In this document: in pieces, positions 1 through 55,906 of the stretch | How positions within the stretch are numbered: position 1 is the stretch's first letter | Layout of the letters: each line of letters opens with the position of its first letter | Source: a virus | Lineage: Duplodnaviria > Caudoviricetes | Reading direction: 5' to 3' (one strand) | Virus record (IMG/VR): IMGVR_UViG_3300033067_001303 | Coordinates: 1-55,906 of that record | DNA: 55,906 bases | The notes under the pieces: model-generated | Database searches by the model: none | Told to the model about the DNA's origin: nothing | What the model saw: only the letters and a program-made list of their open reading frames with translations | Made by a program: the position numbers and the translations under genes

Positions 1-138
1 GGTAGTGGTTCAATTGGAACAGGTACGACTTTAACAAATGCAACAGGTATTGAAAGTGCCGATTGGATTTCTGATTTCCCAACAGTAATAACAAAAACAC
101 AAGGCACTTCTTGGAATAGAGGGGCGTATATAAATTAA
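1..138 (+). CDS. 3' end of upstream gene (partial), probably tail fibre/structural protein
   Basis: Frame 1 is open from base 1 (GSGSIGTGTTLTNATG...WNRGAYIN) to TAA at 136-138; Gly/Thr-rich; lies just before the lysis genes. Confidence 0.55.
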   Translation, partial: GSGSIGTGTTLTNATGIESADWISDFPTVITKTQGTSWNRGAYIN

Positions 139-140
139 AT

Positions 141-332
141 ATGAGTAAAAAAGAAAAAATAGATTTTTATTTAGGAAAATTAATGAGTAGAAAATTATTA
201 GCATTTATGATAGCATCTGTAGGTTTATTTACAGGACATGTTACAGATACTAATTGGGTAATATTAGCTACAGCATATGTTTCTATTGAAGGATTTACAA
301 ATATTGTTGAAAGATTAAAACAGAATGGATAA
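141..332 (+). CDS. Putative holin
   Basis: 63 aa, two hydrophobic segments, basic N-terminus with SRKL motif, upstream of endolysin. Confidence 0.7.
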   Translation: MSKKEKIDFYLGKLMSRKLLAFMIASVGLFTGHVTDTNWVILATAYVSIEGFTNIVERLKQNG

Positions 333-525
333 AACAATGATACACGAATTTAAACTAACTATAGTAAATTTTATAGTAATTGCTTTTGCTTTTACTAATA
401 TTGAAACAATACTTAAACCAATTGCACTGTTTATATCAATTATATATACAATTTATAAAATAATTGAATTACATCAAAAATTTAAAGACAGAAAAAATGG
501 ATCAGATAAGTCTGGAGAGGATTAA
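325..525 (+). CDS. Small membrane protein (second holin/antiholin)
   Basis: 66 aa, two hydrophobic helices and charged C-tail; overlaps both neighbours. Confidence 0.6.
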   Translation: MDKTMIHEFKLTIVNFIVIAFAFTNIETILKPIALFISIIYTIYKIIELHQKFKDRKNGSDKSGED

Positions 526-1015
526 TACACTTCATCCTAAAATTAGAAAAGAAGTTTTAGAATTATATACTAAAGTTAATAATTTAGAATTAGGTAAAGG
601 TGTTAGATTAAGATTGTCTTATACTTTTAGAACAAATGAAGAACAAGATGAATTGTTTAAAAAACGACCTAAAGTAACTAATGCTAAAGGAGGTCAATCA
701 ATTCATAATTATGGATTAGCATTTGATATTGTACTTATGTACGATAAAGACGGTGATGGTAAATTTGAAGAAGTTTCATGGGACACTAAAAGAGATGGTG
801 ATAAAGATGGAATATCAGATTGGTTAGAAGTAACTAAAATATTTACATCTGGAGGATATACTAATGGTTTTATAACCAATGGTAAAAAATGGGATCTACC
901 TCATTTTCAAAAAGATTTTGGTTTATCATGGCAAAAAATGAAAACTAAAATAGATAAAGGTGATTTTATATCTGAAACAATAAATGGTTACATTTATAAA
1001 TATATAAATATTTAA
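497..1015 (+). CDS. Endolysin, peptidase M15 family (L-Ala-D-Glu peptidase-like)
   Basis: Motifs RTxEEQxxL, VTNAKGGQSIHNYGLAFD and WDLPHFQ; ATG at 497 (MDQISLERI) preferred over the non-ATG start at 464. Confidence 0.88.
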   Translation: MDQISLERINTLHPKIRKEVLELYTKVNNLELGKGVRLRLSYTFRTNEEQDELFKKRPKVTNAKGGQSIHNYGLAFDIVLMYDKDGDGKFEEVSWDTKRDGDKDGISDWLEVTKIFTSGGYTNGFITNGKKWDLPHFQKDFGLSWQKMKTKIDKGDFISETINGYIYKYINI

Positions 1016-1051
1016 ATAATTAAAAAAAGATATAAAATAGTTGTTAAAAAA

Positions 1052-1083
1052 TTTGGATTTCTCAATTATTTGTTGTATCTTTG
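1052..1083 (+). promoter_or_regulatory. Bacteroidota-type promoter TTTGGATT-N16-TATCTTTG
   Basis: -7 element TAnnTTTG plus upstream TTTG; same spacing as six other copies in the window. Confidence 0.75.
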
Positions 1084-1107
1084 CATTAAATTATTAAAAA
1101 TGTAATT

Positions 1108-2040
1108 ATGAAGTTTGAAGAAATAAAAGAGTTTTTAAGAAATAAACCTGGTTATGCTAAAATTGGTGGTTATAAATTATCATTAATATTAGAAGCAGAT
1201 GAAGAGATTTGTCAACAAGCATTAAAAGAAGTAAGACGTGAATTGAAAAATAAAATTGGAAAAGACAATAAAACGTTCAAAGTAAAATTAGATAAAGATT
1301 TTAAAACATCACAAGATGTATTTAAAGATGCTTTTAGAAATGGATTTTTAACAGTAGATTCTTTTAAGACAGATATTAAGAAATCTAAATCAGGTAAAAA
1401 TGTTTTAGTTATTGGAGATTTACATGAACCTTTTTGTTTAGATGGATATTTAGAACACTGTATTGAAACATACAATAAATATAAATGTAATGAAGTGGTA
1501 TTTATAGGTGATATAATCGACAATCACGCTTCAAGTTATCATGAGACTGATCCAGATGGACATAGCGCAGGACAAGAGCTTAAAATGGCTATACAACGTA
1601 TTAAACAATGGTATAGTGCTTTTCCTAAAGCAATTGTAATTATTGGTAATCACGATAGATTAATAATGCGTAAAGCATATTCATCAGGATTATCTAAATT
1701 ATGGATTAAAGATTATGCAGAAGTATTAGGTACACCAGGATGGAATTTTACAGATTCAATTGAAATTGATAATGTATTATATATTCATGGTGAAGGTGGT
1801 ACTGCGAGAGCTAGAGTACGTAGAGATTTACAATCTGTAGTTCAAGGTCACTTACATAGTCAAGCATATATTGATTGGTGTGTAGGAGCTAAATTTAAAC
1901 TTTTTGGTATGCAAGTAGGATGTGGAGTTGATCATCGTTCATATGCAATGGCATATGGTAAAGAAGGACCTAAACCAGCAATAGCTTGTGGTGTAATTTT
2001 ACAAGGAGAAGTTCCAATAAACATAATGATGAATTTATAA
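1108..2040 (+). CDS. Calcineurin-like metallophosphoesterase with N-terminal helical domain
   Basis: Motifs GDLH, GDIID, GNHD, HG, GHLH. Confidence 0.85.
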   Translation: MKFEEIKEFLRNKPGYAKIGGYKLSLILEADEEICQQALKEVRRELKNKIGKDNKTFKVKLDKDFKTSQDVFKDAFRNGFLTVDSFKTDIKKSKSGKNVLVIGDLHEPFCLDGYLEHCIETYNKYKCNEVVFIGDIIDNHASSYHETDPDGHSAGQELKMAIQRIKQWYSAFPKAIVIIGNHDRLIMRKAYSSGLSKLWIKDYAEVLGTPGWNFTDSIEIDNVLYIHGEGGTARARVRRDLQSVVQGHLHSQAYIDWCVGAKFKLFGMQVGCGVDHRSYAMAYGKEGPKPAIACGVILQGEVPINIMMNL

Positions 2041-2050
2041 AAATAAACTT

Positions 2051-2085
2051 AAAGCCTATCTATAATTATATAGGTAGGCTTTTTT
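2051..2085 (+). terminator. Rho-independent terminator
   Basis: AAAGCCTATCTATA...TATAGGTAGGCTTT hairpin followed by T-run. Confidence 0.8.
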
Positions 2086-2098
2086 AATATAACAAAAA

Positions 2099-2788
2099 AT
2101 GAGTAAAGTTAATGAAATAATTTATGATGTACGTGAAGCTGTACGTCAAATAACAGATGATAGTGATATATCAGATAGATATATATTATATTTGTATAAT
2201 ATAAAACGTTCTAAATATTTACGTCAAGATTTAAACAATTTACAAAAAACTATTGATATATCAATTTTACAAACTCTTTGTTTGGAATTAGAAGAAGTCT
2301 CAATAAATGAATGTGGTTTAGATTTAGATTGTGAAACTATAATGAGAACTAAACAACCTTTACCTAAGTTATTAGAATTACATTTAAAACCTTCTATTGT
2401 AACTGTAAAACCTACAAATAAAATATCTGTACCTTTTAATTTTATTACTAAAGAAAGAACTGTGTTTAGTAAATATTCTCCTTTTAAAAATAGTATATTT
2501 GCTTTTTTAGATACAGATAATAAAATTTATTTATATAGTCAAAATGATGCTGTAAAATTAATTGAATGTTTAACAGTAACTGCAATATTTGAAGATCCAT
2601 TAGAACTTCAAAATTATACTAATTGTTGTAGTTGTACACCTGCAGAAAATCCTTGTTTTGATTATTTAAATAGTACATATCCAATTCAAGCACATCATAT
2701 AGATAATATTAGAGAAGAGATTGTTCAAAGCTTACTTAGAACTATTCAAATACCTCAAGATAAAACAAATAATGCTGATGACAAGTAA
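2099..2788 (+). CDS. Conserved crAss-like structural protein (tail ring/adaptor type)
   Basis: 229 aa; DDSDISDRYI and IFEDP motifs; position before IHF-like, tail tube and muzzle genes matches crAss-like gene order. Confidence 0.6.
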   Translation: MSKVNEIIYDVREAVRQITDDSDISDRYILYLYNIKRSKYLRQDLNNLQKTIDISILQTLCLELEEVSINECGLDLDCETIMRTKQPLPKLLELHLKPSIVTVKPTNKISVPFNFITKERTVFSKYSPFKNSIFAFLDTDNKIYLYSQNDAVKLIECLTVTAIFEDPLELQNYTNCCSCTPAENPCFDYLNSTYPIQAHHIDNIREEIVQSLLRTIQIPQDKTNNADDK

Positions 2789-3278
2789 AAGAGTTAAAAA
2801 AGATTATGGTATGTCTGATTATTATAATTATTATTTAAAAAATAATAATAGTCCACAATCAAAATCTAAATTTAATAAAATTATATCTGAATTTAATGAA
2901 GGAGTTGTAGATTTAATTATAAATGAAAGCATTGAATTTAAACCTACAAAATTACAATTTACTTTTTGTATTAGAAAAACAAAACGTGTTCCTAAAATTA
3001 AAGAAGGTAAATTAATTAACACTACACCTATTGATTGGAAAGCAACTAATCAATTATGGGAATCTGATAATGAAGCTAAAGATAAAAAAATACTTTTAAG
3101 ATATTTAAATAATCATACATTTAAATATATTTTTAGAATTAAAGCTTTAAAATTAGGTCAAAATTACAAAAATAAAAAATATTACAAATATAAACCTGCA
3201 AGAAGTTTTCAAAGATTATTAGCTAAAAGAATATTAGATAATGATTTAGATAATTTTGATGCTTATAAACTTTATTAA
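2778..3278 (+). CDS. IHF/HU-like DNA-binding protein of the crAss-like tail module
   Basis: Basic protein, IDWKAT and YKFKP-like motifs, syntenic position; ATG at 2772/2778 more plausible than 2721. Confidence 0.55.
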   Translation: MTSKRVKKDYGMSDYYNYYLKNNNSPQSKSKFNKIISEFNEGVVDLIINESIEFKPTKLQFTFCIRKTKRVPKIKEGKLINTTPIDWKATNQLWESDNEAKDKKILLRYLNNHTFKYIFRIKALKLGQNYKNKKYYKYKPARSFQRLLAKRILDNDLDNFDAYKLY

Positions 3279-3279
3279 A

Positions 3280-3996
3280 ATGGTAAATGGTAAAATGGTT
3301 TCTATAGGAAACATTATATGGAAAGTTATAAGAAATCCTTTAGCTCAGGATATAACTTACGAACAAGCAGCAGAGTTTGCATTAGAATTTATTAGACTTA
3401 TGAATGCACCATTATCATATAGTGATGAAGTAAAATCTTTAAAGCTAAATGAATATAAAACATATTTACCTTCTAATTTAATTAATATTAGAGGTGTTAG
3501 ATATACAGGTACAGATGGTTGTCAAGATCCAATTGCTATGAGATATGCTACAGATTTATATCATGTTAATAATGATACTGATAATACTTCAGATTATAAT
3601 AAAGAATATACTTATGTTGTACAAAACTGTGTATTAATATCTTCTAAAAAAGAAGGATATGTAGACATTTCATATAAATCAATATCTTTAGATGAAGAAG
3701 GTTTTCCTTTAATACCAGATAATGAATCATATAAAGTAGGATTAGAATATTTTATTTTACATAAATATATTGAACCTCTTTGGATGATGGGTAAAATACA
3801 AGATAAAGTATTTAATTATGTTGAACAAAAAAGACATTGGTATTTAGGACAAGCTGAAAATTCTATGAAATTACAAGGAATGGATCATTTAGAAAGTATG
3901 ATGAATGCTTTAAATAGAATTATTATTAATGATCAAGCACATGAGAATTTTTATAAGAAATTTGGAGAAAAACAATATATAAAAAGATATCATTAA
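3280..3996 (+). CDS. Tail tubular/ring protein (P22 gp4-like)
   Basis: Motif Y...LDEEGFPLIPD typical of crAss-like tail tubular proteins; precedes muzzle gene; ATG at 3280. Confidence 0.7.
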   Translation: MVNGKMVSIGNIIWKVIRNPLAQDITYEQAAEFALEFIRLMNAPLSYSDEVKSLKLNEYKTYLPSNLINIRGVRYTGTDGCQDPIAMRYATDLYHVNNDTDNTSDYNKEYTYVVQNCVLISSKKEGYVDISYKSISLDEEGFPLIPDNESYKVGLEYFILHKYIEPLWMMGKIQDKVFNYVEQKRHWYLGQAENSMKLQGMDHLESMMNALNRIIINDQAHENFYKKFGEKQYIKRYH

Positions 3997-3998
3997 TT

Positions 3999-6900
3999 AT
4001 GAATAAAAATGTAATAATGACTTATAATGGTATGAACCAAGATATAAGTCAATCAAAATTTTCAAATCAATTTTATTTTGAAGGTAAAAATATTAGAATA
4101 TTATCAACAGATTCACAAAGTACTAATTCTGTAACTAATGAAAAAGGTAATTCTTTAGTATTAACAATTCCTCAAATTAATATTGATTTTAGTAATAAAA
4201 TAATTAGTTATAATTCTAAAACATTAAATTATTTAACAAGTCAAATTAATCAATTATATTCATCACAACCTGGTGAACAATTAATTATAGGACATGCAAT
4301 AGGTAAAGACAATACTGTTTTATTTACAACAGATAACAACGGATTTGATTGTATATGGACTTTTAATAATTATGATTATGATTTAAATTTAATATATTTA
4401 AGAAACTTAAATTTTAATATTAATAACCCTATTCAAGCACTTATTAATTATGAAAATGATAAAATTGAAAAAGTATATTGGGTAGATGGTAAGAATCAAA
4501 TGAGATTTTTAAATATTAAACAAAGTATTGAAAATGGTGATAATGACGAATTAATAGATGTAGAGTCAAGTTTAATTAATGTTGTAGGTGATTTTAAATT
4601 TAGTCAACCTGAATTAATAACTAAAGAACAAGGTGGTACTCATACAGCAGGTATGATTCAGTATACTTATACATTATATAGATTAAATGGTGCTTCTACT
4701 AAATTAAGTCCTTTAAGTGATTTAATATCTTTAGATAATGGTGAACAAGGTGGTGGTAATATTAATAATACTGTATCTTCATATCCTGTAATTAAAGTAC
4801 CTTTTATAGATTCAGATTATACAAATTTGAAATTATATTCAATTAAATATACTTCATATAATGAAATTCCTGAAGTTAGATTAATTTTAGATAAAAATAT
4901 TCAAGGTCTTTCTGAATTAGTTCATTATGACACAGGTTCTATAATTAACACTATTTCTTTAGATGAATTTACATTTTTAGGTAACAATGCAATATATATA
5001 CCTAAACATATTAATACTAAATTTAACAGGTTATTTTCTGCAAATTTTGAAGAAAAAAACTTTAATATAGAAGTAGATACTCGAGCATATAGTTTTGGAC
5101 AAAATCAAACATCTGTATATTTACATGAAGAACTTACTTATAATTCAATAGACGATTTAATTGAAGGTGATAATAATTTTTTAGTTAATCTATCTACTAT
5201 TAATAATGTACCTAAAAAACATAATTGTTTAAATAAAGATTTTGATACTTATAAATATCAATATAATAGTAATATTTTAGGTGGTACTGGTAGATATTTA
5301 AAATGGGAATTATTTAGATCTGAAGTAGGTGTTAGTGTAGACAATATTACTAAAACACAATCTGAAGGTAAGTTTTTTAAAGATAGAGAAATTTATAGAT
5401 TAGGAATACAATTCTATAATAGAAAAGCTCAAATTTCTTTACCTAAATGGATTACAGATTTTAAAACAAATGTATCAGGAAATCAAAGTAATTTAAATGG
5501 ATTTTATGCTACATTAAAAATAAAATTTAATACAGAGTTTTTCACATGGTTAAATACAAGTTCTAACTTTTTAAATGATGAAGGTATTTATGATGAAGAT
5601 TTAAAACCTGTAGGATTTAAATTGTTAAGAGCTGAAAGAACATTGAACGATAGAAGTGTTGTTTGTCAAGGTCTAATTAATGCTTCATATGTTATAAAAA
5701 ATACATCAGAAGATTCTTTTGGAAATTTTATTCCTGATACAGAACTTGCTCAAAGAAGAAAATATAATTCTGAACCAAAACTACCTTCGTTAATGAGACC
5801 TTTTGATGGTTCAATTGCTCCGTTAAAAGGAATGTTTAATTATGCAAGAGTAGACGATAATGATAATAAACATCCTTCTACTACTGAATTTTGTTATAGA
5901 GTTCGTGATAGAGAAATTACACCTCCTTATAATTATATAGAACCACCACAATTCACTACAATTTGTGATCCTTTATTAAATGTAGGACAAAGAGGTAATG
6001 GTGAAGCTGAAATATATAATGCTGTAGCTTCTTCAGATAAAAGAAGTATGGTTTATCAATTTAATCAATTGATGCAAATATATTCACCTGAAATAACATT
6101 TAATCAAATACAAAAATTAGATAATACTAATTTAAATACTGTAGCGTTAATAAAAAATGATTATAATGCATTTTGGGGTAAAATGATTGATACCAATACA
6201 AAAGTAGTAAGTACTGAAGGTAAAATATTTGGTGAAATATCTCCTTATTCTACAACTTTTGATGTTGTTTCAGATAATCCTGATGACACACCAATTCAAA
6301 ATCCACCAAGTGAAACTGAATATCAAGCATATGTTACAGGTTTAGTTGCAGATCATTCATTTATTTATGGTCCTTATGCAGAAGATGTACCTTTATATAT
6401 ACCTACATATGAAGAATATTCTGCAAGTTTATTAGTAAATGTAGTAGATAATGAAGAAGGATTATTTCCTATTATAGGAAATATAAAAACATTTGGTTCT
6501 TGGGGATTAATTGGACCTCAAGGTATTGGTTATGGATATAGAGCAGCATCGTATCAACCACAGTATCAATTTTATAGAAAATATACAGGTGATATATTAT
6601 ATCAAAATGATAATATATTATATAATATATACGGAAATCCTTTAATTGTAGAAACAGGTGCTAATAGAACTATATACAATAGAGATTCTGATTTAGCTTT
6701 TTATAATACATATAGTATTATGAATACTGATACAGGTGAAGAAAGTGATAATAGTCCTAACTGGAGAGTAAGTGAAATGAATTCTTGGGGTGCTAGATGT
6801 GGTTTAATTGTATTAGGAGATTCTTCTGAAGAAACAATTGAACGAAAAAATCTTCAAAATTTATTTTCTGAATTAACAGGAGAAACTACATTTGATCCAA

Positions 6901-8414
6901 TAGAAGATATTTTACCAGATAATATAGGTAAATCAGGAATTATTTCAGAATTAATACTTAATAAATCTTCAATTTATTTAGGTTTATTGTATGGAGGAAA
7001 TGATTATGAATCAAGAAAACGAACTAATTATATTGAAATTGGTAATTATATAAATTTAGTACCTAATATATTTAATGAACTTAATTATAAATGTATAAAT
7101 GGTGGTGACACATTTGTTAGTAATTTTAAATTTACTAAAATAGTAAAAACAAATACTGAAGTATATAATTTACAAATACCTCAATTTACAGAAATTGTTG
7201 AAGTTAAATTAGAAAGTACTGTAGATAATAAAAATAGAAGTGATTATTCAGTAGAAGATTGGGATAGTAGATTTCAACCTAAATATGAAGAATATCAAAA
7301 CTATAATAGAATATATTCACAAGAATCTAATTTCTTTATAAGAAAAGATGTTGATTATAATTTTAAAGCTATTAGTAAATTTGAAAATGGTATAATTGCA
7401 TCATCTGTTAAAACACCAGGAGAAGCTATTGATAGTTGGTTAACATATTTAACTAATGATATAATGTACATTGATGGTAAATATGGTTCTATTAATTGTT
7501 TACATTCATTTAAAGATGAAATTTATACATTACAAGATAGAGCTGTTGCAAGTATTTCTATTAATCCTCGTGTACAAGTTCAAGGTAATGATGGTATTGC
7601 AATACAATTAGGAACTGGTCAAGTATTAGATAGATATCAATATTTATCTACTATGACAGGAACATTGAATAAATGGTCTGTTGTAAATTCACCAAATGCT
7701 TTTTATTATTATGATACTTTAAATAAAACTATTAATTTATTTAATCAAGAACTATCTGATATTAAAGGAATGCATAGTTTTCTTATTAATAATACAAATG
7801 AAGATTTAAAAACAGATAATCCTTTAATAAGAAAAGGTATAAGTTCTACTTATGATTATTTAAATAATGAAATATTATTTACATTTTTACAAGAAGATAA
7901 TGATTTTACAATTTCATATAATGAATTAAAACAACAATTTATATCGTTTTATGATTATACACCAAGTATGTATATAAGTATTGGAGATATGTTGTTAAGT
8001 ACTAATTTAACATTAAAATCATTATACGAACATGGTATAGGTGAATATAATACATTTTATGGAATTAAATATCCTTCTTATATTATATTAAATCTTAATC
8101 CTGAACCTTATTTTGATTGTGTATTTGATAATATAAATTATAAATCAGAAGTATATTTAAACAATGTAGATCAATCAAATGTTACATTAACAAATATACA
8201 AGCATATAATGATTATCAATCTACATTACTAACACCTCTTGTAAACAACAGAAACGGTAATTTAAGACGTCGTTTTAGAGATTGGAATGCTGAGATACCA
8301 AGAGATGGTAGAAATCGTATTAGAGGACCTTGGATTAAACTTAAAGTTCAATTCAATAATCAATCTAATTATAAATTAATATTACACGATATGATTATTT
8401 CATATACGGTATAA
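3999..8414 (+). CDS. Tail stabilization/muzzle protein (P22 gp10-like)
   Basis: 1471 aa; N-terminal GMNQD, YWVDGKNQMR, GGDTFV, C-terminal RRRFRDW...RIRGPW; syntenic position. Confidence 0.78.
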   Translation: MNKNVIMTYNGMNQDISQSKFSNQFYFEGKNIRILSTDSQSTNSVTNEKGNSLVLTIPQINIDFSNKIISYNSKTLNYLTSQINQLYSSQPGEQLIIGHAIGKDNTVLFTTDNNGFDCIWTFNNYDYDLNLIYLRNLNFNINNPIQALINYENDKIEKVYWVDGKNQMRFLNIKQSIENGDNDELIDVESSLINVVGDFKFSQPELITKEQGGTHTAGMIQYTYTLYRLNGASTKLSPLSDLISLDNGEQGGGNINNTVSSYPVIKVPFIDSDYTNLKLYSIKYTSYNEIPEVRLILDKNIQGLSELVHYDTGSIINTISLDEFTFLGNNAIYIPKHINTKFNRLFSANFEEKNFNIEVDTRAYSFGQNQTSVYLHEELTYNSIDDLIEGDNNFLVNLSTINNVPKKHNCLNKDFDTYKYQYNSNILGGTGRYLKWELFRSEVGVSVDNITKTQSEGKFFKDREIYRLGIQFYNRKAQISLPKWITDFKTNVSGNQSNLNGFYATLKIKFNTEFFTWLNTSSNFLNDEGIYDEDLKPVGFKLLRAERTLNDRSVVCQGLINASYVIKNTSEDSFGNFIPDTELAQRRKYNSEPKLPSLMRPFDGSIAPLKGMFNYARVDDNDNKHPSTTEFCYRVRDREITPPYNYIEPPQFTTICDPLLNVGQRGNGEAEIYNAVASSDKRSMVYQFNQLMQIYSPEITFNQIQKLDNTNLNTVALIKNDYNAFWGKMIDTNTKVVSTEGKIFGEISPYSTTFDVVSDNPDDTPIQNPPSETEYQAYVTGLVADHSFIYGPYAEDVPLYIPTYEEYSASLLVNVVDNEEGLFPIIGNIKTFGSWGLIGPQGIGYGYRAASYQPQYQFYRKYTGDILYQNDNILYNIYGNPLIVETGANRTIYNRDSDLAFYNTYSIMNTDTGEESDNSPNWRVSEMNSWGARCGLIVLGDSSEETIERKNLQNLFSELTGETTFDPIEDILPDNIGKSGIISELILNKSSIYLGLLYGGNDYESRKRTNYIEIGNYINLVPNIFNELNYKCINGGDTFVSNFKFTKIVKTNTEVYNLQIPQFTEIVEVKLESTVDNKNRSDYSVEDWDSRFQPKYEEYQNYNRIYSQESNFFIRKDVDYNFKAISKFENGIIASSVKTPGEAIDSWLTYLTNDIMYIDGKYGSINCLHSFKDEIYTLQDRAVASISINPRVQVQGNDGIAIQLGTGQVLDRYQYLSTMTGTLNKWSVVNSPNAFYYYDTLNKTINLFNQELSDIKGMHSFLINNTNEDLKTDNPLIRKGISSTYDYLNNEILFTFLQEDNDFTISYNELKQQFISFYDYTPSMYISIGDMLLSTNLTLKSLYEHGIGEYNTFYGIKYPSYIILNLNPEPYFDCVFDNINYKSEVYLNNVDQSNVTLTNIQAYNDYQSTLLTPLVNNRNGNLRRRFRDWNAEIPRDGRNRIRGPWIKLKVQFNNQSNYKLILHDMIISYTV

Positions 8415-8420
8415 TACAAT

Positions 8421-8468
8421 AAAGGTATAGTTTATCATCATAAAAAGATATAAATTATACCTTTTTTT
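8421..8468 (+). terminator. Rho-independent terminator
   Basis: AAAGGTATAGTTTATC...GATATAAATTATACCTTT stem followed by T-run. Confidence 0.7.
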
Positions 8469-8469
8469 A

Positions 8470-8501
8470 TTTGGAAATTTGAAAAAAATTTCGTATCTTG
8501 C
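8470..8501 (+). promoter_or_regulatory. Promoter TTTGGAAA-N16-TATCTTGC for the cargo-protein operon
   Basis: Same architecture and 16-nt spacer as the other copies; immediately after the terminator. Confidence 0.7.
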
Positions 8502-8542
8502 ATGAAATACAAAACACATTAAAAAATTAATACTAAAATAAT

Positions 8543-10492
8543 ATGTTAAACGAATTTAATGAAGGTGGTTCACATGAACAAAATAAATTAGGAGGAATTC
8601 CTCAAGGAATGGGTAGTAATGGTATGATTAATACTGTAGAAGAAGGAGAAACTAAAAAAGATAGCTTTATCTATAGTAATAGAATTACTCTTACACCACA
8701 AGTTATTGCACAATTTAATTTACCTAAATCATTATTAGGTAAAACAGCAGCAGATGCTACTAAATTAATTAATAATAAATTTGAAGGTAGAAACTCTAAA
8801 TTAGATAACAATACTAAAAAAGCATTTTTAGATAGAATTGCAGAAGCTCAAGAAACAGTTAAAGCTGAAGAACAATCTAAAATTCAAGAAGCAATGCAAA
8901 TTAATTCTACTGAAGTACCTGATATGATGAATGGTCAAATTCCTCAAGGTATGGAAGAATATAGTCAACCACAACAACCAATGGCTTATGGTGGTAAAAT
9001 GAGTCAAAATCAAATGTTATTTGGAGGTAACTCTCAACAAGGTCAAATGGCTGGTGATATGACAGGTCAAGTAGCTACAACTGCTGCAGATATGTTTTTT
9101 CCAGGTTCAGGACAATTTTTAAAAATGGGAGATCAATTTGGTACTCAAGTTGGTAATATGATTGGTGGTGATAAAGGTGAACAAATAGGAGGATTAATTA
9201 GTCCTATGGGTACACTTAAAGGTATTGGTACGTCTATTGCAACAGGTAATATAAATGATATTCCAGGAATAGGTTTGTTTGGTGGTAAAACTACTAAACA
9301 AAAAGAAATACAAAAAATGAAATTTAATAAAGATATGTTTGAATCTAATTCTAAAATTTCTGATTTTAAATATGGTGGTAATATGTATGAAGGTGGTGGA
9401 GAATTAAAACCATGGCAATTACCTTCATCAAAAATGACAGATGATCCAAGTTTTAATGGTGGATTTGGATTTAAAAATATGACAGGTATACCTTATGCTA
9501 CAGAATTACCTTTAGATCAACAAATAAATATAAAATCATCATATAATCCTAATAGTTTTTATAAACAATCATTTAATCAAATGGGAAGACCTCAAATATC
9601 TAATGATTTAGGATATACAAGTAAATTAAATTATAATGATCCAGATACTGTAAATTTATCTCCAGAACAATTACAAGAAAATAATATTTCTGAAAACATA
9701 AAAGCAAGAATGTTTGGTCCTCAAGCAACAGGTCATTATGAAGGTGAAATGTATGATGGTTCTAAAGTAGGTAAAATAGCATCTAAAGTAGGACAATATG
9801 TTAAAGATAATTATGGTAACGCATTAAGATATGCACCAATAGCTATGAATGCTTATCAATTAGCTAAAATGGGTAAACCTGAAGTTGAAACTTTAGATAG
9901 ATTAAACAATCGTTATAATCCTCAATATATGGATGAAAAAGCGTTAACTAATCAAATTAATGCTGAAACTAATTATACAGCTAATGCTTTAGCAAATGCA
10001 GCTAATGGTTCATTAGGTTCATTATCTAATAATATATTAGGAATGCAATTAAATAAAACTAAAGCTTTATCTGATGCTTATTCTAAAGTAGCAGATGTTA
10101 ATCGTAATGAAGATAAAACAGCACAACAATTTAATTTAGGTGTAGATCAAGTAAATATTGGACAATCTAATATGGAAAAAGATATTAATGCTAAAAATAG
10201 AGGAGCTTTTAAAACTGAAAAATCTAGATTATTAGGTCAAATGGGAACTGATTTAGGAAATATTGGTAAAGAAACAGTTTATAAAAAATTAGCAAAAGAA
10301 GCTTTTGGATATACTTATGATGGAGAATATGTAAGAGACGATAAAGGTAAAGTCGTAAATAATCCTGATACAGGTAAACCTTTAACAAAAGAAGAGTTAG
10401 AAAAAACTAAAAAATATGCTCAAACTTTTAATACTTTAGGTAAAAGAGAATTTGGTAGTTTAAGTTTAAATAATCAAAATACAAAAGAATAA
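8543..10492 (+). CDS. Virion cargo/ejection protein 1
   Basis: N-terminal GGSHEQNKLGGIPQG...VEEGETK motif of crAss-like internal virion proteins; Gly/Gln/Met-rich; repeated YGG motifs. Confidence 0.7.
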   Translation: MLNEFNEGGSHEQNKLGGIPQGMGSNGMINTVEEGETKKDSFIYSNRITLTPQVIAQFNLPKSLLGKTAADATKLINNKFEGRNSKLDNNTKKAFLDRIAEAQETVKAEEQSKIQEAMQINSTEVPDMMNGQIPQGMEEYSQPQQPMAYGGKMSQNQMLFGGNSQQGQMAGDMTGQVATTAADMFFPGSGQFLKMGDQFGTQVGNMIGGDKGEQIGGLISPMGTLKGIGTSIATGNINDIPGIGLFGGKTTKQKEIQKMKFNKDMFESNSKISDFKYGGNMYEGGGELKPWQLPSSKMTDDPSFNGGFGFKNMTGIPYATELPLDQQINIKSSYNPNSFYKQSFNQMGRPQISNDLGYTSKLNYNDPDTVNLSPEQLQENNISENIKARMFGPQATGHYEGEMYDGSKVGKIASKVGQYVKDNYGNALRYAPIAMNAYQLAKMGKPEVETLDRLNNRYNPQYMDEKALTNQINAETNYTANALANAANGSLGSLSNNILGMQLNKTKALSDAYSKVADVNRNEDKTAQQFNLGVDQVNIGQSNMEKDINAKNRGAFKTEKSRLLGQMGTDLGNIGKETVYKKLAKEAFGYTYDGEYVRDDKGKVVNNPDTGKPLTKEELEKTKKYAQTFNTLGKREFGSLSLNNQNTKE

Positions 10493-12612
10493 TGAATAGA
10501 TATACACAATTAACTCCTTCACAATTTAACCCTTTATCTTTAGAAGAAGTCATGTTAGTTCCTTCAATGAAACGTAAACAACACGATGATATTTTAGCTA
10601 AACAAGAAATATTACGAGGAGAATTAGCTAAAGTAGATCCATTAGATGTTCATTTAGATGAAGCTGTTAGATTACGTGAAGAAATGAATAATAAACTTAC
10701 TGCTCAAGCTGAACAATTAGCTAAAAGTGGTATAGATTCAAATAGTCAAGGACAATTTTTAGCATTAAATAGAGAATATCAAAATCTTACAGGACCTACA
10801 GGTCGTATTGGTCAAATAAATAATGCTAAAAAAGTTTATTATGATAATATGAAAACTTTTCTTGAAGATGCTCAAAAAGCAGGATATTCACGTGAAGACG
10901 CTTTAAGAAATTGGCAAAATGAAATGCATACTAAATACACAGGTTATGATAATCCTGCAAATAAAACAAACATTGTAAATATTGGTCAATATGGTGCGCC
11001 AAAACGTTTAGTATTACAAGATGATTTAAAATTTGTAAATAGTATTTTAGGTGAACAAACAAGAACATTAATGCGTAATAATGGTTTTAGTTGGTCAGAA
11101 GGTCCTAATGGTAGTATTATTGTTAAAGACGGCAAAGGTAGATTAGTACAAACAGATAATATTCCACAACTTAAAGAAGCTCAAGATTATTTAAATAGTC
11201 GTTGGAATACTCAAAATGGTGAAGGTGCTATTTCTGCAAAATTTGAAGGTATATCTCCTAATAGAATTGTTAATGAAATTAACTCAGGTTTAGGAATGAT
11301 GACTAAAATTAAAAAAGATGATACTAGAGAAGATGATTATGATATTCAAGGTTATAAAAATAAAGCTGATTGGGATGAACAAACAGCAGTTGGAGAATTA
11401 ATTGAAACAACTAGTTCATTTTTACCAAATGAATTTGCAGTAAATGATTATAATAAAAATCAATCAACTTTAAATAATTTATTACAAAAACAAAAAACCG
11501 GAAAATTATCTAAAGAAGAAAATATAGAATTAAATAAATTACAAAATTTTCAAACTACTTTAAATAACACATTAAAAACAGATAAAATTTTTAATGAATA
11601 TAGTCAATATGATAATAAAGCTAAAGAAGTAGCTAAAAAAGCAGGTATTTCAAGTCCTTATGCTCATTTAACAACTGGTGTAATGTCTGACGGTGGTAGA
11701 TTTACATTTGAAAAAACAGCAGATGGTAAATATCAACAATATCAATATTCAGGTTCTTCTAAATATGGTCAAACTAAAAATAAAATAGGTAAACCTATTA
11801 CAGCTTCTGAAAAAACAATAATTGATAAAGGTTTTGAATTTAACAAAAAAATGAACGAAAGACGTAACGAATTAACAAAAGAAAATTCTGTTATGACTAC
11901 TGGTTATAATATGCTACCTACAACACCTAAAGAAGAAAGTTTATATAACACTTTTAATAATTCATTTGAACAAGTATTAAAAAACCCTGAAGCATTAAGA
12001 AAATATATGAATATTGAAACTGTAGATGTTGATGGTCAGTCTATAAAACCTTCTACTAATGATAAAGATAAACTTGCACAACTTTATCAACAATACGGTA
12101 ATAAATTAAAAGTTACCAATATGATACCTAAAGATTTTAATGGTCAACCAGGTTATGTAATTGAATTTAATACTGGTGAAGAATCTTACAATTTAGATAA
12201 TCCTAGTTTATTAAATCGTAGAGGATCTGTTGGAGGTAAAGATAAAACTGTAAGAATGAAAGTTACTTTTAATAAAGAATATGGTAATGTATTAGGTAAT
12301 ATTAATCATTATGGTTTAAAATATTTTGAAGGTAAAGGTCAAATTAATCCTAAAACAGGTAAACCAATTGGTCAAGATTTAGCAAATGAAGCTAGAAAAA
12401 ATATGTATTCAAATACTACATTTAATGATATTTTAAATGATCCTACATATAATTGGCAAAATGATGAAATTGTTAAAAATAATATGTATAAAACAATTAA
12501 AAAAGATCTTACTGAAAAAGGTAAACGAAGTGTTTATAGTGGAGTTAGTGATATAAATTTATTACAACAAATCTTTATAGACCATAATGGTGACGATCTT
12601 ATAACTAAATAA
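10492..12612 (+). CDS. Virion cargo/ejection protein 2
   Basis: 706 aa; coupled by TAATG overlap; helical N-terminus; synteny. Confidence 0.6.
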   Translation: MNRYTQLTPSQFNPLSLEEVMLVPSMKRKQHDDILAKQEILRGELAKVDPLDVHLDEAVRLREEMNNKLTAQAEQLAKSGIDSNSQGQFLALNREYQNLTGPTGRIGQINNAKKVYYDNMKTFLEDAQKAGYSREDALRNWQNEMHTKYTGYDNPANKTNIVNIGQYGAPKRLVLQDDLKFVNSILGEQTRTLMRNNGFSWSEGPNGSIIVKDGKGRLVQTDNIPQLKEAQDYLNSRWNTQNGEGAISAKFEGISPNRIVNEINSGLGMMTKIKKDDTREDDYDIQGYKNKADWDEQTAVGELIETTSSFLPNEFAVNDYNKNQSTLNNLLQKQKTGKLSKEENIELNKLQNFQTTLNNTLKTDKIFNEYSQYDNKAKEVAKKAGISSPYAHLTTGVMSDGGRFTFEKTADGKYQQYQYSGSSKYGQTKNKIGKPITASEKTIIDKGFEFNKKMNERRNELTKENSVMTTGYNMLPTTPKEESLYNTFNNSFEQVLKNPEALRKYMNIETVDVDGQSIKPSTNDKDKLAQLYQQYGNKLKVTNMIPKDFNGQPGYVIEFNTGEESYNLDNPSLLNRRGSVGGKDKTVRMKVTFNKEYGNVLGNINHYGLKYFEGKGQINPKTGKPIGQDLANEARKNMYSNTTFNDILNDPTYNWQNDEIVKNNMYKTIKKDLTEKGKRSVYSGVSDINLLQQIFIDHNGDDLITK

Positions 12613-12613
12613 T

Positions 12614-15600
12614 ATGAGTAAAGATATACAAAATTTAGATAATCTTTTTGGAATTACTTCAGGAGAGCCTAAAAAAAATAAAGAAGTAAATATTAAAAAA
12701 AATAATGATATTGAAAATTTAAATAACATTTTTGGTATTAATGAAGATATTTCTAAAAAAGTAGATAATAAATATAATACTTCTTTTGATAAAGCACAAT
12801 TAAACTTAAATACAGATTTAACAAATAGAGATTATATTTCTGAATACGACGATCCTTTTAATACAGATAACGGATTAACTGATTTAAATGAACTTCGTGC
12901 AAATAGACAAAGTTGGGAATCAAAAGCAACTACTGGATTAGGTCGTGTAGGAGTTAAAGTTGTTGCTGAAGTTGCTAAAATGCCAGGAATGATCGGTGGT
13001 GCAATAGCAGCACCTTTTGCTGAAGAAGGTGAAGGTTGGGATACATTTGTAAATAATTCATGGATTAAAACAATTAATCAAATGAATGAAGATATAAATT
13101 CTGAAGCTTTACCTGTGTATGTAAAAAAAGCTGTTAGTGAAGGAAATCTATGGGACAATATTAGTTCTATAGATTTCTGGGCTACAGATGGAGCAGATGG
13201 TATTGGATATATAGCTTCTATGATGGTTCCTGGAGCAGTATTAAAAGGTTTAGGTGCTGGTAAATATCTTTCACAATTACGTGGTTTAAAAGGTGTTATA
13301 AGTGCTCAAAAAGCAGATGTTATTACTGCAACTGTTGCTAATACATTATTTGAAGCAGGTGCTGAAGCAGGTAATGCTATGGAAAATTTTCAAAAAGATA
13401 TGGATACTAAATTAGCTAATGGTGAAATTAGTCCAGAGCAATATGAAGAAATGAAATTACAAAAAGCTAGATTAGGTAGAGATATATTTTTATCTAATGC
13501 TGTAATTTTAGCCGGACCAAATGCTTTACAAGCTAATATGTTATGGGGTAAAGGTATTAATAAAACAATGTCTAAATTAGTAGATGGTGGTGATGGTGTT
13601 TTAGCTAAAACAGTAGTTGAACCTAAACTATATCAAAAAGTTTTAAATAGAACCGGTGATGTTTTAAAAGCAACTGGTTCTGAAGGACTTTGGGAAGAAG
13701 GTATGCAGATGTCAGTTGAAAACATGTTTACTAAATCTGCTAAAAAAGGTCAGTTAACAGATAATCCTTTTAATGATTTTAATATTTCAGAATTAGGTGA
13801 TTCGTATTTAGATACAATATCGTCAACAGAAGGACAAAAAGCCATGTTTCTTGGAGCGTTTTTAGGTGGTGGTATGCAAGCATATAGTGGTGCTAAAACA
13901 GATATTGCTGATAGAAAATCTACACAATCTTTATTAGATGCTGGTAATAATGCAATTGATGCTTTTTATAAAACAATGCAAAAAGATGTTTACAATAAAG
14001 ATGGTAAAATAAATTCTGAAAAAGCTAAAGAAAAATTTGAAGCTTTTGGTAGAGTTGAACAACTTAATATTATGTACAATCAAGCTGTTCAAAAACAAGA
14101 TAAAGAAGCTTTAGAAAAACTTAGAGATTTAGCTGCTACTCAATTAGCTTATGGTTTTATAATGAATGAAGATTTAGGTCTTGAAGTATTACAAGAACAT
14201 TTAAATGCTTCTTCACAATTTGATGAAATTGTTCAACGTGAACAAGAAGCTGGTAATAAAACATCTAAAAAAGATATTATAGATAATGTAATGTCTAAAG
14301 CTAAAGTTTTAGAAAAAGCTTATCGTAATTTTAATGACTTTGCACCTTCATTAGTTAATCCTACATTAAATGAAAATCAAACTCAAGAAGATATTGTAAA
14401 TTTTACAAATACTTTAAGAGGTAATTATATTAGTAATAAAGCTAATATTAATTTAAATAAAAACACATTATCTGAGTTAAAAAAGAAACGTCAAAACATA
14501 TTAGAAGATTTAGATTTAAATTCAGAACTTGTAGTAGGTGATGAAACAATTCAAGAACAAGAACAAAATGATGAAAGATTAAAACAAGTTACAGAAGATA
14601 TTAAAGAAGTTGAAACTAATTTAAATCGTCTTAAAAAACTTGATAGAAATTTTTGGAATACAGAACATATTCAAAAAGCATTTAATCGTTCTACTAAAGA
14701 AAAGAAACAACTTGAAAAAGAAACATCTTCAGAAGTTGTAGAAAATAATGATGCTGTTCTTGAACAAATTAATAATACTACATCACATAAAGAATTAGAT
14801 GATATTAAATCAGATAATAAAATTATTCAAAATAAAATACAAGATAGAAAAAAAGAACTTCAAGAAGAAGAACTTGTAAAACGTGAAGCTGAAATACAAT
14901 CTCAAAAAGAATCTGAAAATTTAGAAAACGAAACTAATAGTTTAGATTTAGATTTATTAAAAGAGAATTCTAAAGATTTAAAAAAAGGTGAAACTATTGT
15001 AAATCCTATAACTGGAGAAATTGAAACAGTTGAAGATATTACAAAAAATTCAATTACGTTAAACGGTAAAACTTATGAATTTGAACCTGAATTATCTGAT
15101 AATAATTCTTCTTCTGATATAGAAATTAAATCAATCAATGCTGTACCAGAAGGTACTTCTAAAACAGATGCTAAAACACCTGGAGTTGGTAATAAAGAAT
15201 ATACAGATTATTTACAAGAAATTAGAGATAAAAAAGGTGATGTTGTTACATTTGAATTAAATTTAAATAATTTAAATAATGAAACTAGAAAAGCTATAGA
15301 AATGTATAATGCTGGTAAAATATCAGAAAATAGAGATTTTTTAATTAATAATTTACCTATTACATTTATATATAATGGTAAAGTAAAATCTTTTTCAGCA
15401 TTTCCAAGTAAACATCCATCTGCTTTAATTTTTAGAACAAATGTAATAGATGTTTTAAGTCAAGGTTATAAATTAGAAGATTTATCAACAATTGTTTCAA
15501 ATCAAGAAGTTGCTGATTTTAATAATAAAAAAGATGCTGAAGGTAATCCTTTAAAAAATAATGTATTAGATATTGATTATGTTAAAAATGAATTAACTAA

Positions 15601-17686
15601 AGATACTTCTAAATTAACATTATATCATATTAATAAAAATGGTCAACCTGTTTTAGTTACAGACGCTAAAGATACTTTAGATGTTTCAATTAAATCAAGA
15701 TTAGAAAATCAAAAAGGTCAAATATTTTTAGTAATTAAAAATTATAAAGGTGATAACATTCCTGTAAAATTAAATTTTAATAGATTAGATAATGTTAAAG
15801 CATCTTCATTAGCTAGATTATATTCTGAAGTTTTAAAAAATCAAGATTTGTTAAATCAACCTTTAAAAGCTTTGAGTCTAAATGAAGAAACTAAAGATTT
15901 ATATGATGAATTAATTAAAATATTTGAATCAGAACTTAAATTAATAAATAAATCTAATCCACAATTAACAAATGTTAATGAACTAATTGAAGTATTAGTT
16001 TTTGAAAATAGTTTTAATGATAAAAAGATTATTAGAAAATTAGATAATGATAAAAATCCTTATATTGAATATAATAATAAAGAATATTATTTAAATTCAG
16101 TTGAAGAAATTGAAGAATTAGCTAATGATTTACGATCTAAGTTCCACAATGTAATAACTATTACTACAGATCAAAATGTTAATAAATCATTAAACTTTCA
16201 AAATCCTGATTATTTAAAATACTTATTTGAAAACAAAATTTTAACTACAGATTTAGATACTGAAAATGGTTCATTTGTTGTAACATCTGGTAATGGTAAA
16301 CAAGGTTCTGAATTATGGATTGATAGTTCAATAGTTGTTAAAAATCAAAAACCTTCTAAACCAACAACAACTTCTAAACCTCAACAATCTAATATAGAAG
16401 CTAAAATAAAAGAAGTTATAAATAATAAAAATTTTATAAAACTTTCTGAAGATGGAACACATTATATAAATACAAAAACTGGTAAAAAATATAAAAGAGT
16501 TTCTAATTTTATATCTAATGATGAAGAAGTAGATTCTAACAATTCTTTAATTCAGTCAAGTTTAACAATAGGTACAAAAGTTGATGAATTAGTTAGAGAT
16601 TTTTTTGCAGATGAATTAAAAGATTTAAAAGAATATAATGTATCAGATATTGAAACAGTATCTAAATTTTTAGAACAACTTACAGTTATTAAAACAAACT
16701 TTAAAAATAGAGATGAAACTGTTTTAGCGAATGATATTATTTTATACAATGATGAAATAGGTGTTGCAGGAACTGTCGATTTACTTACTTATGATAATCA
16801 AGGTAATGTTCGTATTTATGATATGAAAACAATGAGAGGTGATAATTTTAATCAATATTATAACGAGGATTCTTTTAATAAATATGAATCTACCAGATAT
16901 GGTAAATCTAAAAAAGAAAAACATTCAGAGCAAATATCTTTATATAGAATTCTTTTAAATAATACTCACGGATTAAAAGCCAAAACAATAGGTGTAATGC
17001 CTATTGAAATATCTTATTCACCAGGTGATACAACAACAACTGTATTAAATTTGTTAAAAGGTGTACAATTACCATTATTAGATAAAGTTAAAACTGCAGA
17101 ACTAAAAGTATTAGAAAGTGAAAATAATTTAGAAAATAATGTTCAAACTAAAGAATCATTTATTGAAGAAAAATTACAACCTTTTAAAGATAAAATTAAA
17201 GAAATTATTAAAGGTTTAGAAGCTGATGAAAGTGTTAAAGGTCCTTTTTATGGAGTAGGTTCTAAATTAGGTAATATGATTAAACTTACTACAGAAGTAG
17301 AATATACACAAGAAGGTATTATTGTAAATGGTGCGTTAATGCCTTATAAACAGTTATTTTCAGATGTATATGGAAAAAGTTTAGAAAATATTTGGAATTC
17401 TCAAAAAAATTCCGTATCTTTGCAAGACAAACCTAAAATAGTAAATAAAATGGACGTTAAAGGTACTGAGGAAAATAAAGAATTAAATCAAGCATATAAA
17501 GATTTAACTGAAAATGATCTTTCTAAAAAACAAAAAGAACTTTCTGATGTTTTAGAAAAAAATCAAAAAGCTTTATCTTCAAGTAAGAATGAAATTTTAA
17601 ATAAAAGATTAGAAGATATTATTTCAAAAACACAAACTGAATTAAATAGTGTTGTTGAAGAAATTAAAAAACGTAAAACATGTTAA
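12614..17686 (+). CDS. Giant virion cargo protein with glycine-rich hydrophobic N-region, coiled coils and a C-proximal PD-(D/E)xK nuclease-like domain
   Basis: 1690 aa; GVAGTVDLL...IYDMKT...HSEQISLY at ~16760-16945; directly upstream of the RNAP gene. Confidence 0.68.
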   Translation: MSKDIQNLDNLFGITSGEPKKNKEVNIKKNNDIENLNNIFGINEDISKKVDNKYNTSFDKAQLNLNTDLTNRDYISEYDDPFNTDNGLTDLNELRANRQSWESKATTGLGRVGVKVVAEVAKMPGMIGGAIAAPFAEEGEGWDTFVNNSWIKTINQMNEDINSEALPVYVKKAVSEGNLWDNISSIDFWATDGADGIGYIASMMVPGAVLKGLGAGKYLSQLRGLKGVISAQKADVITATVANTLFEAGAEAGNAMENFQKDMDTKLANGEISPEQYEEMKLQKARLGRDIFLSNAVILAGPNALQANMLWGKGINKTMSKLVDGGDGVLAKTVVEPKLYQKVLNRTGDVLKATGSEGLWEEGMQMSVENMFTKSAKKGQLTDNPFNDFNISELGDSYLDTISSTEGQKAMFLGAFLGGGMQAYSGAKTDIADRKSTQSLLDAGNNAIDAFYKTMQKDVYNKDGKINSEKAKEKFEAFGRVEQLNIMYNQAVQKQDKEALEKLRDLAATQLAYGFIMNEDLGLEVLQEHLNASSQFDEIVQREQEAGNKTSKKDIIDNVMSKAKVLEKAYRNFNDFAPSLVNPTLNENQTQEDIVNFTNTLRGNYISNKANINLNKNTLSELKKKRQNILEDLDLNSELVVGDETIQEQEQNDERLKQVTEDIKEVETNLNRLKKLDRNFWNTEHIQKAFNRSTKEKKQLEKETSSEVVENNDAVLEQINNTTSHKELDDIKSDNKIIQNKIQDRKKELQEEELVKREAEIQSQKESENLENETNSLDLDLLKENSKDLKKGETIVNPITGEIETVEDITKNSITLNGKTYEFEPELSDNNSSSDIEIKSINAVPEGTSKTDAKTPGVGNKEYTDYLQEIRDKKGDVVTFELNLNNLNNETRKAIEMYNAGKISENRDFLINNLPITFIYNGKVKSFSAFPSKHPSALIFRTNVIDVLSQGYKLEDLSTIVSNQEVADFNNKKDAEGNPLKNNVLDIDYVKNELTKDTSKLTLYHINKNGQPVLVTDAKDTLDVSIKSRLENQKGQIFLVIKNYKGDNIPVKLNFNRLDNVKASSLARLYSEVLKNQDLLNQPLKALSLNEETKDLYDELIKIFESELKLINKSNPQLTNVNELIEVLVFENSFNDKKIIRKLDNDKNPYIEYNNKEYYLNSVEEIEELANDLRSKFHNVITITTDQNVNKSLNFQNPDYLKYLFENKILTTDLDTENGSFVVTSGNGKQGSELWIDSSIVVKNQKPSKPTTTSKPQQSNIEAKIKEVINNKNFIKLSEDGTHYINTKTGKKYKRVSNFISNDEEVDSNNSLIQSSLTIGTKVDELVRDFFADELKDLKEYNVSDIETVSKFLEQLTVIKTNFKNRDETVLANDIILYNDEIGVAGTVDLLTYDNQGNVRIYDMKTMRGDNFNQYYNEDSFNKYESTRYGKSKKEKHSEQISLYRILLNNTHGLKAKTIGVMPIEISYSPGDTTTTVLNLLKGVQLPLLDKVKTAELKVLESENNLENNVQTKESFIEEKLQPFKDKIKEIIKGLEADESVKGPFYGVGSKLGNMIKLTTEVEYTQEGIIVNGALMPYKQLFSDVYGKSLENIWNSQKNSVSLQDKPKIVNKMDVKGTEENKELNQAYKDLTENDLSKKQKELSDVLEKNQKALSSSKNEILNKRLEDIISKTQTELNSVVEEIKKRKTC
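17391..17422 (+). promoter_or_regulatory. Intragenic promoter TTTGGAAT-N16-TATCTTTG upstream of the RNAP gene
   Basis: Near-perfect match to the window's promoter consensus, including the TCTCA spacer start. Confidence 0.65.
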
Positions 17687-17689
17687 ACA

Positions 17690-20600
17690 ATGAGTTGTAA
17701 ATTAATAACAAACGGTAGAGAATCTATACTACATAAAAAATTAATTGACAAATTTAAACAACCAGCAGCAGATTTCAAATTATCTGAATTTGAGTCTGCT
17801 GTTTTTTTAGAAGAATTTGGAGATTATTTAACACTTATGGAAAATGAATCAGATTTTATACCTGAATCATTTAAAGGAAGATTAAATGAATATAGAGAAC
17901 CAGAATTATTTGATGATAATATTGGTACTTATTATATTGATAAAAATTATAATAAACAGTATTTAGATATTAAATCTTCTGAACTATATAATATCTTTAA
18001 ATCTCAAAAAGCAATTAATACTTTAACAGAATTAACAGCTTCTAATTATATTAATGAAGGGGGTTTTAATTTAGATTTTGAATCATTAGAACTAAATAAT
18101 AATGAATCTGATTTATCATTAAATCAATCTATAAAAACTTATTTAGAATCATTAGGTAATGAATTAATTTTAAATGAAAATGATACATTATTTACAAATG
18201 GTGTTGCATTATTAAATATTTTAGAAAATCAAGAAGCTTTAATAGAACTTGAAAATAAAATAAAAGATTTTTTTAAATCTAGAAAATTAGAATATAATGA
18301 AGAATTAAATGATGAAGATTTAGATTTATCTGAAGATGAAGTGAGAGATGTAGGTTTTCAAAAAGCATCTTTTCAAGTTAATACTAAAAGTAAAGTTAGA
18401 GCAGGTGTAAAATTAAGATTATCTTTAATAAAAGATCCTTCTAAATTAGATAATGATTTTGCACAACCACAACCTATTGATTACAATTCATTATATAATA
18501 AACTTACAGCATTGTTAAAAAATAATCCTGTAATGTTTGATGAAAATGGTAATGTAGTAGATCAATTTACTTCAATGATTCATGAATTAGAAAAACATTC
18601 TTCTAATATTAAATATTTACCTATATTAGTAGATTATTTAAAAAATGTAAACAAGTTAGACTTACCAATTTCTACAAATGAAGGTATTCTTTTACATAAT
18701 TTTAAAGCAGGATTTGTAAATGCTTTCAATCTTCAAAAAAATAATTTCGGTACAAAACAATTAATAACTAAAGAAATTGTTGTTTCAAAAGCTGAGTATC
18801 AAGATATTTTAGATGATGATGGTAGTATTAAACGTAAAAAGAAAATTAAAGATGAAGTTAAAGGTTTAGAATATAAATATGAATCTTTTGATGCTACTAA
18901 GGAAACTAACGTAAGAAAAGATATTGTTAACAACTGGTCATTATTATTAAAAGATAATTTTGGATTAACCGAAGATGTTACAAGTGTAATGTCTGAAGAA
19001 AATCGTAAAAAATGGTTAGATGTTAAAAATAAATTAGAATCTTTAAAAAATAATACACAACATTCTGCTAAAACAAAAGCTTTAAATATTAAAGATAGAT
19101 TATTACCTTCATTAGGTATTATTATATCTGACGAGGCTTTTAATTATTCAATGAATGATTTTAAAACAGAATCAGAAGATTATAATCAATTAAATAAAAA
19201 CTATAATACATTTGTTGAAAATACTTTTAAGTTATTTGAAAATTTAATAAGTAACCATCAAAATAATATTTCATTATTTAACAATTATAGTTATAATAAA
19301 ATTGCAGATGCTGAAGCTTTTTATATGGAAGATGGTTCAGAGTCATCAATTTATACTGCTGGTAAAGCAGGTAAGATGACATCTAAATATATGTATTCAA
19401 ATCCATCTAATTTACATAATCAAATAAATGCTTGGAAAAAAGATAGAAATCAATTATTAAGAGAATATGAAAATTTAAATTCTTGGGAAAAAGAATCTCA
19501 ATTATATAAATATCTTTTAGCATTAGATGTTAATGTTAATCAGCGTGAAAAAGAAAGTATTAAAAGAATTGAAGAATTTGAAATAAGACATTTTAATTCT
19601 TTCTTAGATAAATCTAATCCTAAAGCTAAACAAAAAGATGGTTCGTCTGTAAGTGAGTCTGAATACGTAAAAGATACAGTAAACGGTATCTTAGCATCAC
19701 AAAGTTCTAATAATGCGTTAGGAGCCATTAGAACAACTACAGCACCTGGTAAAGCTACACAATATGAACTAGTTCATAAAATGTTTATTGATAGTAAATT
19801 AACTCAAATTAATGGTCAATACATTACAGATGTACCAAGAGGAATGCTGAGAGATTATTTACAAGCTGAATTTGTAAGAATGGATGAACAATTTAAATAT
19901 TTATCAAGTGGTGAAAATTTAGATATTTATTATCATACAAATAAAAAGGGTGAAACTTTAAAAAATGGTAAACTAATAGGTAATGCTTTTAAATCACAAT
20001 TATTTCCAGGTTTAGATTTTAATAATTTTGATAAAAATATTGATTTATTTTATAAAGATAAACAACCTATTTTATTATATAATGAAAATGGTTCAATAAA
20101 TTTAGAGAATTTAGAAATTTATGAACAAAAGATATTAGACTATATCGATAAAAGTATAATTGAAAAAGTACAACAATTAGAAAAAGATTTATTAAAATAT
20201 AATATAATTGAAAAATCTGGTCAAAATACTTATACAAATAAAGGTATAGATACTAGAGTTTGGTTAAAATATTCACAAAATCCTCAAACAATAAGTAGTG
20301 AAAATTTAAGTAGATTATTAGGTGATATTTTCTTAAATGGTCTTGTGAATCATATTGAATATTCTAAAATGTTTGCAGGAGATGTGGCTTATTACAAAGA
20401 TCCTGTGGATTATATTAAACGTATTGGAGCAACATATAGTGATGGTATTTATGAATATTTATCTGAAATAAATAAAGATTTTAAAGTAGCTGTAGTGGAT
20501 GCTGTTGAGTATAGAGAACCTTATTTAGAACTATTAAAACCTATTATTAAAGGTAATGAAGAATTATTGAGATCTTGGAATGAAGAAGTTAATGCTGCAG

Positions 20601-21922
20601 ATGCTCAAGCTTGGATTACACCTAAAAGATGGAAATCTATATTATTAGGTGTTAGTAAATTTACACCAGCACATGAAGTAGTTTATAAAAAACTAACTGG
20701 TAAAATTCAAGAACCTTTAGAAGATTATGAATTAAAATTAGTAGCACAACCTTTAAAAGGTACTTATTTCGGACGTACACCTAAAGGTAAACCTGTATTT
20801 TTAAAGTATTCTCAAGCTGTATTAATACCTCAACTTGTTATTAACACTCCTTTAAATGATATGATTGATTTAATGAAAGTTAATAAGATTGATGAATTAT
20901 TAACATTTGATGCTATTAAAGCAGGTTCAATACAGACAACAAAAATACACACAGAAGAAGGTAAATTAAATGTTAAAGATTCTAATGGTGATTATTTAAA
21001 ATTAAATAAAATGGTTTTAAATTCTAAAGGTTGGAAACTTCAACAAGATTTACCTACCAAAACATTTAAAGAAACAGATATTGGTTCTCAAATTTTAAAA
21101 AATATGTTATTATTAATTTCAGATAAAATTAAATCAACTGAAAAAGTATTTGAATATAATAATGAAACATATACGGCTGAAGAATTTGCAAAACTTTTAG
21201 ATACTACACTAGGTCAATTAATTGAAAAAGGATATCAAGATTTATTAAAAGAATTCGATATCGATTCTGAAACAGGTGTAATTAATAATTTTGATAAATT
21301 TTATAACACATTAGCTGACGAGTTAGTATCTCGTGATGTTAGTGATGAAATTGTTAAATCATTACGTGCAGGTTTAAGTATTTATGCATTACCTGGATTA
21401 AAAGATAAACTTGATAATATTTTTGCATCTATTGTAAATGATAGAACTGTTAAAATTAAAACTAATGGTGGTTCTTTTATTCAAATGTCAAACTTTGGAT
21501 TATCTAAAGAAGAAGCAGATAGCAAATATAATGGTATTAAATGGTCTCCTGAATTAAATTTAGGAGATACTACAAAACCTTATAGTTATGTTTTAGATGA
21601 AAATGGAGAACCTAAAAAAAATATATTTGGTGAAGAAATTATTGCACCAGAACAAATATTAATATCTAGTTCATTTATTGCTAAATATATTCCTGATTAT
21701 CAAACAAAAACATCTGAAGATTTATTTGGACATACTAACGATAAAGGTAAATTTATACCAGGTTTAATTGATTCAAAAATACTTGAAAATATTATTGGTT
21801 ATCGTATTCCTAATCAAGGACCATCATCTAACGGAGCTTTAAAAATTGTAGGTATATTACCTGCAGGTATGGGAGATACAGTTGTAGCATTTACAGGTAT
21901 TACTAAAAAAACAGGGTCTGAT
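17690..21922 (+). CDS. Virion DNA-dependent RNA polymerase (crAss-like, phi14:2 gp66-type), exon 1
   Basis: Motifs DYIKR, DAQAW, QPLKG, FLKYS, GYRIPNQG; ends ...KKTGSD at the 5' splice site. Confidence 0.88.
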
Positions 21923-22880
21923 AAAATATCACTGTTTGACCCTGTATAAAAAATAAAAACATTGTTAATTGCTGGAAACTCTTAAAGCTTTGTAAACTAC
22001 AACGCAACTTGAAAAAGTAATCGTGAATGTTTAAAAATTACAAAGATGGCGAATAGACAATCAGCAGCTGAATTCCTAAGGTGAAATACTAAGGAAAGAG
22101 TTCAACGACTAACACTCAACAAATAGTTCCCTATATGGGTAACACAAACAAAATCATATGAAAACAAAATTTAATAAAGAATCAAGAAATTTACTTATTT
22201 CTATGTTGTTAGGTGACGGAACAATATCTAACAACAACGTGTTTAAACTTTCACACGGATATAAACAAAAAGAATACTTAGAATGGAAAATAAATCTTTT
22301 AAATGAATACGGTATAAAAAATAATGGTTTAAAAGAATATGTTTCAACTAAAGGATATAATACAGGAGATATTGTATATTATTCTCAATTAAGTATAATA
22401 CCTTTTATAAAATTATTACGAAGAATTATCTATAAACCTAAAAAAAATTATGCTAATCGTAAAATTTTAAACAGATTAAATGCTTTAGGTGTAGCTATTT
22501 GGTACATGGATGATGGTCATATCAATATTAGAAAAACAAATGATAAAATTCACGGATTTTATGTAAAAATAGCAACTTGTTTATCAAAAGAAAATAATCA
22601 AATAATAATTGATTATTTTAAAGAAGTTTGGAATGTTTCTTTTTATCAGTTTAAAGAAGGAAAAGAAACGTACTCTTTGTGTTGTGGAACACAAGAGGGA
22701 ATTAAATTTATAGAAATAGTAAAACCTTATATAGAATCTTGTCCGTCGATGATATATAAAATACAATATGATTTGAGTCAACGTAAAGATTACGTTGAGT
22801 AGGAAAAATCCGAAACACAATGCCTCACAATAGTGAGTGAAGATATAGTCTAGTCTTATGTGAAAACATAAGTATAAACG
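21923..22880 (+). mobile_element. Group I intron (IA-like) in the RNAP catalytic motif
   Basis: P AATTGCTGGAAA, Q AATCAGCAG, R GTTCAACGACTA (22100), S AAGATATAGTCT; P1 with U.G at 21922/21934; P10 AATATCA/TGATATT; terminal G at 22880; splicing restores GSD|FDIDK in frame. Confidence 0.93.
22158..22802 (+). CDS. Intron-encoded LAGLIDADG homing endonuclease
   Basis: Two motifs, LISMLLGDG and AIWYMDDG. Confidence 0.9.
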   Translation: MKTKFNKESRNLLISMLLGDGTISNNNVFKLSHGYKQKEYLEWKINLLNEYGIKNNGLKEYVSTKGYNTGDIVYYSQLSIIPFIKLLRRIIYKPKKNYANRKILNRLNALGVAIWYMDDGHINIRKTNDKIHGFYVKIATCLSKENNQIIIDYFKEVWNVSFYQFKEGKETYSLCCGTQEGIKFIEIVKPYIESCPSMIYKIQYDLSQRKDYVE

Positions 22881-25592
22881 TTTGATATTGATAAGATGTA
22901 TATTATGTTTCCAAATTATAAAAAAATTAATAATAATCTTAAATATGTACCAGCTGAAAATGATTCTAAAGAATCAATTCAAAATAAAGTAATTGAGTTA
23001 TATAAAACTTTAATATTACAAAAAGATAACATTAAAAAAATTATGACACCTTTAGATCATCCTCATATTAAACAAGAGGCTCAAAACTTAGCACCAGCTA
23101 AAACTAAAGGTGATTTAGACAATTTTGAATTTATTCAAGACATTCAAACAAAATATTCATTTCTTGCAGGTTTAGCAGGTGTTGGTCAAGAAGCTAATAC
23201 TTCATCTGATTATGCAATGGGTACAATGTCTAATGTATATTATGAATCTGTAAATGTTGGTCCAAGATCACATCAAGGTGAAAGTTTTAAAAAAGAAATT
23301 ACTAAGAAGAATGGAGAGTCTTCAATTATTGATGAAACACTTACAAAATTTGATGAAATTAATACAATTACAATTACTGAAAGTGAATTAAAAGAATGGG
23401 TTAGCTCTTTTAATAAACAAGCTAAAAAAAACGGTTTAGATGAAATATCTTTTGAAGATGTAAAACATTATACTTCTTTTCCTATTTCAGATAGTATTTC
23501 AGCGTTAATGAATGCTTTTGTGGATATTGCAAAAGATCCATATATTACAAATATTAACTGGAACATGATGACAACTAACACTGGTAACATGTTACTTAGA
23601 GCAGGTGTTCATCCTTTTATAGTAACATCATTTTTAGCACAACCTATTATAAAAGAATATATTGATTTTGTTAGTACATATGAATCTAATAGAAAAGCAG
23701 ACCAAATATCTAATACTAAAGATGCTTTTAGAGTTTATAAAGTTGGAGAATTAATTAAAGATAAAACATTTATTATTAGTCAATTTGAAAGTGGTGAAAA
23801 CGCTGAAATAAATTATAAAACTTTTTATAATATTGTAGCTAAAAATACATTTGATTTAGAAAGTCTTGGAGAAAAATCTTTTACTAACACATATGTTTTA
23901 AAAGAAATTAAATCTCAATTAGGATTGCCTGAATCACATCAGTTTACAGAAAAAGATTTAAATAACATAAAAACAATTTCTAAAGAAATTATAAAACAAC
24001 ATTATTTATTTTTTAAAACTAAAGATTTTGTTGATTTTAGAATTAATGATAATCTTGGAAAGTTAAGAAATAATGTTTTTGAAAATAATCCATCATATCA
24101 AGCAGATATATTTGTTGACTTTTTAACATTTCAAGGATTTGCTAAAAAAGTAAAAGCTTCTGTAGATGCTTCTAAACATAGTGTTAACGGTATAGGTAAA
24201 AATACAACATCGTTATTAATAGCTATAAATAAAGTAAAAGATGTTCAAGATAAAGGTGTTATTAATTATAATACTAAAATGGAATATCCTGACGGAACTA
24301 AAAAAGTTTTAGGTTACAATTATGATAACTTATTAAATACAGCTAAAATAGTTCAAGCAAACCCTTTAATGTTTGTAGGAGCTTCTCAACATGTGTGGAA
24401 TGCTTTTAATAGTATATCGGTAAACATCTATGGTGATTATTTACAAAATGATGAACTTGGTAATAAATTAGATGCATTCTTTAAAAATTATTTAATGTCA
24501 GGATTTGATCCTTTAAATATATCTTCTAAAGAGAAAAGGGATTTAATTGAAAATTTACCTAAAGAATTTATTGAATTTAAAAGAAAACATTCTAAAGAAT
24601 ATAAAATTCTTGAAGAATTAAAAATTAATACATCACAAGGTAAATCTTTTATTGGTTTAACTAATAAATCTAATTCAAAAGAATTTACAGATCAAATGAT
24701 TAATTCTTGGAGAGAAATGATGGAATTTTATCCTGAGTTTAGTAAAAAATTAATTCAATATTCATTTATTAATTCAGGTTTTAATCCTACAACTACTAGT
24801 TTTTATCAATATATTCCACCAAGTTTCTTTTTTCAAAATAATTTTAATGGATATGTTAAAAAGTTTAATAATAAATTTACAGATAAATCTGTTGATTTAA
24901 ATTTTGTAGATCAGTTTTATTTATCTAATCTTAAAGATAGTCAAATTGTAAAATTTGTAAGTTCTAATAAAAAGATGAAAGATCAACCTTATTTAAAAGG
25001 TGGTGTTACATTATTTAGTAAAGATGTTACAAAAAAATTCATTAATGTAAGTAATGTGTTTTATAAAAGATTAGGTGTTAATTCTAAAGGTGAAAATATG
25101 TACACAGAATATTTACAAACATCTGAAGGTTTTGTTAAAATTAAACCATTAGTTTCAGAATTAGATAAAAACATTAAAGTGTTTAACATTAATGCTAATG
25201 AATTATCTTTAGAAAGTGATAACAAGTTATCTGAAGAACATAAAACGTTCTTAAAAGGTGTTTATAATGCATTTACATATGATACAAATAAAACAACTGT
25301 AAATGAAGATGAATTTGGTCAAGAAGATAATGTAGAAACATCTGATTTAAATAATAATATTATAGAAACTAAACAAGAAATTAAATCTGAAGTTAGTAAT
25401 ATAATTGAACCACAACAATTATCTTTATTTAATAACTTGCAAGAATCTAAAATAATATTAGGTTTAAAAGAAATGTTTAATAACGGTTTAATGTTAAATA
25501 AATTTAACGAATCAGGAATAAATAATGTAGATGATTTAAATAAATTGTCTGAAGATGAATTAGGAGAATTATTAAAAAAAATATGTAAATAA
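22881..25592 (+). CDS. Virion RNA polymerase, exon 2
   Basis: Begins FDIDKMY in frame with the ORF at 22896; NAFVDIAKDP motif; spliced product 1411+903 = 2314 aa. Confidence 0.88.
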   Translation, partial: FDIDKMYIMFPNYKKINNNLKYVPAENDSKESIQNKVIELYKTLILQKDNIKKIMTPLDHPHIKQEAQNLAPAKTKGDLDNFEFIQDIQTKYSFLAGLAGVGQEANTSSDYAMGTMSNVYYESVNVGPRSHQGESFKKEITKKNGESSIIDETLTKFDEINTITITESELKEWVSSFNKQAKKNGLDEISFEDVKHYTSFPISDSISALMNAFVDIAKDPYITNINWNMMTTNTGNMLLRAGVHPFIVTSFLAQPIIKEYIDFVSTYESNRKADQISNTKDAFRVYKVGELIKDKTFIISQFESGENAEINYKTFYNIVAKNTFDLESLGEKSFTNTYVLKEIKSQLGLPESHQFTEKDLNNIKTISKEIIKQHYLFFKTKDFVDFRINDNLGKLRNNVFENNPSYQADIFVDFLTFQGFAKKVKASVDASKHSVNGIGKNTTSLLIAINKVKDVQDKGVINYNTKMEYPDGTKKVLGYNYDNLLNTAKIVQANPLMFVGASQHVWNAFNSISVNIYGDYLQNDELGNKLDAFFKNYLMSGFDPLNISSKEKRDLIENLPKEFIEFKRKHSKEYKILEELKINTSQGKSFIGLTNKSNSKEFTDQMINSWREMMEFYPEFSKKLIQYSFINSGFNPTTTSFYQYIPPSFFFQNNFNGYVKKFNNKFTDKSVDLNFVDQFYLSNLKDSQIVKFVSSNKKMKDQPYLKGGVTLFSKDVTKKFINVSNVFYKRLGVNSKGENMYTEYLQTSEGFVKIKPLVSELDKNIKVFNINANELSLESDNKLSEEHKTFLKGVYNAFTYDTNKTTVNEDEFGQEDNVETSDLNNNIIETKQEIKSEVSNIIEPQQLSLFNNLQESKIILGLKEMFNNGLMLNKFNESGINNVDDLNKLSEDELGELLKKICK

Positions 25593-26086
25593 TGGATAAA
25601 TCAAATTTATTAAGTAAAAAAATTGTAGATACTTTAAACTACAGAATACAACAAGAAGATTATTCTTCAAGATTATATGAACAATTATCATTATGGTTAA
25701 ATGATAATGGTTATTTAAACACTTCTTTATTGTATAAAAGATATGCAAGTGAAGAATCTAATCATGCTAATTGGGCAAAATCATTCTTATTAGATTATGG
25801 TGTAACACCATGTCTTATGAAACTAGAATCTCCAGAAATGGAGATATCTGGTTTAAAAGATGTATTTGAAGTTACATTAGAACATGAATTAGATATTACA
25901 AGACAATGTGAAGAATTAGCTACAACAGCATTAAAAGAAGGTAATCATGTATTATATGCGTTAGCTTCTAAATATTGTGCAGAACAACAAGAAGAAATTG
26001 GTAAAGCAATTACTAATTTAGACATTTTAAAATTAAGTACTGACATGTTGATTATTGATCATTATGTCGGAGATAAATTATTATAA
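25592..26086 (+). CDS. Ferritin-like protein
   Basis: 164 aa; LNxRIxxExxSSxLY, EExxHA, LEHE, EQxEE ferroxidase-type pattern. Confidence 0.85.
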   Translation: MDKSNLLSKKIVDTLNYRIQQEDYSSRLYEQLSLWLNDNGYLNTSLLYKRYASEESNHANWAKSFLLDYGVTPCLMKLESPEMEISGLKDVFEVTLEHELDITRQCEELATTALKEGNHVLYALASKYCAEQQEEIGKAITNLDILKLSTDMLIIDHYVGDKLL

Positions 26087-26089
26087 TAT

Positions 26090-29000
26090 ATGAGTATATC
26101 TTGTCCAAATAAGCGCTTAAAAATATGGAAAGATTTAGTTCAACAGGTAGGTGAAAATAAAGCCTACCTGCTTTGGGCTGAATATGGTGGTAATGTACCT
26201 GATAATTATTATAAAAATGAAGTTGTTTTAAATAATGAAATTGAATCTACTGTTTTTTCTAAAGAAGTAGATTTTACAGATGTTATTGATAATTCACAAC
26301 CTGAAATATTTAATCAATCTAAAGCTGAACTACAAATTGTTAAAACTGAAAATCAAAACAAACAATTATTATTTGGTGAAAATAATTCTAATACTATTGA
26401 AGCTTCTGTAGTATTAACTAATTTGATTAAAAGTGATGTGTTTGATAAAATCAAAGAAGGTGATTTCTTTTTAGAAAAAGCTTTTAATTTATTAAATAAA
26501 TCAGGAGCATCTTTAAAATTAATTGATAGTAATCATCCTTTTTATAAAAAGTTTGACAGTAAAACAGTTATGTTGTACGATGCTGTAACAAACGATATTT
26601 ATGTATCACAAGATTCTTTAGATAATTTTAGTCAATATGATATTGTAAGTGCTTTTATTCACGAAGTTGTACATAGTACTACTGTAAAAGCTTACTTTAA
26701 TCCTAAAACAATGGCTGAAAAAGATTTTAAAGAATTTATAGATAAATCTTTTGAACAATATAAATATTTAACTACTAAAAGAGATTCTGATGGTAATTTA
26801 ATGTATGGTTTTACAAATCAAGCTGAATTTATTGCTGAGATTTATTCTAATCCTGAATTTAGAAAAGAAATTCAAAGTATTGAAAAAAATTGGTTAGAAA
26901 AATTAATTGATGTTATTCGTAGAATGTTTGACATGTCTAAGAATATAATAAATCAAGAATTAATTCGTTCTACAGTTTTATTTAATAAAGTTGAAGAATT
27001 TGCTGAAAAAGACATGTCTAAATGGAAAGGAACTTTAGTTAGAGATCCAAGATATGAAAGATTTGGTACAACATTTTCTAAAGAAATTCAAAAACCTAGT
27101 AATGCAACATTAGAAGATAAACTTACAAATTTGTTAAATCAACAATTAAATAATGTTGAACAAATTATGAAAATGGCATTATCTGCTAATAAAAAATATG
27201 GTTCTAAAAATCAAGGTTTTGTAACTAAAGTTGAACAATTAAAAGATTCTTTAAAAGTTGCTCAAAAACTAGATAAACTTGAAGGAATTAATAATTATGC
27301 AGATTTTATGATTGAACAAGTTAATTTAATTTATAATAACTTGAAAAACAATACTAGCAAATTAGATAGTTTAGAAGCTATTGAAAAATATCAATCATAT
27401 TTAGGTGCTAGTGATTTATTAAAACCTATTATGGACACTTTAAATGATGTTCGTATTAATGAATTAGACTCTGAAAATAAAGAATTTGTACAAATTATTA
27501 AAAATAAACTTATTGAAATTTCAGGAAAACACGATGATGTTTTATCTAAATTTAAAAACTATAGAGTAGATAATTTAAGAAAAGAATTACGTTCATCATA
27601 TTATGTTGAAAAAGTAGTTAAAGATTTTAGAGATGAACTATCTAAAGAATATCCTAAAAATAGTAGTTTAAGTAAAAATGAATGGATAAATCAAGAAGTT
27701 TTAAATCGTCAAGAAGAATTAGATTCTCGTATAGATAAAGAATTAAATGAAGTTATTGATGGTATTGCACCTGATATTTCAGCATGGGACAAATGGATTT
27801 ATAGTACTTTAAATACTAAATCAAGGTTAATTCAATTAACTCAAAAGGTTATATCTAAAATGAAATCTAAAATAGATGAATTAATTAGAAATAATGATTT
27901 CAAACTTAAAAAGTTAAATGATGATTTAATTACTGAAAAAGGTTCTTATAATATATCTAATTTATTAGAAACCGATTCTAATGGTGAAACGTTTTTAAAA
28001 GGTAAGTATTCATTAGAATTTAGAAATAAATATATAAACGAATATTCTAAATATTTAGATGAATTATCTGAAGTTACATCAAAGTTAAACAAAGAAGGTA
28101 AATCAACTTTAAATAACCCAGACGTAACAGAAATTAATAAAAAATTAAAAAATTGGTTAGATACAAATACTAAAACAATAAAGGGTCAAAAAATACCTAT
28201 TGATAAATATTTAACAAATATGAAATTATCTAAAGCTGAACAAGCAATATATGATGAATATATAAAATTAGCTAAAAATAGTGAAAAAGTATTTGGAAAA
28301 TCAGGTTCATTAATTAAAAAAAGTTTAGGTATTACTTATTATTCATTACCTTATAAAACAATTTCAGGATTAGAAAGAGTAATAACAGGTAAAGTAAATG
28401 TTGTAGATACATTAAAACAGAAAAAATCTGAATTTTTAGATTGGAAAATTGATGATATTGATCAATATGAAAAAATGTACGATTCTTCAGGTACACAAAT
28501 ATTTAATATACCTGTAATGTTTAGAAATAATTTAGATAAAGATTCTAAAGAATATAAACAGTCACTTAAAGAACAATCTTTAGATTTATTAACATTAATG
28601 AGATTAGAACATTTTAATCAAACTAATTTTAAAGTAAAATCTGAAAATGAAATGTTACTTAATACTATTGTAGATATTAGTAAAGAAAAAGATTATGTTA
28701 AAACTGAAGCTGGTACAAATAATTTAATATCTAATTTATTTGGAGTTCAAACTAAATATGTTACATTTAAAGGTATTGAGTCTAATGAGTATAAAAGATT
28801 ACAAAGTATTATTCAACAATCTTTATATAATGTATTTAAAGAAGAAGGTGTTAAGATAGCAGGTAAAGATTCTAATAAAATTGTACAATCTGTAAATAAA
28901 CATACTTCGTTTTTAGGAATGTCTTTAAATTATTTTAACGCACCTGTCAATGTTTTAAATGGTGAATTTCAAACATTTTTATTACGTGTTGCTAAAGATA

Positions 29001-30262
29001 TTGATAAAGGTAATTTAAGAAGTGCACATATTGAATATTCTAAAGATTTAGCTAATATTGTTGCTGATACAGGAAGACCTGTTAAATTATCTAAAATTAA
29101 TCAGTTGAACAATATAATGGACATTTTTGGTGGTTTAACTCATGACCAACAAGATTTTATTAAAAATTCAATATTGAAAGGTGTTACAGACCCTCAAATG
29201 TTACAAATACTACAAAATGGTGGTGAACATTTAGTACAATCTGTTTTAAATATTGCTTTAATAAAATCTGTTAAAGTAATGAATGATAAAGGTCAATATA
29301 TTAATAAAGAAGGTAAAGTTGTTTCTGAAAAAGACTCAGCTTCTTTATATGATATGGTCGAACAAGATAAAGATACTAAACAGGTAACTATTAATAATAG
29401 TAAATTTGAATACACATCATTAAGTACTGTTACTAAATGGAAAGAAGGTGGTTTTGAAAACGTTCGTTTATATGTTAAAAAGAAGATTTTTGATACAATG
29501 GGTGAATATGATAAAAATTTTCAAAATGAAATTCAAAAACATTGGTGGGGGCAGCTTTTAATAATGTATAAAAAGTTCTTAATACCTTTAGGTTTAACAA
29601 GATATCGTGGTGGTGTAGCGTCTGCTTTTAAAAGTAAAGATAAATTAACTGAAGATGATAAACATTGGAATGAAGCATTACAACAATATGAAGAAGGTTA
29701 TTATATAACTACTGCTAGATTAGTTTTAGGAGGAATGTTTAATAACGGTATTGCTGGTGCTTTAAATAATTTAAAATATTCTATACTTAAAAGTAAATGG
29801 GAAGAATTGTCAGAATATGAAAAAGCTAATGTTAGAAAAGGTGTTACAGAACTAGGATTTTTAGTTTTAATGAACATGATATTATTACCATTACTTATGG
29901 GAATGGCTGGTGACGATGATGATGATTCATTATGGTATTTAGCAATGATGGGTCGTAGATTAGAACAAGAATTAGCACAATATACAGATATAGGTGATGC
30001 CTATAAAATTACAAGAAATCCAATTGCATCTTTAAATCTTATTGAAGATATGATTAATGTTAGTAAATTTACAATAACACCTACTGCTTGGTTTTCAGAA
30101 ACTAAAGATGGTGATTTAAGATTATATAAAGCATTAGAAAAAGTTGCAATTCCTTCAGCATTACGTCCTGATAGAGATTCCAAAACTATTTTAAGACATA
30201 TGAACAGAGAATTAATTAGACCATACGAAGATAGTATGTTCTACAAAATAATGAATGAATAA
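26090..30262 (+). CDS. Giant virion cargo protein with zincin (HExxH) metalloprotease motif
   Basis: FIHEVVH at ~26654-26674 followed by EFIAE; N-terminal CPN...W motif; hydrophobic C-terminal segments; crAss-like synteny. Confidence 0.75.
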   Translation: MSISCPNKRLKIWKDLVQQVGENKAYLLWAEYGGNVPDNYYKNEVVLNNEIESTVFSKEVDFTDVIDNSQPEIFNQSKAELQIVKTENQNKQLLFGENNSNTIEASVVLTNLIKSDVFDKIKEGDFFLEKAFNLLNKSGASLKLIDSNHPFYKKFDSKTVMLYDAVTNDIYVSQDSLDNFSQYDIVSAFIHEVVHSTTVKAYFNPKTMAEKDFKEFIDKSFEQYKYLTTKRDSDGNLMYGFTNQAEFIAEIYSNPEFRKEIQSIEKNWLEKLIDVIRRMFDMSKNIINQELIRSTVLFNKVEEFAEKDMSKWKGTLVRDPRYERFGTTFSKEIQKPSNATLEDKLTNLLNQQLNNVEQIMKMALSANKKYGSKNQGFVTKVEQLKDSLKVAQKLDKLEGINNYADFMIEQVNLIYNNLKNNTSKLDSLEAIEKYQSYLGASDLLKPIMDTLNDVRINELDSENKEFVQIIKNKLIEISGKHDDVLSKFKNYRVDNLRKELRSSYYVEKVVKDFRDELSKEYPKNSSLSKNEWINQEVLNRQEELDSRIDKELNEVIDGIAPDISAWDKWIYSTLNTKSRLIQLTQKVISKMKSKIDELIRNNDFKLKKLNDDLITEKGSYNISNLLETDSNGETFLKGKYSLEFRNKYINEYSKYLDELSEVTSKLNKEGKSTLNNPDVTEINKKLKNWLDTNTKTIKGQKIPIDKYLTNMKLSKAEQAIYDEYIKLAKNSEKVFGKSGSLIKKSLGITYYSLPYKTISGLERVITGKVNVVDTLKQKKSEFLDWKIDDIDQYEKMYDSSGTQIFNIPVMFRNNLDKDSKEYKQSLKEQSLDLLTLMRLEHFNQTNFKVKSENEMLLNTIVDISKEKDYVKTEAGTNNLISNLFGVQTKYVTFKGIESNEYKRLQSIIQQSLYNVFKEEGVKIAGKDSNKIVQSVNKHTSFLGMSLNYFNAPVNVLNGEFQTFLLRVAKDIDKGNLRSAHIEYSKDLANIVADTGRPVKLSKINQLNNIMDIFGGLTHDQQDFIKNSILKGVTDPQMLQILQNGGEHLVQSVLNIALIKSVKVMNDKGQYINKEGKVVSEKDSASLYDMVEQDKDTKQVTINNSKFEYTSLSTVTKWKEGGFENVRLYVKKKIFDTMGEYDKNFQNEIQKHWWGQLLIMYKKFLIPLGLTRYRGGVASAFKSKDKLTEDDKHWNEALQQYEEGYYITTARLVLGGMFNNGIAGALNNLKYSILKSKWEELSEYEKANVRKGVTELGFLVLMNMILLPLLMGMAGDDDDDSLWYLAMMGRRLEQELAQYTDIGDAYKITRNPIASLNLIEDMINVSKFTITPTAWFSETKDGDLRLYKALEKVAIPSALRPDRDSKTILRHMNRELIRPYEDSMFYKIMNE

Positions 30263-30269
30263 AGGGTCT

Positions 30270-30320
30270 AAAAAAAATGCCACTATAACTCAAACGAGTC
30301 GTAGTGGCATTTTTTGTTTT
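30270..30320. terminator. Bidirectional terminator at convergence of the two genome arms
   Basis: A-run, TGCCACTATAACTC-AAAC-GAGTCGTAGTGGCA, T-run. Confidence 0.88.
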
Positions 30321-30793
30321 TATTCAATTACTGCTTTTAAAGTTAAATTACAATTTTTAAATCCGTTTTCTTTTAAATTTATACGACTTAAAGGATCTTT
30401 ACTTATCCAACTTGGAGAATGATTAGAATAAAATATATTATTTTTTCTAATATTATAACAATATGTTAAATAAGGATATTGGGATGTCCCATAACCAATA
30501 TCTACTTTTTCATTTTGAAAATCTTTAATTTCTAATAAAATTTCTTTAACTGTTAAATTTGGAAAATAATTTTTAGCAATTACTATAAAATCATCAATAC
30601 TTCTATTTCTACCACTACTGCAATGTTGTTTACCTTTTTTATAATATGTATCGTTTGAATCACGTTTTACATATCTATCAAACAGTTCTTTAACAGAATT
30701 AAATTTTAAATTTTCTTCATTAAATCGTATTTTTCTAACTTTAGAATAATATAATTCTAAATCTTCTTTTGTTTCTACTTGACTTTTATTCAT
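30320..30793 (-). CDS. Hypothetical protein
   Basis: ORF; ATG (MNKSQ) overlapping the thyX stop preferred over the TTG start at 30817. Confidence 0.6.
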   Translation of the reverse strand: MNKSQVETKEDLELYYSKVRKIRFNEENLKFNSVKELFDRYVKRDSNDTYYKKGKQHCSSGRNRSIDDFIVIAKNYFPNLTVKEILLEIKDFQNEKVDIGYGTSQYPYLTYCYNIRKNNIFYSNHSPSWISKDPLSRINLKENGFKNCNLTLKAVIE

Positions 30794-31490
30794 TATTAAT
30801 TCTTTTACTAATAACATTTAATGTTTCTTTAAAAGGATTCCCTTCTATATTAGAAACTAAATCCCACATTTGTTGAGCTATTTCTCTAATTTCTAATTGT
30901 GCATGTTCACTATTTCTAAGTTTAATAAAATTAGCAAAACTTCTCATATTAAAACTAATATCTGCTTCTATTTGAGAGTTATAAGTTTTAAAAAATCTAG
31001 CACTTTCTTTAGCTCTTTTACGACCTAATACTGGTGTTAAATCTTCTAAACAATCATGATATAGTGCATTTCCTATTTCAGTATATTCTTTTAAAACAGT
31101 ATACCAATCAACATTTTCTTTATTCCATTTAATTTCATGAATTCCATCATTAATATATAAATCTTCAACAATTTTAATTCCTTTCCAATCTTCAGGAAGA
31201 TATATTTTATCTTCTTTTAATTCTTTATATCTGGCTGATTCACCATTCATAGAACTAATTCTATGTTTAAGTAAATGAATATGACTAGCTATTTCAGTAT
31301 CTACAAGAAAATGAACCATTCCTTTTTCAAATGGTGTTTCATGACCTGCCATCCAAAGATGTTCTATTAATTTAGGTATTCTAGCTTTTTTTTCATCTGT
31401 AAGGTCACGAGAAGTGCTTGTCCATGCAGAACAAGCTATTACTTCATCGTTACCATAATATCCAAGTAATTGGACTTTATTTTTATTCAT
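30786..31490 (-). CDS. thyX: FAD-dependent thymidylate synthase
   Basis: GHETPFE, KHRISSMNGESARY, E-ARF, NMRSFANF, HAQLEIR. Confidence 0.92.
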   Translation of the reverse strand: MNKNKVQLLGYYGNDEVIACSAWTSTSRDLTDEKKARIPKLIEHLWMAGHETPFEKGMVHFLVDTEIASHIHLLKHRISSMNGESARYKELKEDKIYLPEDWKGIKIVEDLYINDGIHEIKWNKENVDWYTVLKEYTEIGNALYHDCLEDLTPVLGRKRAKESARFFKTYNSQIEADISFNMRSFANFIKLRNSEHAQLEIREIAQQMWDLVSNIEGNPFKETLNVISKRINNE

Positions 31491-31493
31491 ATA

Positions 31494-32285
31494 TTATCTA
31501 CCTTTAAATTCTGGATATAATTCTTTACCACTGTCTGACTGCCAAACTTCTTTAGTATCTACATTCATAATGCTTATAAACCCTGCCCATCCTCCACCTG
31601 TATCAAGATTCCAAATATTAGCAGCATTCATAGGTTTATCTTCTTTCCAAAATTGTGTTGAAGTATGTCCTATAAATACTTCTTTAAAATCACCTACCAT
31701 TTTAAATTTAGGTTTTTCAATACCTTCTACTGCAGATATTGTATCATAACTTAATGCTTGTGACCATAAATCTCTATCCCACATTAATACATCTTCATCA
31801 TTATGAATTGGATCTTCTAAACTAAAATGTCTATTAAATCCACCATGTACAAATAATCTATTTTGTTTATCTATATGATAAGGTGTTTGATTTTTAAAAA
31901 AATTAATATGACTATCAGGTAAATGAGCTGTTGTTATTCTTGGTCTAGGAATTCCTGAAGAATAATCAAAAAGTTCTAAGTTTTCACCAATTAAATTTTT
32001 AACATAAGATTCTCCTGTAGCTTTAGCGCCTTGCATCCATTGTGCAGGATGTGTACCTCTATTAATCCAATATAACCACCAATCATCATGATTACCACGA
32101 ATAGGTATTAAATTTCTTATTTTAAGTAATTCTTCAACTACTTCAAAACTTTGACTATGACCATCTACAACATCTCCGAGAGATATTAATGTATCATTAT
32201 TATAATCAAAATTACATCGTTCTAAAGCTTGTTTAAAACCTTTATAGTTCCCATGTATATCTCCTACTACTAATGTTCTACTCAT
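31494..32285 (-). CDS. Calcineurin-like phosphoesterase (PPP/NinI-like)
   Basis: GDIHG, LGDVVD, RGNHD, FVHGG, GHT, LDTG. Confidence 0.9.
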   Translation of the reverse strand: MSRTLVVGDIHGNYKGFKQALERCNFDYNNDTLISLGDVVDGHSQSFEVVEELLKIRNLIPIRGNHDDWWLYWINRGTHPAQWMQGAKATGESYVKNLIGENLELFDYSSGIPRPRITTAHLPDSHINFFKNQTPYHIDKQNRLFVHGGFNRHFSLEDPIHNDEDVLMWDRDLWSQALSYDTISAVEGIEKPKFKMVGDFKEVFIGHTSTQFWKEDKPMNAANIWNLDTGGGWAGFISIMNVDTKEVWQSDSGKELYPEFKGR

Positions 32286-32413
32286 AATAACTTTATTAAT
32301 ATATTAATCCCTTTTCTATAATTAATTAAACCGAACATTAATGCTAACAAACATAATAAACAAAACCAAGGGAAATATATAATTTCTCTAATAATCCATT
32401 TAATTTTCCACAT
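32282..32413 (-). CDS. Small membrane peptide (43 aa), not in ORF track
   Basis: MWKIKWIIREIIYFPWFCLLCLLALMFGLINYRKGINILIKLL; fills the gap and overlaps the next gene by ATGA. Confidence 0.55.
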   Translation of the reverse strand: MWKIKWIIREIIYFPWFCLLCLLALMFGLINYRKGINILIKLL

Positions 32414-32897
32414 TAATTAATTCACTTAATAATTTAGGTTTATAATCTATAACTTCAGCAGATACGTTAATATAACATTTATCTGGTAAAGTATTCTCAT
32501 GTACATGACCATGTATATTAATATTAAATCTATATTCTAATTCACAAGGATGAATTGGTGCATGACTTAATATAATGTTACCAAATTCTTTATGTTTTAA
32601 ATATTTCATTGCTGCAACATTATTAACATGTTTTAATAATTCTGGTACATGCTGAGGTTCATCATGATTACCTAGTATTACTTTTTTAATACCATTTAAT
32701 TCATTTAACCAATAATATTGTGAAGCTTTTTCCATAGTAATGTCACCTAATATATAAGTGACATCTTTTTTACTAACTACAGAATTCCATTCTTTCACAA
32801 TATGTTTATTCATTTCTTCTTCGTCTTTAAATCCACGTTTAATAGCCATATTTCTATGACCAAAATGTGGATCACTGTAGTAACGAACGACACTAAT
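32400..32897 (-). CDS. Calcineurin-like phosphoesterase; N-terminus extends upstream of the called ATG, apparent ATT start
   Basis: In-frame (I)SVVRYYSDPHFGHRN supplies the DxH motif; then LGD, GNHD, SHAP, HGHVH. Confidence 0.8.
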   Translation of the reverse strand: MSVVRYYSDPHFGHRNMAIKRGFKDEEEMNKHIVKEWNSVVSKKDVTYILGDITMEKASQYYWLNELNGIKKVILGNHDEPQHVPELLKHVNNVAAMKYLKHKEFGNIILSHAPIHPCELEYRFNINIHGHVHENTLPDKCYINVSAEVIDYKPKLLSELINVEN

Positions 32898-33462
32898 GAT
32901 TTCTAAGTTTTAAATTATTCATAATCTTTTCTATTTTTAAAATAAATTCATTTTGTTTTAAATCCATTTTCATTTTATTACAAGTTGTACAACATGATAC
33001 ACAATTTTCTATAGAATATCCTAAATCACTATCAATTCTATCTATACCATTAATTAATATAATTTCTGAATTAAGATACTTTCTATTTTTAAACCTAAGA
33101 GAAGGTTTAGGTTCGTCTCCACAATAATAACAATTTTGATATATTAATGTTTTAAATTGTTCTAGTGATAAATTATTAGAAATGTTCTTTTTAGAATCTT
33201 TACATCTTATAATAATATTATGGTTGTATAATTGTTCAACTTGTGTTACAATTCTTTCTTTGTTAAATTCTCTATTTTGAAAAGAACAATTTTTGCAAGA
33301 TTTTGTACTATTGTCTTTAAGTTTTGATAAAACTACCTTTTTTAATATTTTACCACAATCACATTTACAATCTACCACTTTTCTAGTAGTGTAACCAGAT
33401 TTAATTGAATATGGTTCTGAAATTAATGTTAAATTATTATATTTTATTTTTAAATCTATCAT
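32893..33462 (-). CDS. Free-standing HNH-type homing endonuclease
   Basis: CKCDCG, CYYCG, GIDRIDSDLGYSIENCVSCCTTCNKMK; ATG at 33462 lies downstream of its promoter. Confidence 0.85.
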   Translation of the reverse strand: MIDLKIKYNNLTLISEPYSIKSGYTTRKVVDCKCDCGKILKKVVLSKLKDNSTKSCKNCSFQNREFNKERIVTQVEQLYNHNIIIRCKDSKKNISNNLSLEQFKTLIYQNCYYCGDEPKPSLRFKNRKYLNSEIILINGIDRIDSDLGYSIENCVSCCTTCNKMKMDLKQNEFILKIEKIMNNLKLRNH

Positions 33463-33486
33463 AATTTTGTATATATTTTGTATATA

Positions 33487-33518
33487 CAAATATACAAAAT
33501 AAAATCGACAATTCCTAA
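33487..33518 (-). promoter_or_regulatory. Promoter TTAGGAAT-N16-TATATTTG of HNH gene
   Basis: One of four near-identical elements upstream of endonuclease genes. Confidence 0.75.
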
Positions 33519-33564
33519 CATTTTAACAATTATTTTAAAAAAAATATATCTAACAACACTCATT

Positions 33565-34425
33565 TTAAAATATATATCTTATTATATTCCAAGGTATAAT
33601 TGTATTATGTAATTGTTTAAATTCTTCAATATATTTTTCTTTTAATTGAAATTTATATCTTAAATTTTTACCACCATATGTAGAAATTTTACTTTCTTGT
33701 ATTTCTGGTTTCCATAACAATTCTTCACCTTGTAAATCATTTTTTAAATTTGTTAAATGTTTTTGTTCATTATGTGTTAAAAATATAACTTCACATTTAA
33801 CATCTTTTTTATATTCATCTTTTACATTGTTGTTAATTAAATTAAATAATTCTTCATAATGTAATAACCAATCTTTATTTACAATTACAGGACTAAAGTT
33901 AATATGTACATCGTAACCTGATTCAATAAATGTATTAATTGCTTTAATTCTATCAATTGTTAAAGGTGTGTTAGGTTCTAATAATGTAGAATAAATTTGA
34001 GGCATTAAACTAAATCTTATTCTAATTTTTTTATTAGGATTATAACTTAATAATTCATTAGGAATAATTTTAGTTGCAATAGTACCTTTAGCAATAGGAT
34101 GTTCTTTAAAAAAATTAAATATTTCTTTCCAGTTATGATATTTTAAATGTAATGCAAAATCTTCATTACATGCAAAATCATATGTTATAAACTGTTCATC
34201 TGTTTGATTAGGTTTTTCAATAGTATCAAAATAAGCATGATTATTAATAGCTGTTAATATATCATTGTAGTTATTAGAAATTGATAAACCTTTTTCTAAA
34301 TGTCTTTTCATATAACAATATGAACAATTTAATAAACAACCATATCCAAAAGAAGGAGTAATATAATCACTACTCCTTCCTGAATATCTTATCAACATTG
34401 ATTTTCTATCAATAAAATTAATCAT
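33565..34425 (-). CDS. Spore photoproduct lyase family radical SAM protein
   Basis: GCLLNCSYCYM (CxxxCxxC), RIRFSL, RIKAINxFIExGYDVHINFSPVI, LRY. Confidence 0.82.
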   Translation of the reverse strand: MINFIDRKSMLIRYSGRSSDYITPSFGYGCLLNCSYCYMKRHLEKGLSISNNYNDILTAINNHAYFDTIEKPNQTDEQFITYDFACNEDFALHLKYHNWKEIFNFFKEHPIAKGTIATKIIPNELLSYNPNKKIRIRFSLMPQIYSTLLEPNTPLTIDRIKAINTFIESGYDVHINFSPVIVNKDWLLHYEELFNLINNNVKDEYKKDVKCEVIFLTHNEQKHLTNLKNDLQGEELLWKPEIQESKISTYGGKNLRYKFQLKEKYIEEFKQLHNTIIPWNIIRYIF

Positions 34426-34798
34426 TTTTATTAATTACACCTAATATATGATTGTTAATATAACTTTGAGGTTTATCTTCATTTTCTATTTTATCAATTA
34501 TTGAAGCCATTTTAATAATAAGATAAATTACATTATCTCCAAATTTTTCATCAATTGTAGAGATTTTAGGTAAAATACCTTTTTCTAAATCATTAGTAAT
34601 ATCTGCAATAGATATTTCATGTTTTAAAAGAAATCCATCTAATACTTTTTCACGTATTAAACCACTTTTTTTACTTCCTTCATCAAAGTTATGAAATACA
34701 TTACCATTACGTCTATATTCTTTACCTTTAACAATTAAAGTTTCTCTAACACTATTTAAAAATATATCTACTACTTCATCAAATCTATCTTCTGTCAT
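34418..34798 (-). CDS. Hypothetical protein, possibly all-alpha nucleotide-modification-associated (DUF1599-like) domain
   Basis: KGKEY...FHNF...K...D..NY-like pattern; adjacent to MazG-like gene. Confidence 0.45.
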   Translation of the reverse strand: MTEDRFDEVVDIFLNSVRETLIVKGKEYRRNGNVFHNFDEGSKKSGLIREKVLDGFLLKHEISIADITNDLEKGILPKISTIDEKFGDNVIYLIIKMASIIDKIENEDKPQSYINNHILGVINKND

Positions 34799-35088
34799 TA
34801 TATTCCTCCTTTATATTTATCTTCTTTAATATAAGATCTAAATTTATCTAATTTAAATTTAATTCTTTCTTTAACTTTTTTTCTATTAAAGAAATGTTGA
34901 ATTACTTTTAGTCGTATTTTAACATCTCCTATTTCATCAATTACTTCTTGTTCATCTACTTTTTCTTTTTTAAGAGCCATTTGTGTAAGAACAAGTGATA
35001 ATTCTTGAAGTTCTTCTGCCGTTTTTAAAAGATTATATTTATAATCATTATTTTTAACAAGATATTTTATTAATTTTTTATCCTTCAT
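34798..35088 (-). CDS. MazG-like NTP pyrophosphohydrolase
   Basis: KTAEELQEL...IDEIGDV. Confidence 0.75.
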   Translation of the reverse strand: MKDKKLIKYLVKNNDYKYNLLKTAEELQELSLVLTQMALKKEKVDEQEVIDEIGDVKIRLKVIQHFFNRKKVKERIKFKLDKFRSYIKEDKYKGGI

Positions 35089-35815
35089 TTAATTGTGATT
35101 TAATTAAGTCGTGTTTTAAAAATCCATCAATACCAAAATTATGAATTTCTCCTGTAGTAGTAATACTTAATTCATCATACATTATTGTATCATATTTAAC
35201 TTGAGGATTATTGTAAAACAGTACACAATTTTTAACATAATAATTATCACAACTAATAAAAGTTTTATGTGTTTTTAAAATCTCTTCAAAGTTATCATCT
35301 GTAAAATCAGGTACATTAAAATAACATCTAATAATTAATGTATATACACTAATTAAAGCTGTAGTTTTAGTCCAATAAATAGGAGCTTTTAATATTAAAG
35401 TGTCTTCATCTAAAATAATAGAAGTTCTACTTTTTAAATTTAACTTTTCTTCAAACTTATTTAAAAGTTTTTCTAAGTTTTTATAATTAAAACTTAAAAG
35501 TTTTAACGCTTCTTCTTTACCTAACCAAACATCACCACTTCTATAATTTAATGTATTTACACCAATATAAAATAATCGTTTATTATCAAAACAATTTTTT
35601 AATTTATGATTATAACCATGAATAGAACCAATTTCTTTTTTAGTATGTTCTACGTAACTAAAATCATTTAAATAATCTCTACATGCTGTAAAAGCATTTT
35701 CTGTTTCAAATTTAGTTTTAGTTTTATTTACAGGTTTTAAAATTGCAAATCCTAAACCAAAATTTCTACCTTCAATTAAAGCAGAACGTTTATATTTTTC
35801 TTCAATTTTTTTCAT
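35078..35815 (-). CDS. Hypothetical protein
   Basis: 245 aa ORF overlapping neighbours; FTACRDYLND motif. Confidence 0.65.
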   Translation of the reverse strand: MKKIEEKYKRSALIEGRNFGLGFAILKPVNKTKTKFETENAFTACRDYLNDFSYVEHTKKEIGSIHGYNHKLKNCFDNKRLFYIGVNTLNYRSGDVWLGKEEALKLLSFNYKNLEKLLNKFEEKLNLKSRTSIILDEDTLILKAPIYWTKTTALISVYTLIIRCYFNVPDFTDDNFEEILKTHKTFISCDNYYVKNCVLFYNNPQVKYDTIMYDELSITTTGEIHNFGIDGFLKHDLIKSQLNEG

Positions 35816-36025
35816 TTATTTAATATTTTCTAAAGGATAAACATAACTTAAACTTCCATCAACTTCTTCTTCTGCTGCTAATAAAGCTTCTTCTACATGA
35901 AGTTTAGCAAATTCAATTAACATTTTAGAAACTTCTTTTTCGTCAATACCTTGATAACCACCTTCATCATAATATTCTATTAAATACTTTTTTTGAAATC
36001 CTTCTGCTGTTGGTATTTTACTCAT
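35816..36025 (-). CDS. Hypothetical protein
   Basis: 69 aa, tightly packed in operon. Confidence 0.6.
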   Translation of the reverse strand: MSKIPTAEGFQKKYLIEYYDEGGYQGIDEKEVSKMLIEFAKLHVEEALLAAEEEVDGSLSYVYPLENIK

Positions 36026-37220
36026 TTTCTTTATATTTTTTAATACAATCGTTAATATTATTACAATTAATTATTGTAAAATCATTCATATTTTCCATCA
36101 TTTTTTGAAACCACACTTCTTCCTGTGTTCCTGTAGTTAATATGATAAATACATTACCTATTTTATCACCATTTTGACGAAGTCTTCCAACTCTTTGTAT
36201 AATGTCTTTTTCAACACCATAATATGAATGTATAATACAATTATCAATTTTATCTAAGTTAGCACCTTGTTTTAATTTTTTAAATGAAGCTATTATATCA
36301 ATTTTGTCATTATCAAAATTGTATCTTATAAAATCATTTTTCTTTTCATCATTTTTAGATGATACTACATTTGGTGTAATTTTTAATAACGCATCTAAAC
36401 TATTACCAAAAATAATAGTTTTACCATTAATTGTATTTATTAATTGTTTAATAATATTTACTTTTGATGGTAAATTAAACAATAAATTACTTCTTTTGTG
36501 TGAAGTAATTCTAATTTTTAATGCTTTTATTTCTTGGTCTTCAATAAACCAAGAACGTTTATGTTCTTTATCCCAATAATCATAAGAAGCTTTTTCTGTT
36601 TGTAAAAATGACTTTTTTAAACTACCAGCTTTAACAGTTTTTTCAATCTCTTCTAATTGATGATTAATTACATAAATATTTAACTTACGAGATACTCCTG
36701 CTAATTGGCTATCATTTATTGTGTACTTAAATATAACAGGTGCAATCTTATCTAAAAGTTCTCCTTTAGTAAATATTTGACCATTTTCTTCATATTTAGT
36801 TTTTCTATCAACAGTTGCAGATAAACCTAATAACGCTTCGTAATTATTGTTAAAATAAAATTCAGAATACTTTGGACTTAAACTATCGTGAATTTCATCT
36901 GCAATTACTAAACCTAACTTTTTATCTTTCCATTTATAAACTGTTTGATAACAATAAAACTTTAAATTGTAATCATTTGTAACATCTCTGTTAAATATCT
37001 GATTATATTTTTTAATATCTTTTAAAAGATCTTTTTTACGTTCTGTTGTTTCTGCTAAAAATACATGTGTAAGATTATTCTTATCCATTGTATAAAGTGC
37101 ATGTAAAGCAAGTATAGTTTTACCAACACCAGTTGCCAATTCGGCAGTACCTTTTTTGTCATTTTCTAACCATTTAACTAATGCTTCTTGTTGTATCTTA
37201 TCTTTAAGTTCATTTAACAT
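36018..37220 (-). CDS. Superfamily 2 (DExH) helicase
   Basis: ATGVGKT, DEIH, LSAT, QRVGR. Confidence 0.9.
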   Translation of the reverse strand: MLNELKDKIQQEALVKWLENDKKGTAELATGVGKTILALHALYTMDKNNLTHVFLAETTERKKDLLKDIKKYNQIFNRDVTNDYNLKFYCYQTVYKWKDKKLGLVIADEIHDSLSPKYSEFYFNNNYEALLGLSATVDRKTKYEENGQIFTKGELLDKIAPVIFKYTINDSQLAGVSRKLNIYVINHQLEEIEKTVKAGSLKKSFLQTEKASYDYWDKEHKRSWFIEDQEIKALKIRITSHKRSNLLFNLPSKVNIIKQLINTINGKTIIFGNSLDALLKITPNVVSSKNDEKKNDFIRYNFDNDKIDIIASFKKLKQGANLDKIDNCIIHSYYGVEKDIIQRVGRLRQNGDKIGNVFIILTTGTQEEVWFQKMMENMNDFTIINCNNINDCIKKYKENE

Positions 37221-37245
37221 TTATCTTTCTTCATTGTTAAAAATA

Positions 37246-37352
37246 AACCTCTCTTACAGCTTCACTAGCATATTATCTCTTTGTTTCCTCAAGAATTAAT
37301 AGGGTTTACAACTCCCCTGCTTTCGGGTCTTTCAAGGGTACTGAGAGAGGTT
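37246..37352 (-). ncRNA. Putative structured RNA of unknown class
   Basis: GC-enriched island closed by AACCTCTCT/AGAGAGGTT plus CAGT/GCTG, with two internal hairpins. Confidence 0.5.
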
Positions 37353-37444
37353 AATTAGCTTACTATTACCCTTTTTTTCAGCTTATTTTAAGTTGTTATA
37401 TATAAACTATATATCCAACATTGTATTCCTAAATAACTATACAT

Positions 37445-37813
37445 TTAACCGTGTTCCATATCAACATGATCTTCAAATATAAAAACATGATATAATGGAT
37501 ATGGTTTTTGAATAAAATCGATTCCATCATTTTTACCATCATCTTCAATCTCAATCATTTCATTTAATATAAAATCATTTTTATCTCTAATATATTCTTT
37601 TGGAAATAAATCTCCAAAAACACCACAAAAATGATCATATCTTTCACAATAATCTTTTTTACAATCTAAATATAAATTTAATATTCTAAAATATTCATTT
37701 CTGTCTGTAGTAATGATATAATCATTATGTTTAGATTTAAAATAAATATCATTTCCTATAATACCTATAATTTTATCTTCATGCGGATTTAAACTAATAT
37801 TTCCTTCTTTCAT
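37445..37813 (-). CDS. Hypothetical protein
   Basis: 122 aa; TAATG coupling to upstream HNH gene. Confidence 0.6.
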   Translation of the reverse strand: MKEGNISLNPHEDKIIGIIGNDIYFKSKHNDYIITTDRNEYFRILNLYLDCKKDYCERYDHFCGVFGDLFPKEYIRDKNDFILNEMIEIEDDGKNDGIDFIQKPYPLYHVFIFEDHVDMEHG

Positions 37814-38319
37814 TATTTATTATGTATTTCTTTTAAAATAGGACTTAATTTCATAAAATTTTCATATGAATATATATCAGATTTTATTCTATTACAATTC
37901 CAACAACAAGGTACTACATTTTCAAACGTATAACCCAAACTATTATCTTTTCTATCTAATTGATAAGCTCTTGAAACATAATTTGAATTCTCATCTCGTG
38001 TATAAGGATTAAAAATTAAAGTTTTATCACAATAGTGACATTTTGAATCTTTTATAATTTCTATAAATTCATCATAGTTAATTGTAACTTCATTTTTATT
38101 TCGTTTATTACAAGTGTGAATTAGTTCATTTAATATATGTTCATAAGGTCTTTTCTTTTGTGTACATTTTCTACATTTACCAGAATGTGTTTTTAATTGT
38201 GATTGTTGACTTTTTATATCATTACCACAATCAATACATTCAAAAGTAAATGTTTTATATGTACTACCTGATTTAGATTTTTTAATATCTATAGATTTTG
38301 CATTATTTATATCTAACAT
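37813..38319 (-). CDS. Free-standing HNH-type homing endonuclease
   Basis: CIDCG, CHYCD, LDRKDNSLGYTFENVVPCCWNCNRIK; ATG at 38319. Confidence 0.85.
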   Translation of the reverse strand: MLDINNAKSIDIKKSKSGSTYKTFTFECIDCGNDIKSQQSQLKTHSGKCRKCTQKKRPYEHILNELIHTCNKRNKNEVTINYDEFIEIIKDSKCHYCDKTLIFNPYTRDENSNYVSRAYQLDRKDNSLGYTFENVVPCCWNCNRIKSDIYSYENFMKLSPILKEIHNK

Positions 38320-38348
38320 AATTTTATATATTTTATATATTTTATATA

Positions 38349-38380
38349 CAAACATACGAAAAATTTATGAGAATTCCTAA
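38349..38380 (-). promoter_or_regulatory. Promoter TTAGGAAT-N16-TATGTTTG of HNH gene
   Basis: Matches the shared consensus. Confidence 0.75.
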
Positions 38381-38387
38381 TATTTTA

Positions 38388-40625
38388 TTAAAAATTTAAC
38401 TCACATGCACCACCCGCACAACTTTGTGCACCTGTAGTATCAATTTCAGTATATGTAGGTTTAATGTTAGCATTAATCCAATCTACAGGTTTTAAAGTTT
38501 TATTAACTTTATTCCATTTATGTAATAAATAAACATCTTTTAATAAATAAGATGTTTGTTTAAAATCATTTTTTAAATAATTATTTGCAAACTTTTTAAA
38601 TCTTCTAACCCAATCTTTTTTTAATACAGTATTTGAATTTTCTTCAAAAGCAATATTAAATAGTACTGAATCACAAGCTTGCCATAAGTTATTATTAAAT
38701 GCATGTAAACCATCAACAATTAATCCACTTGCAAATAATGCTCCTTCACCATATTTTTCAATTATTTGTTCAATTGTTAAAACAGATGTAAATGGTGCTT
38801 GATTGTAGTCTTTATCACCACTATTAGATAATAATGAAATTCCTGCAAAATAATGTCGATTTTCATAAATGTAATCTTTTACTTTTTCCCAATCATCAAC
38901 ATTTATAGTATTTGAAACATTATGTCTTGTTTCTGGGCAAATACATAATTCTTTATTTGTACTAGCTTCAACCCAATGTTTTTGTACTAATTTAATTTTT
39001 TCTAATAATTTAACACCTAATAAATCATCTTTAAATAATGAATCAGATTTTACTTCTATTGGAAAACTAGCAACCCAATCAGTTTGATTACTTGACCAAG
39101 CTGATTCTTCAAACATATCAGGATTACTTTCTTTTATAAATTTAGGAATATCTTCATCTTTATTTACTTGAACATTTCTAAAATGTTTTTCAGAATGTTC
39201 ACCGTGAATACCTGATGCTGTTTTTAATAAAACAGAAGCATTTCCAGAAGGTTTAGTACAACCAATTCTAGCAGCTTGATTTATTTCTAAAATTTCAGCA
39301 ATTTTTTTATTAGTATCTTTTAAAATTTGAGCACCTTTTTCAAGTATTTCAGGATTAAACAATATTTCAGGATTGTTTGTAAAACCTGTAATAGAACAAC
39401 CTAATAAAGACTCTCTTTCAAATATAATTTTTGCTGGACTTGTTTTATCAACATAAGGAAAATCTGTATAACCTGCTTGTAGTGTACCCATAATAGCAGA
39501 AGCTTCACACATTCTGTAAAACTTTTCTTTAGTATCACACATACCACCATTACCTTCGGTTAAATTACAACCTTGCCATCCAGATATACCTTCAATTTGA
39601 GGATACTTACCTATTTCAACACACGGATTAAATGTAATATCATAATTATCTGTCCAAATAAAACCAGGTTCACCCCAATCTTTTACAGATTGAAATATTT
39701 TATCAAATTCTTCTTTTGATACTTCATTTCTTAATAATAATACACTATTATTACTACGAGCTCTTTGAGGATTTTTTTCAAACCATTCTCCAGTTTTAGC
39801 ATTTAGTAATAAATTATCATCTTTATGAAACAAACAAATTGAAGCAGATCTTCTAACACCTCCACTAAGAACTGCGTCTGACATATGCATAATAATATCG
39901 TATACATCAATTGTTCTAAGTGTTTTATTTTCTAATCTTAATTCAATAAGTTCTTGAATTTTTAAGATTGAATTTCTCAATCCGTCAGGTCCAGGTGCTT
40001 TAAATCCTCCTGAAATTAAAGAACCTTTTTTTCTAATTAAACTATAATCAAAATCTACACGAAAACCTTGATATTCTGGAAAAGTAACTTTATATTCTTC
40101 AGATAAATATGAAGATATTAATACACCAATTGCATCACTCCAACCTTCAATGTCATCTTGAATTACAAATGTTTTAACACCTTTTGCTTGATGTTTTATA
40201 TTTTTATAATTATCAACATCTTTTTGAAATATTCTAAATCCAATACCACAACCTGATAATAACCAATACATTGCTTCTTGAAAAAATGCAGGTCTGTCAG
40301 CATAAGAACTTAAACAATTGTACATTTTAGAGTTATGTTTTAGAATACCTTGATTTTCATCAGCAAATCCAAATTGTAATGCTCTTTGAGAACCTAATAA
40401 TAATTTTTCATTATATGCTTGTTGTACAAAATTTAAATACGGAGATAATTCTTGTAATTTATCTTTATATTTAATTTTATGCATATTCATTACTCTATCT
40501 ACAGATTCTTCCCAAGTTTCATATCTTTGTTTATTTTCTGAATATTTTGAATAATTACCTGAATAAAATTTAAATTCTGATAATAATTCTTTCCCGTTTA
40601 ATTTTTCTTCTTTATCTAACTGCAT
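38388..40625 (-). CDS. nrdJ: Ribonucleotide reductase, class II (adenosylcobalamin, RTPR-like)
   Basis: ETWEE, YNC, GGVRRSA, NPCVEI, CNLTE, KPSGN, C-terminal CAGGAC; no beta-subunit gene adjacent; start uncertain (40625-40655). Confidence 0.82.
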   Translation of the reverse strand: MQLDKEEKLNGKELLSEFKFYSGNYSKYSENKQRYETWEESVDRVMNMHKIKYKDKLQELSPYLNFVQQAYNEKLLLGSQRALQFGFADENQGILKHNSKMYNCLSSYADRPAFFQEAMYWLLSGCGIGFRIFQKDVDNYKNIKHQAKGVKTFVIQDDIEGWSDAIGVLISSYLSEEYKVTFPEYQGFRVDFDYSLIRKKGSLISGGFKAPGPDGLRNSILKIQELIELRLENKTLRTIDVYDIIMHMSDAVLSGGVRRSASICLFHKDDNLLLNAKTGEWFEKNPQRARSNNSVLLLRNEVSKEEFDKIFQSVKDWGEPGFIWTDNYDITFNPCVEIGKYPQIEGISGWQGCNLTEGNGGMCDTKEKFYRMCEASAIMGTLQAGYTDFPYVDKTSPAKIIFERESLLGCSITGFTNNPEILFNPEILEKGAQILKDTNKKIAEILEINQAARIGCTKPSGNASVLLKTASGIHGEHSEKHFRNVQVNKDEDIPKFIKESNPDMFEESAWSSNQTDWVASFPIEVKSDSLFKDDLLGVKLLEKIKLVQKHWVEASTNKELCICPETRHNVSNTINVDDWEKVKDYIYENRHYFAGISLLSNSGDKDYNQAPFTSVLTIEQIIEKYGEGALFASGLIVDGLHAFNNNLWQACDSVLFNIAFEENSNTVLKKDWVRRFKKFANNYLKNDFKQTSYLLKDVYLLHKWNKVNKTLKPVDWINANIKPTYTEIDTTGAQSCAGGACELNF

Positions 40626-40672
40626 ATATAATATTTCTTTTATCATTTGTAGCAATGCTACTCTTTTTCATT

Positions 40673-41215
40673 TTATTTATAATCATTTAAATTAATAGTT
40701 TCACTATTAATATCTACAAAACTACCAAGTTCTGCGTTATCGTCAAGTTTTACGTTTAAATTTTTTTCAATTTCATCTTTTAATTTTTTATCTTTATAAA
40801 GTATTTGTTTGATTTTTACAACAAAACTAGCCCCTCCTATTTGTTTACCTTTAATCTTTGTCCAAAAACTTAAAATCTGTTTTTTAGCATCTTCTAAAAA
40901 TGTAGAATAATTACTTTCACTAAAAGAATAATATTCATGTGAATATTCTTTAGGAAATTTATAAATATATATAACTTTATCTTTAAAGTCAATACTTTTA
41001 ACAAATAAATCATTATTTGTCATTCTATATTCATAAGATGTAAATTCAGGATTTTTAAATGAAAAGTTCTGTACTATGAAAAAACAATCTTTGTATTCAT
41101 TTTCAGAATCAAACATATATGTATTTTCTATAAGGCCATAAAACTTTTCTTCAATTCCAACTAATGGAGCAATTAAAGGTAGTAAATAAGTTCTACTTTT
41201 ATTTGATTTAATCAT
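40673..41215 (-). CDS. Hypothetical protein
   Basis: 180 aa ORF in operon. Confidence 0.65.
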   Translation of the reverse strand: MIKSNKSRTYLLPLIAPLVGIEEKFYGLIENTYMFDSENEYKDCFFIVQNFSFKNPEFTSYEYRMTNNDLFVKSIDFKDKVIYIYKFPKEYSHEYYSFSESNYSTFLEDAKKQILSFWTKIKGKQIGGASFVVKIKQILYKDKKLKDEIEKNLNVKLDDNAELGSFVDINSETINLNDYK

Positions 41216-42230
41216 TTACTTTTATAAAATCATCGTTTAAATTAAGATTTCCTTTTTTTTCGTAAATTTCTTTACTATAATTATATTTTTTGTTTTTCCA
41301 ATGATAATAAATATTATCTAAATTTTCATCTAGTCCTTTATATTTATAACCACTAGTTGTTGTGAAACCATTTAAAGCACTTTTAATCCATTTATCTGTC
41401 ATTCTATATACTAAAGGATAACTTTCTGTTTTTCCTACATATATGAATTTAAAAGGCATTAAAACATAATCACTAAAATTATATTTTTCAGCTAAAATAT
41501 TAAAAGCTTTTTGATATATTAAAGCTTGAAAATAATAACGATATTTTATAAAACTTTCCATAAATTTATCATTCTTACCTTCACCTGTTTTAATATCTTC
41601 AAAATAAACACATTTATTTTTTCTATCAATAGTCATTTTATCAATAAATCCTTTAATGAGAAATCCTTTATAATAATATTGGAATTCTACTTGATAATGA
41701 TTTTCTAACTCATTGTAAAATAAATCTTTACTAAATTCATGTGTTAATAAAATATCAGCTGAATTTTCAGCCATTTTTAATTGTCCTGTGTTAACAATAA
41801 TTTTAGAGTTTCCTTCAAATTTAATTTTTAAATAATCCCAAAAACTCGGAATATCAAAATTAGCTATTTTAGTTTCTTCTTTATATTTACTCCAAAATGA
41901 ATTGTTATTAACAATATTTAAAACTTCTTCTTTTGTTGGAACTTCTGTATAATTATTTAAAATTATATCTACAAGTAATCCTAATGTTGCTGTTGGTTTT
42001 TCAATATTTAATAATACATAATTTTTATCAAAATCATTTGTAGATAATAATTTATCTAACATTAAAGTTTCTACTAACGAACCGTGTTTTACACCTTCAT
42101 TATCTACAAATGTTTGTCTTATTAATGATATTGGACCATTACGATCAAAATCAGAAATTTTACTATAACTTAATCTTAAATCAATTATTTCTTCATTGTC
42201 CAACAGATTGTTTAATTTGTTCTCCTTCAT
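41208..42230 (-). CDS. PD-(D/E)xK exonuclease (RecE/exonuclease VIII-like)
   Basis: LSYS, GSLV, KGFIDKM...DIKT, YYFQALIY. Confidence 0.8.
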   Translation of the reverse strand: MKENKLNNLLDNEEIIDLRLSYSKISDFDRNGPISLIRQTFVDNEGVKHGSLVETLMLDKLLSTNDFDKNYVLLNIEKPTATLGLLVDIILNNYTEVPTKEEVLNIVNNNSFWSKYKEETKIANFDIPSFWDYLKIKFEGNSKIIVNTGQLKMAENSADILLTHEFSKDLFYNELENHYQVEFQYYYKGFLIKGFIDKMTIDRKNKCVYFEDIKTGEGKNDKFMESFIKYRYYFQALIYQKAFNILAEKYNFSDYVLMPFKFIYVGKTESYPLVYRMTDKWIKSALNGFTTTSGYKYKGLDENLDNIYYHWKNKKYNYSKEIYEKKGNLNLNDDFIKVND

Positions 42231-42471
42231 CTTCTTCTACATACAAATTAAAAATCTCATCTTCAATTTGTTTAAGACCATAAAATTCTTCATATAATAC
42301 TGTTTTATCATATTCAGAACTTGATTCAATTTTTAATTCTAATTCATCAATTAAATCATTAATGTATAAACGAGCTCTGTTTAGTTCATTTTGATTTAAC
42401 AAATTAATTAATTTATTGTAATCTTTATTACTTAAACAAAACGAAGCTAAATCTTTAATTTTTTTATTCAT
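42193..42471 (-). CDS. Hypothetical protein
   Basis: 92 aa acidic helical ORF. Confidence 0.55.
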   Translation of the reverse strand: MNKKIKDLASFCLSNKDYNKLINLLNQNELNRARLYINDLIDELELKIESSSEYDKTVLYEEFYGLKQIEDEIFNLYVEEDEGEQIKQSVGQ

Positions 42472-42473
42472 CT

Positions 42474-42917
42474 TTATAATTTTATATAGACACCAGGATT
42501 TTCCTTGTCTATTGTATAATACTGTTCATTCATTTTAAAAGCATATGGAATAAAATAATCCATATTATCATCTTCAATAATTCCATGTGCAACAAGTAAA
42601 TCTGCTATAATTTGATTAGCATTATTAAAATCAAATTTATGTTTACTTTTTCTAACAAAATGAAAACCTATTTCAAAAGGAGGTTCTTTTCCCTCCAAAA
42701 CATTGTTAAATTTTTCTCTTAAATTTTCAATAAGATTAGGTTTTGTTTTATATCCTACAACTTCTTTACGAGAAGCAGAATATCTTTGAATACCTAAATC
42801 AGATAAATAATTTTTAACTGTTTTGGAAGGAAATATTCCTCTTGATGTTTTAATTTTACTATTTTTTAAACTTGGAGTATTAAAAGGAATGAATATTAAT
42901 TCATCTGTATTTACCAT
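42474..42917 (-). CDS. RusA-like Holliday junction resolvase
   Basis: PSLKN, DFNN...DLL...IIEDDN, C-terminal PGVYI. Confidence 0.7.
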   Translation of the reverse strand: MVNTDELIFIPFNTPSLKNSKIKTSRGIFPSKTVKNYLSDLGIQRYSASRKEVVGYKTKPNLIENLREKFNNVLEGKEPPFEIGFHFVRKSKHKFDFNNANQIIADLLVAHGIIEDDNMDYFIPYAFKMNEQYYTIDKENPGVYIKL

Positions 42918-44743
42918 GGTAAACCACTTTCTGATTTTTGAATTTTACGTGTTTGATTATCTGATACTTTTTTATAAGTTAATGTTTTTTCATCATAAAT
43001 ATTTTCAAAAAAAGATTTTTCATAATCATTTCTTTTTGCGTCTGCTTCTTTTTTAAGTGTTTCAAAATCTATAGTCAATTCTTCACTTAAAGTACTATTT
43101 GGTTTTAATTTTGAAGCTTCTTTTTGTATTCCAATATTATTACTATAATATGAATAATCTACTTTTAAAGGAGCTAGTTTAGCTGAAGCTAAACTTTCTA
43201 ATCCTTCTAATCCTTGATATTTAGCAAAAATATTTTTAGTTTTAGAACTATTCGATTGTTTTGTATCAAATTCACGAACGCAATTAAAATCTGATTCTTT
43301 AAAATAAATATCACCTTTTCTATTTTTATCTTCTACAAATTTCTTACGATCGTTAATGTAATTGATAATATTGATATAAAAACCAAAATTTATATTATTT
43401 TGTTCAGAATATTCACTAATAATATCTGTTAAATTATATTTTTCATTTTGTTGTAAAATTCTTTCAAAATTTAATTTTGTAAAATTTACTAAAATACTAT
43501 TAATAAACATAAAAAACATGATTTTATTAATATCATATGTTGGTGTATGTATTCTAAATTCAATAGTTTTTTTATTACCAAATAATAAAGGTACAAAATT
43601 GTGAATATGATATCTTGAATGAATATTCCATTTTTGTTGACCTGTTGGGTCTTTAGGGTGATGACTTACTTGAGACAAATCGCCTCTATCACCATAACTA
43701 GATAAAGAATGACCTTCAGATAATTCTGTAAAAATAACATTAAAGTTTTTAATTAAATTATCTTTTGTAATTACAGGATCTAATTTACTTAAAATATCAT
43801 AAGTGTTAAATGGTGCAGAATAATTTTTATTTTTATATCTAAAATTGTATTTTTTATACAAATTAAACATACTAAAAATTTCATCTTGTAATGCAAGAGT
43901 TAATTTAAAAAATGCTGTAATAAATTCAGGTATTCTTGGTATATTTCCAATATGTAAATGCATTGAACACGTATCATTATAATCAGTACGATATTTTAAT
44001 TCTTTAACACTTTCAATAACGTTACAAATTCCTTTAACACCACTTAAAGGAATTGTAACATATTCTAACCCTGAAATACTACCATCTCTTAAAGGAATTA
44101 ATCCTAAACGATTGTGAATATTTTTAGGTATTTGACCAGCAACAGTTTCAAATTCTAAACCAAAACTTAAATCTTGAATTAATTTATTTATACTTTCTTC
44201 ATTATTTAAAGTAAATGAAGGTGTATAATATTTTTCATAATTCATTATATTTTGTTCAAGAATATCTTTAGAATCGTAAGGTAATGATGTTTTATATTCA
44301 CTAGTAGGTGGAGATTTTTTTATAAAATCGTAAGCCTTCATTCTTGAAATATGATAAAAATTACCATCACTTAGTTTTTCTCTAAAACTATAATTCTTTT
44401 CAATAATTAATTTATTTAAAGCATAAATTCTATAACCGTCTTCCATTTCAACAATTATTGAATTTATATCTTTTTTAAAGTAACCTTTATTTAAATTATT
44501 ATCAATAATACCAAATGTTAAATCTTTACTAAACGAATATTCGTTTGAAGAATAATCCCACACAATTTGTGTAGTATCTATACGATAATAACTTCCATTA
44601 TCCATTAAATAACAATCACCTGAATCTTTAATTTTTTTATCTCCAATTTTATAAAAACCTGAGTCATATTTTCTAGTTTTGGAAATAGGTAGTGTTTCAT
44701 TATTTATAGTTACTACAAATTTTTCTTTTGTATTCTTTGACAT
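42911..44743 (-). CDS. Putative amidoligase (glutamine synthetase-like COOH-NH2 ligase, Amidoligase_2 type)
   Basis: FGLEFET, RDGSI, LEYVT, CSMHLHIG, TIEFR. Confidence 0.85.
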   Translation of the reverse strand: MSKNTKEKFVVTINNETLPISKTRKYDSGFYKIGDKKIKDSGDCYLMDNGSYYRIDTTQIVWDYSSNEYSFSKDLTFGIIDNNLNKGYFKKDINSIIVEMEDGYRIYALNKLIIEKNYSFREKLSDGNFYHISRMKAYDFIKKSPPTSEYKTSLPYDSKDILEQNIMNYEKYYTPSFTLNNEESINKLIQDLSFGLEFETVAGQIPKNIHNRLGLIPLRDGSISGLEYVTIPLSGVKGICNVIESVKELKYRTDYNDTCSMHLHIGNIPRIPEFITAFFKLTLALQDEIFSMFNLYKKYNFRYKNKNYSAPFNTYDILSKLDPVITKDNLIKNFNVIFTELSEGHSLSSYGDRGDLSQVSHHPKDPTGQQKWNIHSRYHIHNFVPLLFGNKKTIEFRIHTPTYDINKIMFFMFINSILVNFTKLNFERILQQNEKYNLTDIISEYSEQNNINFGFYINIINYINDRKKFVEDKNRKGDIYFKESDFNCVREFDTKQSNSSKTKNIFAKYQGLEGLESLASAKLAPLKVDYSYYSNNIGIQKEASKLKPNSTLSEELTIDFETLKKEADAKRNDYEKSFFENIYDEKTLTYKKVSDNQTRKIQKSESGLPW

Positions 44744-44747
44744 TTTT

Positions 44748-46802
44748 TTAATTTATTAATGTTAACATGTAATCTTTCATAGCTTTAAAATCTTGAATTT
44801 TTTTATTAACTTCAACATCGTCTGTAGTATTTAATTTTTCTAAATTATCAACAATATCTTCTAAACCAAAAATAATTTCATTAGAAGATTCTTGAATTAA
44901 TTCATTGATTACTTCTAAATCGTTTTCTGATTCAATTTGTGAATAATCTTCATTTTTAGTATAATCAATACCATCTTCTTTTAAATAAGCTTCAAAATTA
45001 TTAATAGGTTCCTTTGTTTTATTAGTTAATTTAATTAAATCTTCTAATGAATTAACAGATTTAAAATCTTCAGAACCAAATAAAACTTTTTCAAAATGAT
45101 TATTTACTTTAATTGATGTTAAATTACCTTCTTTAATAGAATATGTTCTATCACTACCTAATGTAAAAAAACTATTTATTTGTTCAACTTTTTTACCTTT
45201 TAATGTAATAGATTGATTATCATCAGATCTTGAATCAATTGCTAAATCAATAATAGGATGTGTACTAATTTCAGATAACTCAATATAACTTATATTTAAA
45301 CCTTTTTTAATATGACTATCACGATATCTTGAATATGTTGTAGAATAATCCATTTTTGTTAAAACTTTAACACCTTGAATAAAATAATACATACTATATT
45401 CAACATTTGTTAAATGTTTAAAAGGAATAAATGTTTTTACAGTTTCATTAGTTAAATCTAAATCTTTAGTATCATGAACAAAACCGTTTTTAATAAAAGG
45501 AATACCAATTAATCTATTTAAAGTTTTTTTAGCTTCTTCAAAATTATCTTCACCTATTTTATAAAAACCATAATGATTAACCCATGTATAAATACCAGTA
45601 ATTGTATGACCATTTTGCCAATGTCTAAATTTATTAAAATAAACTCTACCTAAATAATCATTTTGATTTTTAGATAAACATTCTTTATAAATATTTAATG
45701 GTACAATATTATCTGTATCTTTTAATTTAATTTTACAATTTAAATTAGGATTAATATAAACTTTATTTGCAGCAGGTAACTGAATTATTTTTGAATTTTT
45801 ATTTCTTTCAACATAAGGTTCATTATCAAAAAGTGTTGTATCACCATAAGCATTAGCAATATTGTTATAATAACTATTTGATTTTTTAGTATAAGACATA
45901 ACAATTTCTTTTTGAAATTGATCTTTTCTTGAAACTAATATTTTTTCAGCATTTTCTACATCACCATCTGTAATTTTATATACTGTATTTTGACTAAATG
46001 TAAATAAATTAACATTTGCAATACCTCCAATTGTTTCTAATGATTCTTGAATTGAAGAAATATATAAACTATTTTTAGTTTCTTTATAATAAAATAAAGG
46101 TCTTTCTTCTTCTATATCATAATTGGTATAATCATACCATTTTGAAGCACCTTTCCATACATAAATAACATTAGGTTCATTTGTGTTTGTAAACACTAAA
46201 GCAGCGGCACCGTTATATTGACTTAAAACTTTAAAATTTTTAGTTTTATAAATAATTTCTAATAATATTTCAGAATCAATTTTTTGTCTAATTGTTTCAT
46301 AAAAACCATTAGGATTATGATCAGATTGAACTTTAACTGTTTCTGTAGTATCAATTTTAAATGTAGAAGCTAAATCTTTATGATTATATAATGTACCATT
46401 ATGACAACCTACAAATTCATAATTACCTTCAGAATTATTACCAAAACCAAATGGATGTGCATTTCTTTCATTTACAATATTTCCAACACTTGCTTGACGT
46501 GTATGACCAATTACTACAGGATATTTAAGAGGTTTAATTTCTCTATTTACAATAAATTTAGAATATAATTTTTCTGTATTTAACCCGTAATAAACTTCAC
46601 CGTCAAATGACACACCACATGAATCTTTTCCTCTATCAATATTAAAAATTCCAAGTTTGTCAAATTTATCTTTATTAAATTTTTTAGGGTCTTTTCCAGA
46701 CCAAGCGAATATTCCGCAATATAATTTATTATATTTTGGTTTTACAATATATAATTGTAAATAATGTACAAATAATAAAATTAATATTATTTTTATTTCC
46801 AT
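44748..46802 (-). CDS. Class II (Ntn) glutamine amidotransferase with hydrophobic leader and long C-terminal extension
   Basis: CGIF, RGKDSCG, IGHTRQAS, NAHPF, HNGT, DSE, ERPL. Confidence 0.88.
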   Translation of the reverse strand: MEIKIILILLFVHYLQLYIVKPKYNKLYCGIFAWSGKDPKKFNKDKFDKLGIFNIDRGKDSCGVSFDGEVYYGLNTEKLYSKFIVNREIKPLKYPVVIGHTRQASVGNIVNERNAHPFGFGNNSEGNYEFVGCHNGTLYNHKDLASTFKIDTTETVKVQSDHNPNGFYETIRQKIDSEILLEIIYKTKNFKVLSQYNGAAALVFTNTNEPNVIYVWKGASKWYDYTNYDIEEERPLFYYKETKNSLYISSIQESLETIGGIANVNLFTFSQNTVYKITDGDVENAEKILVSRKDQFQKEIVMSYTKKSNSYYNNIANAYGDTTLFDNEPYVERNKNSKIIQLPAANKVYINPNLNCKIKLKDTDNIVPLNIYKECLSKNQNDYLGRVYFNKFRHWQNGHTITGIYTWVNHYGFYKIGEDNFEEAKKTLNRLIGIPFIKNGFVHDTKDLDLTNETVKTFIPFKHLTNVEYSMYYFIQGVKVLTKMDYSTTYSRYRDSHIKKGLNISYIELSEISTHPIIDLAIDSRSDDNQSITLKGKKVEQINSFFTLGSDRTYSIKEGNLTSIKVNNHFEKVLFGSEDFKSVNSLEDLIKLTNKTKEPINNFEAYLKEDGIDYTKNEDYSQIESENDLEVINELIQESSNEIIFGLEDIVDNLEKLNTTDDVEVNKKIQDFKAMKDYMLTLIN

Positions 46803-46808
46803 ATTTTT

Positions 46809-47324
46809 TTAATTTTTAAATATTTTTAATGTATTTTCAGAAAAAGTTATCAATTGATCAATTGATGCACAATTTTTCATAGTATTTGCTAATTTTGAAA
46901 TGATCCATACATTTCCTTTAATGTAACCTTTAGAATTATCAATTCTATCAATACTTACAGAATTCCAATTTTTTCTACCGTTTCCTACAGAATAATCTAA
47001 TTTTATGTTCAATAAAGGACAAAATTCTACTATTTCTAAATCTTCAATTGTTATTGAAAATTCTAAATTTCTATTTGTAAATTTAATTTTAGATTTAATA
47101 TTATGAATTTTTCTTTCTAAATAATTAGAATTAATATATTCTATTTTTTTAACTTTGTATTCTTCTGATTTGTAATAATTTTTAACTTTTTCTGATTTAC
47201 GATATTTTAAATCATATTCTTTTTTACAAAGTTTACATAAATTACTATAACCATCTTTATTACCTTTAAATACGTGAAATTCTGTTATTTCTTTTTCACA
47301 TTTACATTTAGTACATTCTTTCAT
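46809..47324 (-). CDS. Free-standing HNH-type homing endonuclease
   Basis: CTKC/CKLC zinc ribbon, CPLL, SIDRIDNSKGYIKGNVWIISKLANTMK. Confidence 0.85.
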   Translation of the reverse strand: MKECTKCKCEKEITEFHVFKGNKDGYSNLCKLCKKEYDLKYRKSEKVKNYYKSEEYKVKKIEYINSNYLERKIHNIKSKIKFTNRNLEFSITIEDLEIVEFCPLLNIKLDYSVGNGRKNWNSVSIDRIDNSKGYIKGNVWIISKLANTMKNCASIDQLITFSENTLKIFKN

Positions 47325-47341
47325 ATTTTATATCTTTTTTA

Positions 47342-47373
47342 CAAAGATACAAAAAATATGTGAGAATTCCTAA
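47342..47373 (-). promoter_or_regulatory. Promoter TTAGGAAT-N16-TATCTTTG of HNH gene
   Basis: Matches the shared consensus. Confidence 0.75.
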
Positions 47374-47389
47374 TTATTTACACATTATT

Positions 47390-48190
47390 TTATACTGTTT
47401 TTAATATATTAGTATTAATTTTTTCAATTGTTTGTTTTGCTAATTCTTTATTATTTGTATTAATAGCTTTTACAGTATCTTCTCCATATAATTTAATATA
47501 TTCGTCAGCTTTACCGTCTAATACAATAGTAACAGCGTTAACTGTTTGTTCAAATACCCATTCAATTAATTCATTTGAATGAATCCAAAAATTAGATAAT
47601 GCTCTACATTCTACACCAAAATCTTTAAATCTAAAAGAACCTGCTTTACCATAAAGTTCACGTCTTCTTTCATCTGTATCAATTAATAATGCAGGTAATG
47701 TTACCATAATGTCAAACATTTTTACAATGTTTTCTTGAATTTCATCAGTTCTATATTCTTTATCTATTCCAATATGAACATGACCACCAACACATCTTAA
47801 ATTTGTGTTAGTTTTTGGAGAAGGATTGATATCTTGTAACCATACATTAAAGTCAGGTTCGCAACCAAATGTTTGAGCATTTTCCGTTTGTAAATAAGCA
47901 GGATTAATTTCTCCTGACGCTTTAGTTGATAATTTACAACCATTTGCTTCAGCAATAACTGCTAAATGTTCTTTTACATAATTAATATTTTCAACATATT
48001 CTTTTTTAGTAGAACAAGGTGGAATATTAAATTCAAAAGCAATATTATCAATTTGAATACAATGACCTTTATCTGTAATTGGATGAGGTTCATATTTTGT
48101 ACCTGGAATTAATCCTTCTGCAGAAATAATTTCTGTTTCATTTTCAATAAAAATTTCTGGATCTGTACCTAAACTAATATTATATTTCAT
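47390..48190 (-). CDS. phiEco32-like COOH-NH2 ligase type 2
   Basis: LGTDPEIF, DNIAFEFN, FGCEPDFN, GGHVHIG, RRELYGKAG, GVECRALSNFW. Confidence 0.88.
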   Translation of the reverse strand: MKYNISLGTDPEIFIENETEIISAEGLIPGTKYEPHPITDKGHCIQIDNIAFEFNIPPCSTKKEYVENINYVKEHLAVIAEANGCKLSTKASGEINPAYLQTENAQTFGCEPDFNVWLQDINPSPKTNTNLRCVGGHVHIGIDKEYRTDEIQENIVKMFDIMVTLPALLIDTDERRRELYGKAGSFRFKDFGVECRALSNFWIHSNELIEWVFEQTVNAVTIVLDGKADEYIKLYGEDTVKAINTNNKELAKQTIEKINTNILKTV

Positions 48191-48225
48191 TTTTAATAAT
48201 TTTTTAATTTTTAATAATTTTTTAA
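48190..48225. repeat. Perfect 18-bp tandem duplication (TTTTTAATAATTTTTTAA x2)
   Basis: Read directly; forms the whole intergenic spacer/translation initiation region. Confidence 0.7.
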
Positions 48226-48914
48226 TTTTCTTTTAATACTCTTGTTCTAATAAGATTTATTATGTATTTAAGTGATGTATCTGAACTATCAGAAATCCAT
48301 TCAGGATGAGATTGAATACATAATGAATTATATTCATTATAAAACACAATTTCTGGTTCTAAAAAGTTTTCAGGTAATTCAATATTTTCATTTTGACCAT
48401 TTAAATAAACATCACTTTTAAAATGTAATGAATATCCTAATAATGAATATTGACTTGTGTTTAAATTAAAAGGATACATCATTTGATGATGATCTGAAGG
48501 GATGTTTAAAACTTTACCTCCATAATAAATAGCATCTTTAGTAGAATTATGACCTGTTACATGTTGTATTAATTTACCACCAGCCATTACTGTAAGAAAT
48601 TGAGCACCTCTACAAATACCAAGTTTAGGTATTTGATAATACATTTTATGAAATAAATTATGTTCAACATCATCACGATGTTTATTATTTTTAGTAAATT
48701 TACCTTTAGTTTCACCATAAAACGATGGAGATACGTCTTCACCACCTGTAAATAAAATTAAATTTATAACGTTTGGTAAAGATTTATCTTCTTCTTTAAC
48801 AATACCTACAACATTATATTCAGGAAATGTTTTTTTTAAAAATTCTAAATACTCTTGTTCTACAACACCTCTTGCAAATAATACATTAAAAGTTGGTTTT
48901 TTATTATCTTCCAT
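48222..48914 (-). CDS. Class I glutamine amidotransferase / peptidase C26
   Basis: TGGEDV, GICRGAQ, HHQ, QSHPE (Cys-His-Glu triad). Confidence 0.88.
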   Translation of the reverse strand: MEDNKKPTFNVLFARGVVEQEYLEFLKKTFPEYNVVGIVKEEDKSLPNVINLILFTGGEDVSPSFYGETKGKFTKNNKHRDDVEHNLFHKMYYQIPKLGICRGAQFLTVMAGGKLIQHVTGHNSTKDAIYYGGKVLNIPSDHHQMMYPFNLNTSQYSLLGYSLHFKSDVYLNGQNENIELPENFLEPEIVFYNEYNSLCIQSHPEWISDSSDTSLKYIINLIRTRVLKEN

Positions 48915-49770
48915 TTTGTTTTGATTTTCTAATTATAATTTTAGGAATTTCATCAATATATTTTTGTGCACAAACAGATACTTCACCTGTTCCATTATCC
49001 ATAGAACTTGCACTATTACATTCTAATAAGATATATTCTTGATAAGGTCTTGAATTACCATCTTTATCTCTTGGAGTTTGAACTCTAACATCAAATGATA
49101 ATAAATCTGCACCTACAGCTTTTAACGCTTTTACACAGTCTGAAACAATGTCATTCCATGAATTAGGTTTGTGAAAGTTTTCATTAGTTTCAAGAAACCA
49201 TACACAAATATCATCATGACGACGCCATTTTTGATCTTCAGGTACATCTTGTTTTAAAGCTTTTCTACAAGTATAAAAACAACCGTCTTCTGTTACATGC
49301 AATCTAAATTCATGACCAAAGTTCATAAATTTTTCAAATATATAATTACTAAGTGTTTTACCTTGCATCCAAGATTCTAATTCTTCTTGAGATTTAATTA
49401 AAGTATTACCTTTACCTTTAGAACCATAATGAGCTTTAGCTACAATAGGATATCTTTCACGAGCCCAGTCATTTAATGCACCATCTGTCCACATTTCTGC
49501 AGTTTTAACACCAGCTTCTGTGAACTTTTGTTTCATTAAAAATTTATTAGCTGAAATTTTAATTGCATCAACAGTATTAATTTCAATTCTTTTACCACCT
49601 TTAGCAACACTATCTTCAACTTCAGTAGATGATCCAAATCTAATAACTGAACGATAAGGTAATGCTGCTATTTTTTTATGTTTAAGTCTTAAAATATCAT
49701 GACTTGGATGACGACTTAAAATCATTGGTCTAAATAAAGTGTATTTCTTTTTTTTAACTGTTGGAGTCAT
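48904..49770 (-). CDS. ATP-grasp ligase
   Basis: NK, YPIVAK, GSKGKG, EK, EFRLHV, FDV, LECNSA. Confidence 0.85.
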   Translation of the reverse strand: MTPTVKKKKYTLFRPMILSRHPSHDILRLKHKKIAALPYRSVIRFGSSTEVEDSVAKGGKRIEINTVDAIKISANKFLMKQKFTEAGVKTAEMWTDGALNDWARERYPIVAKAHYGSKGKGNTLIKSQEELESWMQGKTLSNYIFEKFMNFGHEFRLHVTEDGCFYTCRKALKQDVPEDQKWRRHDDICVWFLETNENFHKPNSWNDIVSDCVKALKAVGADLLSFDVRVQTPRDKDGNSRPYQEYILLECNSASSMDNGTGEVSVCAQKYIDEIPKIIIRKSKQNGR

Positions 49771-49771
49771 A

Positions 49772-50419
49772 TTATTCTAAGTTTAAAAGTTGTTTAATAA
49801 TTACTTCTGAAATACCATCATTAATTTCTTCAGGATGATATTGTACACCATATACATTTTTAGCAAATCTTGCAATTTCAATATTACCATCTACTTTTTC
49901 TCTTGCTAAAACATTAAAAGGATTAGGTAAAGAAAAACAACCTTGATGATGTAATGAATTTACTTCATATTTTGGAGGCATTGTTGATTTGTTAATAATG
50001 TCAAACATTGGTTGTTCAAAAGCTAATGTATCAACTTTATCATGTCTTCCTTTAGAAGAATAATTAAAGGGATAGTGTTGTTCTAATTTACCACCAAATT
50101 TAACACATAATTGTTGAAATCCTAAACAAATACCAAATATTGGAGTATTGTTTGCTAAATATTTATCTAAGTTATTATCAAAGAAATATTGTTTCATAAC
50201 ATCTGTATTAGATGTATGAAATCCTGGAACTTCACCAAAAGATTGAGGAGTAATATCTGCACCACCTGGTAATACTAATAAATCTAAATCTTCAACAATT
50301 CCTTTTTGTGGTGATAAAATATGAACAATTCCAAAATTACTTAACCAATCAATATATGGTACAGTTACACCAAAACTATTATCTCCTGTTTTCCAACCTA
50401 CTATTCCAATTTTTTTCAT
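49772..50419 (-). CDS. Class I glutamine amidotransferase / peptidase C26 (gamma-glutamyl hydrolase-like)
   Basis: PGGADI, GICLGFQ, VNSLHHQ, VQYHPE. Confidence 0.9.
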   Translation of the reverse strand: MKKIGIVGWKTGDNSFGVTVPYIDWLSNFGIVHILSPQKGIVEDLDLLVLPGGADITPQSFGEVPGFHTSNTDVMKQYFFDNNLDKYLANNTPIFGICLGFQQLCVKFGGKLEQHYPFNYSSKGRHDKVDTLAFEQPMFDIINKSTMPPKYEVNSLHHQGCFSLPNPFNVLAREKVDGNIEIARFAKNVYGVQYHPEEINDGISEVIIKQLLNLE

Positions 50420-50443
50420 TTTATATTTAATTTTAATTTATTT

Positions 50444-51001
50444 TTATTTTTTAGCTAATAAAGAAAATAATGTGTTAGCTACACTTTTTGTTTCATAATA
50501 ATCTACCCAATTACCATTTTCTACTACAGTTCCTTTTTTTGAAGCATCTATAATACTATTATCCAAAATAAACATATATGCTTTACCAAAAGGAGTATCT
50601 ACTCTTTCAAGTTTATACAATTCATAATTATTTGTATAATCTAAAATATTACCTTCAAGATTATTATGCCATTCTAAAGATTGAAAAATAGTTCTATCAA
50701 CATTGTATAGTTCAATTAATACAGAAGATGAACCTTTTTTATCTAAACAAGCAAAACCTTCAATATCATATAATGTAAATTCTGGTAATGTTTCATAAAC
50801 TGCAATAGGTGAATCTTCATCAAGTTGTTCATGATTATTCATACCTTTTCTTAAAAAACCATAAACACCTACTAATATTTTTTCAGGTTCTTTGTTTTTA
50901 TCAAATCTCATATTCTTTTTATTTTGATTTTTAATCTCTTTTTCACGTTGTTTATCTTTTTTAATTTGTTTTTTAAAAGAACGTTGTTTATTTCTACTCA
51001 T
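50444..51001 (-). CDS. Gamma-glutamylcyclotransferase (AIG2-like) with basic N-terminal extension
   Basis: VGVYGFLRKGMNNH, ELYNV, LEG, C-terminal GNW. Confidence 0.8.
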   Translation of the reverse strand: MSRNKQRSFKKQIKKDKQREKEIKNQNKKNMRFDKNKEPEKILVGVYGFLRKGMNNHEQLDEDSPIAVYETLPEFTLYDIEGFACLDKKGSSSVLIELYNVDRTIFQSLEWHNNLEGNILDYTNNYELYKLERVDTPFGKAYMFILDNSIIDASKKGTVVENGNWVDYYETKSVANTLFSLLAKK

Positions 51002-51003
51002 AT

Positions 51004-52044
51004 CTAAAAAGGCATTAAAATTTCACGTTCAAATATTTCAACAGCTTTTTTAACACCTACCTTTTCAACTAAATCTGAAAAATCTTTAGATTCATGTTTA
51101 CTGTCAATACATCTTCCAATAAAACCTGTTTCTTGTTCTAATCTTTTAGAAAATATTTGACCCCAGTTTTCTTCTTTATCATAATCATTATCATAAAATA
51201 TTAAACATAGTCCAAATCTTTCTTCCAGTTCATCAATTACTTGTTTTTTAGGTAATACATTTTCACATTGTAATGCTACTGCATTATAACCTGTATTTTC
51301 TTTAATACACATTACATCTTTTAAAGATTTAGTAATAACTAATGTGCCACCATGATCAGAAACAGGTAATTGACTCCAACCTTGCCATATTGAATCATTA
51401 TGAGAATTTAACCATTTGTAATTTTTACTAAATGGTTGATAAATTTTATAAGTTTCTTCACCATCTTTATGTTCAATAAAAACATAAGAATGTTTATCTG
51501 CTTTAATTGGTTTATCATTTACAACAATATATGATATTGGTTCTACATTATATTCTATTAATGTTTTTAATGAAATATTATATTTTTGCCAATATTGCAT
51601 ATCGTGAAATTCCCAATTTCTTTTAATTTTACCAAGTTTAAACTTATACATTGTTTTAGACAAAGCATGTTCTCTTGAATGATTTGTTGTAAAATCACCT
51701 TCTGCCTTAGGAATACCTGTTTTTTTAATTAACCAGTCATTTTCCATATTAAAATCAATTGCAATTTTAGATAATGCTTCATAATGATTTAATTCAAACA
51801 TTACTTCTACAAACTTAATACAATCACCTTTTAATCTTAATGTAAAATCGTGAAAACATATTTCACCACCATCACCAACAAAGAAACCAAATGAAGGATT
51901 ACTTTCATTTCTAAATGGAGAATGAATGTTTTTACCTATTATTATATCTTCATTTAAGATATATCTTTTATATATATCTAAATCAGAAACATATTTTAAA
52001 AGTTTCTTTTTAGTAATATATTCTTTATTTAAATTAATAGTCAT
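51004..52044 (-). CDS. DNA primase (TOPRIM, crAss-like)
   Basis: SPFRxExxPSF, ITKSLKDVM, YDND, KDFSD. Confidence 0.85.
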   Translation of the reverse strand: MTINLNKEYITKKKLLKYVSDLDIYKRYILNEDIIIGKNIHSPFRNESNPSFGFFVGDGGEICFHDFTLRLKGDCIKFVEVMFELNHYEALSKIAIDFNMENDWLIKKTGIPKAEGDFTTNHSREHALSKTMYKFKLGKIKRNWEFHDMQYWQKYNISLKTLIEYNVEPISYIVVNDKPIKADKHSYVFIEHKDGEETYKIYQPFSKNYKWLNSHNDSIWQGWSQLPVSDHGGTLVITKSLKDVMCIKENTGYNAVALQCENVLPKKQVIDELEERFGLCLIFYDNDYDKEENWGQIFSKRLEQETGFIGRCIDSKHESKDFSDLVEKVGVKKAVEIFEREILMPF

Positions 52045-52046
52045 TT

Positions 52047-52181
52047 TTAATATTGTATAAATGTCATTTTACCGTTAAATTCAAATTCAATACAAGGTAT
52101 TGTTTCTAAAAAATCTAAACAAGGTTTAGAATGTCTAACTTCTTCAATTTCTTTATTTTCTTCAATTTCTAATTCTGTCAT
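52047..52181 (-). CDS. Small acidic hypothetical protein (44 aa), not in ORF track
   Basis: MTELEIEENKEIEEVRHSKPCLDFLETIPCIEFEFNGKMTFIQY; A-rich leader; ends 2 nt before primase ATG. Confidence 0.5.
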   Translation of the reverse strand: MTELEIEENKEIEEVRHSKPCLDFLETIPCIEFEFNGKMTFIQY

Positions 52182-52207
52182 TTTTTATTTAATTTTAGTT
52201 AACATTA

Positions 52208-52279
52208 GTGCCAGAACAAGATTCGAACTTGTATCTACCCATTAAAAGTGGACGGCTTTACCAATTAAGCTATCTGACT
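52208..52279 (-). tRNA. tRNA-Lys(TTT)
   Basis: D arm GCTT/AAGC with TGG loop; anticodon stem GTCCA/TGGGT with loop CTTTTAA; T arm ACAAG-TTCGAAT-CTTGT; acceptor GTCAGA/TCTGGC; no encoded CCA. Confidence 0.82.
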
Positions 52280-52280
52280 A

Positions 52281-52306
52281 TAAAAAGAGGGTATTTCTAC
52301 CCTCTT
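52281..52306 (-). terminator. Rho-independent terminator after the ssb-like gene
   Basis: AAGAGGGTA-GAAA-TACCCTCTT then T-run. Confidence 0.8.
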
Positions 52307-52313
52307 ATATTTA

Positions 52314-52892
52314 TTACCAATTTGCAGTAGTACTTGTACCAGCAGAATTATCTGTTGATGGTGCATCTGCAACAAGTTTTTCCATCATATCATTACTAGA
52401 TGGTTTTAATCTTGTCATATTTGCAGGAGTACTTGCATTTTCCACAAAGTTAAAGTAACGAGTACTTAAATATTGTGATGGTTTTGCAGTAGTTCCATAA
52501 GTTACGTAAACATTAACTAATGTACTAGCTGCATTATCATTAATAATTTTAAATAATGAATTTAATGCTTCTTTTGAAGTTGTCACTTCAGGAAATGTAA
52601 AATCAGCAGGTACTACAGCTTTTGCTGCAGATAATACTCTACTAACTAACCACGTTTCCATGTCACGATTTCTCTTCTCGTCAGCCATTTCATTATCTTT
52701 ATGATAATAGAATCCTGTATTAATTTGTCCACCAGTTGTATCTGTGAAAATTAATTTAAAATCTGGACTATTATCTGGATCAGCAGCTGTTTTCTTAGTT
52801 ACTGACATTTTTACATTTTCAACTTTTCCTGTGTTACCGTTATTAAATACTGTAGCACCACCACCAAAACTTGCATCATTTAAATTGAACAT
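52314..52892 (-). CDS. Probable single-stranded DNA-binding protein
   Basis: 192 aa between AAA ATPase and primase; low-complexity tail ending in W; codon usage suggests high expression; call rests mostly on synteny. Confidence 0.5.
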   Translation of the reverse strand: MFNLNDASFGGGATVFNNGNTGKVENVKMSVTKKTAADPDNSPDFKLIFTDTTGGQINTGFYYHKDNEMADEKRNRDMETWLVSRVLSAAKAVVPADFTFPEVTTSKEALNSLFKIINDNAASTLVNVYVTYGTTAKPSQYLSTRYFNFVENASTPANMTRLKPSSNDMMEKLVADAPSTDNSAGTSTTANW

Positions 52893-52938
52893 ATTCTTCT
52901 TTTTTTATATTTTAATTAATTTTAAGGCTTATAATAAT

Positions 52939-53035
52939 GAGGTTTTTAGAGAACCTCTTAACTCCGCTGACTTACGATTCAGAGGACTTCCACGCCAACA
53001 CATATAAATGTCTGTAATTCCTGTCTTCGTTCTCT
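52939..53035 (-). ncRNA. Putative structured leader RNA upstream of the ssb-like gene
   Basis: GC-enriched; AGAGAAC/GTTCTCT closing stem, TCCTCTGA/TCAGCGGA hairpin, competing GAGGTT/AACCTC hairpin. Confidence 0.45.
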
Positions 53036-53047
53036 TGTACTTCGAGC

Positions 53048-53812
53048 TTATTCTATAAATATTTTTGACCAATCAATTGTCAATTTACCATTATCATCAG
53101 ATTCAATGAGAGTAATAGTTTTATTTTTCAAATGATCAGGTCTTGAACCTACTACTAATGATTCAGAAGGAGCAAAGTTTACTAACGTTTTATTTTCGTC
53201 ACGATAAACATACCCAATAGCATCAACTTGACTACACAGAATTGCAGCAATTTTACCTGTTAAAGCTAAACCTCGTGCTTCCATTTCTTTACCTTCTTTT
53301 TCAACAAATTTAGATTTTAAATGTCCAAGAATAATTAATGTATCACATAATTGTTCAATTTCATTTAAAATAACATTCATTGCTTCTCTAAGATATTGAT
53401 AACCCGCACCATTAGGAAGTTTAGTAACATCGTCACCAATCCAATTTCTTCCCATTGGAGTGTTTTTGTAAAGTTTGTTACCTAATTCTAATGCAATATC
53501 TTCTAATGCTGATACTGTATCAATAGTAATGTATTTATAGGTATATCCACCTTTAGCTTTATTAGATTCAGCAATCTTATTAATGACTTCTTTTAAAACT
53601 ATTAAAGGAGAATTTCCTGATTTTCTTGAAATATCAAGAACATTAATTTTTAAAGCATCTAAAAATTCAGAGCCATCTTCTAAATCTAAAATAAGATTAT
53701 CTTCTAACGCAGCTACTGCAGAAGTTTTTCCGCTCTTCGGATTAGAGAATAAAATTATTTTTTTAGGATTAACTCTTGAAGCTTTAGTCTTTTCGTTTGG
53801 TAATTCAATCAT
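53048..53812 (-). CDS. AAA-family ATPase (Sak4/AAA_24-like)
   Basis: Walker A PKSGKT, LDLEDGS, Walker B ITIDT, GAGY, ILGH. Confidence 0.8.
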   Translation of the reverse strand: MIELPNEKTKASRVNPKKIILFSNPKSGKTSAVAALEDNLILDLEDGSEFLDALKINVLDISRKSGNSPLIVLKEVINKIAESNKAKGGYTYKYITIDTVSALEDIALELGNKLYKNTPMGRNWIGDDVTKLPNGAGYQYLREAMNVILNEIEQLCDTLIILGHLKSKFVEKEGKEMEARGLALTGKIAAILCSQVDAIGYVYRDENKTLVNFAPSESLVVGSRPDHLKNKTITLIESDDNGKLTIDWSKIFIE

Positions 53813-53868
53813 GTTTTACTCCAACCACTATCATCCATATTAACGTTAATACTAATTTAAGTATTTGT

Positions 53869-54700
53869 TTAATTTTTTCTAATATGTTGTATTATTTGAT
53901 GTACTTGTGACATTTTTGAACTTTCATTTGGGAGAGGTAATTCTTTAAAATAATTAACTGCTCCATCGAAATATAATGGACATGTTGTTCCTCCACCACC
54001 ATCTCTACCACCTAAGATTTCTAAAAATCTTATATTGTCTTTAAAAAATCTAACATCATAACCCATATAATCTGGTATTTCATGTCTAAATGGACTAAAT
54101 AAACCTAATATAACATCAGCATCACGCTGAGTAAGTTTATTGTCTCCTAGACCATCTAATGAAGGTTTAAGTCTGTTATGTTTTTTATTTTCAACACTTT
54201 CTTGTGATTGAGCTTGCTGTTGAATAACAACTGGAATATATCCAAATCTATTTCTTAATTTAATTAAATAATCTGATGATAATACGGTAATACTTTCATG
54301 TAAATTTAATTGAACGCCATTTCTTTTTTCAGGACTTATAAGTCCAATATGGTCAATCATTACAATAACGTATTCTTCAGGATCATTAGCTTCGTAATAA
54401 TCTTCAACTTGTATTATTTCACCATCAATATTTAAATCTCGATAATGTATTTTACCATTAGCTAACGCATATTTTTTAACAATGTTATAAATACCAGTAG
54501 GGTGACGTACATCATCTATAAATTCAACAATTTCTTCTATTTTATTAAAATATTTTTCATATTTTTTAATTATATTTAAAATATGATCAGGTAAAATCTT
54601 ATCTGCTTTAGTACTTTTTAAATCTGTAGGACTTATTCTAATACCTTCTTTAACATATAATATGTTTGCAAAAGCAGATAACATTTTCTGTTCTTTAGTC
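53869..54700 (-). CDS. dnaB: DnaB-like replicative helicase, exon 2
   Basis: MIDHIGL (Walker B), VIQQQ, LTQRDADVILGL; exon starts with the G completing a split ATG. Confidence 0.85.
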
Positions 54701-54994
54701 CATTTTGTTATCATAAGAGCTCTTTATCTCTTATTTCTATATGTTACCATACAGTTCAGACTATATCTTCAGTACCGTGTACCGCTGGGATTTCGTGTTA
54801 TGATTATATTCTGTAGAAGTGGGATTTTCACCCACATTTCACCTTACCTTTTAAAGTTCTAGTTTGTGCTATTTTTTACACTATTCTACAGTTTCACATA
54901 TTAGTCGTTCGACCTTCTATAACCATTTAAATTATAGCTTGGTACGGGATTGTCCACTTCTGGAGTTTCCCCGTTTAACCCAGTTAAGAGACAA

Positions 54995-55732
54995 CTACAA
55001 TTTATATTTCATAGATTCACAAATATATGGATAAATTAAATTTTTAAAAGTTTCTTTTGAATTATTTTTTATATAAATTTTGTTATTGTATTGTAAAGAA
55101 CTTTCAATATTATATTTATTTAATAAAAATAATATAAAATCATTACATTCTTTAACAGAAAAACTACATGTAGACAGAATATATCCTGAATTTTTAGATT
55201 TAGAACCGTCATCCATATAATGTATTGCCATTGCTAAAGGTGTATAATATTCTTCAAGTAAATTAAACGGAATTACTTTAATATTATTTTTATAAAAAGA
55301 ATCATAAATAAAATTCAATTCTTCATTAACACCTAAATACATAGTTATGTCACTATATAACTTTCCAGTTTTTTTATTTGGAATATTTCTATAATTTTCT
55401 TTTACTCGTACAATATCATTAAAAAATGAACTTTTATATAATAAATAATCTTTTTGTTTTAAAGAATGAGAACAACTAAAATTTGGACCTGTAGAATATT
55501 TTTCTTTACGCATGTAACCGTCTCCTAAAAGACATCCTATTAATAATTCTAAACGATCTTTTGATAGTTTTATACCTTCTTTTTTTCTTAAACATTTTCT
55601 TTCTATTTTATGTATTTTAACTCTTTGGTAATAAATTACTTGAGGTGATACATTAAATAATTTTCCAATTTCAGAATCTTTTAATCCTTTATTTACAAAT
55701 TCTTGTAAATCTTTTTTATCAATTTTAAACAT
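54995..55732 (-). CDS. Intron-encoded LAGLIDADG homing endonuclease with N-terminal HTH
   Basis: LIGCLLGDG and AIHYMDDG; N-terminal DSEIGKLFNVSPQVI helix-turn-helix. Confidence 0.9.
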   Translation of the reverse strand: MFKIDKKDLQEFVNKGLKDSEIGKLFNVSPQVIYYQRVKIHKIERKCLRKKEGIKLSKDRLELLIGCLLGDGYMRKEKYSTGPNFSCSHSLKQKDYLLYKSSFFNDIVRVKENYRNIPNKKTGKLYSDITMYLGVNEELNFIYDSFYKNNIKVIPFNLLEEYYTPLAMAIHYMDDGSKSKNSGYILSTCSFSVKECNDFILFLLNKYNIESSLQYNNKIYIKNNSKETFKNLIYPYICESMKYKL

Positions 55733-55755
55733 ATTTTATATATTTTAGTTATATA

Positions 55756-55787
55756 CAAAGATAAGTAAAATAATTGACAATTCCTAA
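55756..55787 (-). promoter_or_regulatory. Promoter TTAGGAAT-N16-TATCTTTG inside the intron, driving the endonuclease
   Basis: Matches the shared consensus. Confidence 0.75.
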
Positions 55788-55806
55788 TAAATTTGCATTT
55801 ATTTTT

Positions 55807-55906
55807 ATCTCTAACGTAAAATAAAATACTTTTAATCTAATATTTAAATTGTTTTCTAAAACTTGTTGTATTGTATTATACAAAAACAACCAATCAGCAA
55901 TTTGAG
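55807..55906 (-). CDS. dnaB: DnaB-like helicase, exon 1 (partial, runs off window)
   Basis: Reads QIADWLFLYNTIQQVLENNLNIRLKVFYFTLE(M), the segment from just after Walker A to motif H1a. Confidence 0.85.

What the first reader, a model, noticed from the sequence alone, without database searches (positions are those of the whole stretch)
12614..30262. Cysteines only at the facing termini of the three giant ejected proteins: a possible head-to-tail covalent chain
Seen by reading the translations: the 1690-aa protein has one Cys, its last residue (KKRKTC, 17681). The spliced 2314-aa RNAP has two, at position 3 (MSCK, 17696) and next-to-last (KKICK, 25584). The 1390-aa zincin protein has one, at position 5 (MSISCPN, 26102). 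Cargo proteins 1 and 2 have none. So all four Cys in ~5400 residues sit at the ends that face each other in gene order, and the two outer ends have none. Inference: C-to-N disulfides (or shared metal sites) link the three proteins into an ordered chain. Such a chain could thread through the tail in sequence and be released in the reducing cytoplasm.
Basis: partly seen in the sequence, partly recalled or inferred. Interest (0 to 1): 0.78.

Follow-up and report, generated by a model that had tools for sequence, protein, structure and literature searches.

The report
Conserved end-cysteines on crAss ejected proteins
Three giant proteins that crAss-like phages carry in the virion and inject into the host have almost no cysteine except one at each end that faces the next protein; hundreds of relatives keep this pattern and lose it exactly where two proteins are fused, which suggests the proteins are tied head-to-tail into one chain.

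Summary
In the window, protein A (1690 aa) has one Cys, its last residue. The spliced virion RNA polymerase B (2314 aa) has Cys 3 and Cys 2313. The zincin protein C (1390 aa) has Cys 5 only. Both cargo proteins have none. About 73 Cys would be expected.

The pattern holds in database homologues:
- A: 109 of 111 have a Cys in the last 7 residues.
- Unfused B: 113 of 113 have an N-terminal Cys and 110 of 113 a C-terminal Cys.
- C: 42 of 43 have Cys at positions 3-5.
- Internal Cys: 18 in 516,974 residues.

It also holds in phi14:2, Fpv1, crAss001, crAss002, DAC15, IAS and three Suoliviridae. In crAss001, DAC15 and IAS, A lies on the opposite strand from B and C.

Natural fusions lose exactly the junction pair and keep the other pair. 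Two of three A+B+C fusions have no Cys at all. A complex model supports binding of the A C-terminus to the B N-terminus (0.65 against a best control of 0.17) and lists both Cys in the interface.

Best reading (0.6): head-to-tail inter-protein disulfides. Threading through the tail and release by reduction are inferred. I found no published description.

The parts
8543..10492 (+). Cargo protein 1 (649 aa), 0 Cys
   Evidence: Cys count. Pfam PF25725 crAss_CARG1, E 9.5e-20.
10492..12612 (+). Cargo protein 2-like (706 aa), 0 Cys
   Evidence: Its position matches phi14:2 g068 and crAss001 gp46. No family hit.
12614..17686 (+). Protein A (phi14:2 gp67 / crAss001 gp47-like, 1690 aa). Its single Cys is the last residue.
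17681..17683 (+). Cys codon of A (residue 1690, C-terminal)
   Evidence: Invariant column in alignment A2.
17690..21922 (+). Virion RNA polymerase B, exon 1 (1411 codons, ends ...TGSD). Cys 3 is at 17696-17698.
   Evidence: C3 invariant; PDB 6VR4, E 1.5e-124; exon end.
21923..22880 (+). Probable group I intron interrupting the DFDID catalytic motif. It contains a LAGLIDADG homing-endonuclease ORF at 22158-22802. Boundaries are good to a few bases.
   Evidence: RF00028 hits at 21962-22147 (36.2 bits) and 22774-22872 (28.4 bits), both below the gathering score of 50; phrog_11023, E 2.6e-22; exon junction.
22881..25592 (+). Virion RNA polymerase B, exon 2 (starts FDIDK...). Cys 2313 of 2314 is at 25584-25586.
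25592..26086 (+). Ferritin-like ORF (164 aa, 3 Cys) inserted between B and C. Not part of the Cys-poor set.
   Evidence: PF00210, E 5.6e-16; same position in 5 of 8 related loci.
26090..30262 (+). Protein C (phi14:2 gp65 / crAss001 gp49-like, 1390 aa), HEVVH at residues 191-195. Its single Cys is residue 5 (26102-26104).

Best explanation
A, the virion RNA polymerase B and the zincin protein C are the three large virion-packaged, injected proteins of a crAss-like phage. Selection has removed all cysteine from them except four connector residues: the C-terminus of A, both termini of B, and the N-terminus of C.

The C-terminal region of A docks on the N-terminal domain of B, and by analogy the C-terminus of B docks on C. 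Once the virion is outside the reducing cytoplasm, the apposed thiols oxidise to inter-protein disulfides. The result is a linear A-S-S-B-S-S-C chain, the redox-labile equivalent of the A+B, B+C and A+B+C polyproteins that other lineages encode.

The absence of any other Cys prevents wrong cross-links. Placing each Cys within a few residues of a chain end keeps the joint thin enough to pass the tail as a thread. In the host cytoplasm the disulfides would be reduced and the three proteins would separate.

Shown: the pattern, its conservation, and its loss in fusions. Modelled: A-B docking. Inferred: the disulfide chemistry, the timing of oxidation, threading, and reductive release.
For: 1. Window pattern and its improbability.

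2. Conservation in the 274 homologues, tallied:
- A: 109 of 111 have a Cys in the last 7 residues, 107 of 111 have only that Cys, and 0 of 111 have an N-terminal Cys.
- Unfused B: 113 of 113 have Cys at position 8 or earlier, 110 of 113 have Cys in the last 11 residues, and 103 of 113 have exactly those two.
- C: 42 of 43 have Cys at positions 3-5, 35 of 43 have only that Cys, and 0 of 43 have a C-terminal Cys.
- Internal Cys: 2, 8 and 8 in 185,944, 267,595 and 63,435 residues.

3. A second, independent sampling: 55 of 58 unfused full-length B carry both terminal Cys.

4. C3 of B and C1690 of A are invariant alignment columns, alongside the catalytic residues.

5. Nine named phages from Steigviridae, Intestiviridae, Suoliviridae and Fipvunavirus show the pattern. 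In crAss001, DAC15 and IAS virus, A is on the opposite strand from B and C.

6. Fusions:
- Seven B+C fusions and P0391 have no junction or C-terminal Cys.
- In loci L022, L024/L026 and L025, and in crAss002, the upstream A keeps its C-terminal Cys and the fusion keeps its N-terminal Cys.
- A+B fusions (Fpv1 gp33, P0362, P0375, cr1_1) have no junction Cys. In Fpv1 and the three Suoliviridae, where the neighbouring gene is held, the fusion's C-terminal Cys and the N-terminal Cys of C are both kept.
- Triple fusions P0356 (4714 aa) and P0369 (4726 aa) have no Cys at all.

7. Complex prediction with A 1521-1690 and B 1-260 gave a median score of 0.65 (runs 0.68, 0.61, 0.65) against a best control of 0.17. 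That mark was reached by 58 of 80 solved complexes and 2 of 110 mismatched pairs. The runs agree in at least 60% of contacts and the partner's pLDDT is at least 55. The interface list contains A residue 1690 and B residue 3. The PDB holds no solved relative of A or C.

8. The termini of recombinant gp66 are not ordered in the crystal. [quoted passage not shown]

9. Inter-subunit disulfides do exist in crAss001 virions, in the tail (PMC10172136, passages read).
Against: - No experiment shows a disulfide or a covalent A-B-C species. All of my evidence is comparative or modelled.
- The proteins are made and packaged in a reducing cytoplasm, so oxidation would have to occur inside the finished capsid. 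Gut crassviruses live in an anoxic habitat yet keep the Cys.
- The C-terminal motifs of A and B resemble each other (acidic stretch, K-K-x-C, often K). The N-terminal motifs of B and C are also alike. The Cys context alone therefore does not enforce the order A-B-C. Mixed products such as A-C or B-B are conceivable.
- Some A+B fusions keep a lone Cys near the junction: P0390 Cys 1569, P0371 Cys 1671 and P0367 Cys 2204. One triple fusion, P0370, has 10 internal Cys.
- Three of 113 unfused B (P0128, P0159, P0228), P0388, and one C (P0274) lack an expected Cys. I could not check whether these are truncated gene calls.
- The complex tool states that a pass supports binding but does not show it. 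It used my own alignments, and it does not report whether the two Cys touch each other.
Confidence: 0.6

Rival explanations
1. The facing termini are joined, but by a shared metal ion or another thiol-dependent bridge rather than a disulfide. One Cys from each protein contributes to the site.
For: The conservation and fusion-loss pattern would be identical. Acidic residues precede the C-terminal Cys and could supply extra ligands. The phage carries a ferritin-like gene between B and C.
Against: Each junction offers only two thiols. No conserved His or second Cys lies near any terminus. The residues flanking the Cys are mostly Lys, which is a poor metal environment.
Confidence: 0.12
2. Each terminal Cys acts on its own. 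It might tether the cargo to another virion component (portal, capsid interior, other cargo), or form homodimers or concatemers of the same protein, rather than joining A to B and B to C.
For: crAss001 virions contain many structural disulfides (PMC10172136). The similarity of the two C-terminal motifs and of the two N-terminal motifs would allow promiscuous pairing.
Against: - The outer ends of the set never carry a Cys: 0 of 111 A N-termini and 0 of 43 C C-termini.
- Fusions lose the two Cys of one junction together and keep the other two.
- Two triple fusions have no Cys, so any tether would be dispensable there.
- Cargo proteins 1 and 2 in this window have no Cys to pair with.
- The A-B docking model places both Cys in the interface.
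Confidence: 0.12
3. The Cys serve a transient step during assembly or activation rather than a stable link in the virion. Examples are a mixed disulfide or thiol chemistry during cargo loading, or a cysteine-switch that masks the zincin site of C.
For: C carries a conserved HExxH. The gp66 preprint proposes that the polymerase is held inactive before packaging and activated after injection, possibly by cleavage.
Against: B+C fusions keep the zincin domain and lack the Cys. Four Cys on three proteins with a strict end-to-end logic is more than one switch needs.
Confidence: 0.08
4. The pattern has no function. It would be leftover Cys tolerated at floppy ends, a start or stop annotation artefact, or a nucleotide-level signal at gene junctions.
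For: In the window, A, B and C are adjacent and the Cys codons lie within 15 bases of the gene boundaries.
Against: - The terminal Cys are invariant or nearly so across proteins that are only 25-35% identical.
- The pattern holds when A is on the other strand.
- It also holds when one or two genes are inserted between B and C.
Confidence: 0.01

Closest known systems
Cysteine suppression in the ejection operon of N4-like phages (Schitoviridae: giant vRNAP gp50/gp71, gp51/gp72, gp52/gp73)
   Same: These are also giant virion-packaged proteins injected through a short tail, and they are almost free of Cys. PMC11445570 (passages read) reports 0.00075% Cys in gp71 homologues against 0.865% in the proteomes. 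It cites the idea that passage through the disulfide-forming periplasm selects against Cys.
   Different: There the depletion is total and no conserved terminal Cys is described. Here four terminal Cys are kept as strictly as catalytic residues, and they are lost only when the proteins are fused.
Fused polyprotein forms of the crAss-like RNAP module
   Same: [quoted passage not shown] I found A+B, B+C and A+B+C forms in the same order.
   Different: The preprint assumes that the fusions are cleaved into components and does not mention cysteine (0 occurrences). My reading is that the split forms are re-joined through Cys, so that fused and split forms are equivalent chains.
Interchain disulfide of AB-type protein toxins (recalled from general knowledge, no call made)
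   Same: This is what the proposed system would work like. Two polypeptides are held by a single disulfide during membrane translocation and are separated by reduction in the target cytosol.
   Different: The proteins are unrelated, the delivery is through a phage tail, and the arrangement is a three-member end-to-end chain. No experimental disulfide has been shown here. This is an analogy, not membership.
Structural disulfides of the crAss001 virion (tail hubs, ring proteins, gp57 dimer)
   Same: Disulfides between separate polypeptides exist in purified crassvirus particles (PMC10172136, passages read).
   Different: Those are static links between tail and capsid parts that carry ordinary numbers of Cys. 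None involves the cargo proteins in the passages I read. I did not see Extended Data Table 2.

Membership tests
crAss-like virion RNA polymerase (phi14:2 gp66 type) | Sequence homology to the solved gp66 structure | tested here: met
   PDB 6VR4 chain A, E 1.5e-124, covering query residues 12-1411; tblastn hit to phi14:2 g066 at 35% identity.
crAss-like virion RNA polymerase (phi14:2 gp66 type) | DFDID catalytic motif | tested here: met
   ...TGSD | FDIDK... is restored across the intron; the F-D-I-D-K columns are at least 90% conserved.
crAss-like virion RNA polymerase (phi14:2 gp66 type) | Packaged in the virion and injected | not testable with these tools
   Known for phi14:2 and crAss001 from the preprint and PMC10172136. 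Inferred here by orthology.
Crassvirus cargo protein 1 | Pfam PF25725 above its curated cut-off | tested here: met
   71.5 bits against a cut-off of 27.
Zincin-like metalloprotease domain (protein C) | Conserved HExxH | tested here: met
   HEVVH at 191-195, with E192 and H195 present in 42 of 44 sequences. Pfam, PHROGs and PDB sequence searches found nothing. Catalysis was not tested.
Cys-free ejection proteins (N4-like kind) | Complete absence of Cys | tested here: not met
   Internal Cys are absent, but four terminal Cys are conserved.
Disulfide-linked translocated protein chains | A demonstrated interchain disulfide that is reduced after translocation | not testable with these tools
   Only indirect support: fusion-linked loss and the docking model.
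Group I intron with LAGLIDADG homing endonuclease | Rfam RF00028 at gathering score, and an endonuclease ORF inside | tested here: inconclusive
   no hit at gathering score; two partial hits at 36.2 and 28.4 bits (cut-off 50) flanking the ORF. LAGLIDADG phrog_11023, E 2.6e-22; the exons join in frame.

The most novel reading that the evidence does not exclude
Crassviruses inject their roughly 600-kDa early-transcription machinery as one covalent 'protein train'. A, the RNA polymerase and the zincin protein are concatenated end-to-end by two terminal disulfides, or by peptide bonds in the lineages with fusions. They pass the tail and envelope as a single thread, so entry or refolding of the leading protein can pull the next one in. 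The host's cytoplasmic thiol-reducing system then uncouples them. On this view evolution swaps a peptide bond and a terminal disulfide freely at the same two junctions, and the total purge of other Cys is what keeps the train linear.
Probability: 0.4. Interest if true: 0.9.

Novelty: new variant of a known kind. Interest (0 to 1): 0.82.

Why it matters
How podophages move megadalton protein cargo through a narrow tail, and in what order, is an open question. The crAss001 atlas says only that order is probably set by packing and mutual interactions (PMC10172136).

A conserved, redox-labile, end-to-end link would give a concrete physical mechanism for ordered, stoichiometric delivery of the polymerase module in the most abundant phages of the human gut and their marine relatives. 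It would also explain why these genes appear split in some lineages and fused in others.

It can be tested directly in two cultured systems, phi14:2 with Cellulophaga and crAss001 with Bacteroides, using a non-reducing gel and mass spectrometry.

It also refines the accepted explanation for Cys-free ejection proteins. The purge may protect designated linker thiols, and not only avoid periplasmic oxidation.

Tried and rejected
Nucleotide-level or gene-adjacency artefact: rejected. A is on the opposite strand from B and C in crAss001, DAC15 and IAS virus, and the Cys are still present. One or two extra genes lie between B and C in the window and in L030-L034 without any loss of the Cys.

Intramolecular B N-to-C pairing, or A-to-C pairing: rejected. 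A+B fusions lose the B N-terminal Cys and keep the B C-terminal Cys and the C N-terminal Cys. B+C fusions do the converse.

Cysteine-switch on the zincin as the sole explanation: unlikely. B+C fusions keep the zincin region and lack the Cys.

Hunts that failed:
- The loci of P0364, P0365 and P0393 were not found in viral, metagenome or genome contigs. Only relatives at 24-26% identity came back.
- The locus of triple fusion P0356 was not found. Only relatives at 22-29% identity came back.
- The prototype crAssphage record was not in the phage collection under two accessions.
- The published Nature version of the gp66 paper is not held, so only the preprint was read.

Not seen: supplementary files and extended-data tables. 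These include the crAss001 disulfide table and the mass-spectrometry coverage table. They could hold a remark on cargo cysteines or on terminal peptides.

Not in print, as far as I searched: searches, and 'find' look-ups in three papers, turned up no description of terminal Cys in crass cargo proteins.

The Rfam scan at gathering score found nothing in 12000-31000. The B C-terminus with C N-terminus docking model was not run because the complex cap is one job.


Full report
WHAT IS IN THE WINDOW. The window is a low-GC (about 22-29%) crAss-like phage segment. Its closest named relative is Cellulophaga phage phi14:2.

On the + strand lie a muzzle-like structural protein (3999-8414, phrog_28748), cargo protein 1 (8543-10492, Pfam crAss_CARG1) and a second cargo protein (10492-12612). 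Three giant proteins follow, which I call A, B and C.
- A (12614-17686, 1690 aa) is the counterpart of phi14:2 gp67 and crAss001 gp47.
- B is the virion RNA polymerase. It matches the solved gp66 structure 6VR4 at E 1.5e-124.
- C (26090-30262, 1390 aa) is the gp65/gp49 counterpart and has a conserved HExxH.

B is interrupted inside its DFDID catalytic motif by an insert of about 958 bases. The insert carries a LAGLIDADG endonuclease ORF and two sub-threshold group I intron matches. An uninterrupted homologue reads straight across the junction, so the spliced product is 2314 aa.

THE OBSERVATION.
- A has one Cys, its last residue.
- B has Cys 3 and Cys 2313 of 2314.
- C has Cys 5.
- Both cargo proteins have none.

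The remaining ORFs of at least 100 aa carry 1.36% Cys. That predicts about 73 Cys in A+B+C, and 4 are seen (P about 1.6e-26). Placing four Cys at random into the 20 facing terminal positions has P about 1.4e-10.

CONSERVATION. I searched the 5.8-billion-protein collection with A, with phi14:2 gp66 and with C, listed the Cys positions of every hit, and tallied them.

A search (118 hits). Seven hits are really C-like and carry Cys at positions 3-5. Of the other 111:
- 109 have a Cys within the last 7 residues.
- 107 have no other Cys.
- None has an N-terminal Cys.
- The two without a Cys are P0013 and P0109. P0013 comes from a 3.9-kb contig. P0109 is 982 aa and has a C-like tail.

B search (290 hits, best 120 listed). 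Seven are B+C fusions. Of the other 113:
- All 113 have Cys at position 8 or earlier.
- 110 have Cys in the last 11 residues.
- 103 have exactly those two.

C family (43 proteins):
- 42 have Cys at positions 3-5.
- 35 have only that Cys.
- None has a C-terminal Cys.

Internal Cys number 2, 8 and 8 in 185,944, 267,595 and 63,435 residues.

A separate exhaustive search of 1.84 billion representatives with the exon-2 protein found 408 hits, of which the best 150 were listed and 123 were new. Among the new ones:
- 55 of 58 unfused full-length B carry both terminal Cys.
- 45 of 53 shorter pieces carry the C-terminal Cys.

In alignments, C3 of B (69 sequences) and C1690 of A (45 sequences) are invariant columns alongside the catalytic residues. 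C5 of C is present in 43 of 44 sequences.

Environmental loci fetched for other reasons show the same pattern in every A, B or C gene that is whole in the locus. These are L002/L003, L011-L018 and L027.

NAMED PHAGES.
- phi14:2: gp67 has Cys 1797 of 1797, gp66 has Cys 3 and 2179 of 2180, and gp65 has Cys 3.
- crAss001: gp47 has Cys 2339 of 2341, gp50 has Cys 5, 1334 and 2404 of 2412, and gp49 has Cys 5.
- DAC15 and IAS virus behave likewise, with a few more internal Cys.

In these three gut phages, A is encoded on the strand opposite to B and C. The pattern therefore belongs to the proteins and not to gene junctions. The five loci where the ferritin-like gene separates B from C (with a second ORF as well in L032) make the same point.

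THE FUSION TEST. The gp66 preprint notes that some phages fuse the three proteins. I found all three kinds of fusion.

A+B fusions:
- Fpv1 gp33 (4401 aa), P0362 and P0375 each have a single Cys, next to the C-terminus.
- The Suoliviridae cr118_1, cr1_1 and cr6_1 keep the C-terminal Cys at three residues from the end.
- In Fpv1 and the three Suoliviridae the following C keeps Cys 3-5.

B+C fusions:
- P0173, P0198, P0212, P0220, P0229, P0238 and P0391 keep only the N-terminal Cys. P0187 has none.
- In their genomes (L022, L024/L026, L025, and crAss002) the upstream A keeps its lone C-terminal Cys.
- crAss002 gp33 appears to start at an internal Met that gives M-S-C.

A+B+C fusions:
- P0356 (4714 aa) and P0369 (4726 aa) contain no Cys at all.

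So the two Cys of a junction are lost together when that junction becomes a peptide bond, and the other junction's pair stays. This pattern excludes B N-to-C pairing and A-to-C pairing. It is hard to reconcile with four independent functions.

Exceptions, told in full:
- P0390, P0371 and P0367 keep one Cys near the A/B junction.
- cr118_1, IAS, DAC15 and crAss002 have several internal Cys.
- The triple fusion P0370 has ten internal Cys.

DOCKING MODEL. I ran complex prediction with A residues 1521-1690 and B residues 1-260, each with its family alignment. The median score was 0.65 (runs 0.68, 0.61, 0.65) against a best control of 0.17. That mark was reached by 58 of 80 solved complexes and 2 of 110 mismatched pairs. 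The runs agree in at least 60% of contacts, and the partner's pLDDT is at least 55.

The confident interface is a helix of A (1645-1672) packed on B residues 150-180. The list also includes A residue 1690 and B residue 3. The tool does not say whether these two residues touch each other, and it warns that a pass supports binding but does not show it. No relative of A or C has a solved structure, so the pass is unlikely to come from memory of a known complex.

MECHANISM. The most economical reading is that the facing termini are joined, most simply by disulfides. These would form after the particle leaves the reducing cytoplasm and give a linear A-B-C chain equivalent to the natural polyproteins.

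Two features fit a chain that must stay linear and thin. There is no other Cys, and each Cys lies within 0-7 residues of a chain end.

Passage through the tail as a thread and separation by cytoplasmic reduction are inferences. The crAss001 paper states only that cargo must partly unfold at constrictions narrower than 50 Å and that the order of exit probably depends on packing and mutual interactions.

Weak points:
- There is no direct chemistry.
- Assembly takes place in a reducing cytoplasm.
- Gut members live in an anoxic habitat.
- The motifs around the two C-terminal Cys are similar, as are those around the two N-terminal Cys, so the Cys context alone does not fix the order.

COMPARISON WITH WHAT IS KNOWN. 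Near-total Cys suppression in injected proteins is known for N4-like phages and is attributed to passage through the periplasm (PMC11445570). In those phages no terminal Cys are retained.

I found no paper that mentions cysteines in the crass cargo proteins, using searches. The crAss001 atlas has 0 occurrences of 'cysteine', and its disulfides concern tail and capsid parts. The gp66 preprint has 0 occurrences of 'cysteine', 'Cys' or 'disulfide'.

VERDICT. The proposed pairing of facing termini is supported by two independent kinds of natural fusion and by a docking model. The disulfide chemistry and the threading idea remain to be tested, and the test is simple.

Noticed in passing
window 21923-22880: A group I-like intron with a LAGLIDADG endonuclease splits the polymerase exactly inside the DFDID catalytic motif. 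Many database homologues are called as separate C-terminal ORFs starting at or just after this motif (for example M-F-D-I-D-K-M or M-Y-I-M-F-P). The same site therefore seems to be interrupted in many relatives.
   Followed up: partly
window 25592-26086; loci L030-L034: A ferritin-like gene (PF00210) sits between B and C here and in 5 of 8 related loci. In 4 of those 5 loci, C starts with a C-P-N-K-type leader like the window's. Two C proteins that are 91% and 93% identical to the window's (P0239, P0240) have different N-terminal leaders. The leader may be exchanged together with the inserted gene.
   Followed up: partly
proteins P0364, P0365, P0393: These are short proteins (778-869 aa) that match the C-terminal half of the polymerase. 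They carry a Cys at position 6 and another at the C-terminus, and they have an N-terminal stretch of about 80 residues that resembles the B leader. They could be a genuinely split polymerase with a new connector Cys. Their loci were not found.
   Followed up: partly
L006, L007, L021, L005, L008 (gut phages) versus L001, L002, L016-L018, L022-L026 (marine and environmental): Internal Cys depletion is absolute in the marine and environmental relatives. It is relaxed in several gut phages, for example 10 Cys in the IAS polymerase and 5 in DAC15's, while the terminal Cys stay. The difference in habitat oxygen is a possible reason. I did not test this.
   Followed up: no
L005 11586-24323 (crAss002 gp33): The annotated start is probably 32 codons too far upstream. 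An internal Met gives the family-typical M-S-C start.
   Followed up: partly
L010 (cr6_1): Under table 11 the A+B gene has 57 in-frame stops and C has 29, which points to a reassigned stop codon in this phage. The Cys counts for cr6_1 are therefore approximate.
   Followed up: no
window 12614-17686, residues about 1267-1534: Protein A carries a weak PD-(D/E)XK/exonuclease-like region (phrog_298 E 7.8e-10; Pfam PF12705 at 16.9 bits, below its cut-off of 22). This is the part shared with gut crassvirus gp47-type proteins.
   Followed up: no
window 30786-31490 (-), 31494-32285 (-), 33565-34425 (-): On the minus strand lie ThyX (PF02511, E 1e-30), a metallophosphatase (PF00149) and a spore-photoproduct-lyase-like radical SAM protein (PF20903, E 4.1e-20).
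   Followed up: no

Follow-up and report, generated by a model that had tools for sequence, protein, structure and literature searches.

A crAss-like phage copy of the phiEco32-type amidoligase cluster and its possible gamma-glutamyl amide chemistry

Here, we describe a gene cluster of a crAss-like phage that, by its protein families, is a further member of an already known phage enzyme system, the phiEco32-type amidoligase neighbourhood. The cluster occupies positions 42911-51001 of the window (the whole 55,906-nt stretch of viral DNA that was analysed, IMG/VR record IMGVR_UViG_3300033067_001303) and is packed tightly behind the primase gene, inside the DNA-replication genes. Its sequences predict three distinct ATP-dependent carboxylate-amine ligases, namely an ATP-grasp enzyme, a YbdK-like COOH-NH2 ligase and a glutamine-synthetase-like Amidoligase_2. 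Co-encoded with them are three putative enzymes cleaving the gamma-amide of glutamine or of N-substituted glutamines, i.e., one Ntn class II glutamine amidotransferase (GATII) and two class I GATases of the C26 family (C26a and C26b), and a putative GGACT-type cyclotransferase. Our preferred reading, which we hold at a probability of about one half, is that this crAss-like copy of the phiEco32-type cluster encodes a cytoplasmic, ATP- and glutamine-using pathway that builds and trims an amide compound of the gamma-glutamyl type. The phiEco32-type neighbourhood was reportedly predicted by Iyer, Abhiman, Burroughs and Aravind in 2009 (Mol Biosyst 5:1636), and the Pfam title of PF14395 reads 'Phage phiEco32-like COOH.NH2 ligase-type 2'.

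Eight co-oriented ORFs, all on the minus strand, fill the interval in the order GGACT, C26a, ATP-grasp, C26b, COOH-NH2 ligase, HNH insert, GATII and Amidoligase_2. According to the coordinates, the ORFs from primase to RusA are separated by gaps of 2, 24, 1, 31, 65, 6 and 4 nt and share overlaps of 11 and 7 nt. Only 2 nt lie between the GGACT gene and the upstream DNA primase gene (51004..52044, minus strand; PHROG phrog_12622, E 5.3e-59), which is itself preceded by a terminator-like hairpin at 52306-52285; primase and cluster probably form one transcription unit. On the downstream side, a gene for a RusA-like Holliday junction resolvase (42474..42917, minus strand; phrog_1682, E 3.7e-14) shares 7 nt with the Amidoligase_2 gene and is accompanied by an exonuclease gene. 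An earlier note on this DNA had placed the cluster in the replication module, as these flanks bear out, and had called its seven genes contiguous and co-oriented. They are co-oriented, but the run is split by an overlooked ORF (46809..47324, minus strand, 171 aa) for an HNH/endonuclease VII-type homing endonuclease (phrog_3322, E 7.3e-26; phrog_1035, E 1.3e-25). None of 11 close relatives has an HNH endonuclease at this junction, and the ORF is a mobile insert outside the pathway.

ORFs were assigned to families with Pfam and PHROGs, together with fold matches and the conservation of catalytic residues, and these lines of evidence support all seven enzyme identities that the earlier note had proposed. 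Alignment indicates intact catalytic residues in all cluster enzymes: at least 90% of the 21-31 sequences compared retain the triads of Cys, His and Glu, the Cys of the class II enzyme, the GGACT Glu and the acidic, His and Arg residues of the ligases. NCBIfam matches all score far under their cut-offs, so that no cluster enzyme can be regarded as the equivalog of a known enzyme. In PADLOC-DB, which covers anti-phage defence and candidate systems, none of the seven proteins had a match at E 0.01 or better.

The COOH-NH2 ligase type 2 (47390..48190, minus strand, 266 aa) shows the highest conservation within the cluster and matches both PF14395 (E 3e-8, 33.7 bits, cut-off 25) and phrog_3815 (E 1.3e-78), with D10, E12, E53, H137, H139, R176, R187, E194 and R196 conserved. 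The two other core ligases of the window stay below the Pfam gathering score, and their assignment rests on PHROGs and on profile links. The ATP-grasp carboxylate-amine ligase (48904..49770, minus strand, 288 aa; phrog_2599, E 3.7e-24) reaches 23.1 bits against PF02222 (cut-off 27) and has conserved K76, G119, G121, E154, R156, E250 and N252. Amidoligase_2 (42911..44743, minus strand, 610 aa; phrog_2443, E 8.5e-32) reaches 19 bits against PF12224 (cut-off 22), but forms one local profile family (E 3.5e-205) with phiEco32 gp84 and cr108_1 gp034, which exceed that cut-off with 34 and 27.8 bits, respectively. Its conserved residues are E197, E199, D220, E227, H262, H264, E395 and R397. The call additionally draws on weak fold matches of its model, whose best Foldseek rows were glutamine synthetase, gamma-glutamylcysteine synthetase, YbdK and PafA (E 4.8e-3 and weaker, with no row at E 0.001 or better). 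Residues 1-180 form an N-terminal domain that was found here in crAss-like relatives and in cyanophage Lbo-JY46, and the C-terminal tail is variable.

The fourth core protein, GATII (44748..46802, minus strand, 684 aa; PF13522, E 3.4e-9), consists of a hydrophobic N-terminal extension (residues 1-28), a glutaminase domain (29-300), a conserved domain without a recognised fold (about 370-570) and an acidic, helical tail; no Pfam family was found in the C-terminal part in any of 31 relatives. From model residue 29 onwards, it aligns with PurF (8w7d_A; VIA-align Z 24.2, rmsd 2.6, 219 aligned residues), and it also matches the folds of GlmS (Z 23.7) and EgtC (Z 21.3), the latter with weak sequence resemblance. 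Cys29, Arg102, Asn135-Gly136 and Asp176, which correspond to the functional Cys, Arg, Asn-Gly and Asp of the class II glutaminase fold, occur in 21-22 of 22 sequences. While GATII of five of 11 relatives begins with M-C, the window protein has 28 residues ahead of Cys29 and no start codon immediately before it. With Cys29 as mature N-terminus, this extension would have to be removed by propeptide self-cleavage, as is the case for Bacillus subtilis PurF.

Among the accessory enzymes, the GGACT/AIG2-like gamma-glutamyl(amine) cyclotransferase (50444..51001, minus strand, 185 aa) matches PF06094 (E 2.2e-9, 38.3 bits, cut-off 22.8) and phrog_2520 (E 2.7e-12), whereas matches to PDB sequences are weak (PH0828 at 0.037). 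At least 90% of 21 homologues retain its Glu97; a Glu is the catalytic residue of GGACT/AIG2 cyclotransferases, whose substrates are gamma-glutamyl-amines such as gamma-glutamyl-lysine. C26a (49772..50419, minus strand, 215 aa) matches Peptidase_C26 (PF07722, E 2.6e-26) and class I GATase (PF00117, E 8.8e-16), and C26b (48222..48914, minus strand, 230 aa) matches PF07722 (E 1.1e-17). Their triads, Cys98-His195-Glu197 and Cys101-His203-Glu205, respectively, are both retained by at least 90% of 31 sequences, the C26b triad being invariant in one alignment. Among NCBIfam models, C26a comes closest to those for GuaA N-terminal and TrpG-type glutaminases (about E 1e-14, each below its cut-off), and the protein looks like a glutaminase subunit of that kind. 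C26b matches the PDB sequences of Lin1909 (1.5e-14), 7d4r (5.7e-12), which we take to be SpuA, and PuuD (6e-9), as well as the NCBIfam models for gamma-glutamyl-CDP-amidate hydrolase (2.5e-6) and PuuD (1.2e-5), both far under cut-offs. By sequence, its closest characterised relatives are thus PuuD-type gamma-glutamyl-amine hydrolases, which cleave gamma-glutamyl-X bonds.

ATP-grasp, COOH-NH2 ligase, GATII and Amidoligase_2 occur together in all 21 sampled loci, which comprise crAss-like phages, phiEco32, 7-11, PaP3, Bjorn, PA11, Slicky01, Alcaligenes phage QDWS535 and cyanophage Lbo-JY46. The same core is present in nine of 12 MAG-binned contigs, the remaining three being incomplete. GGACT was found in 18 of the 21 loci and C26 GATases in 15. 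The cluster is thus composed of a four-gene core, invariant across very different phages, and of variable accessories, and the fixed seven-gene pathway of the earlier note does not hold, although the co-conservation that it expected does apply to the core. Identical gene order in 11 of 11 close IMG/VR relatives places the clustering far beyond chance. In a tblastn search, 315 of 50,697 phage records matched the COOH-NH2 ligase, with hosts including Pseudomonas, Escherichia, Vibrio and Aeromonas.

The proposed kinship with the phiEco32-type neighbourhood is confirmed by COOH-NH2 ligase matches and by local profiles, one per family, that tie phiEco32 gp80, gp83, gp84 and gp86 to the window proteins. 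Both neighbourhoods are phage-borne, lie beside a primase gene and contain the four core families plus GGACT. However, gene order differs (ligase-x200-Amidoligase_2-GATII-ATP-grasp-GGACT in phiEco32, GGACT-C26-ATP-grasp-C26-ligase-GATII-Amidoligase_2 in the crAss type), and the two class I C26 GATases of the window are missing from phiEco32, PaP3, Bjorn and 7-11. Conversely, the window lacks a gp85-like family of about 200 aa that is present in all seven sampled non-crAss phages other than Lbo-JY46, and its Amidoligase_2 has the extra 180-aa N-terminal domain as compared to that of phiEco32. Direct matches to the window Amidoligase_2 and GATII were limited to five records from three phages, i.e., Cellulophaga phage phi14:2, uncultured crAss-like phage cr108_1 and Leptolyngbya phage Lbo-JY46, of which only phi14:2 and cr108_1 belong to the Crassvirales (Steigviridae, Asinivirinae). 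These two phages carry the cluster at the same site, between primase and recombination plus UDG genes, and in the same core gene order as the window, but at an identity of only 31-46% and without the HNH insert. In addition, phi14:2 lacks both C26 genes, and cr108_1 has two paralogous genes without assigned family in place of GGACT and C26a.

Tentatively, and at somewhat less than even odds, the encoded pathway is short, acts in the cytoplasm and draws on ATP together with glutamine or glutamate. The ligases would form two or three amide bonds onto a small, universally available substrate, candidates being amines (polyamines, for instance) and compounds linked to an amino acid or a nucleotide. 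GATII may supply ammonia, or remove a gamma-glutamyl group, for one of the ligases, while C26b and GGACT would trim gamma-glutamyl groups. Through such trimming, glutamate would serve as a carrier or as a protecting group, a strategy also found in the Puu/Pau pathways and in those for butirosin and ergothioneine. The polyamine pathways (PuuA/PauA with PuuD/SpuA) likewise combine a glutamine synthetase-like ATP-dependent ligase with a C26 enzyme, but their ligases are GlnA-type, as opposed to the Amidoligase_2 and YbdK types of the window. Between ligase and C26 hydrolase, they also include PuuB/PuuC-type oxidase and dehydrogenase steps, for which Pfam and PHROGs gave no candidate among the eight ORFs and the flanking genes. 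With scores far under equivalog cut-offs, this resemblance is one of logic only.

Taken as a whole, the interpretation given in the earlier note is partly supported. The gamma-glutamyl write/erase system that it put forward is a hypothesis compatible with the PuuD-type relatives of C26b and with GGACT, but donation of ammonia is an equally plausible role for the GATases. An ammonia-donating glutaminase and a gamma-glutamyl-X hydrolase are indistinguishable by sequence. Since GGACT and C26 are absent from several lineages, gamma-glutamyl trimming cannot be essential to the core chemistry. Moreover, a protect/deprotect scheme would gain its purpose from tailoring genes such as those for an oxidase or a dehydrogenase, and the cluster contains none. 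The ATP-grasp homologue of phage 7-11 passes the Pfam cut-off for RimK (30 bits versus 21), a protein-modifying ligase, which also speaks against our preferred reading.

An alternative hypothesis is that ligases and glutaminases pair up as two-component amidotransferases, which convert carboxylates to carboxamides, e.g., in the peptidoglycan stem peptide on UDP-MurNAc-peptide or lipid II, and that the resulting envelope change excludes superinfecting phages. Precedents are MurT/GatD and AsnB/LtsA. As in MurT/GatD-type enzymes, an ATP-dependent ligase gene lies beside a class I GATase gene for the putative pairs C26b and COOH-NH2 ligase and C26a and ATP-grasp; with GATII next to Amidoligase_2, every ligase gene in the window has a GATase neighbour. 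C26b is directly upstream of the COOH-NH2 ligase gene, and, going upstream from this ligase gene, the first cluster gene belongs to C26 in all 12 crAss-like loci and all 10 MAG-binned contigs that have C26. All three GATases have the full set of glutaminase residues, and the closeness of C26a to ordinary glutaminase subunits also favours the amidotransferase hypothesis. However, MurT has the Mur ligase fold, to which no ligase of the cluster belongs. In the six of 21 loci without any C26 GATase, at most one ligase could be glutamine-fed. Contigs with the cluster were binned with hosts of very different envelopes, including Saccharibacteria, Ktedonobacterales and an archaeon, although these bin labels are unreliable. 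The only hydrophobic segment noticed by eye in the cluster proteins is the GATII extension, which must be removed to free Cys29; this observation also accords with a cytoplasmic pathway. Overall, we consider cell-wall amidation unlikely. It is the original suggestion, attributed at second hand to Iyer et al. 2009, and the idea is quoted for the cluster in PMC10580990.

Another possibility, which strikes us as improbable, is protein tagging with GGACT and C26 as erasers. Here, a host or phage protein would receive amino acids or a short peptide from the ligases, similar to polyglutamylation by RimK or pupylation by PafA. PHROGs places the ATP-grasp protein with ribosomal protein S6 glutaminyl transferase, and the RimK score of the 7-11 homologue, PafA among the weak fold rows of Amidoligase_2 and gamma-glutamyl-lysine as a GGACT substrate are in accordance with this idea. 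Yet the window ATP-grasp scores only 23.7 bits against the RimK family model TIGR00768 (cut-off 143.4), and RimK-family models score it no better than PurK-type models. Beyond the eight ORFs, no minus-strand ORF of at least 60 aa, whether for a Pup-like tag or otherwise, lies within 42911-51001, and three ligases plus a class II GATase exceed the needs of known tagging systems. The consulted portion of the SU10 proteomics study reports no modified protein.

Synthesis or modification of a nucleotide, a nucleotide-linked cofactor or a DNA base would account for the constant siting among replication and nucleotide-metabolism genes, as the cluster adjoins primase or primase/helicase in crAss-like phages, phiEco32, PaP3, Bjorn, PA11, Slicky01 and QDWS535. 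The best PDB and NCBIfam matches of the ATP-grasp protein are PurK (3.9e-8 and 1e-7), the class II domain is PurF-like, and C26b weakly matches gamma-glutamyl-CDP-amidate hydrolase. However, the PurK matches are far under cut-offs and span only residues 66-160, the generic ATP-binding core, and position is a weak argument since early and middle phage regions house most non-structural genes. PRPP synthetase (PrsA) and NAMPT lie near the cluster in three of 33 loci but are missing from the other 30, and the cluster itself contains no PRTase, kinase or glycosylase-type base-exchange gene. We also know of no DNA modification in the well-studied carriers phiEco32, LUZ24 and PaP3, and regard this explanation as very unlikely.

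Our literature searches agreed with the earlier note in that they returned no demonstrated product, and likewise no target, substrate or phenotype, for any cluster member; a 2023 paper describes the function of the system as still to be explored. Superinfection exclusion, anti-defence and host takeover, the roles proposed in the note, are hypothetical. Information on expression comes from relatives. The respective studies list ATP-grasp, GATase and YtfP-like proteins of SU10 as early gene products detected by mass spectrometry, and ORF22-56 of PaP3, with the cluster and primase/helicase among them, as middle genes. By analogy to SU10 and PaP3, we infer that expression of the cluster accompanies that of the replication genes and precedes that of the late genes.

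With the cluster at 42911-51001 on the minus strand, a known phage system that has been predicted computationally and is experimentally unsolved gains a further crAss-like member. Our comparisons add to this system a division into core and accessory genes, a conserved adjacency of C26 and ligase genes, an extension before the class II nucleophile, and a homing-endonuclease insert. The window, an IMG/VR virus record of 55,906 bases with an estimated completeness of 55% and a G+C content of about 24%, has all its sizeable ORFs on the minus strand from 30.3 kb to its end. This crAss-like replication module encodes a DnaB-like helicase piece and a LAGLIDADG endonuclease, Sak4, primase, RusA, an exonuclease, ribonucleotide reductase, a helicase, phosphoesterases, and thymidylate synthase. 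Between primase (51004-52044, minus strand) and RusA (42474-42917, minus strand) lie eight ORFs, of which seven are enzymes and one is a homing endonuclease. The seven enzymes named in the earlier note are all recovered here by Pfam and PHROG matches, each on the minus strand: the gamma-glutamylcyclotransferase (GGACT; PF06094, E 2.2e-9), two C26 class I GATases (PF07722, E 2.6e-26 and 1.1e-17), an ATP-grasp ligase (23.1 bits in Pfam, below the cut-off of 27; phrog_2599, E 3.7e-24), a COOH-NH2 ligase type 2 (PF14395, E 3e-8; phrog_3815, E 1.3e-78), a class II GATase of 684 aa with its GATase domain at the N-terminus (GATII; PF13522, E 3.4e-9), and an Amidoligase_2 of 610 aa (19 bits in Pfam, below the cut-off of 22; phrog_2443, E 8.5e-32). 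That note missed one ORF, an HNH/endonuclease VII-type homing endonuclease (46809-47324, minus strand; phrog_3322, E 7.3e-26).

An HNH gene is absent from the ligase/GATII junction in all 11 IMG/VR relatives, and the copy in the window is therefore a mobile insert. In the LUZ24-like phage UFV-P2, an HNH gene is reported at the neighbouring amidoligase/GATase junction. The replication module as a whole is heavily colonised by mobile endonucleases, with three HNH/endonuclease VII-type genes and the LAGLIDADG gene (46809-47324, 32893-33489, 37813-38355, and 54995-55732, all on the minus strand). The LAGLIDADG endonuclease adjoins the DnaB-like helicase piece (53869-54714), and the helicase may be split.

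Primase and cluster are probably carried on one transcript, because the cluster genes are tightly spaced (by ORF coordinates, two junctions overlap and the gaps measure 1-65 nt) and a terminator-like hairpin (52306-52285, minus strand; 9-bp stem, then a T-rich tract) lies upstream of primase, between it and the ORF at 52314-52892. The hairpin is the sole convincing terminator-like site within 42000-52600. Sigma-70-like promoters are no commoner than chance (93 seen, 91.3 expected). Six metatranscriptome runs contain 0.06-0.16 of the words of the stretch, which is not evidence of expression.

As judged from residue conservation, all cluster enzymes are apparently functional. At least 90% of the aligned sequences (alignments of 21-31) retain the Cys-His-Glu triad of both C26 proteins, the Lys, Gly-loop, and E-x-N residues of the ATP-grasp enzyme, the acidic, His, and Arg clusters of the COOH-NH2 ligase and Amidoligase_2, and Glu97 of GGACT, all of which we take to be catalytic from the literature on these families. 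The earlier note held that active sites found degenerate on alignment would refute its reading; with these residues conserved, the check does not refute it. The highest Foldseek rows for the Amidoligase_2 model (E 4.8e-3 and weaker) are chains of glutamine synthetase, gamma-glutamylcysteine synthetase, YbdK, and PafA, with none at E 0.001 or better, and a sequence-profile search of the PDB returned 0 matches; the same type of search with the COOH-NH2 ligase gave chance-level rows only.

The GATII model has a mean pLDDT of 64, with residues 29-300 mostly at 72-94 per 10-residue block. By VIA-align it superimposes on PurF (8w7d_A; Z 24.2, rmsd 2.6, 219 residues) and GlmS (Z 23.7), and both alignments begin exactly at model residue 29. 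In profile searches, profile position 28 likewise falls on residue 1-2 of PurF and GFAT. Cys29, Arg102, Asn135-Gly136, and Asp176 are retained in 21-22 of 22 homologues. The 27-28 hydrophobic residues before the Cys are found in the window and five of ten aligned relatives (6/11 sequences), while the remaining five begin with M-C. In the window, this conserved extension comprises the first 28 codons of GATII (46719-46802, minus strand), and there is no start codon directly ahead of Cys29. The extension may act as a propeptide or anchor the protein in the membrane, and Ntn-type catalysis would require its removal; the simplest reading is a putative self-cleaved propeptide. For the C-terminal domain (about residues 370-570), the Foldseek and VIA-align rows are confined to residues 29-300 and the terminal helices, which does not imply a new fold, and the ESM Atlas gave no usable match. 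The only Pfam families among 31 GATII relatives are PF13522 or PF13537.

The 11 IMG/VR relatives, found by their COOH-NH2 ligase (50-77% identity), all retain primase, GGACT, C26a, ATP-grasp, C26b, ligase, GATII, Amidoligase_2, and RusA, with GGACT of the relative L004 detected by profile search alone. The second of the two C26 genes is found ahead of primase in the relatives L009 and L011 and after the ATP-grasp gene in L010. Beyond these relatives, the COOH-NH2 ligase matches 315 of 50,697 phage-collection records (Pseudomonas 121, Escherichia 94, Vibrio 22, and others). Ten further lineages were added to the comparison: cr108_1, phi14:2, 7-11, PA11, Lbo-JY46, Alcaligenes phage QDWS535, Slicky01, Bjorn, phiEco32, and PaP3. 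When iterated local profiles were searched against all 21 loci, the ATP-grasp ligase, COOH-NH2 ligase, GATII, and Amidoligase_2 were missing from none (21/21). GGACT was found in 18/21, being missing from the fetched stretches of cr108_1, 7-11, and PA11, and a C26 GATase in 15/21, being missing from 7-11, Slicky01, Bjorn, phiEco32, phi14:2, and PaP3. Twelve extra loci from genome contigs, all of them MAG contigs and none from an isolate bacterial genome, contain the core four in nine cases, C26 in ten, and GGACT in two; the three without the full core are truncated (1.8 kb, 4 kb, and one ending inside GATII). These counts define the unit as a four-gene core with lineage-variable accessories. 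Among the close relatives, the cluster is co-conserved, and the proposed seven-gene unit is reduced to its four invariant genes, with GGACT and C26 as accessories.

Where C26 is present, it is the nearest upstream cluster gene of the COOH-NH2 ligase in 12/12 crAss-like loci and 10/10 MAG contigs, with 0.5-1 kb inserted between the two in four loci. Complex prediction for the COOH-NH2 ligase with C26b scored 0.00, which gives no verdict either way. In four relatives (L003:8876-9979, L004:8954-9952, L006:8892-9977, and L007:8937-9989), C26b ends in an additional 100-140 residues, which are poorly conserved and absent from the window C26b. Another crAss-like relative has tandem GGACT paralogues (L012:4308-5341), and C26a of the same locus is in two pieces with an opposite-strand HNH-like gene between them. 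The COOH-NH2 ligase gene of one MAG-binned contig is split into two parts separated by about 2.5 kb (L032:4175-4603 and L032:7100-7333), which may reflect an intron, intein, or mobile insertion.

Used as single queries, the Amidoligase_2 and GATII of the window retrieved only five records, which represent Cellulophaga phage phi14:2, cr108_1, and Leptolyngbya phage Lbo-JY46. Phi14:2 and cr108_1 belong to the Crassvirales (Steigviridae, Asinivirinae) and have the cluster in the same position, after primase. At least half of the sampled words of the stretch occur in each of 14 runs (studies P1-P9), which are labelled as aquatic, freshwater, riverine, biofilm, or wastewater metagenomes except for 3/14 that are unlabelled. 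The phiEco32-type neighbourhood was reportedly predicted by Iyer et al. in 2009, and PF14395 was named by Pfam after phiEco32. The kinship with this system that the earlier note proposed is upheld, with its gene set revised to a four-gene core and variable accessories. According to a report on the phiEco32-like phage SU10, the cluster region is early and ATP-grasp, GATase, and YtfP-like proteins were detected by mass spectrometry. For PaP3, ORF22-56 are reported as middle genes with a peak at 10-30 min of infection, a range that includes cluster ORFs 42-48 and primase/helicase ORF40. Our literature searches found no product, target, or phenotype of the cluster.

The reading that we favour is that the cluster is a cytoplasmic small-molecule pathway, to which we assign a probability of roughly 0.4-0.5. 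The block that is inherited together comprises three different ATP-dependent carboxylate-amine ligases, as many as three amidohydrolases of the glutamine type, and one cyclotransferase. On some substrate that is universally available, the ligases would form two or three amide bonds; glutamine or glutamate would either donate nitrogen or provide a removable gamma-glutamyl group, and trimming by C26b and GGACT would be a dispensable accessory step. As a weak hint, C26b is nearest to gamma-glutamyl-X hydrolases (PuuD, 6e-9; 7d4r, presumably SpuA, 5.7e-12; gamma-glutamyl-CDP-amidate hydrolase, 2.5e-6). Equally weak hints come from C26a, which is nearest to the ordinary glutaminase subunits GuaA and TrpG (about 1e-14), and from the ATP-grasp enzyme, for which PurK-type and RimK-type models are about equally good matches. 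GATII matches EgtC weakly, as does the COOH-NH2 ligase the YbdK family. All scores are far under curated cut-offs, so that no enzyme can be called an equivalog. Precedents for such logic are the Puu/Pau, butirosin (BtrJ/BtrG), and ergothioneine (EgtA/EgtC) pathways, which the proposed one resembles; the cluster was not found to belong to any of them.

A narrower proposal, less likely than not, is that the core four make one specific, undescribed small molecule. This amide-linked compound of glutamine or glutamate with a universal amine or acid, such as a gamma-glutamylated or amidated polyamine, would be needed during genome replication by hundreds of unrelated phages, ranging from crAss-like phages of Bacteroidota to phiEco32-, LUZ24-, and PA11-like podoviruses and a cyanophage. 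That it serves to control the polyamines of the infected cell is speculative; one unconfirmed yeast two-hybrid hit of LUZ24 gp9 with the host gamma-glutamylpolyamine synthetase PauA2 is a lead for the polyamine idea and nothing more. A 2023 paper (PMC10580990) cites a suggestion that the cluster genes alter the cell wall and prevent superinfection, and describes their function as still to be explored. Glutamine-fed amidation of cell-wall precursors appears unlikely to us, the use of the ligases for protein tagging somewhat more so, and nucleotide or DNA modification is the least probable of these.

At about 8 kb, the cluster would occupy about 8% of a genome near 100 kb, and since it is kept by phages of very different hosts, it must pay its way. 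The window extends its carriers to a freshwater or wastewater crAss-like lineage. The distinction between four invariant genes and three optional accessories guides the choice of genes to clone, the fixed position of C26 before the COOH-NH2 ligase gene singles out that pair, and cultured carriers include phiEco32, SU10, LUZ24, PaP3, and Cellulophaga phage phi14:2. If a single molecule is made, the cluster would be a conserved virus-made metabolite pathway and not a set of auxiliary genes that mimic the host. Should the product prove to be a new metabolite or modification, it would belong to phage biology in general; otherwise, the cluster would be an ordinary instance of the predicted system.

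Several other genes recur in the compared loci. A phiEco32 gp85-like family of about 200 aa without a Pfam family follows the COOH-NH2 ligase in 7/7 sampled non-crAss phages, cyanophage Lbo-JY46 excepted (L019:9811-10428, with counterparts in L013, L014, L016, L017, L018, and L021), and is also found in the loci L025, L029, and L030. With hhalign probabilities of at most 0.1, it showed no relation to any cluster family that would make it a hidden GATase or a detached N-terminal domain of Amidoligase_2. By phmmer, the uncharacterised genes upstream of the ligase in phiEco32, PaP3, 7-11, and cr108_1 did not join into a common fifth family; the sole links were between cr108_1 gp029 and gp030 and from these to the MAG contig L023. 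The paralogues gp029 and gp030 (L001:6451-8352) lie between ATP-grasp and C26, about where the ATP-grasp and C26b genes of the window abut, and their homologues occur in that one MAG contig (L023:7682-9353); neither set has a Pfam family, nor do small ORFs common to Lbo-JY46, L002, and L010. In 3/33 loci, genes for PRPP synthetase and nicotinamide or nicotinate phosphoribosyltransferase lie a few kb from the cluster (Salmonella phage 7-11, L013:5-2568; Leptolyngbya phage Lbo-JY46, L015:2742-6951; Pseudoalteromonas phage Slicky01, L017:967-3272).
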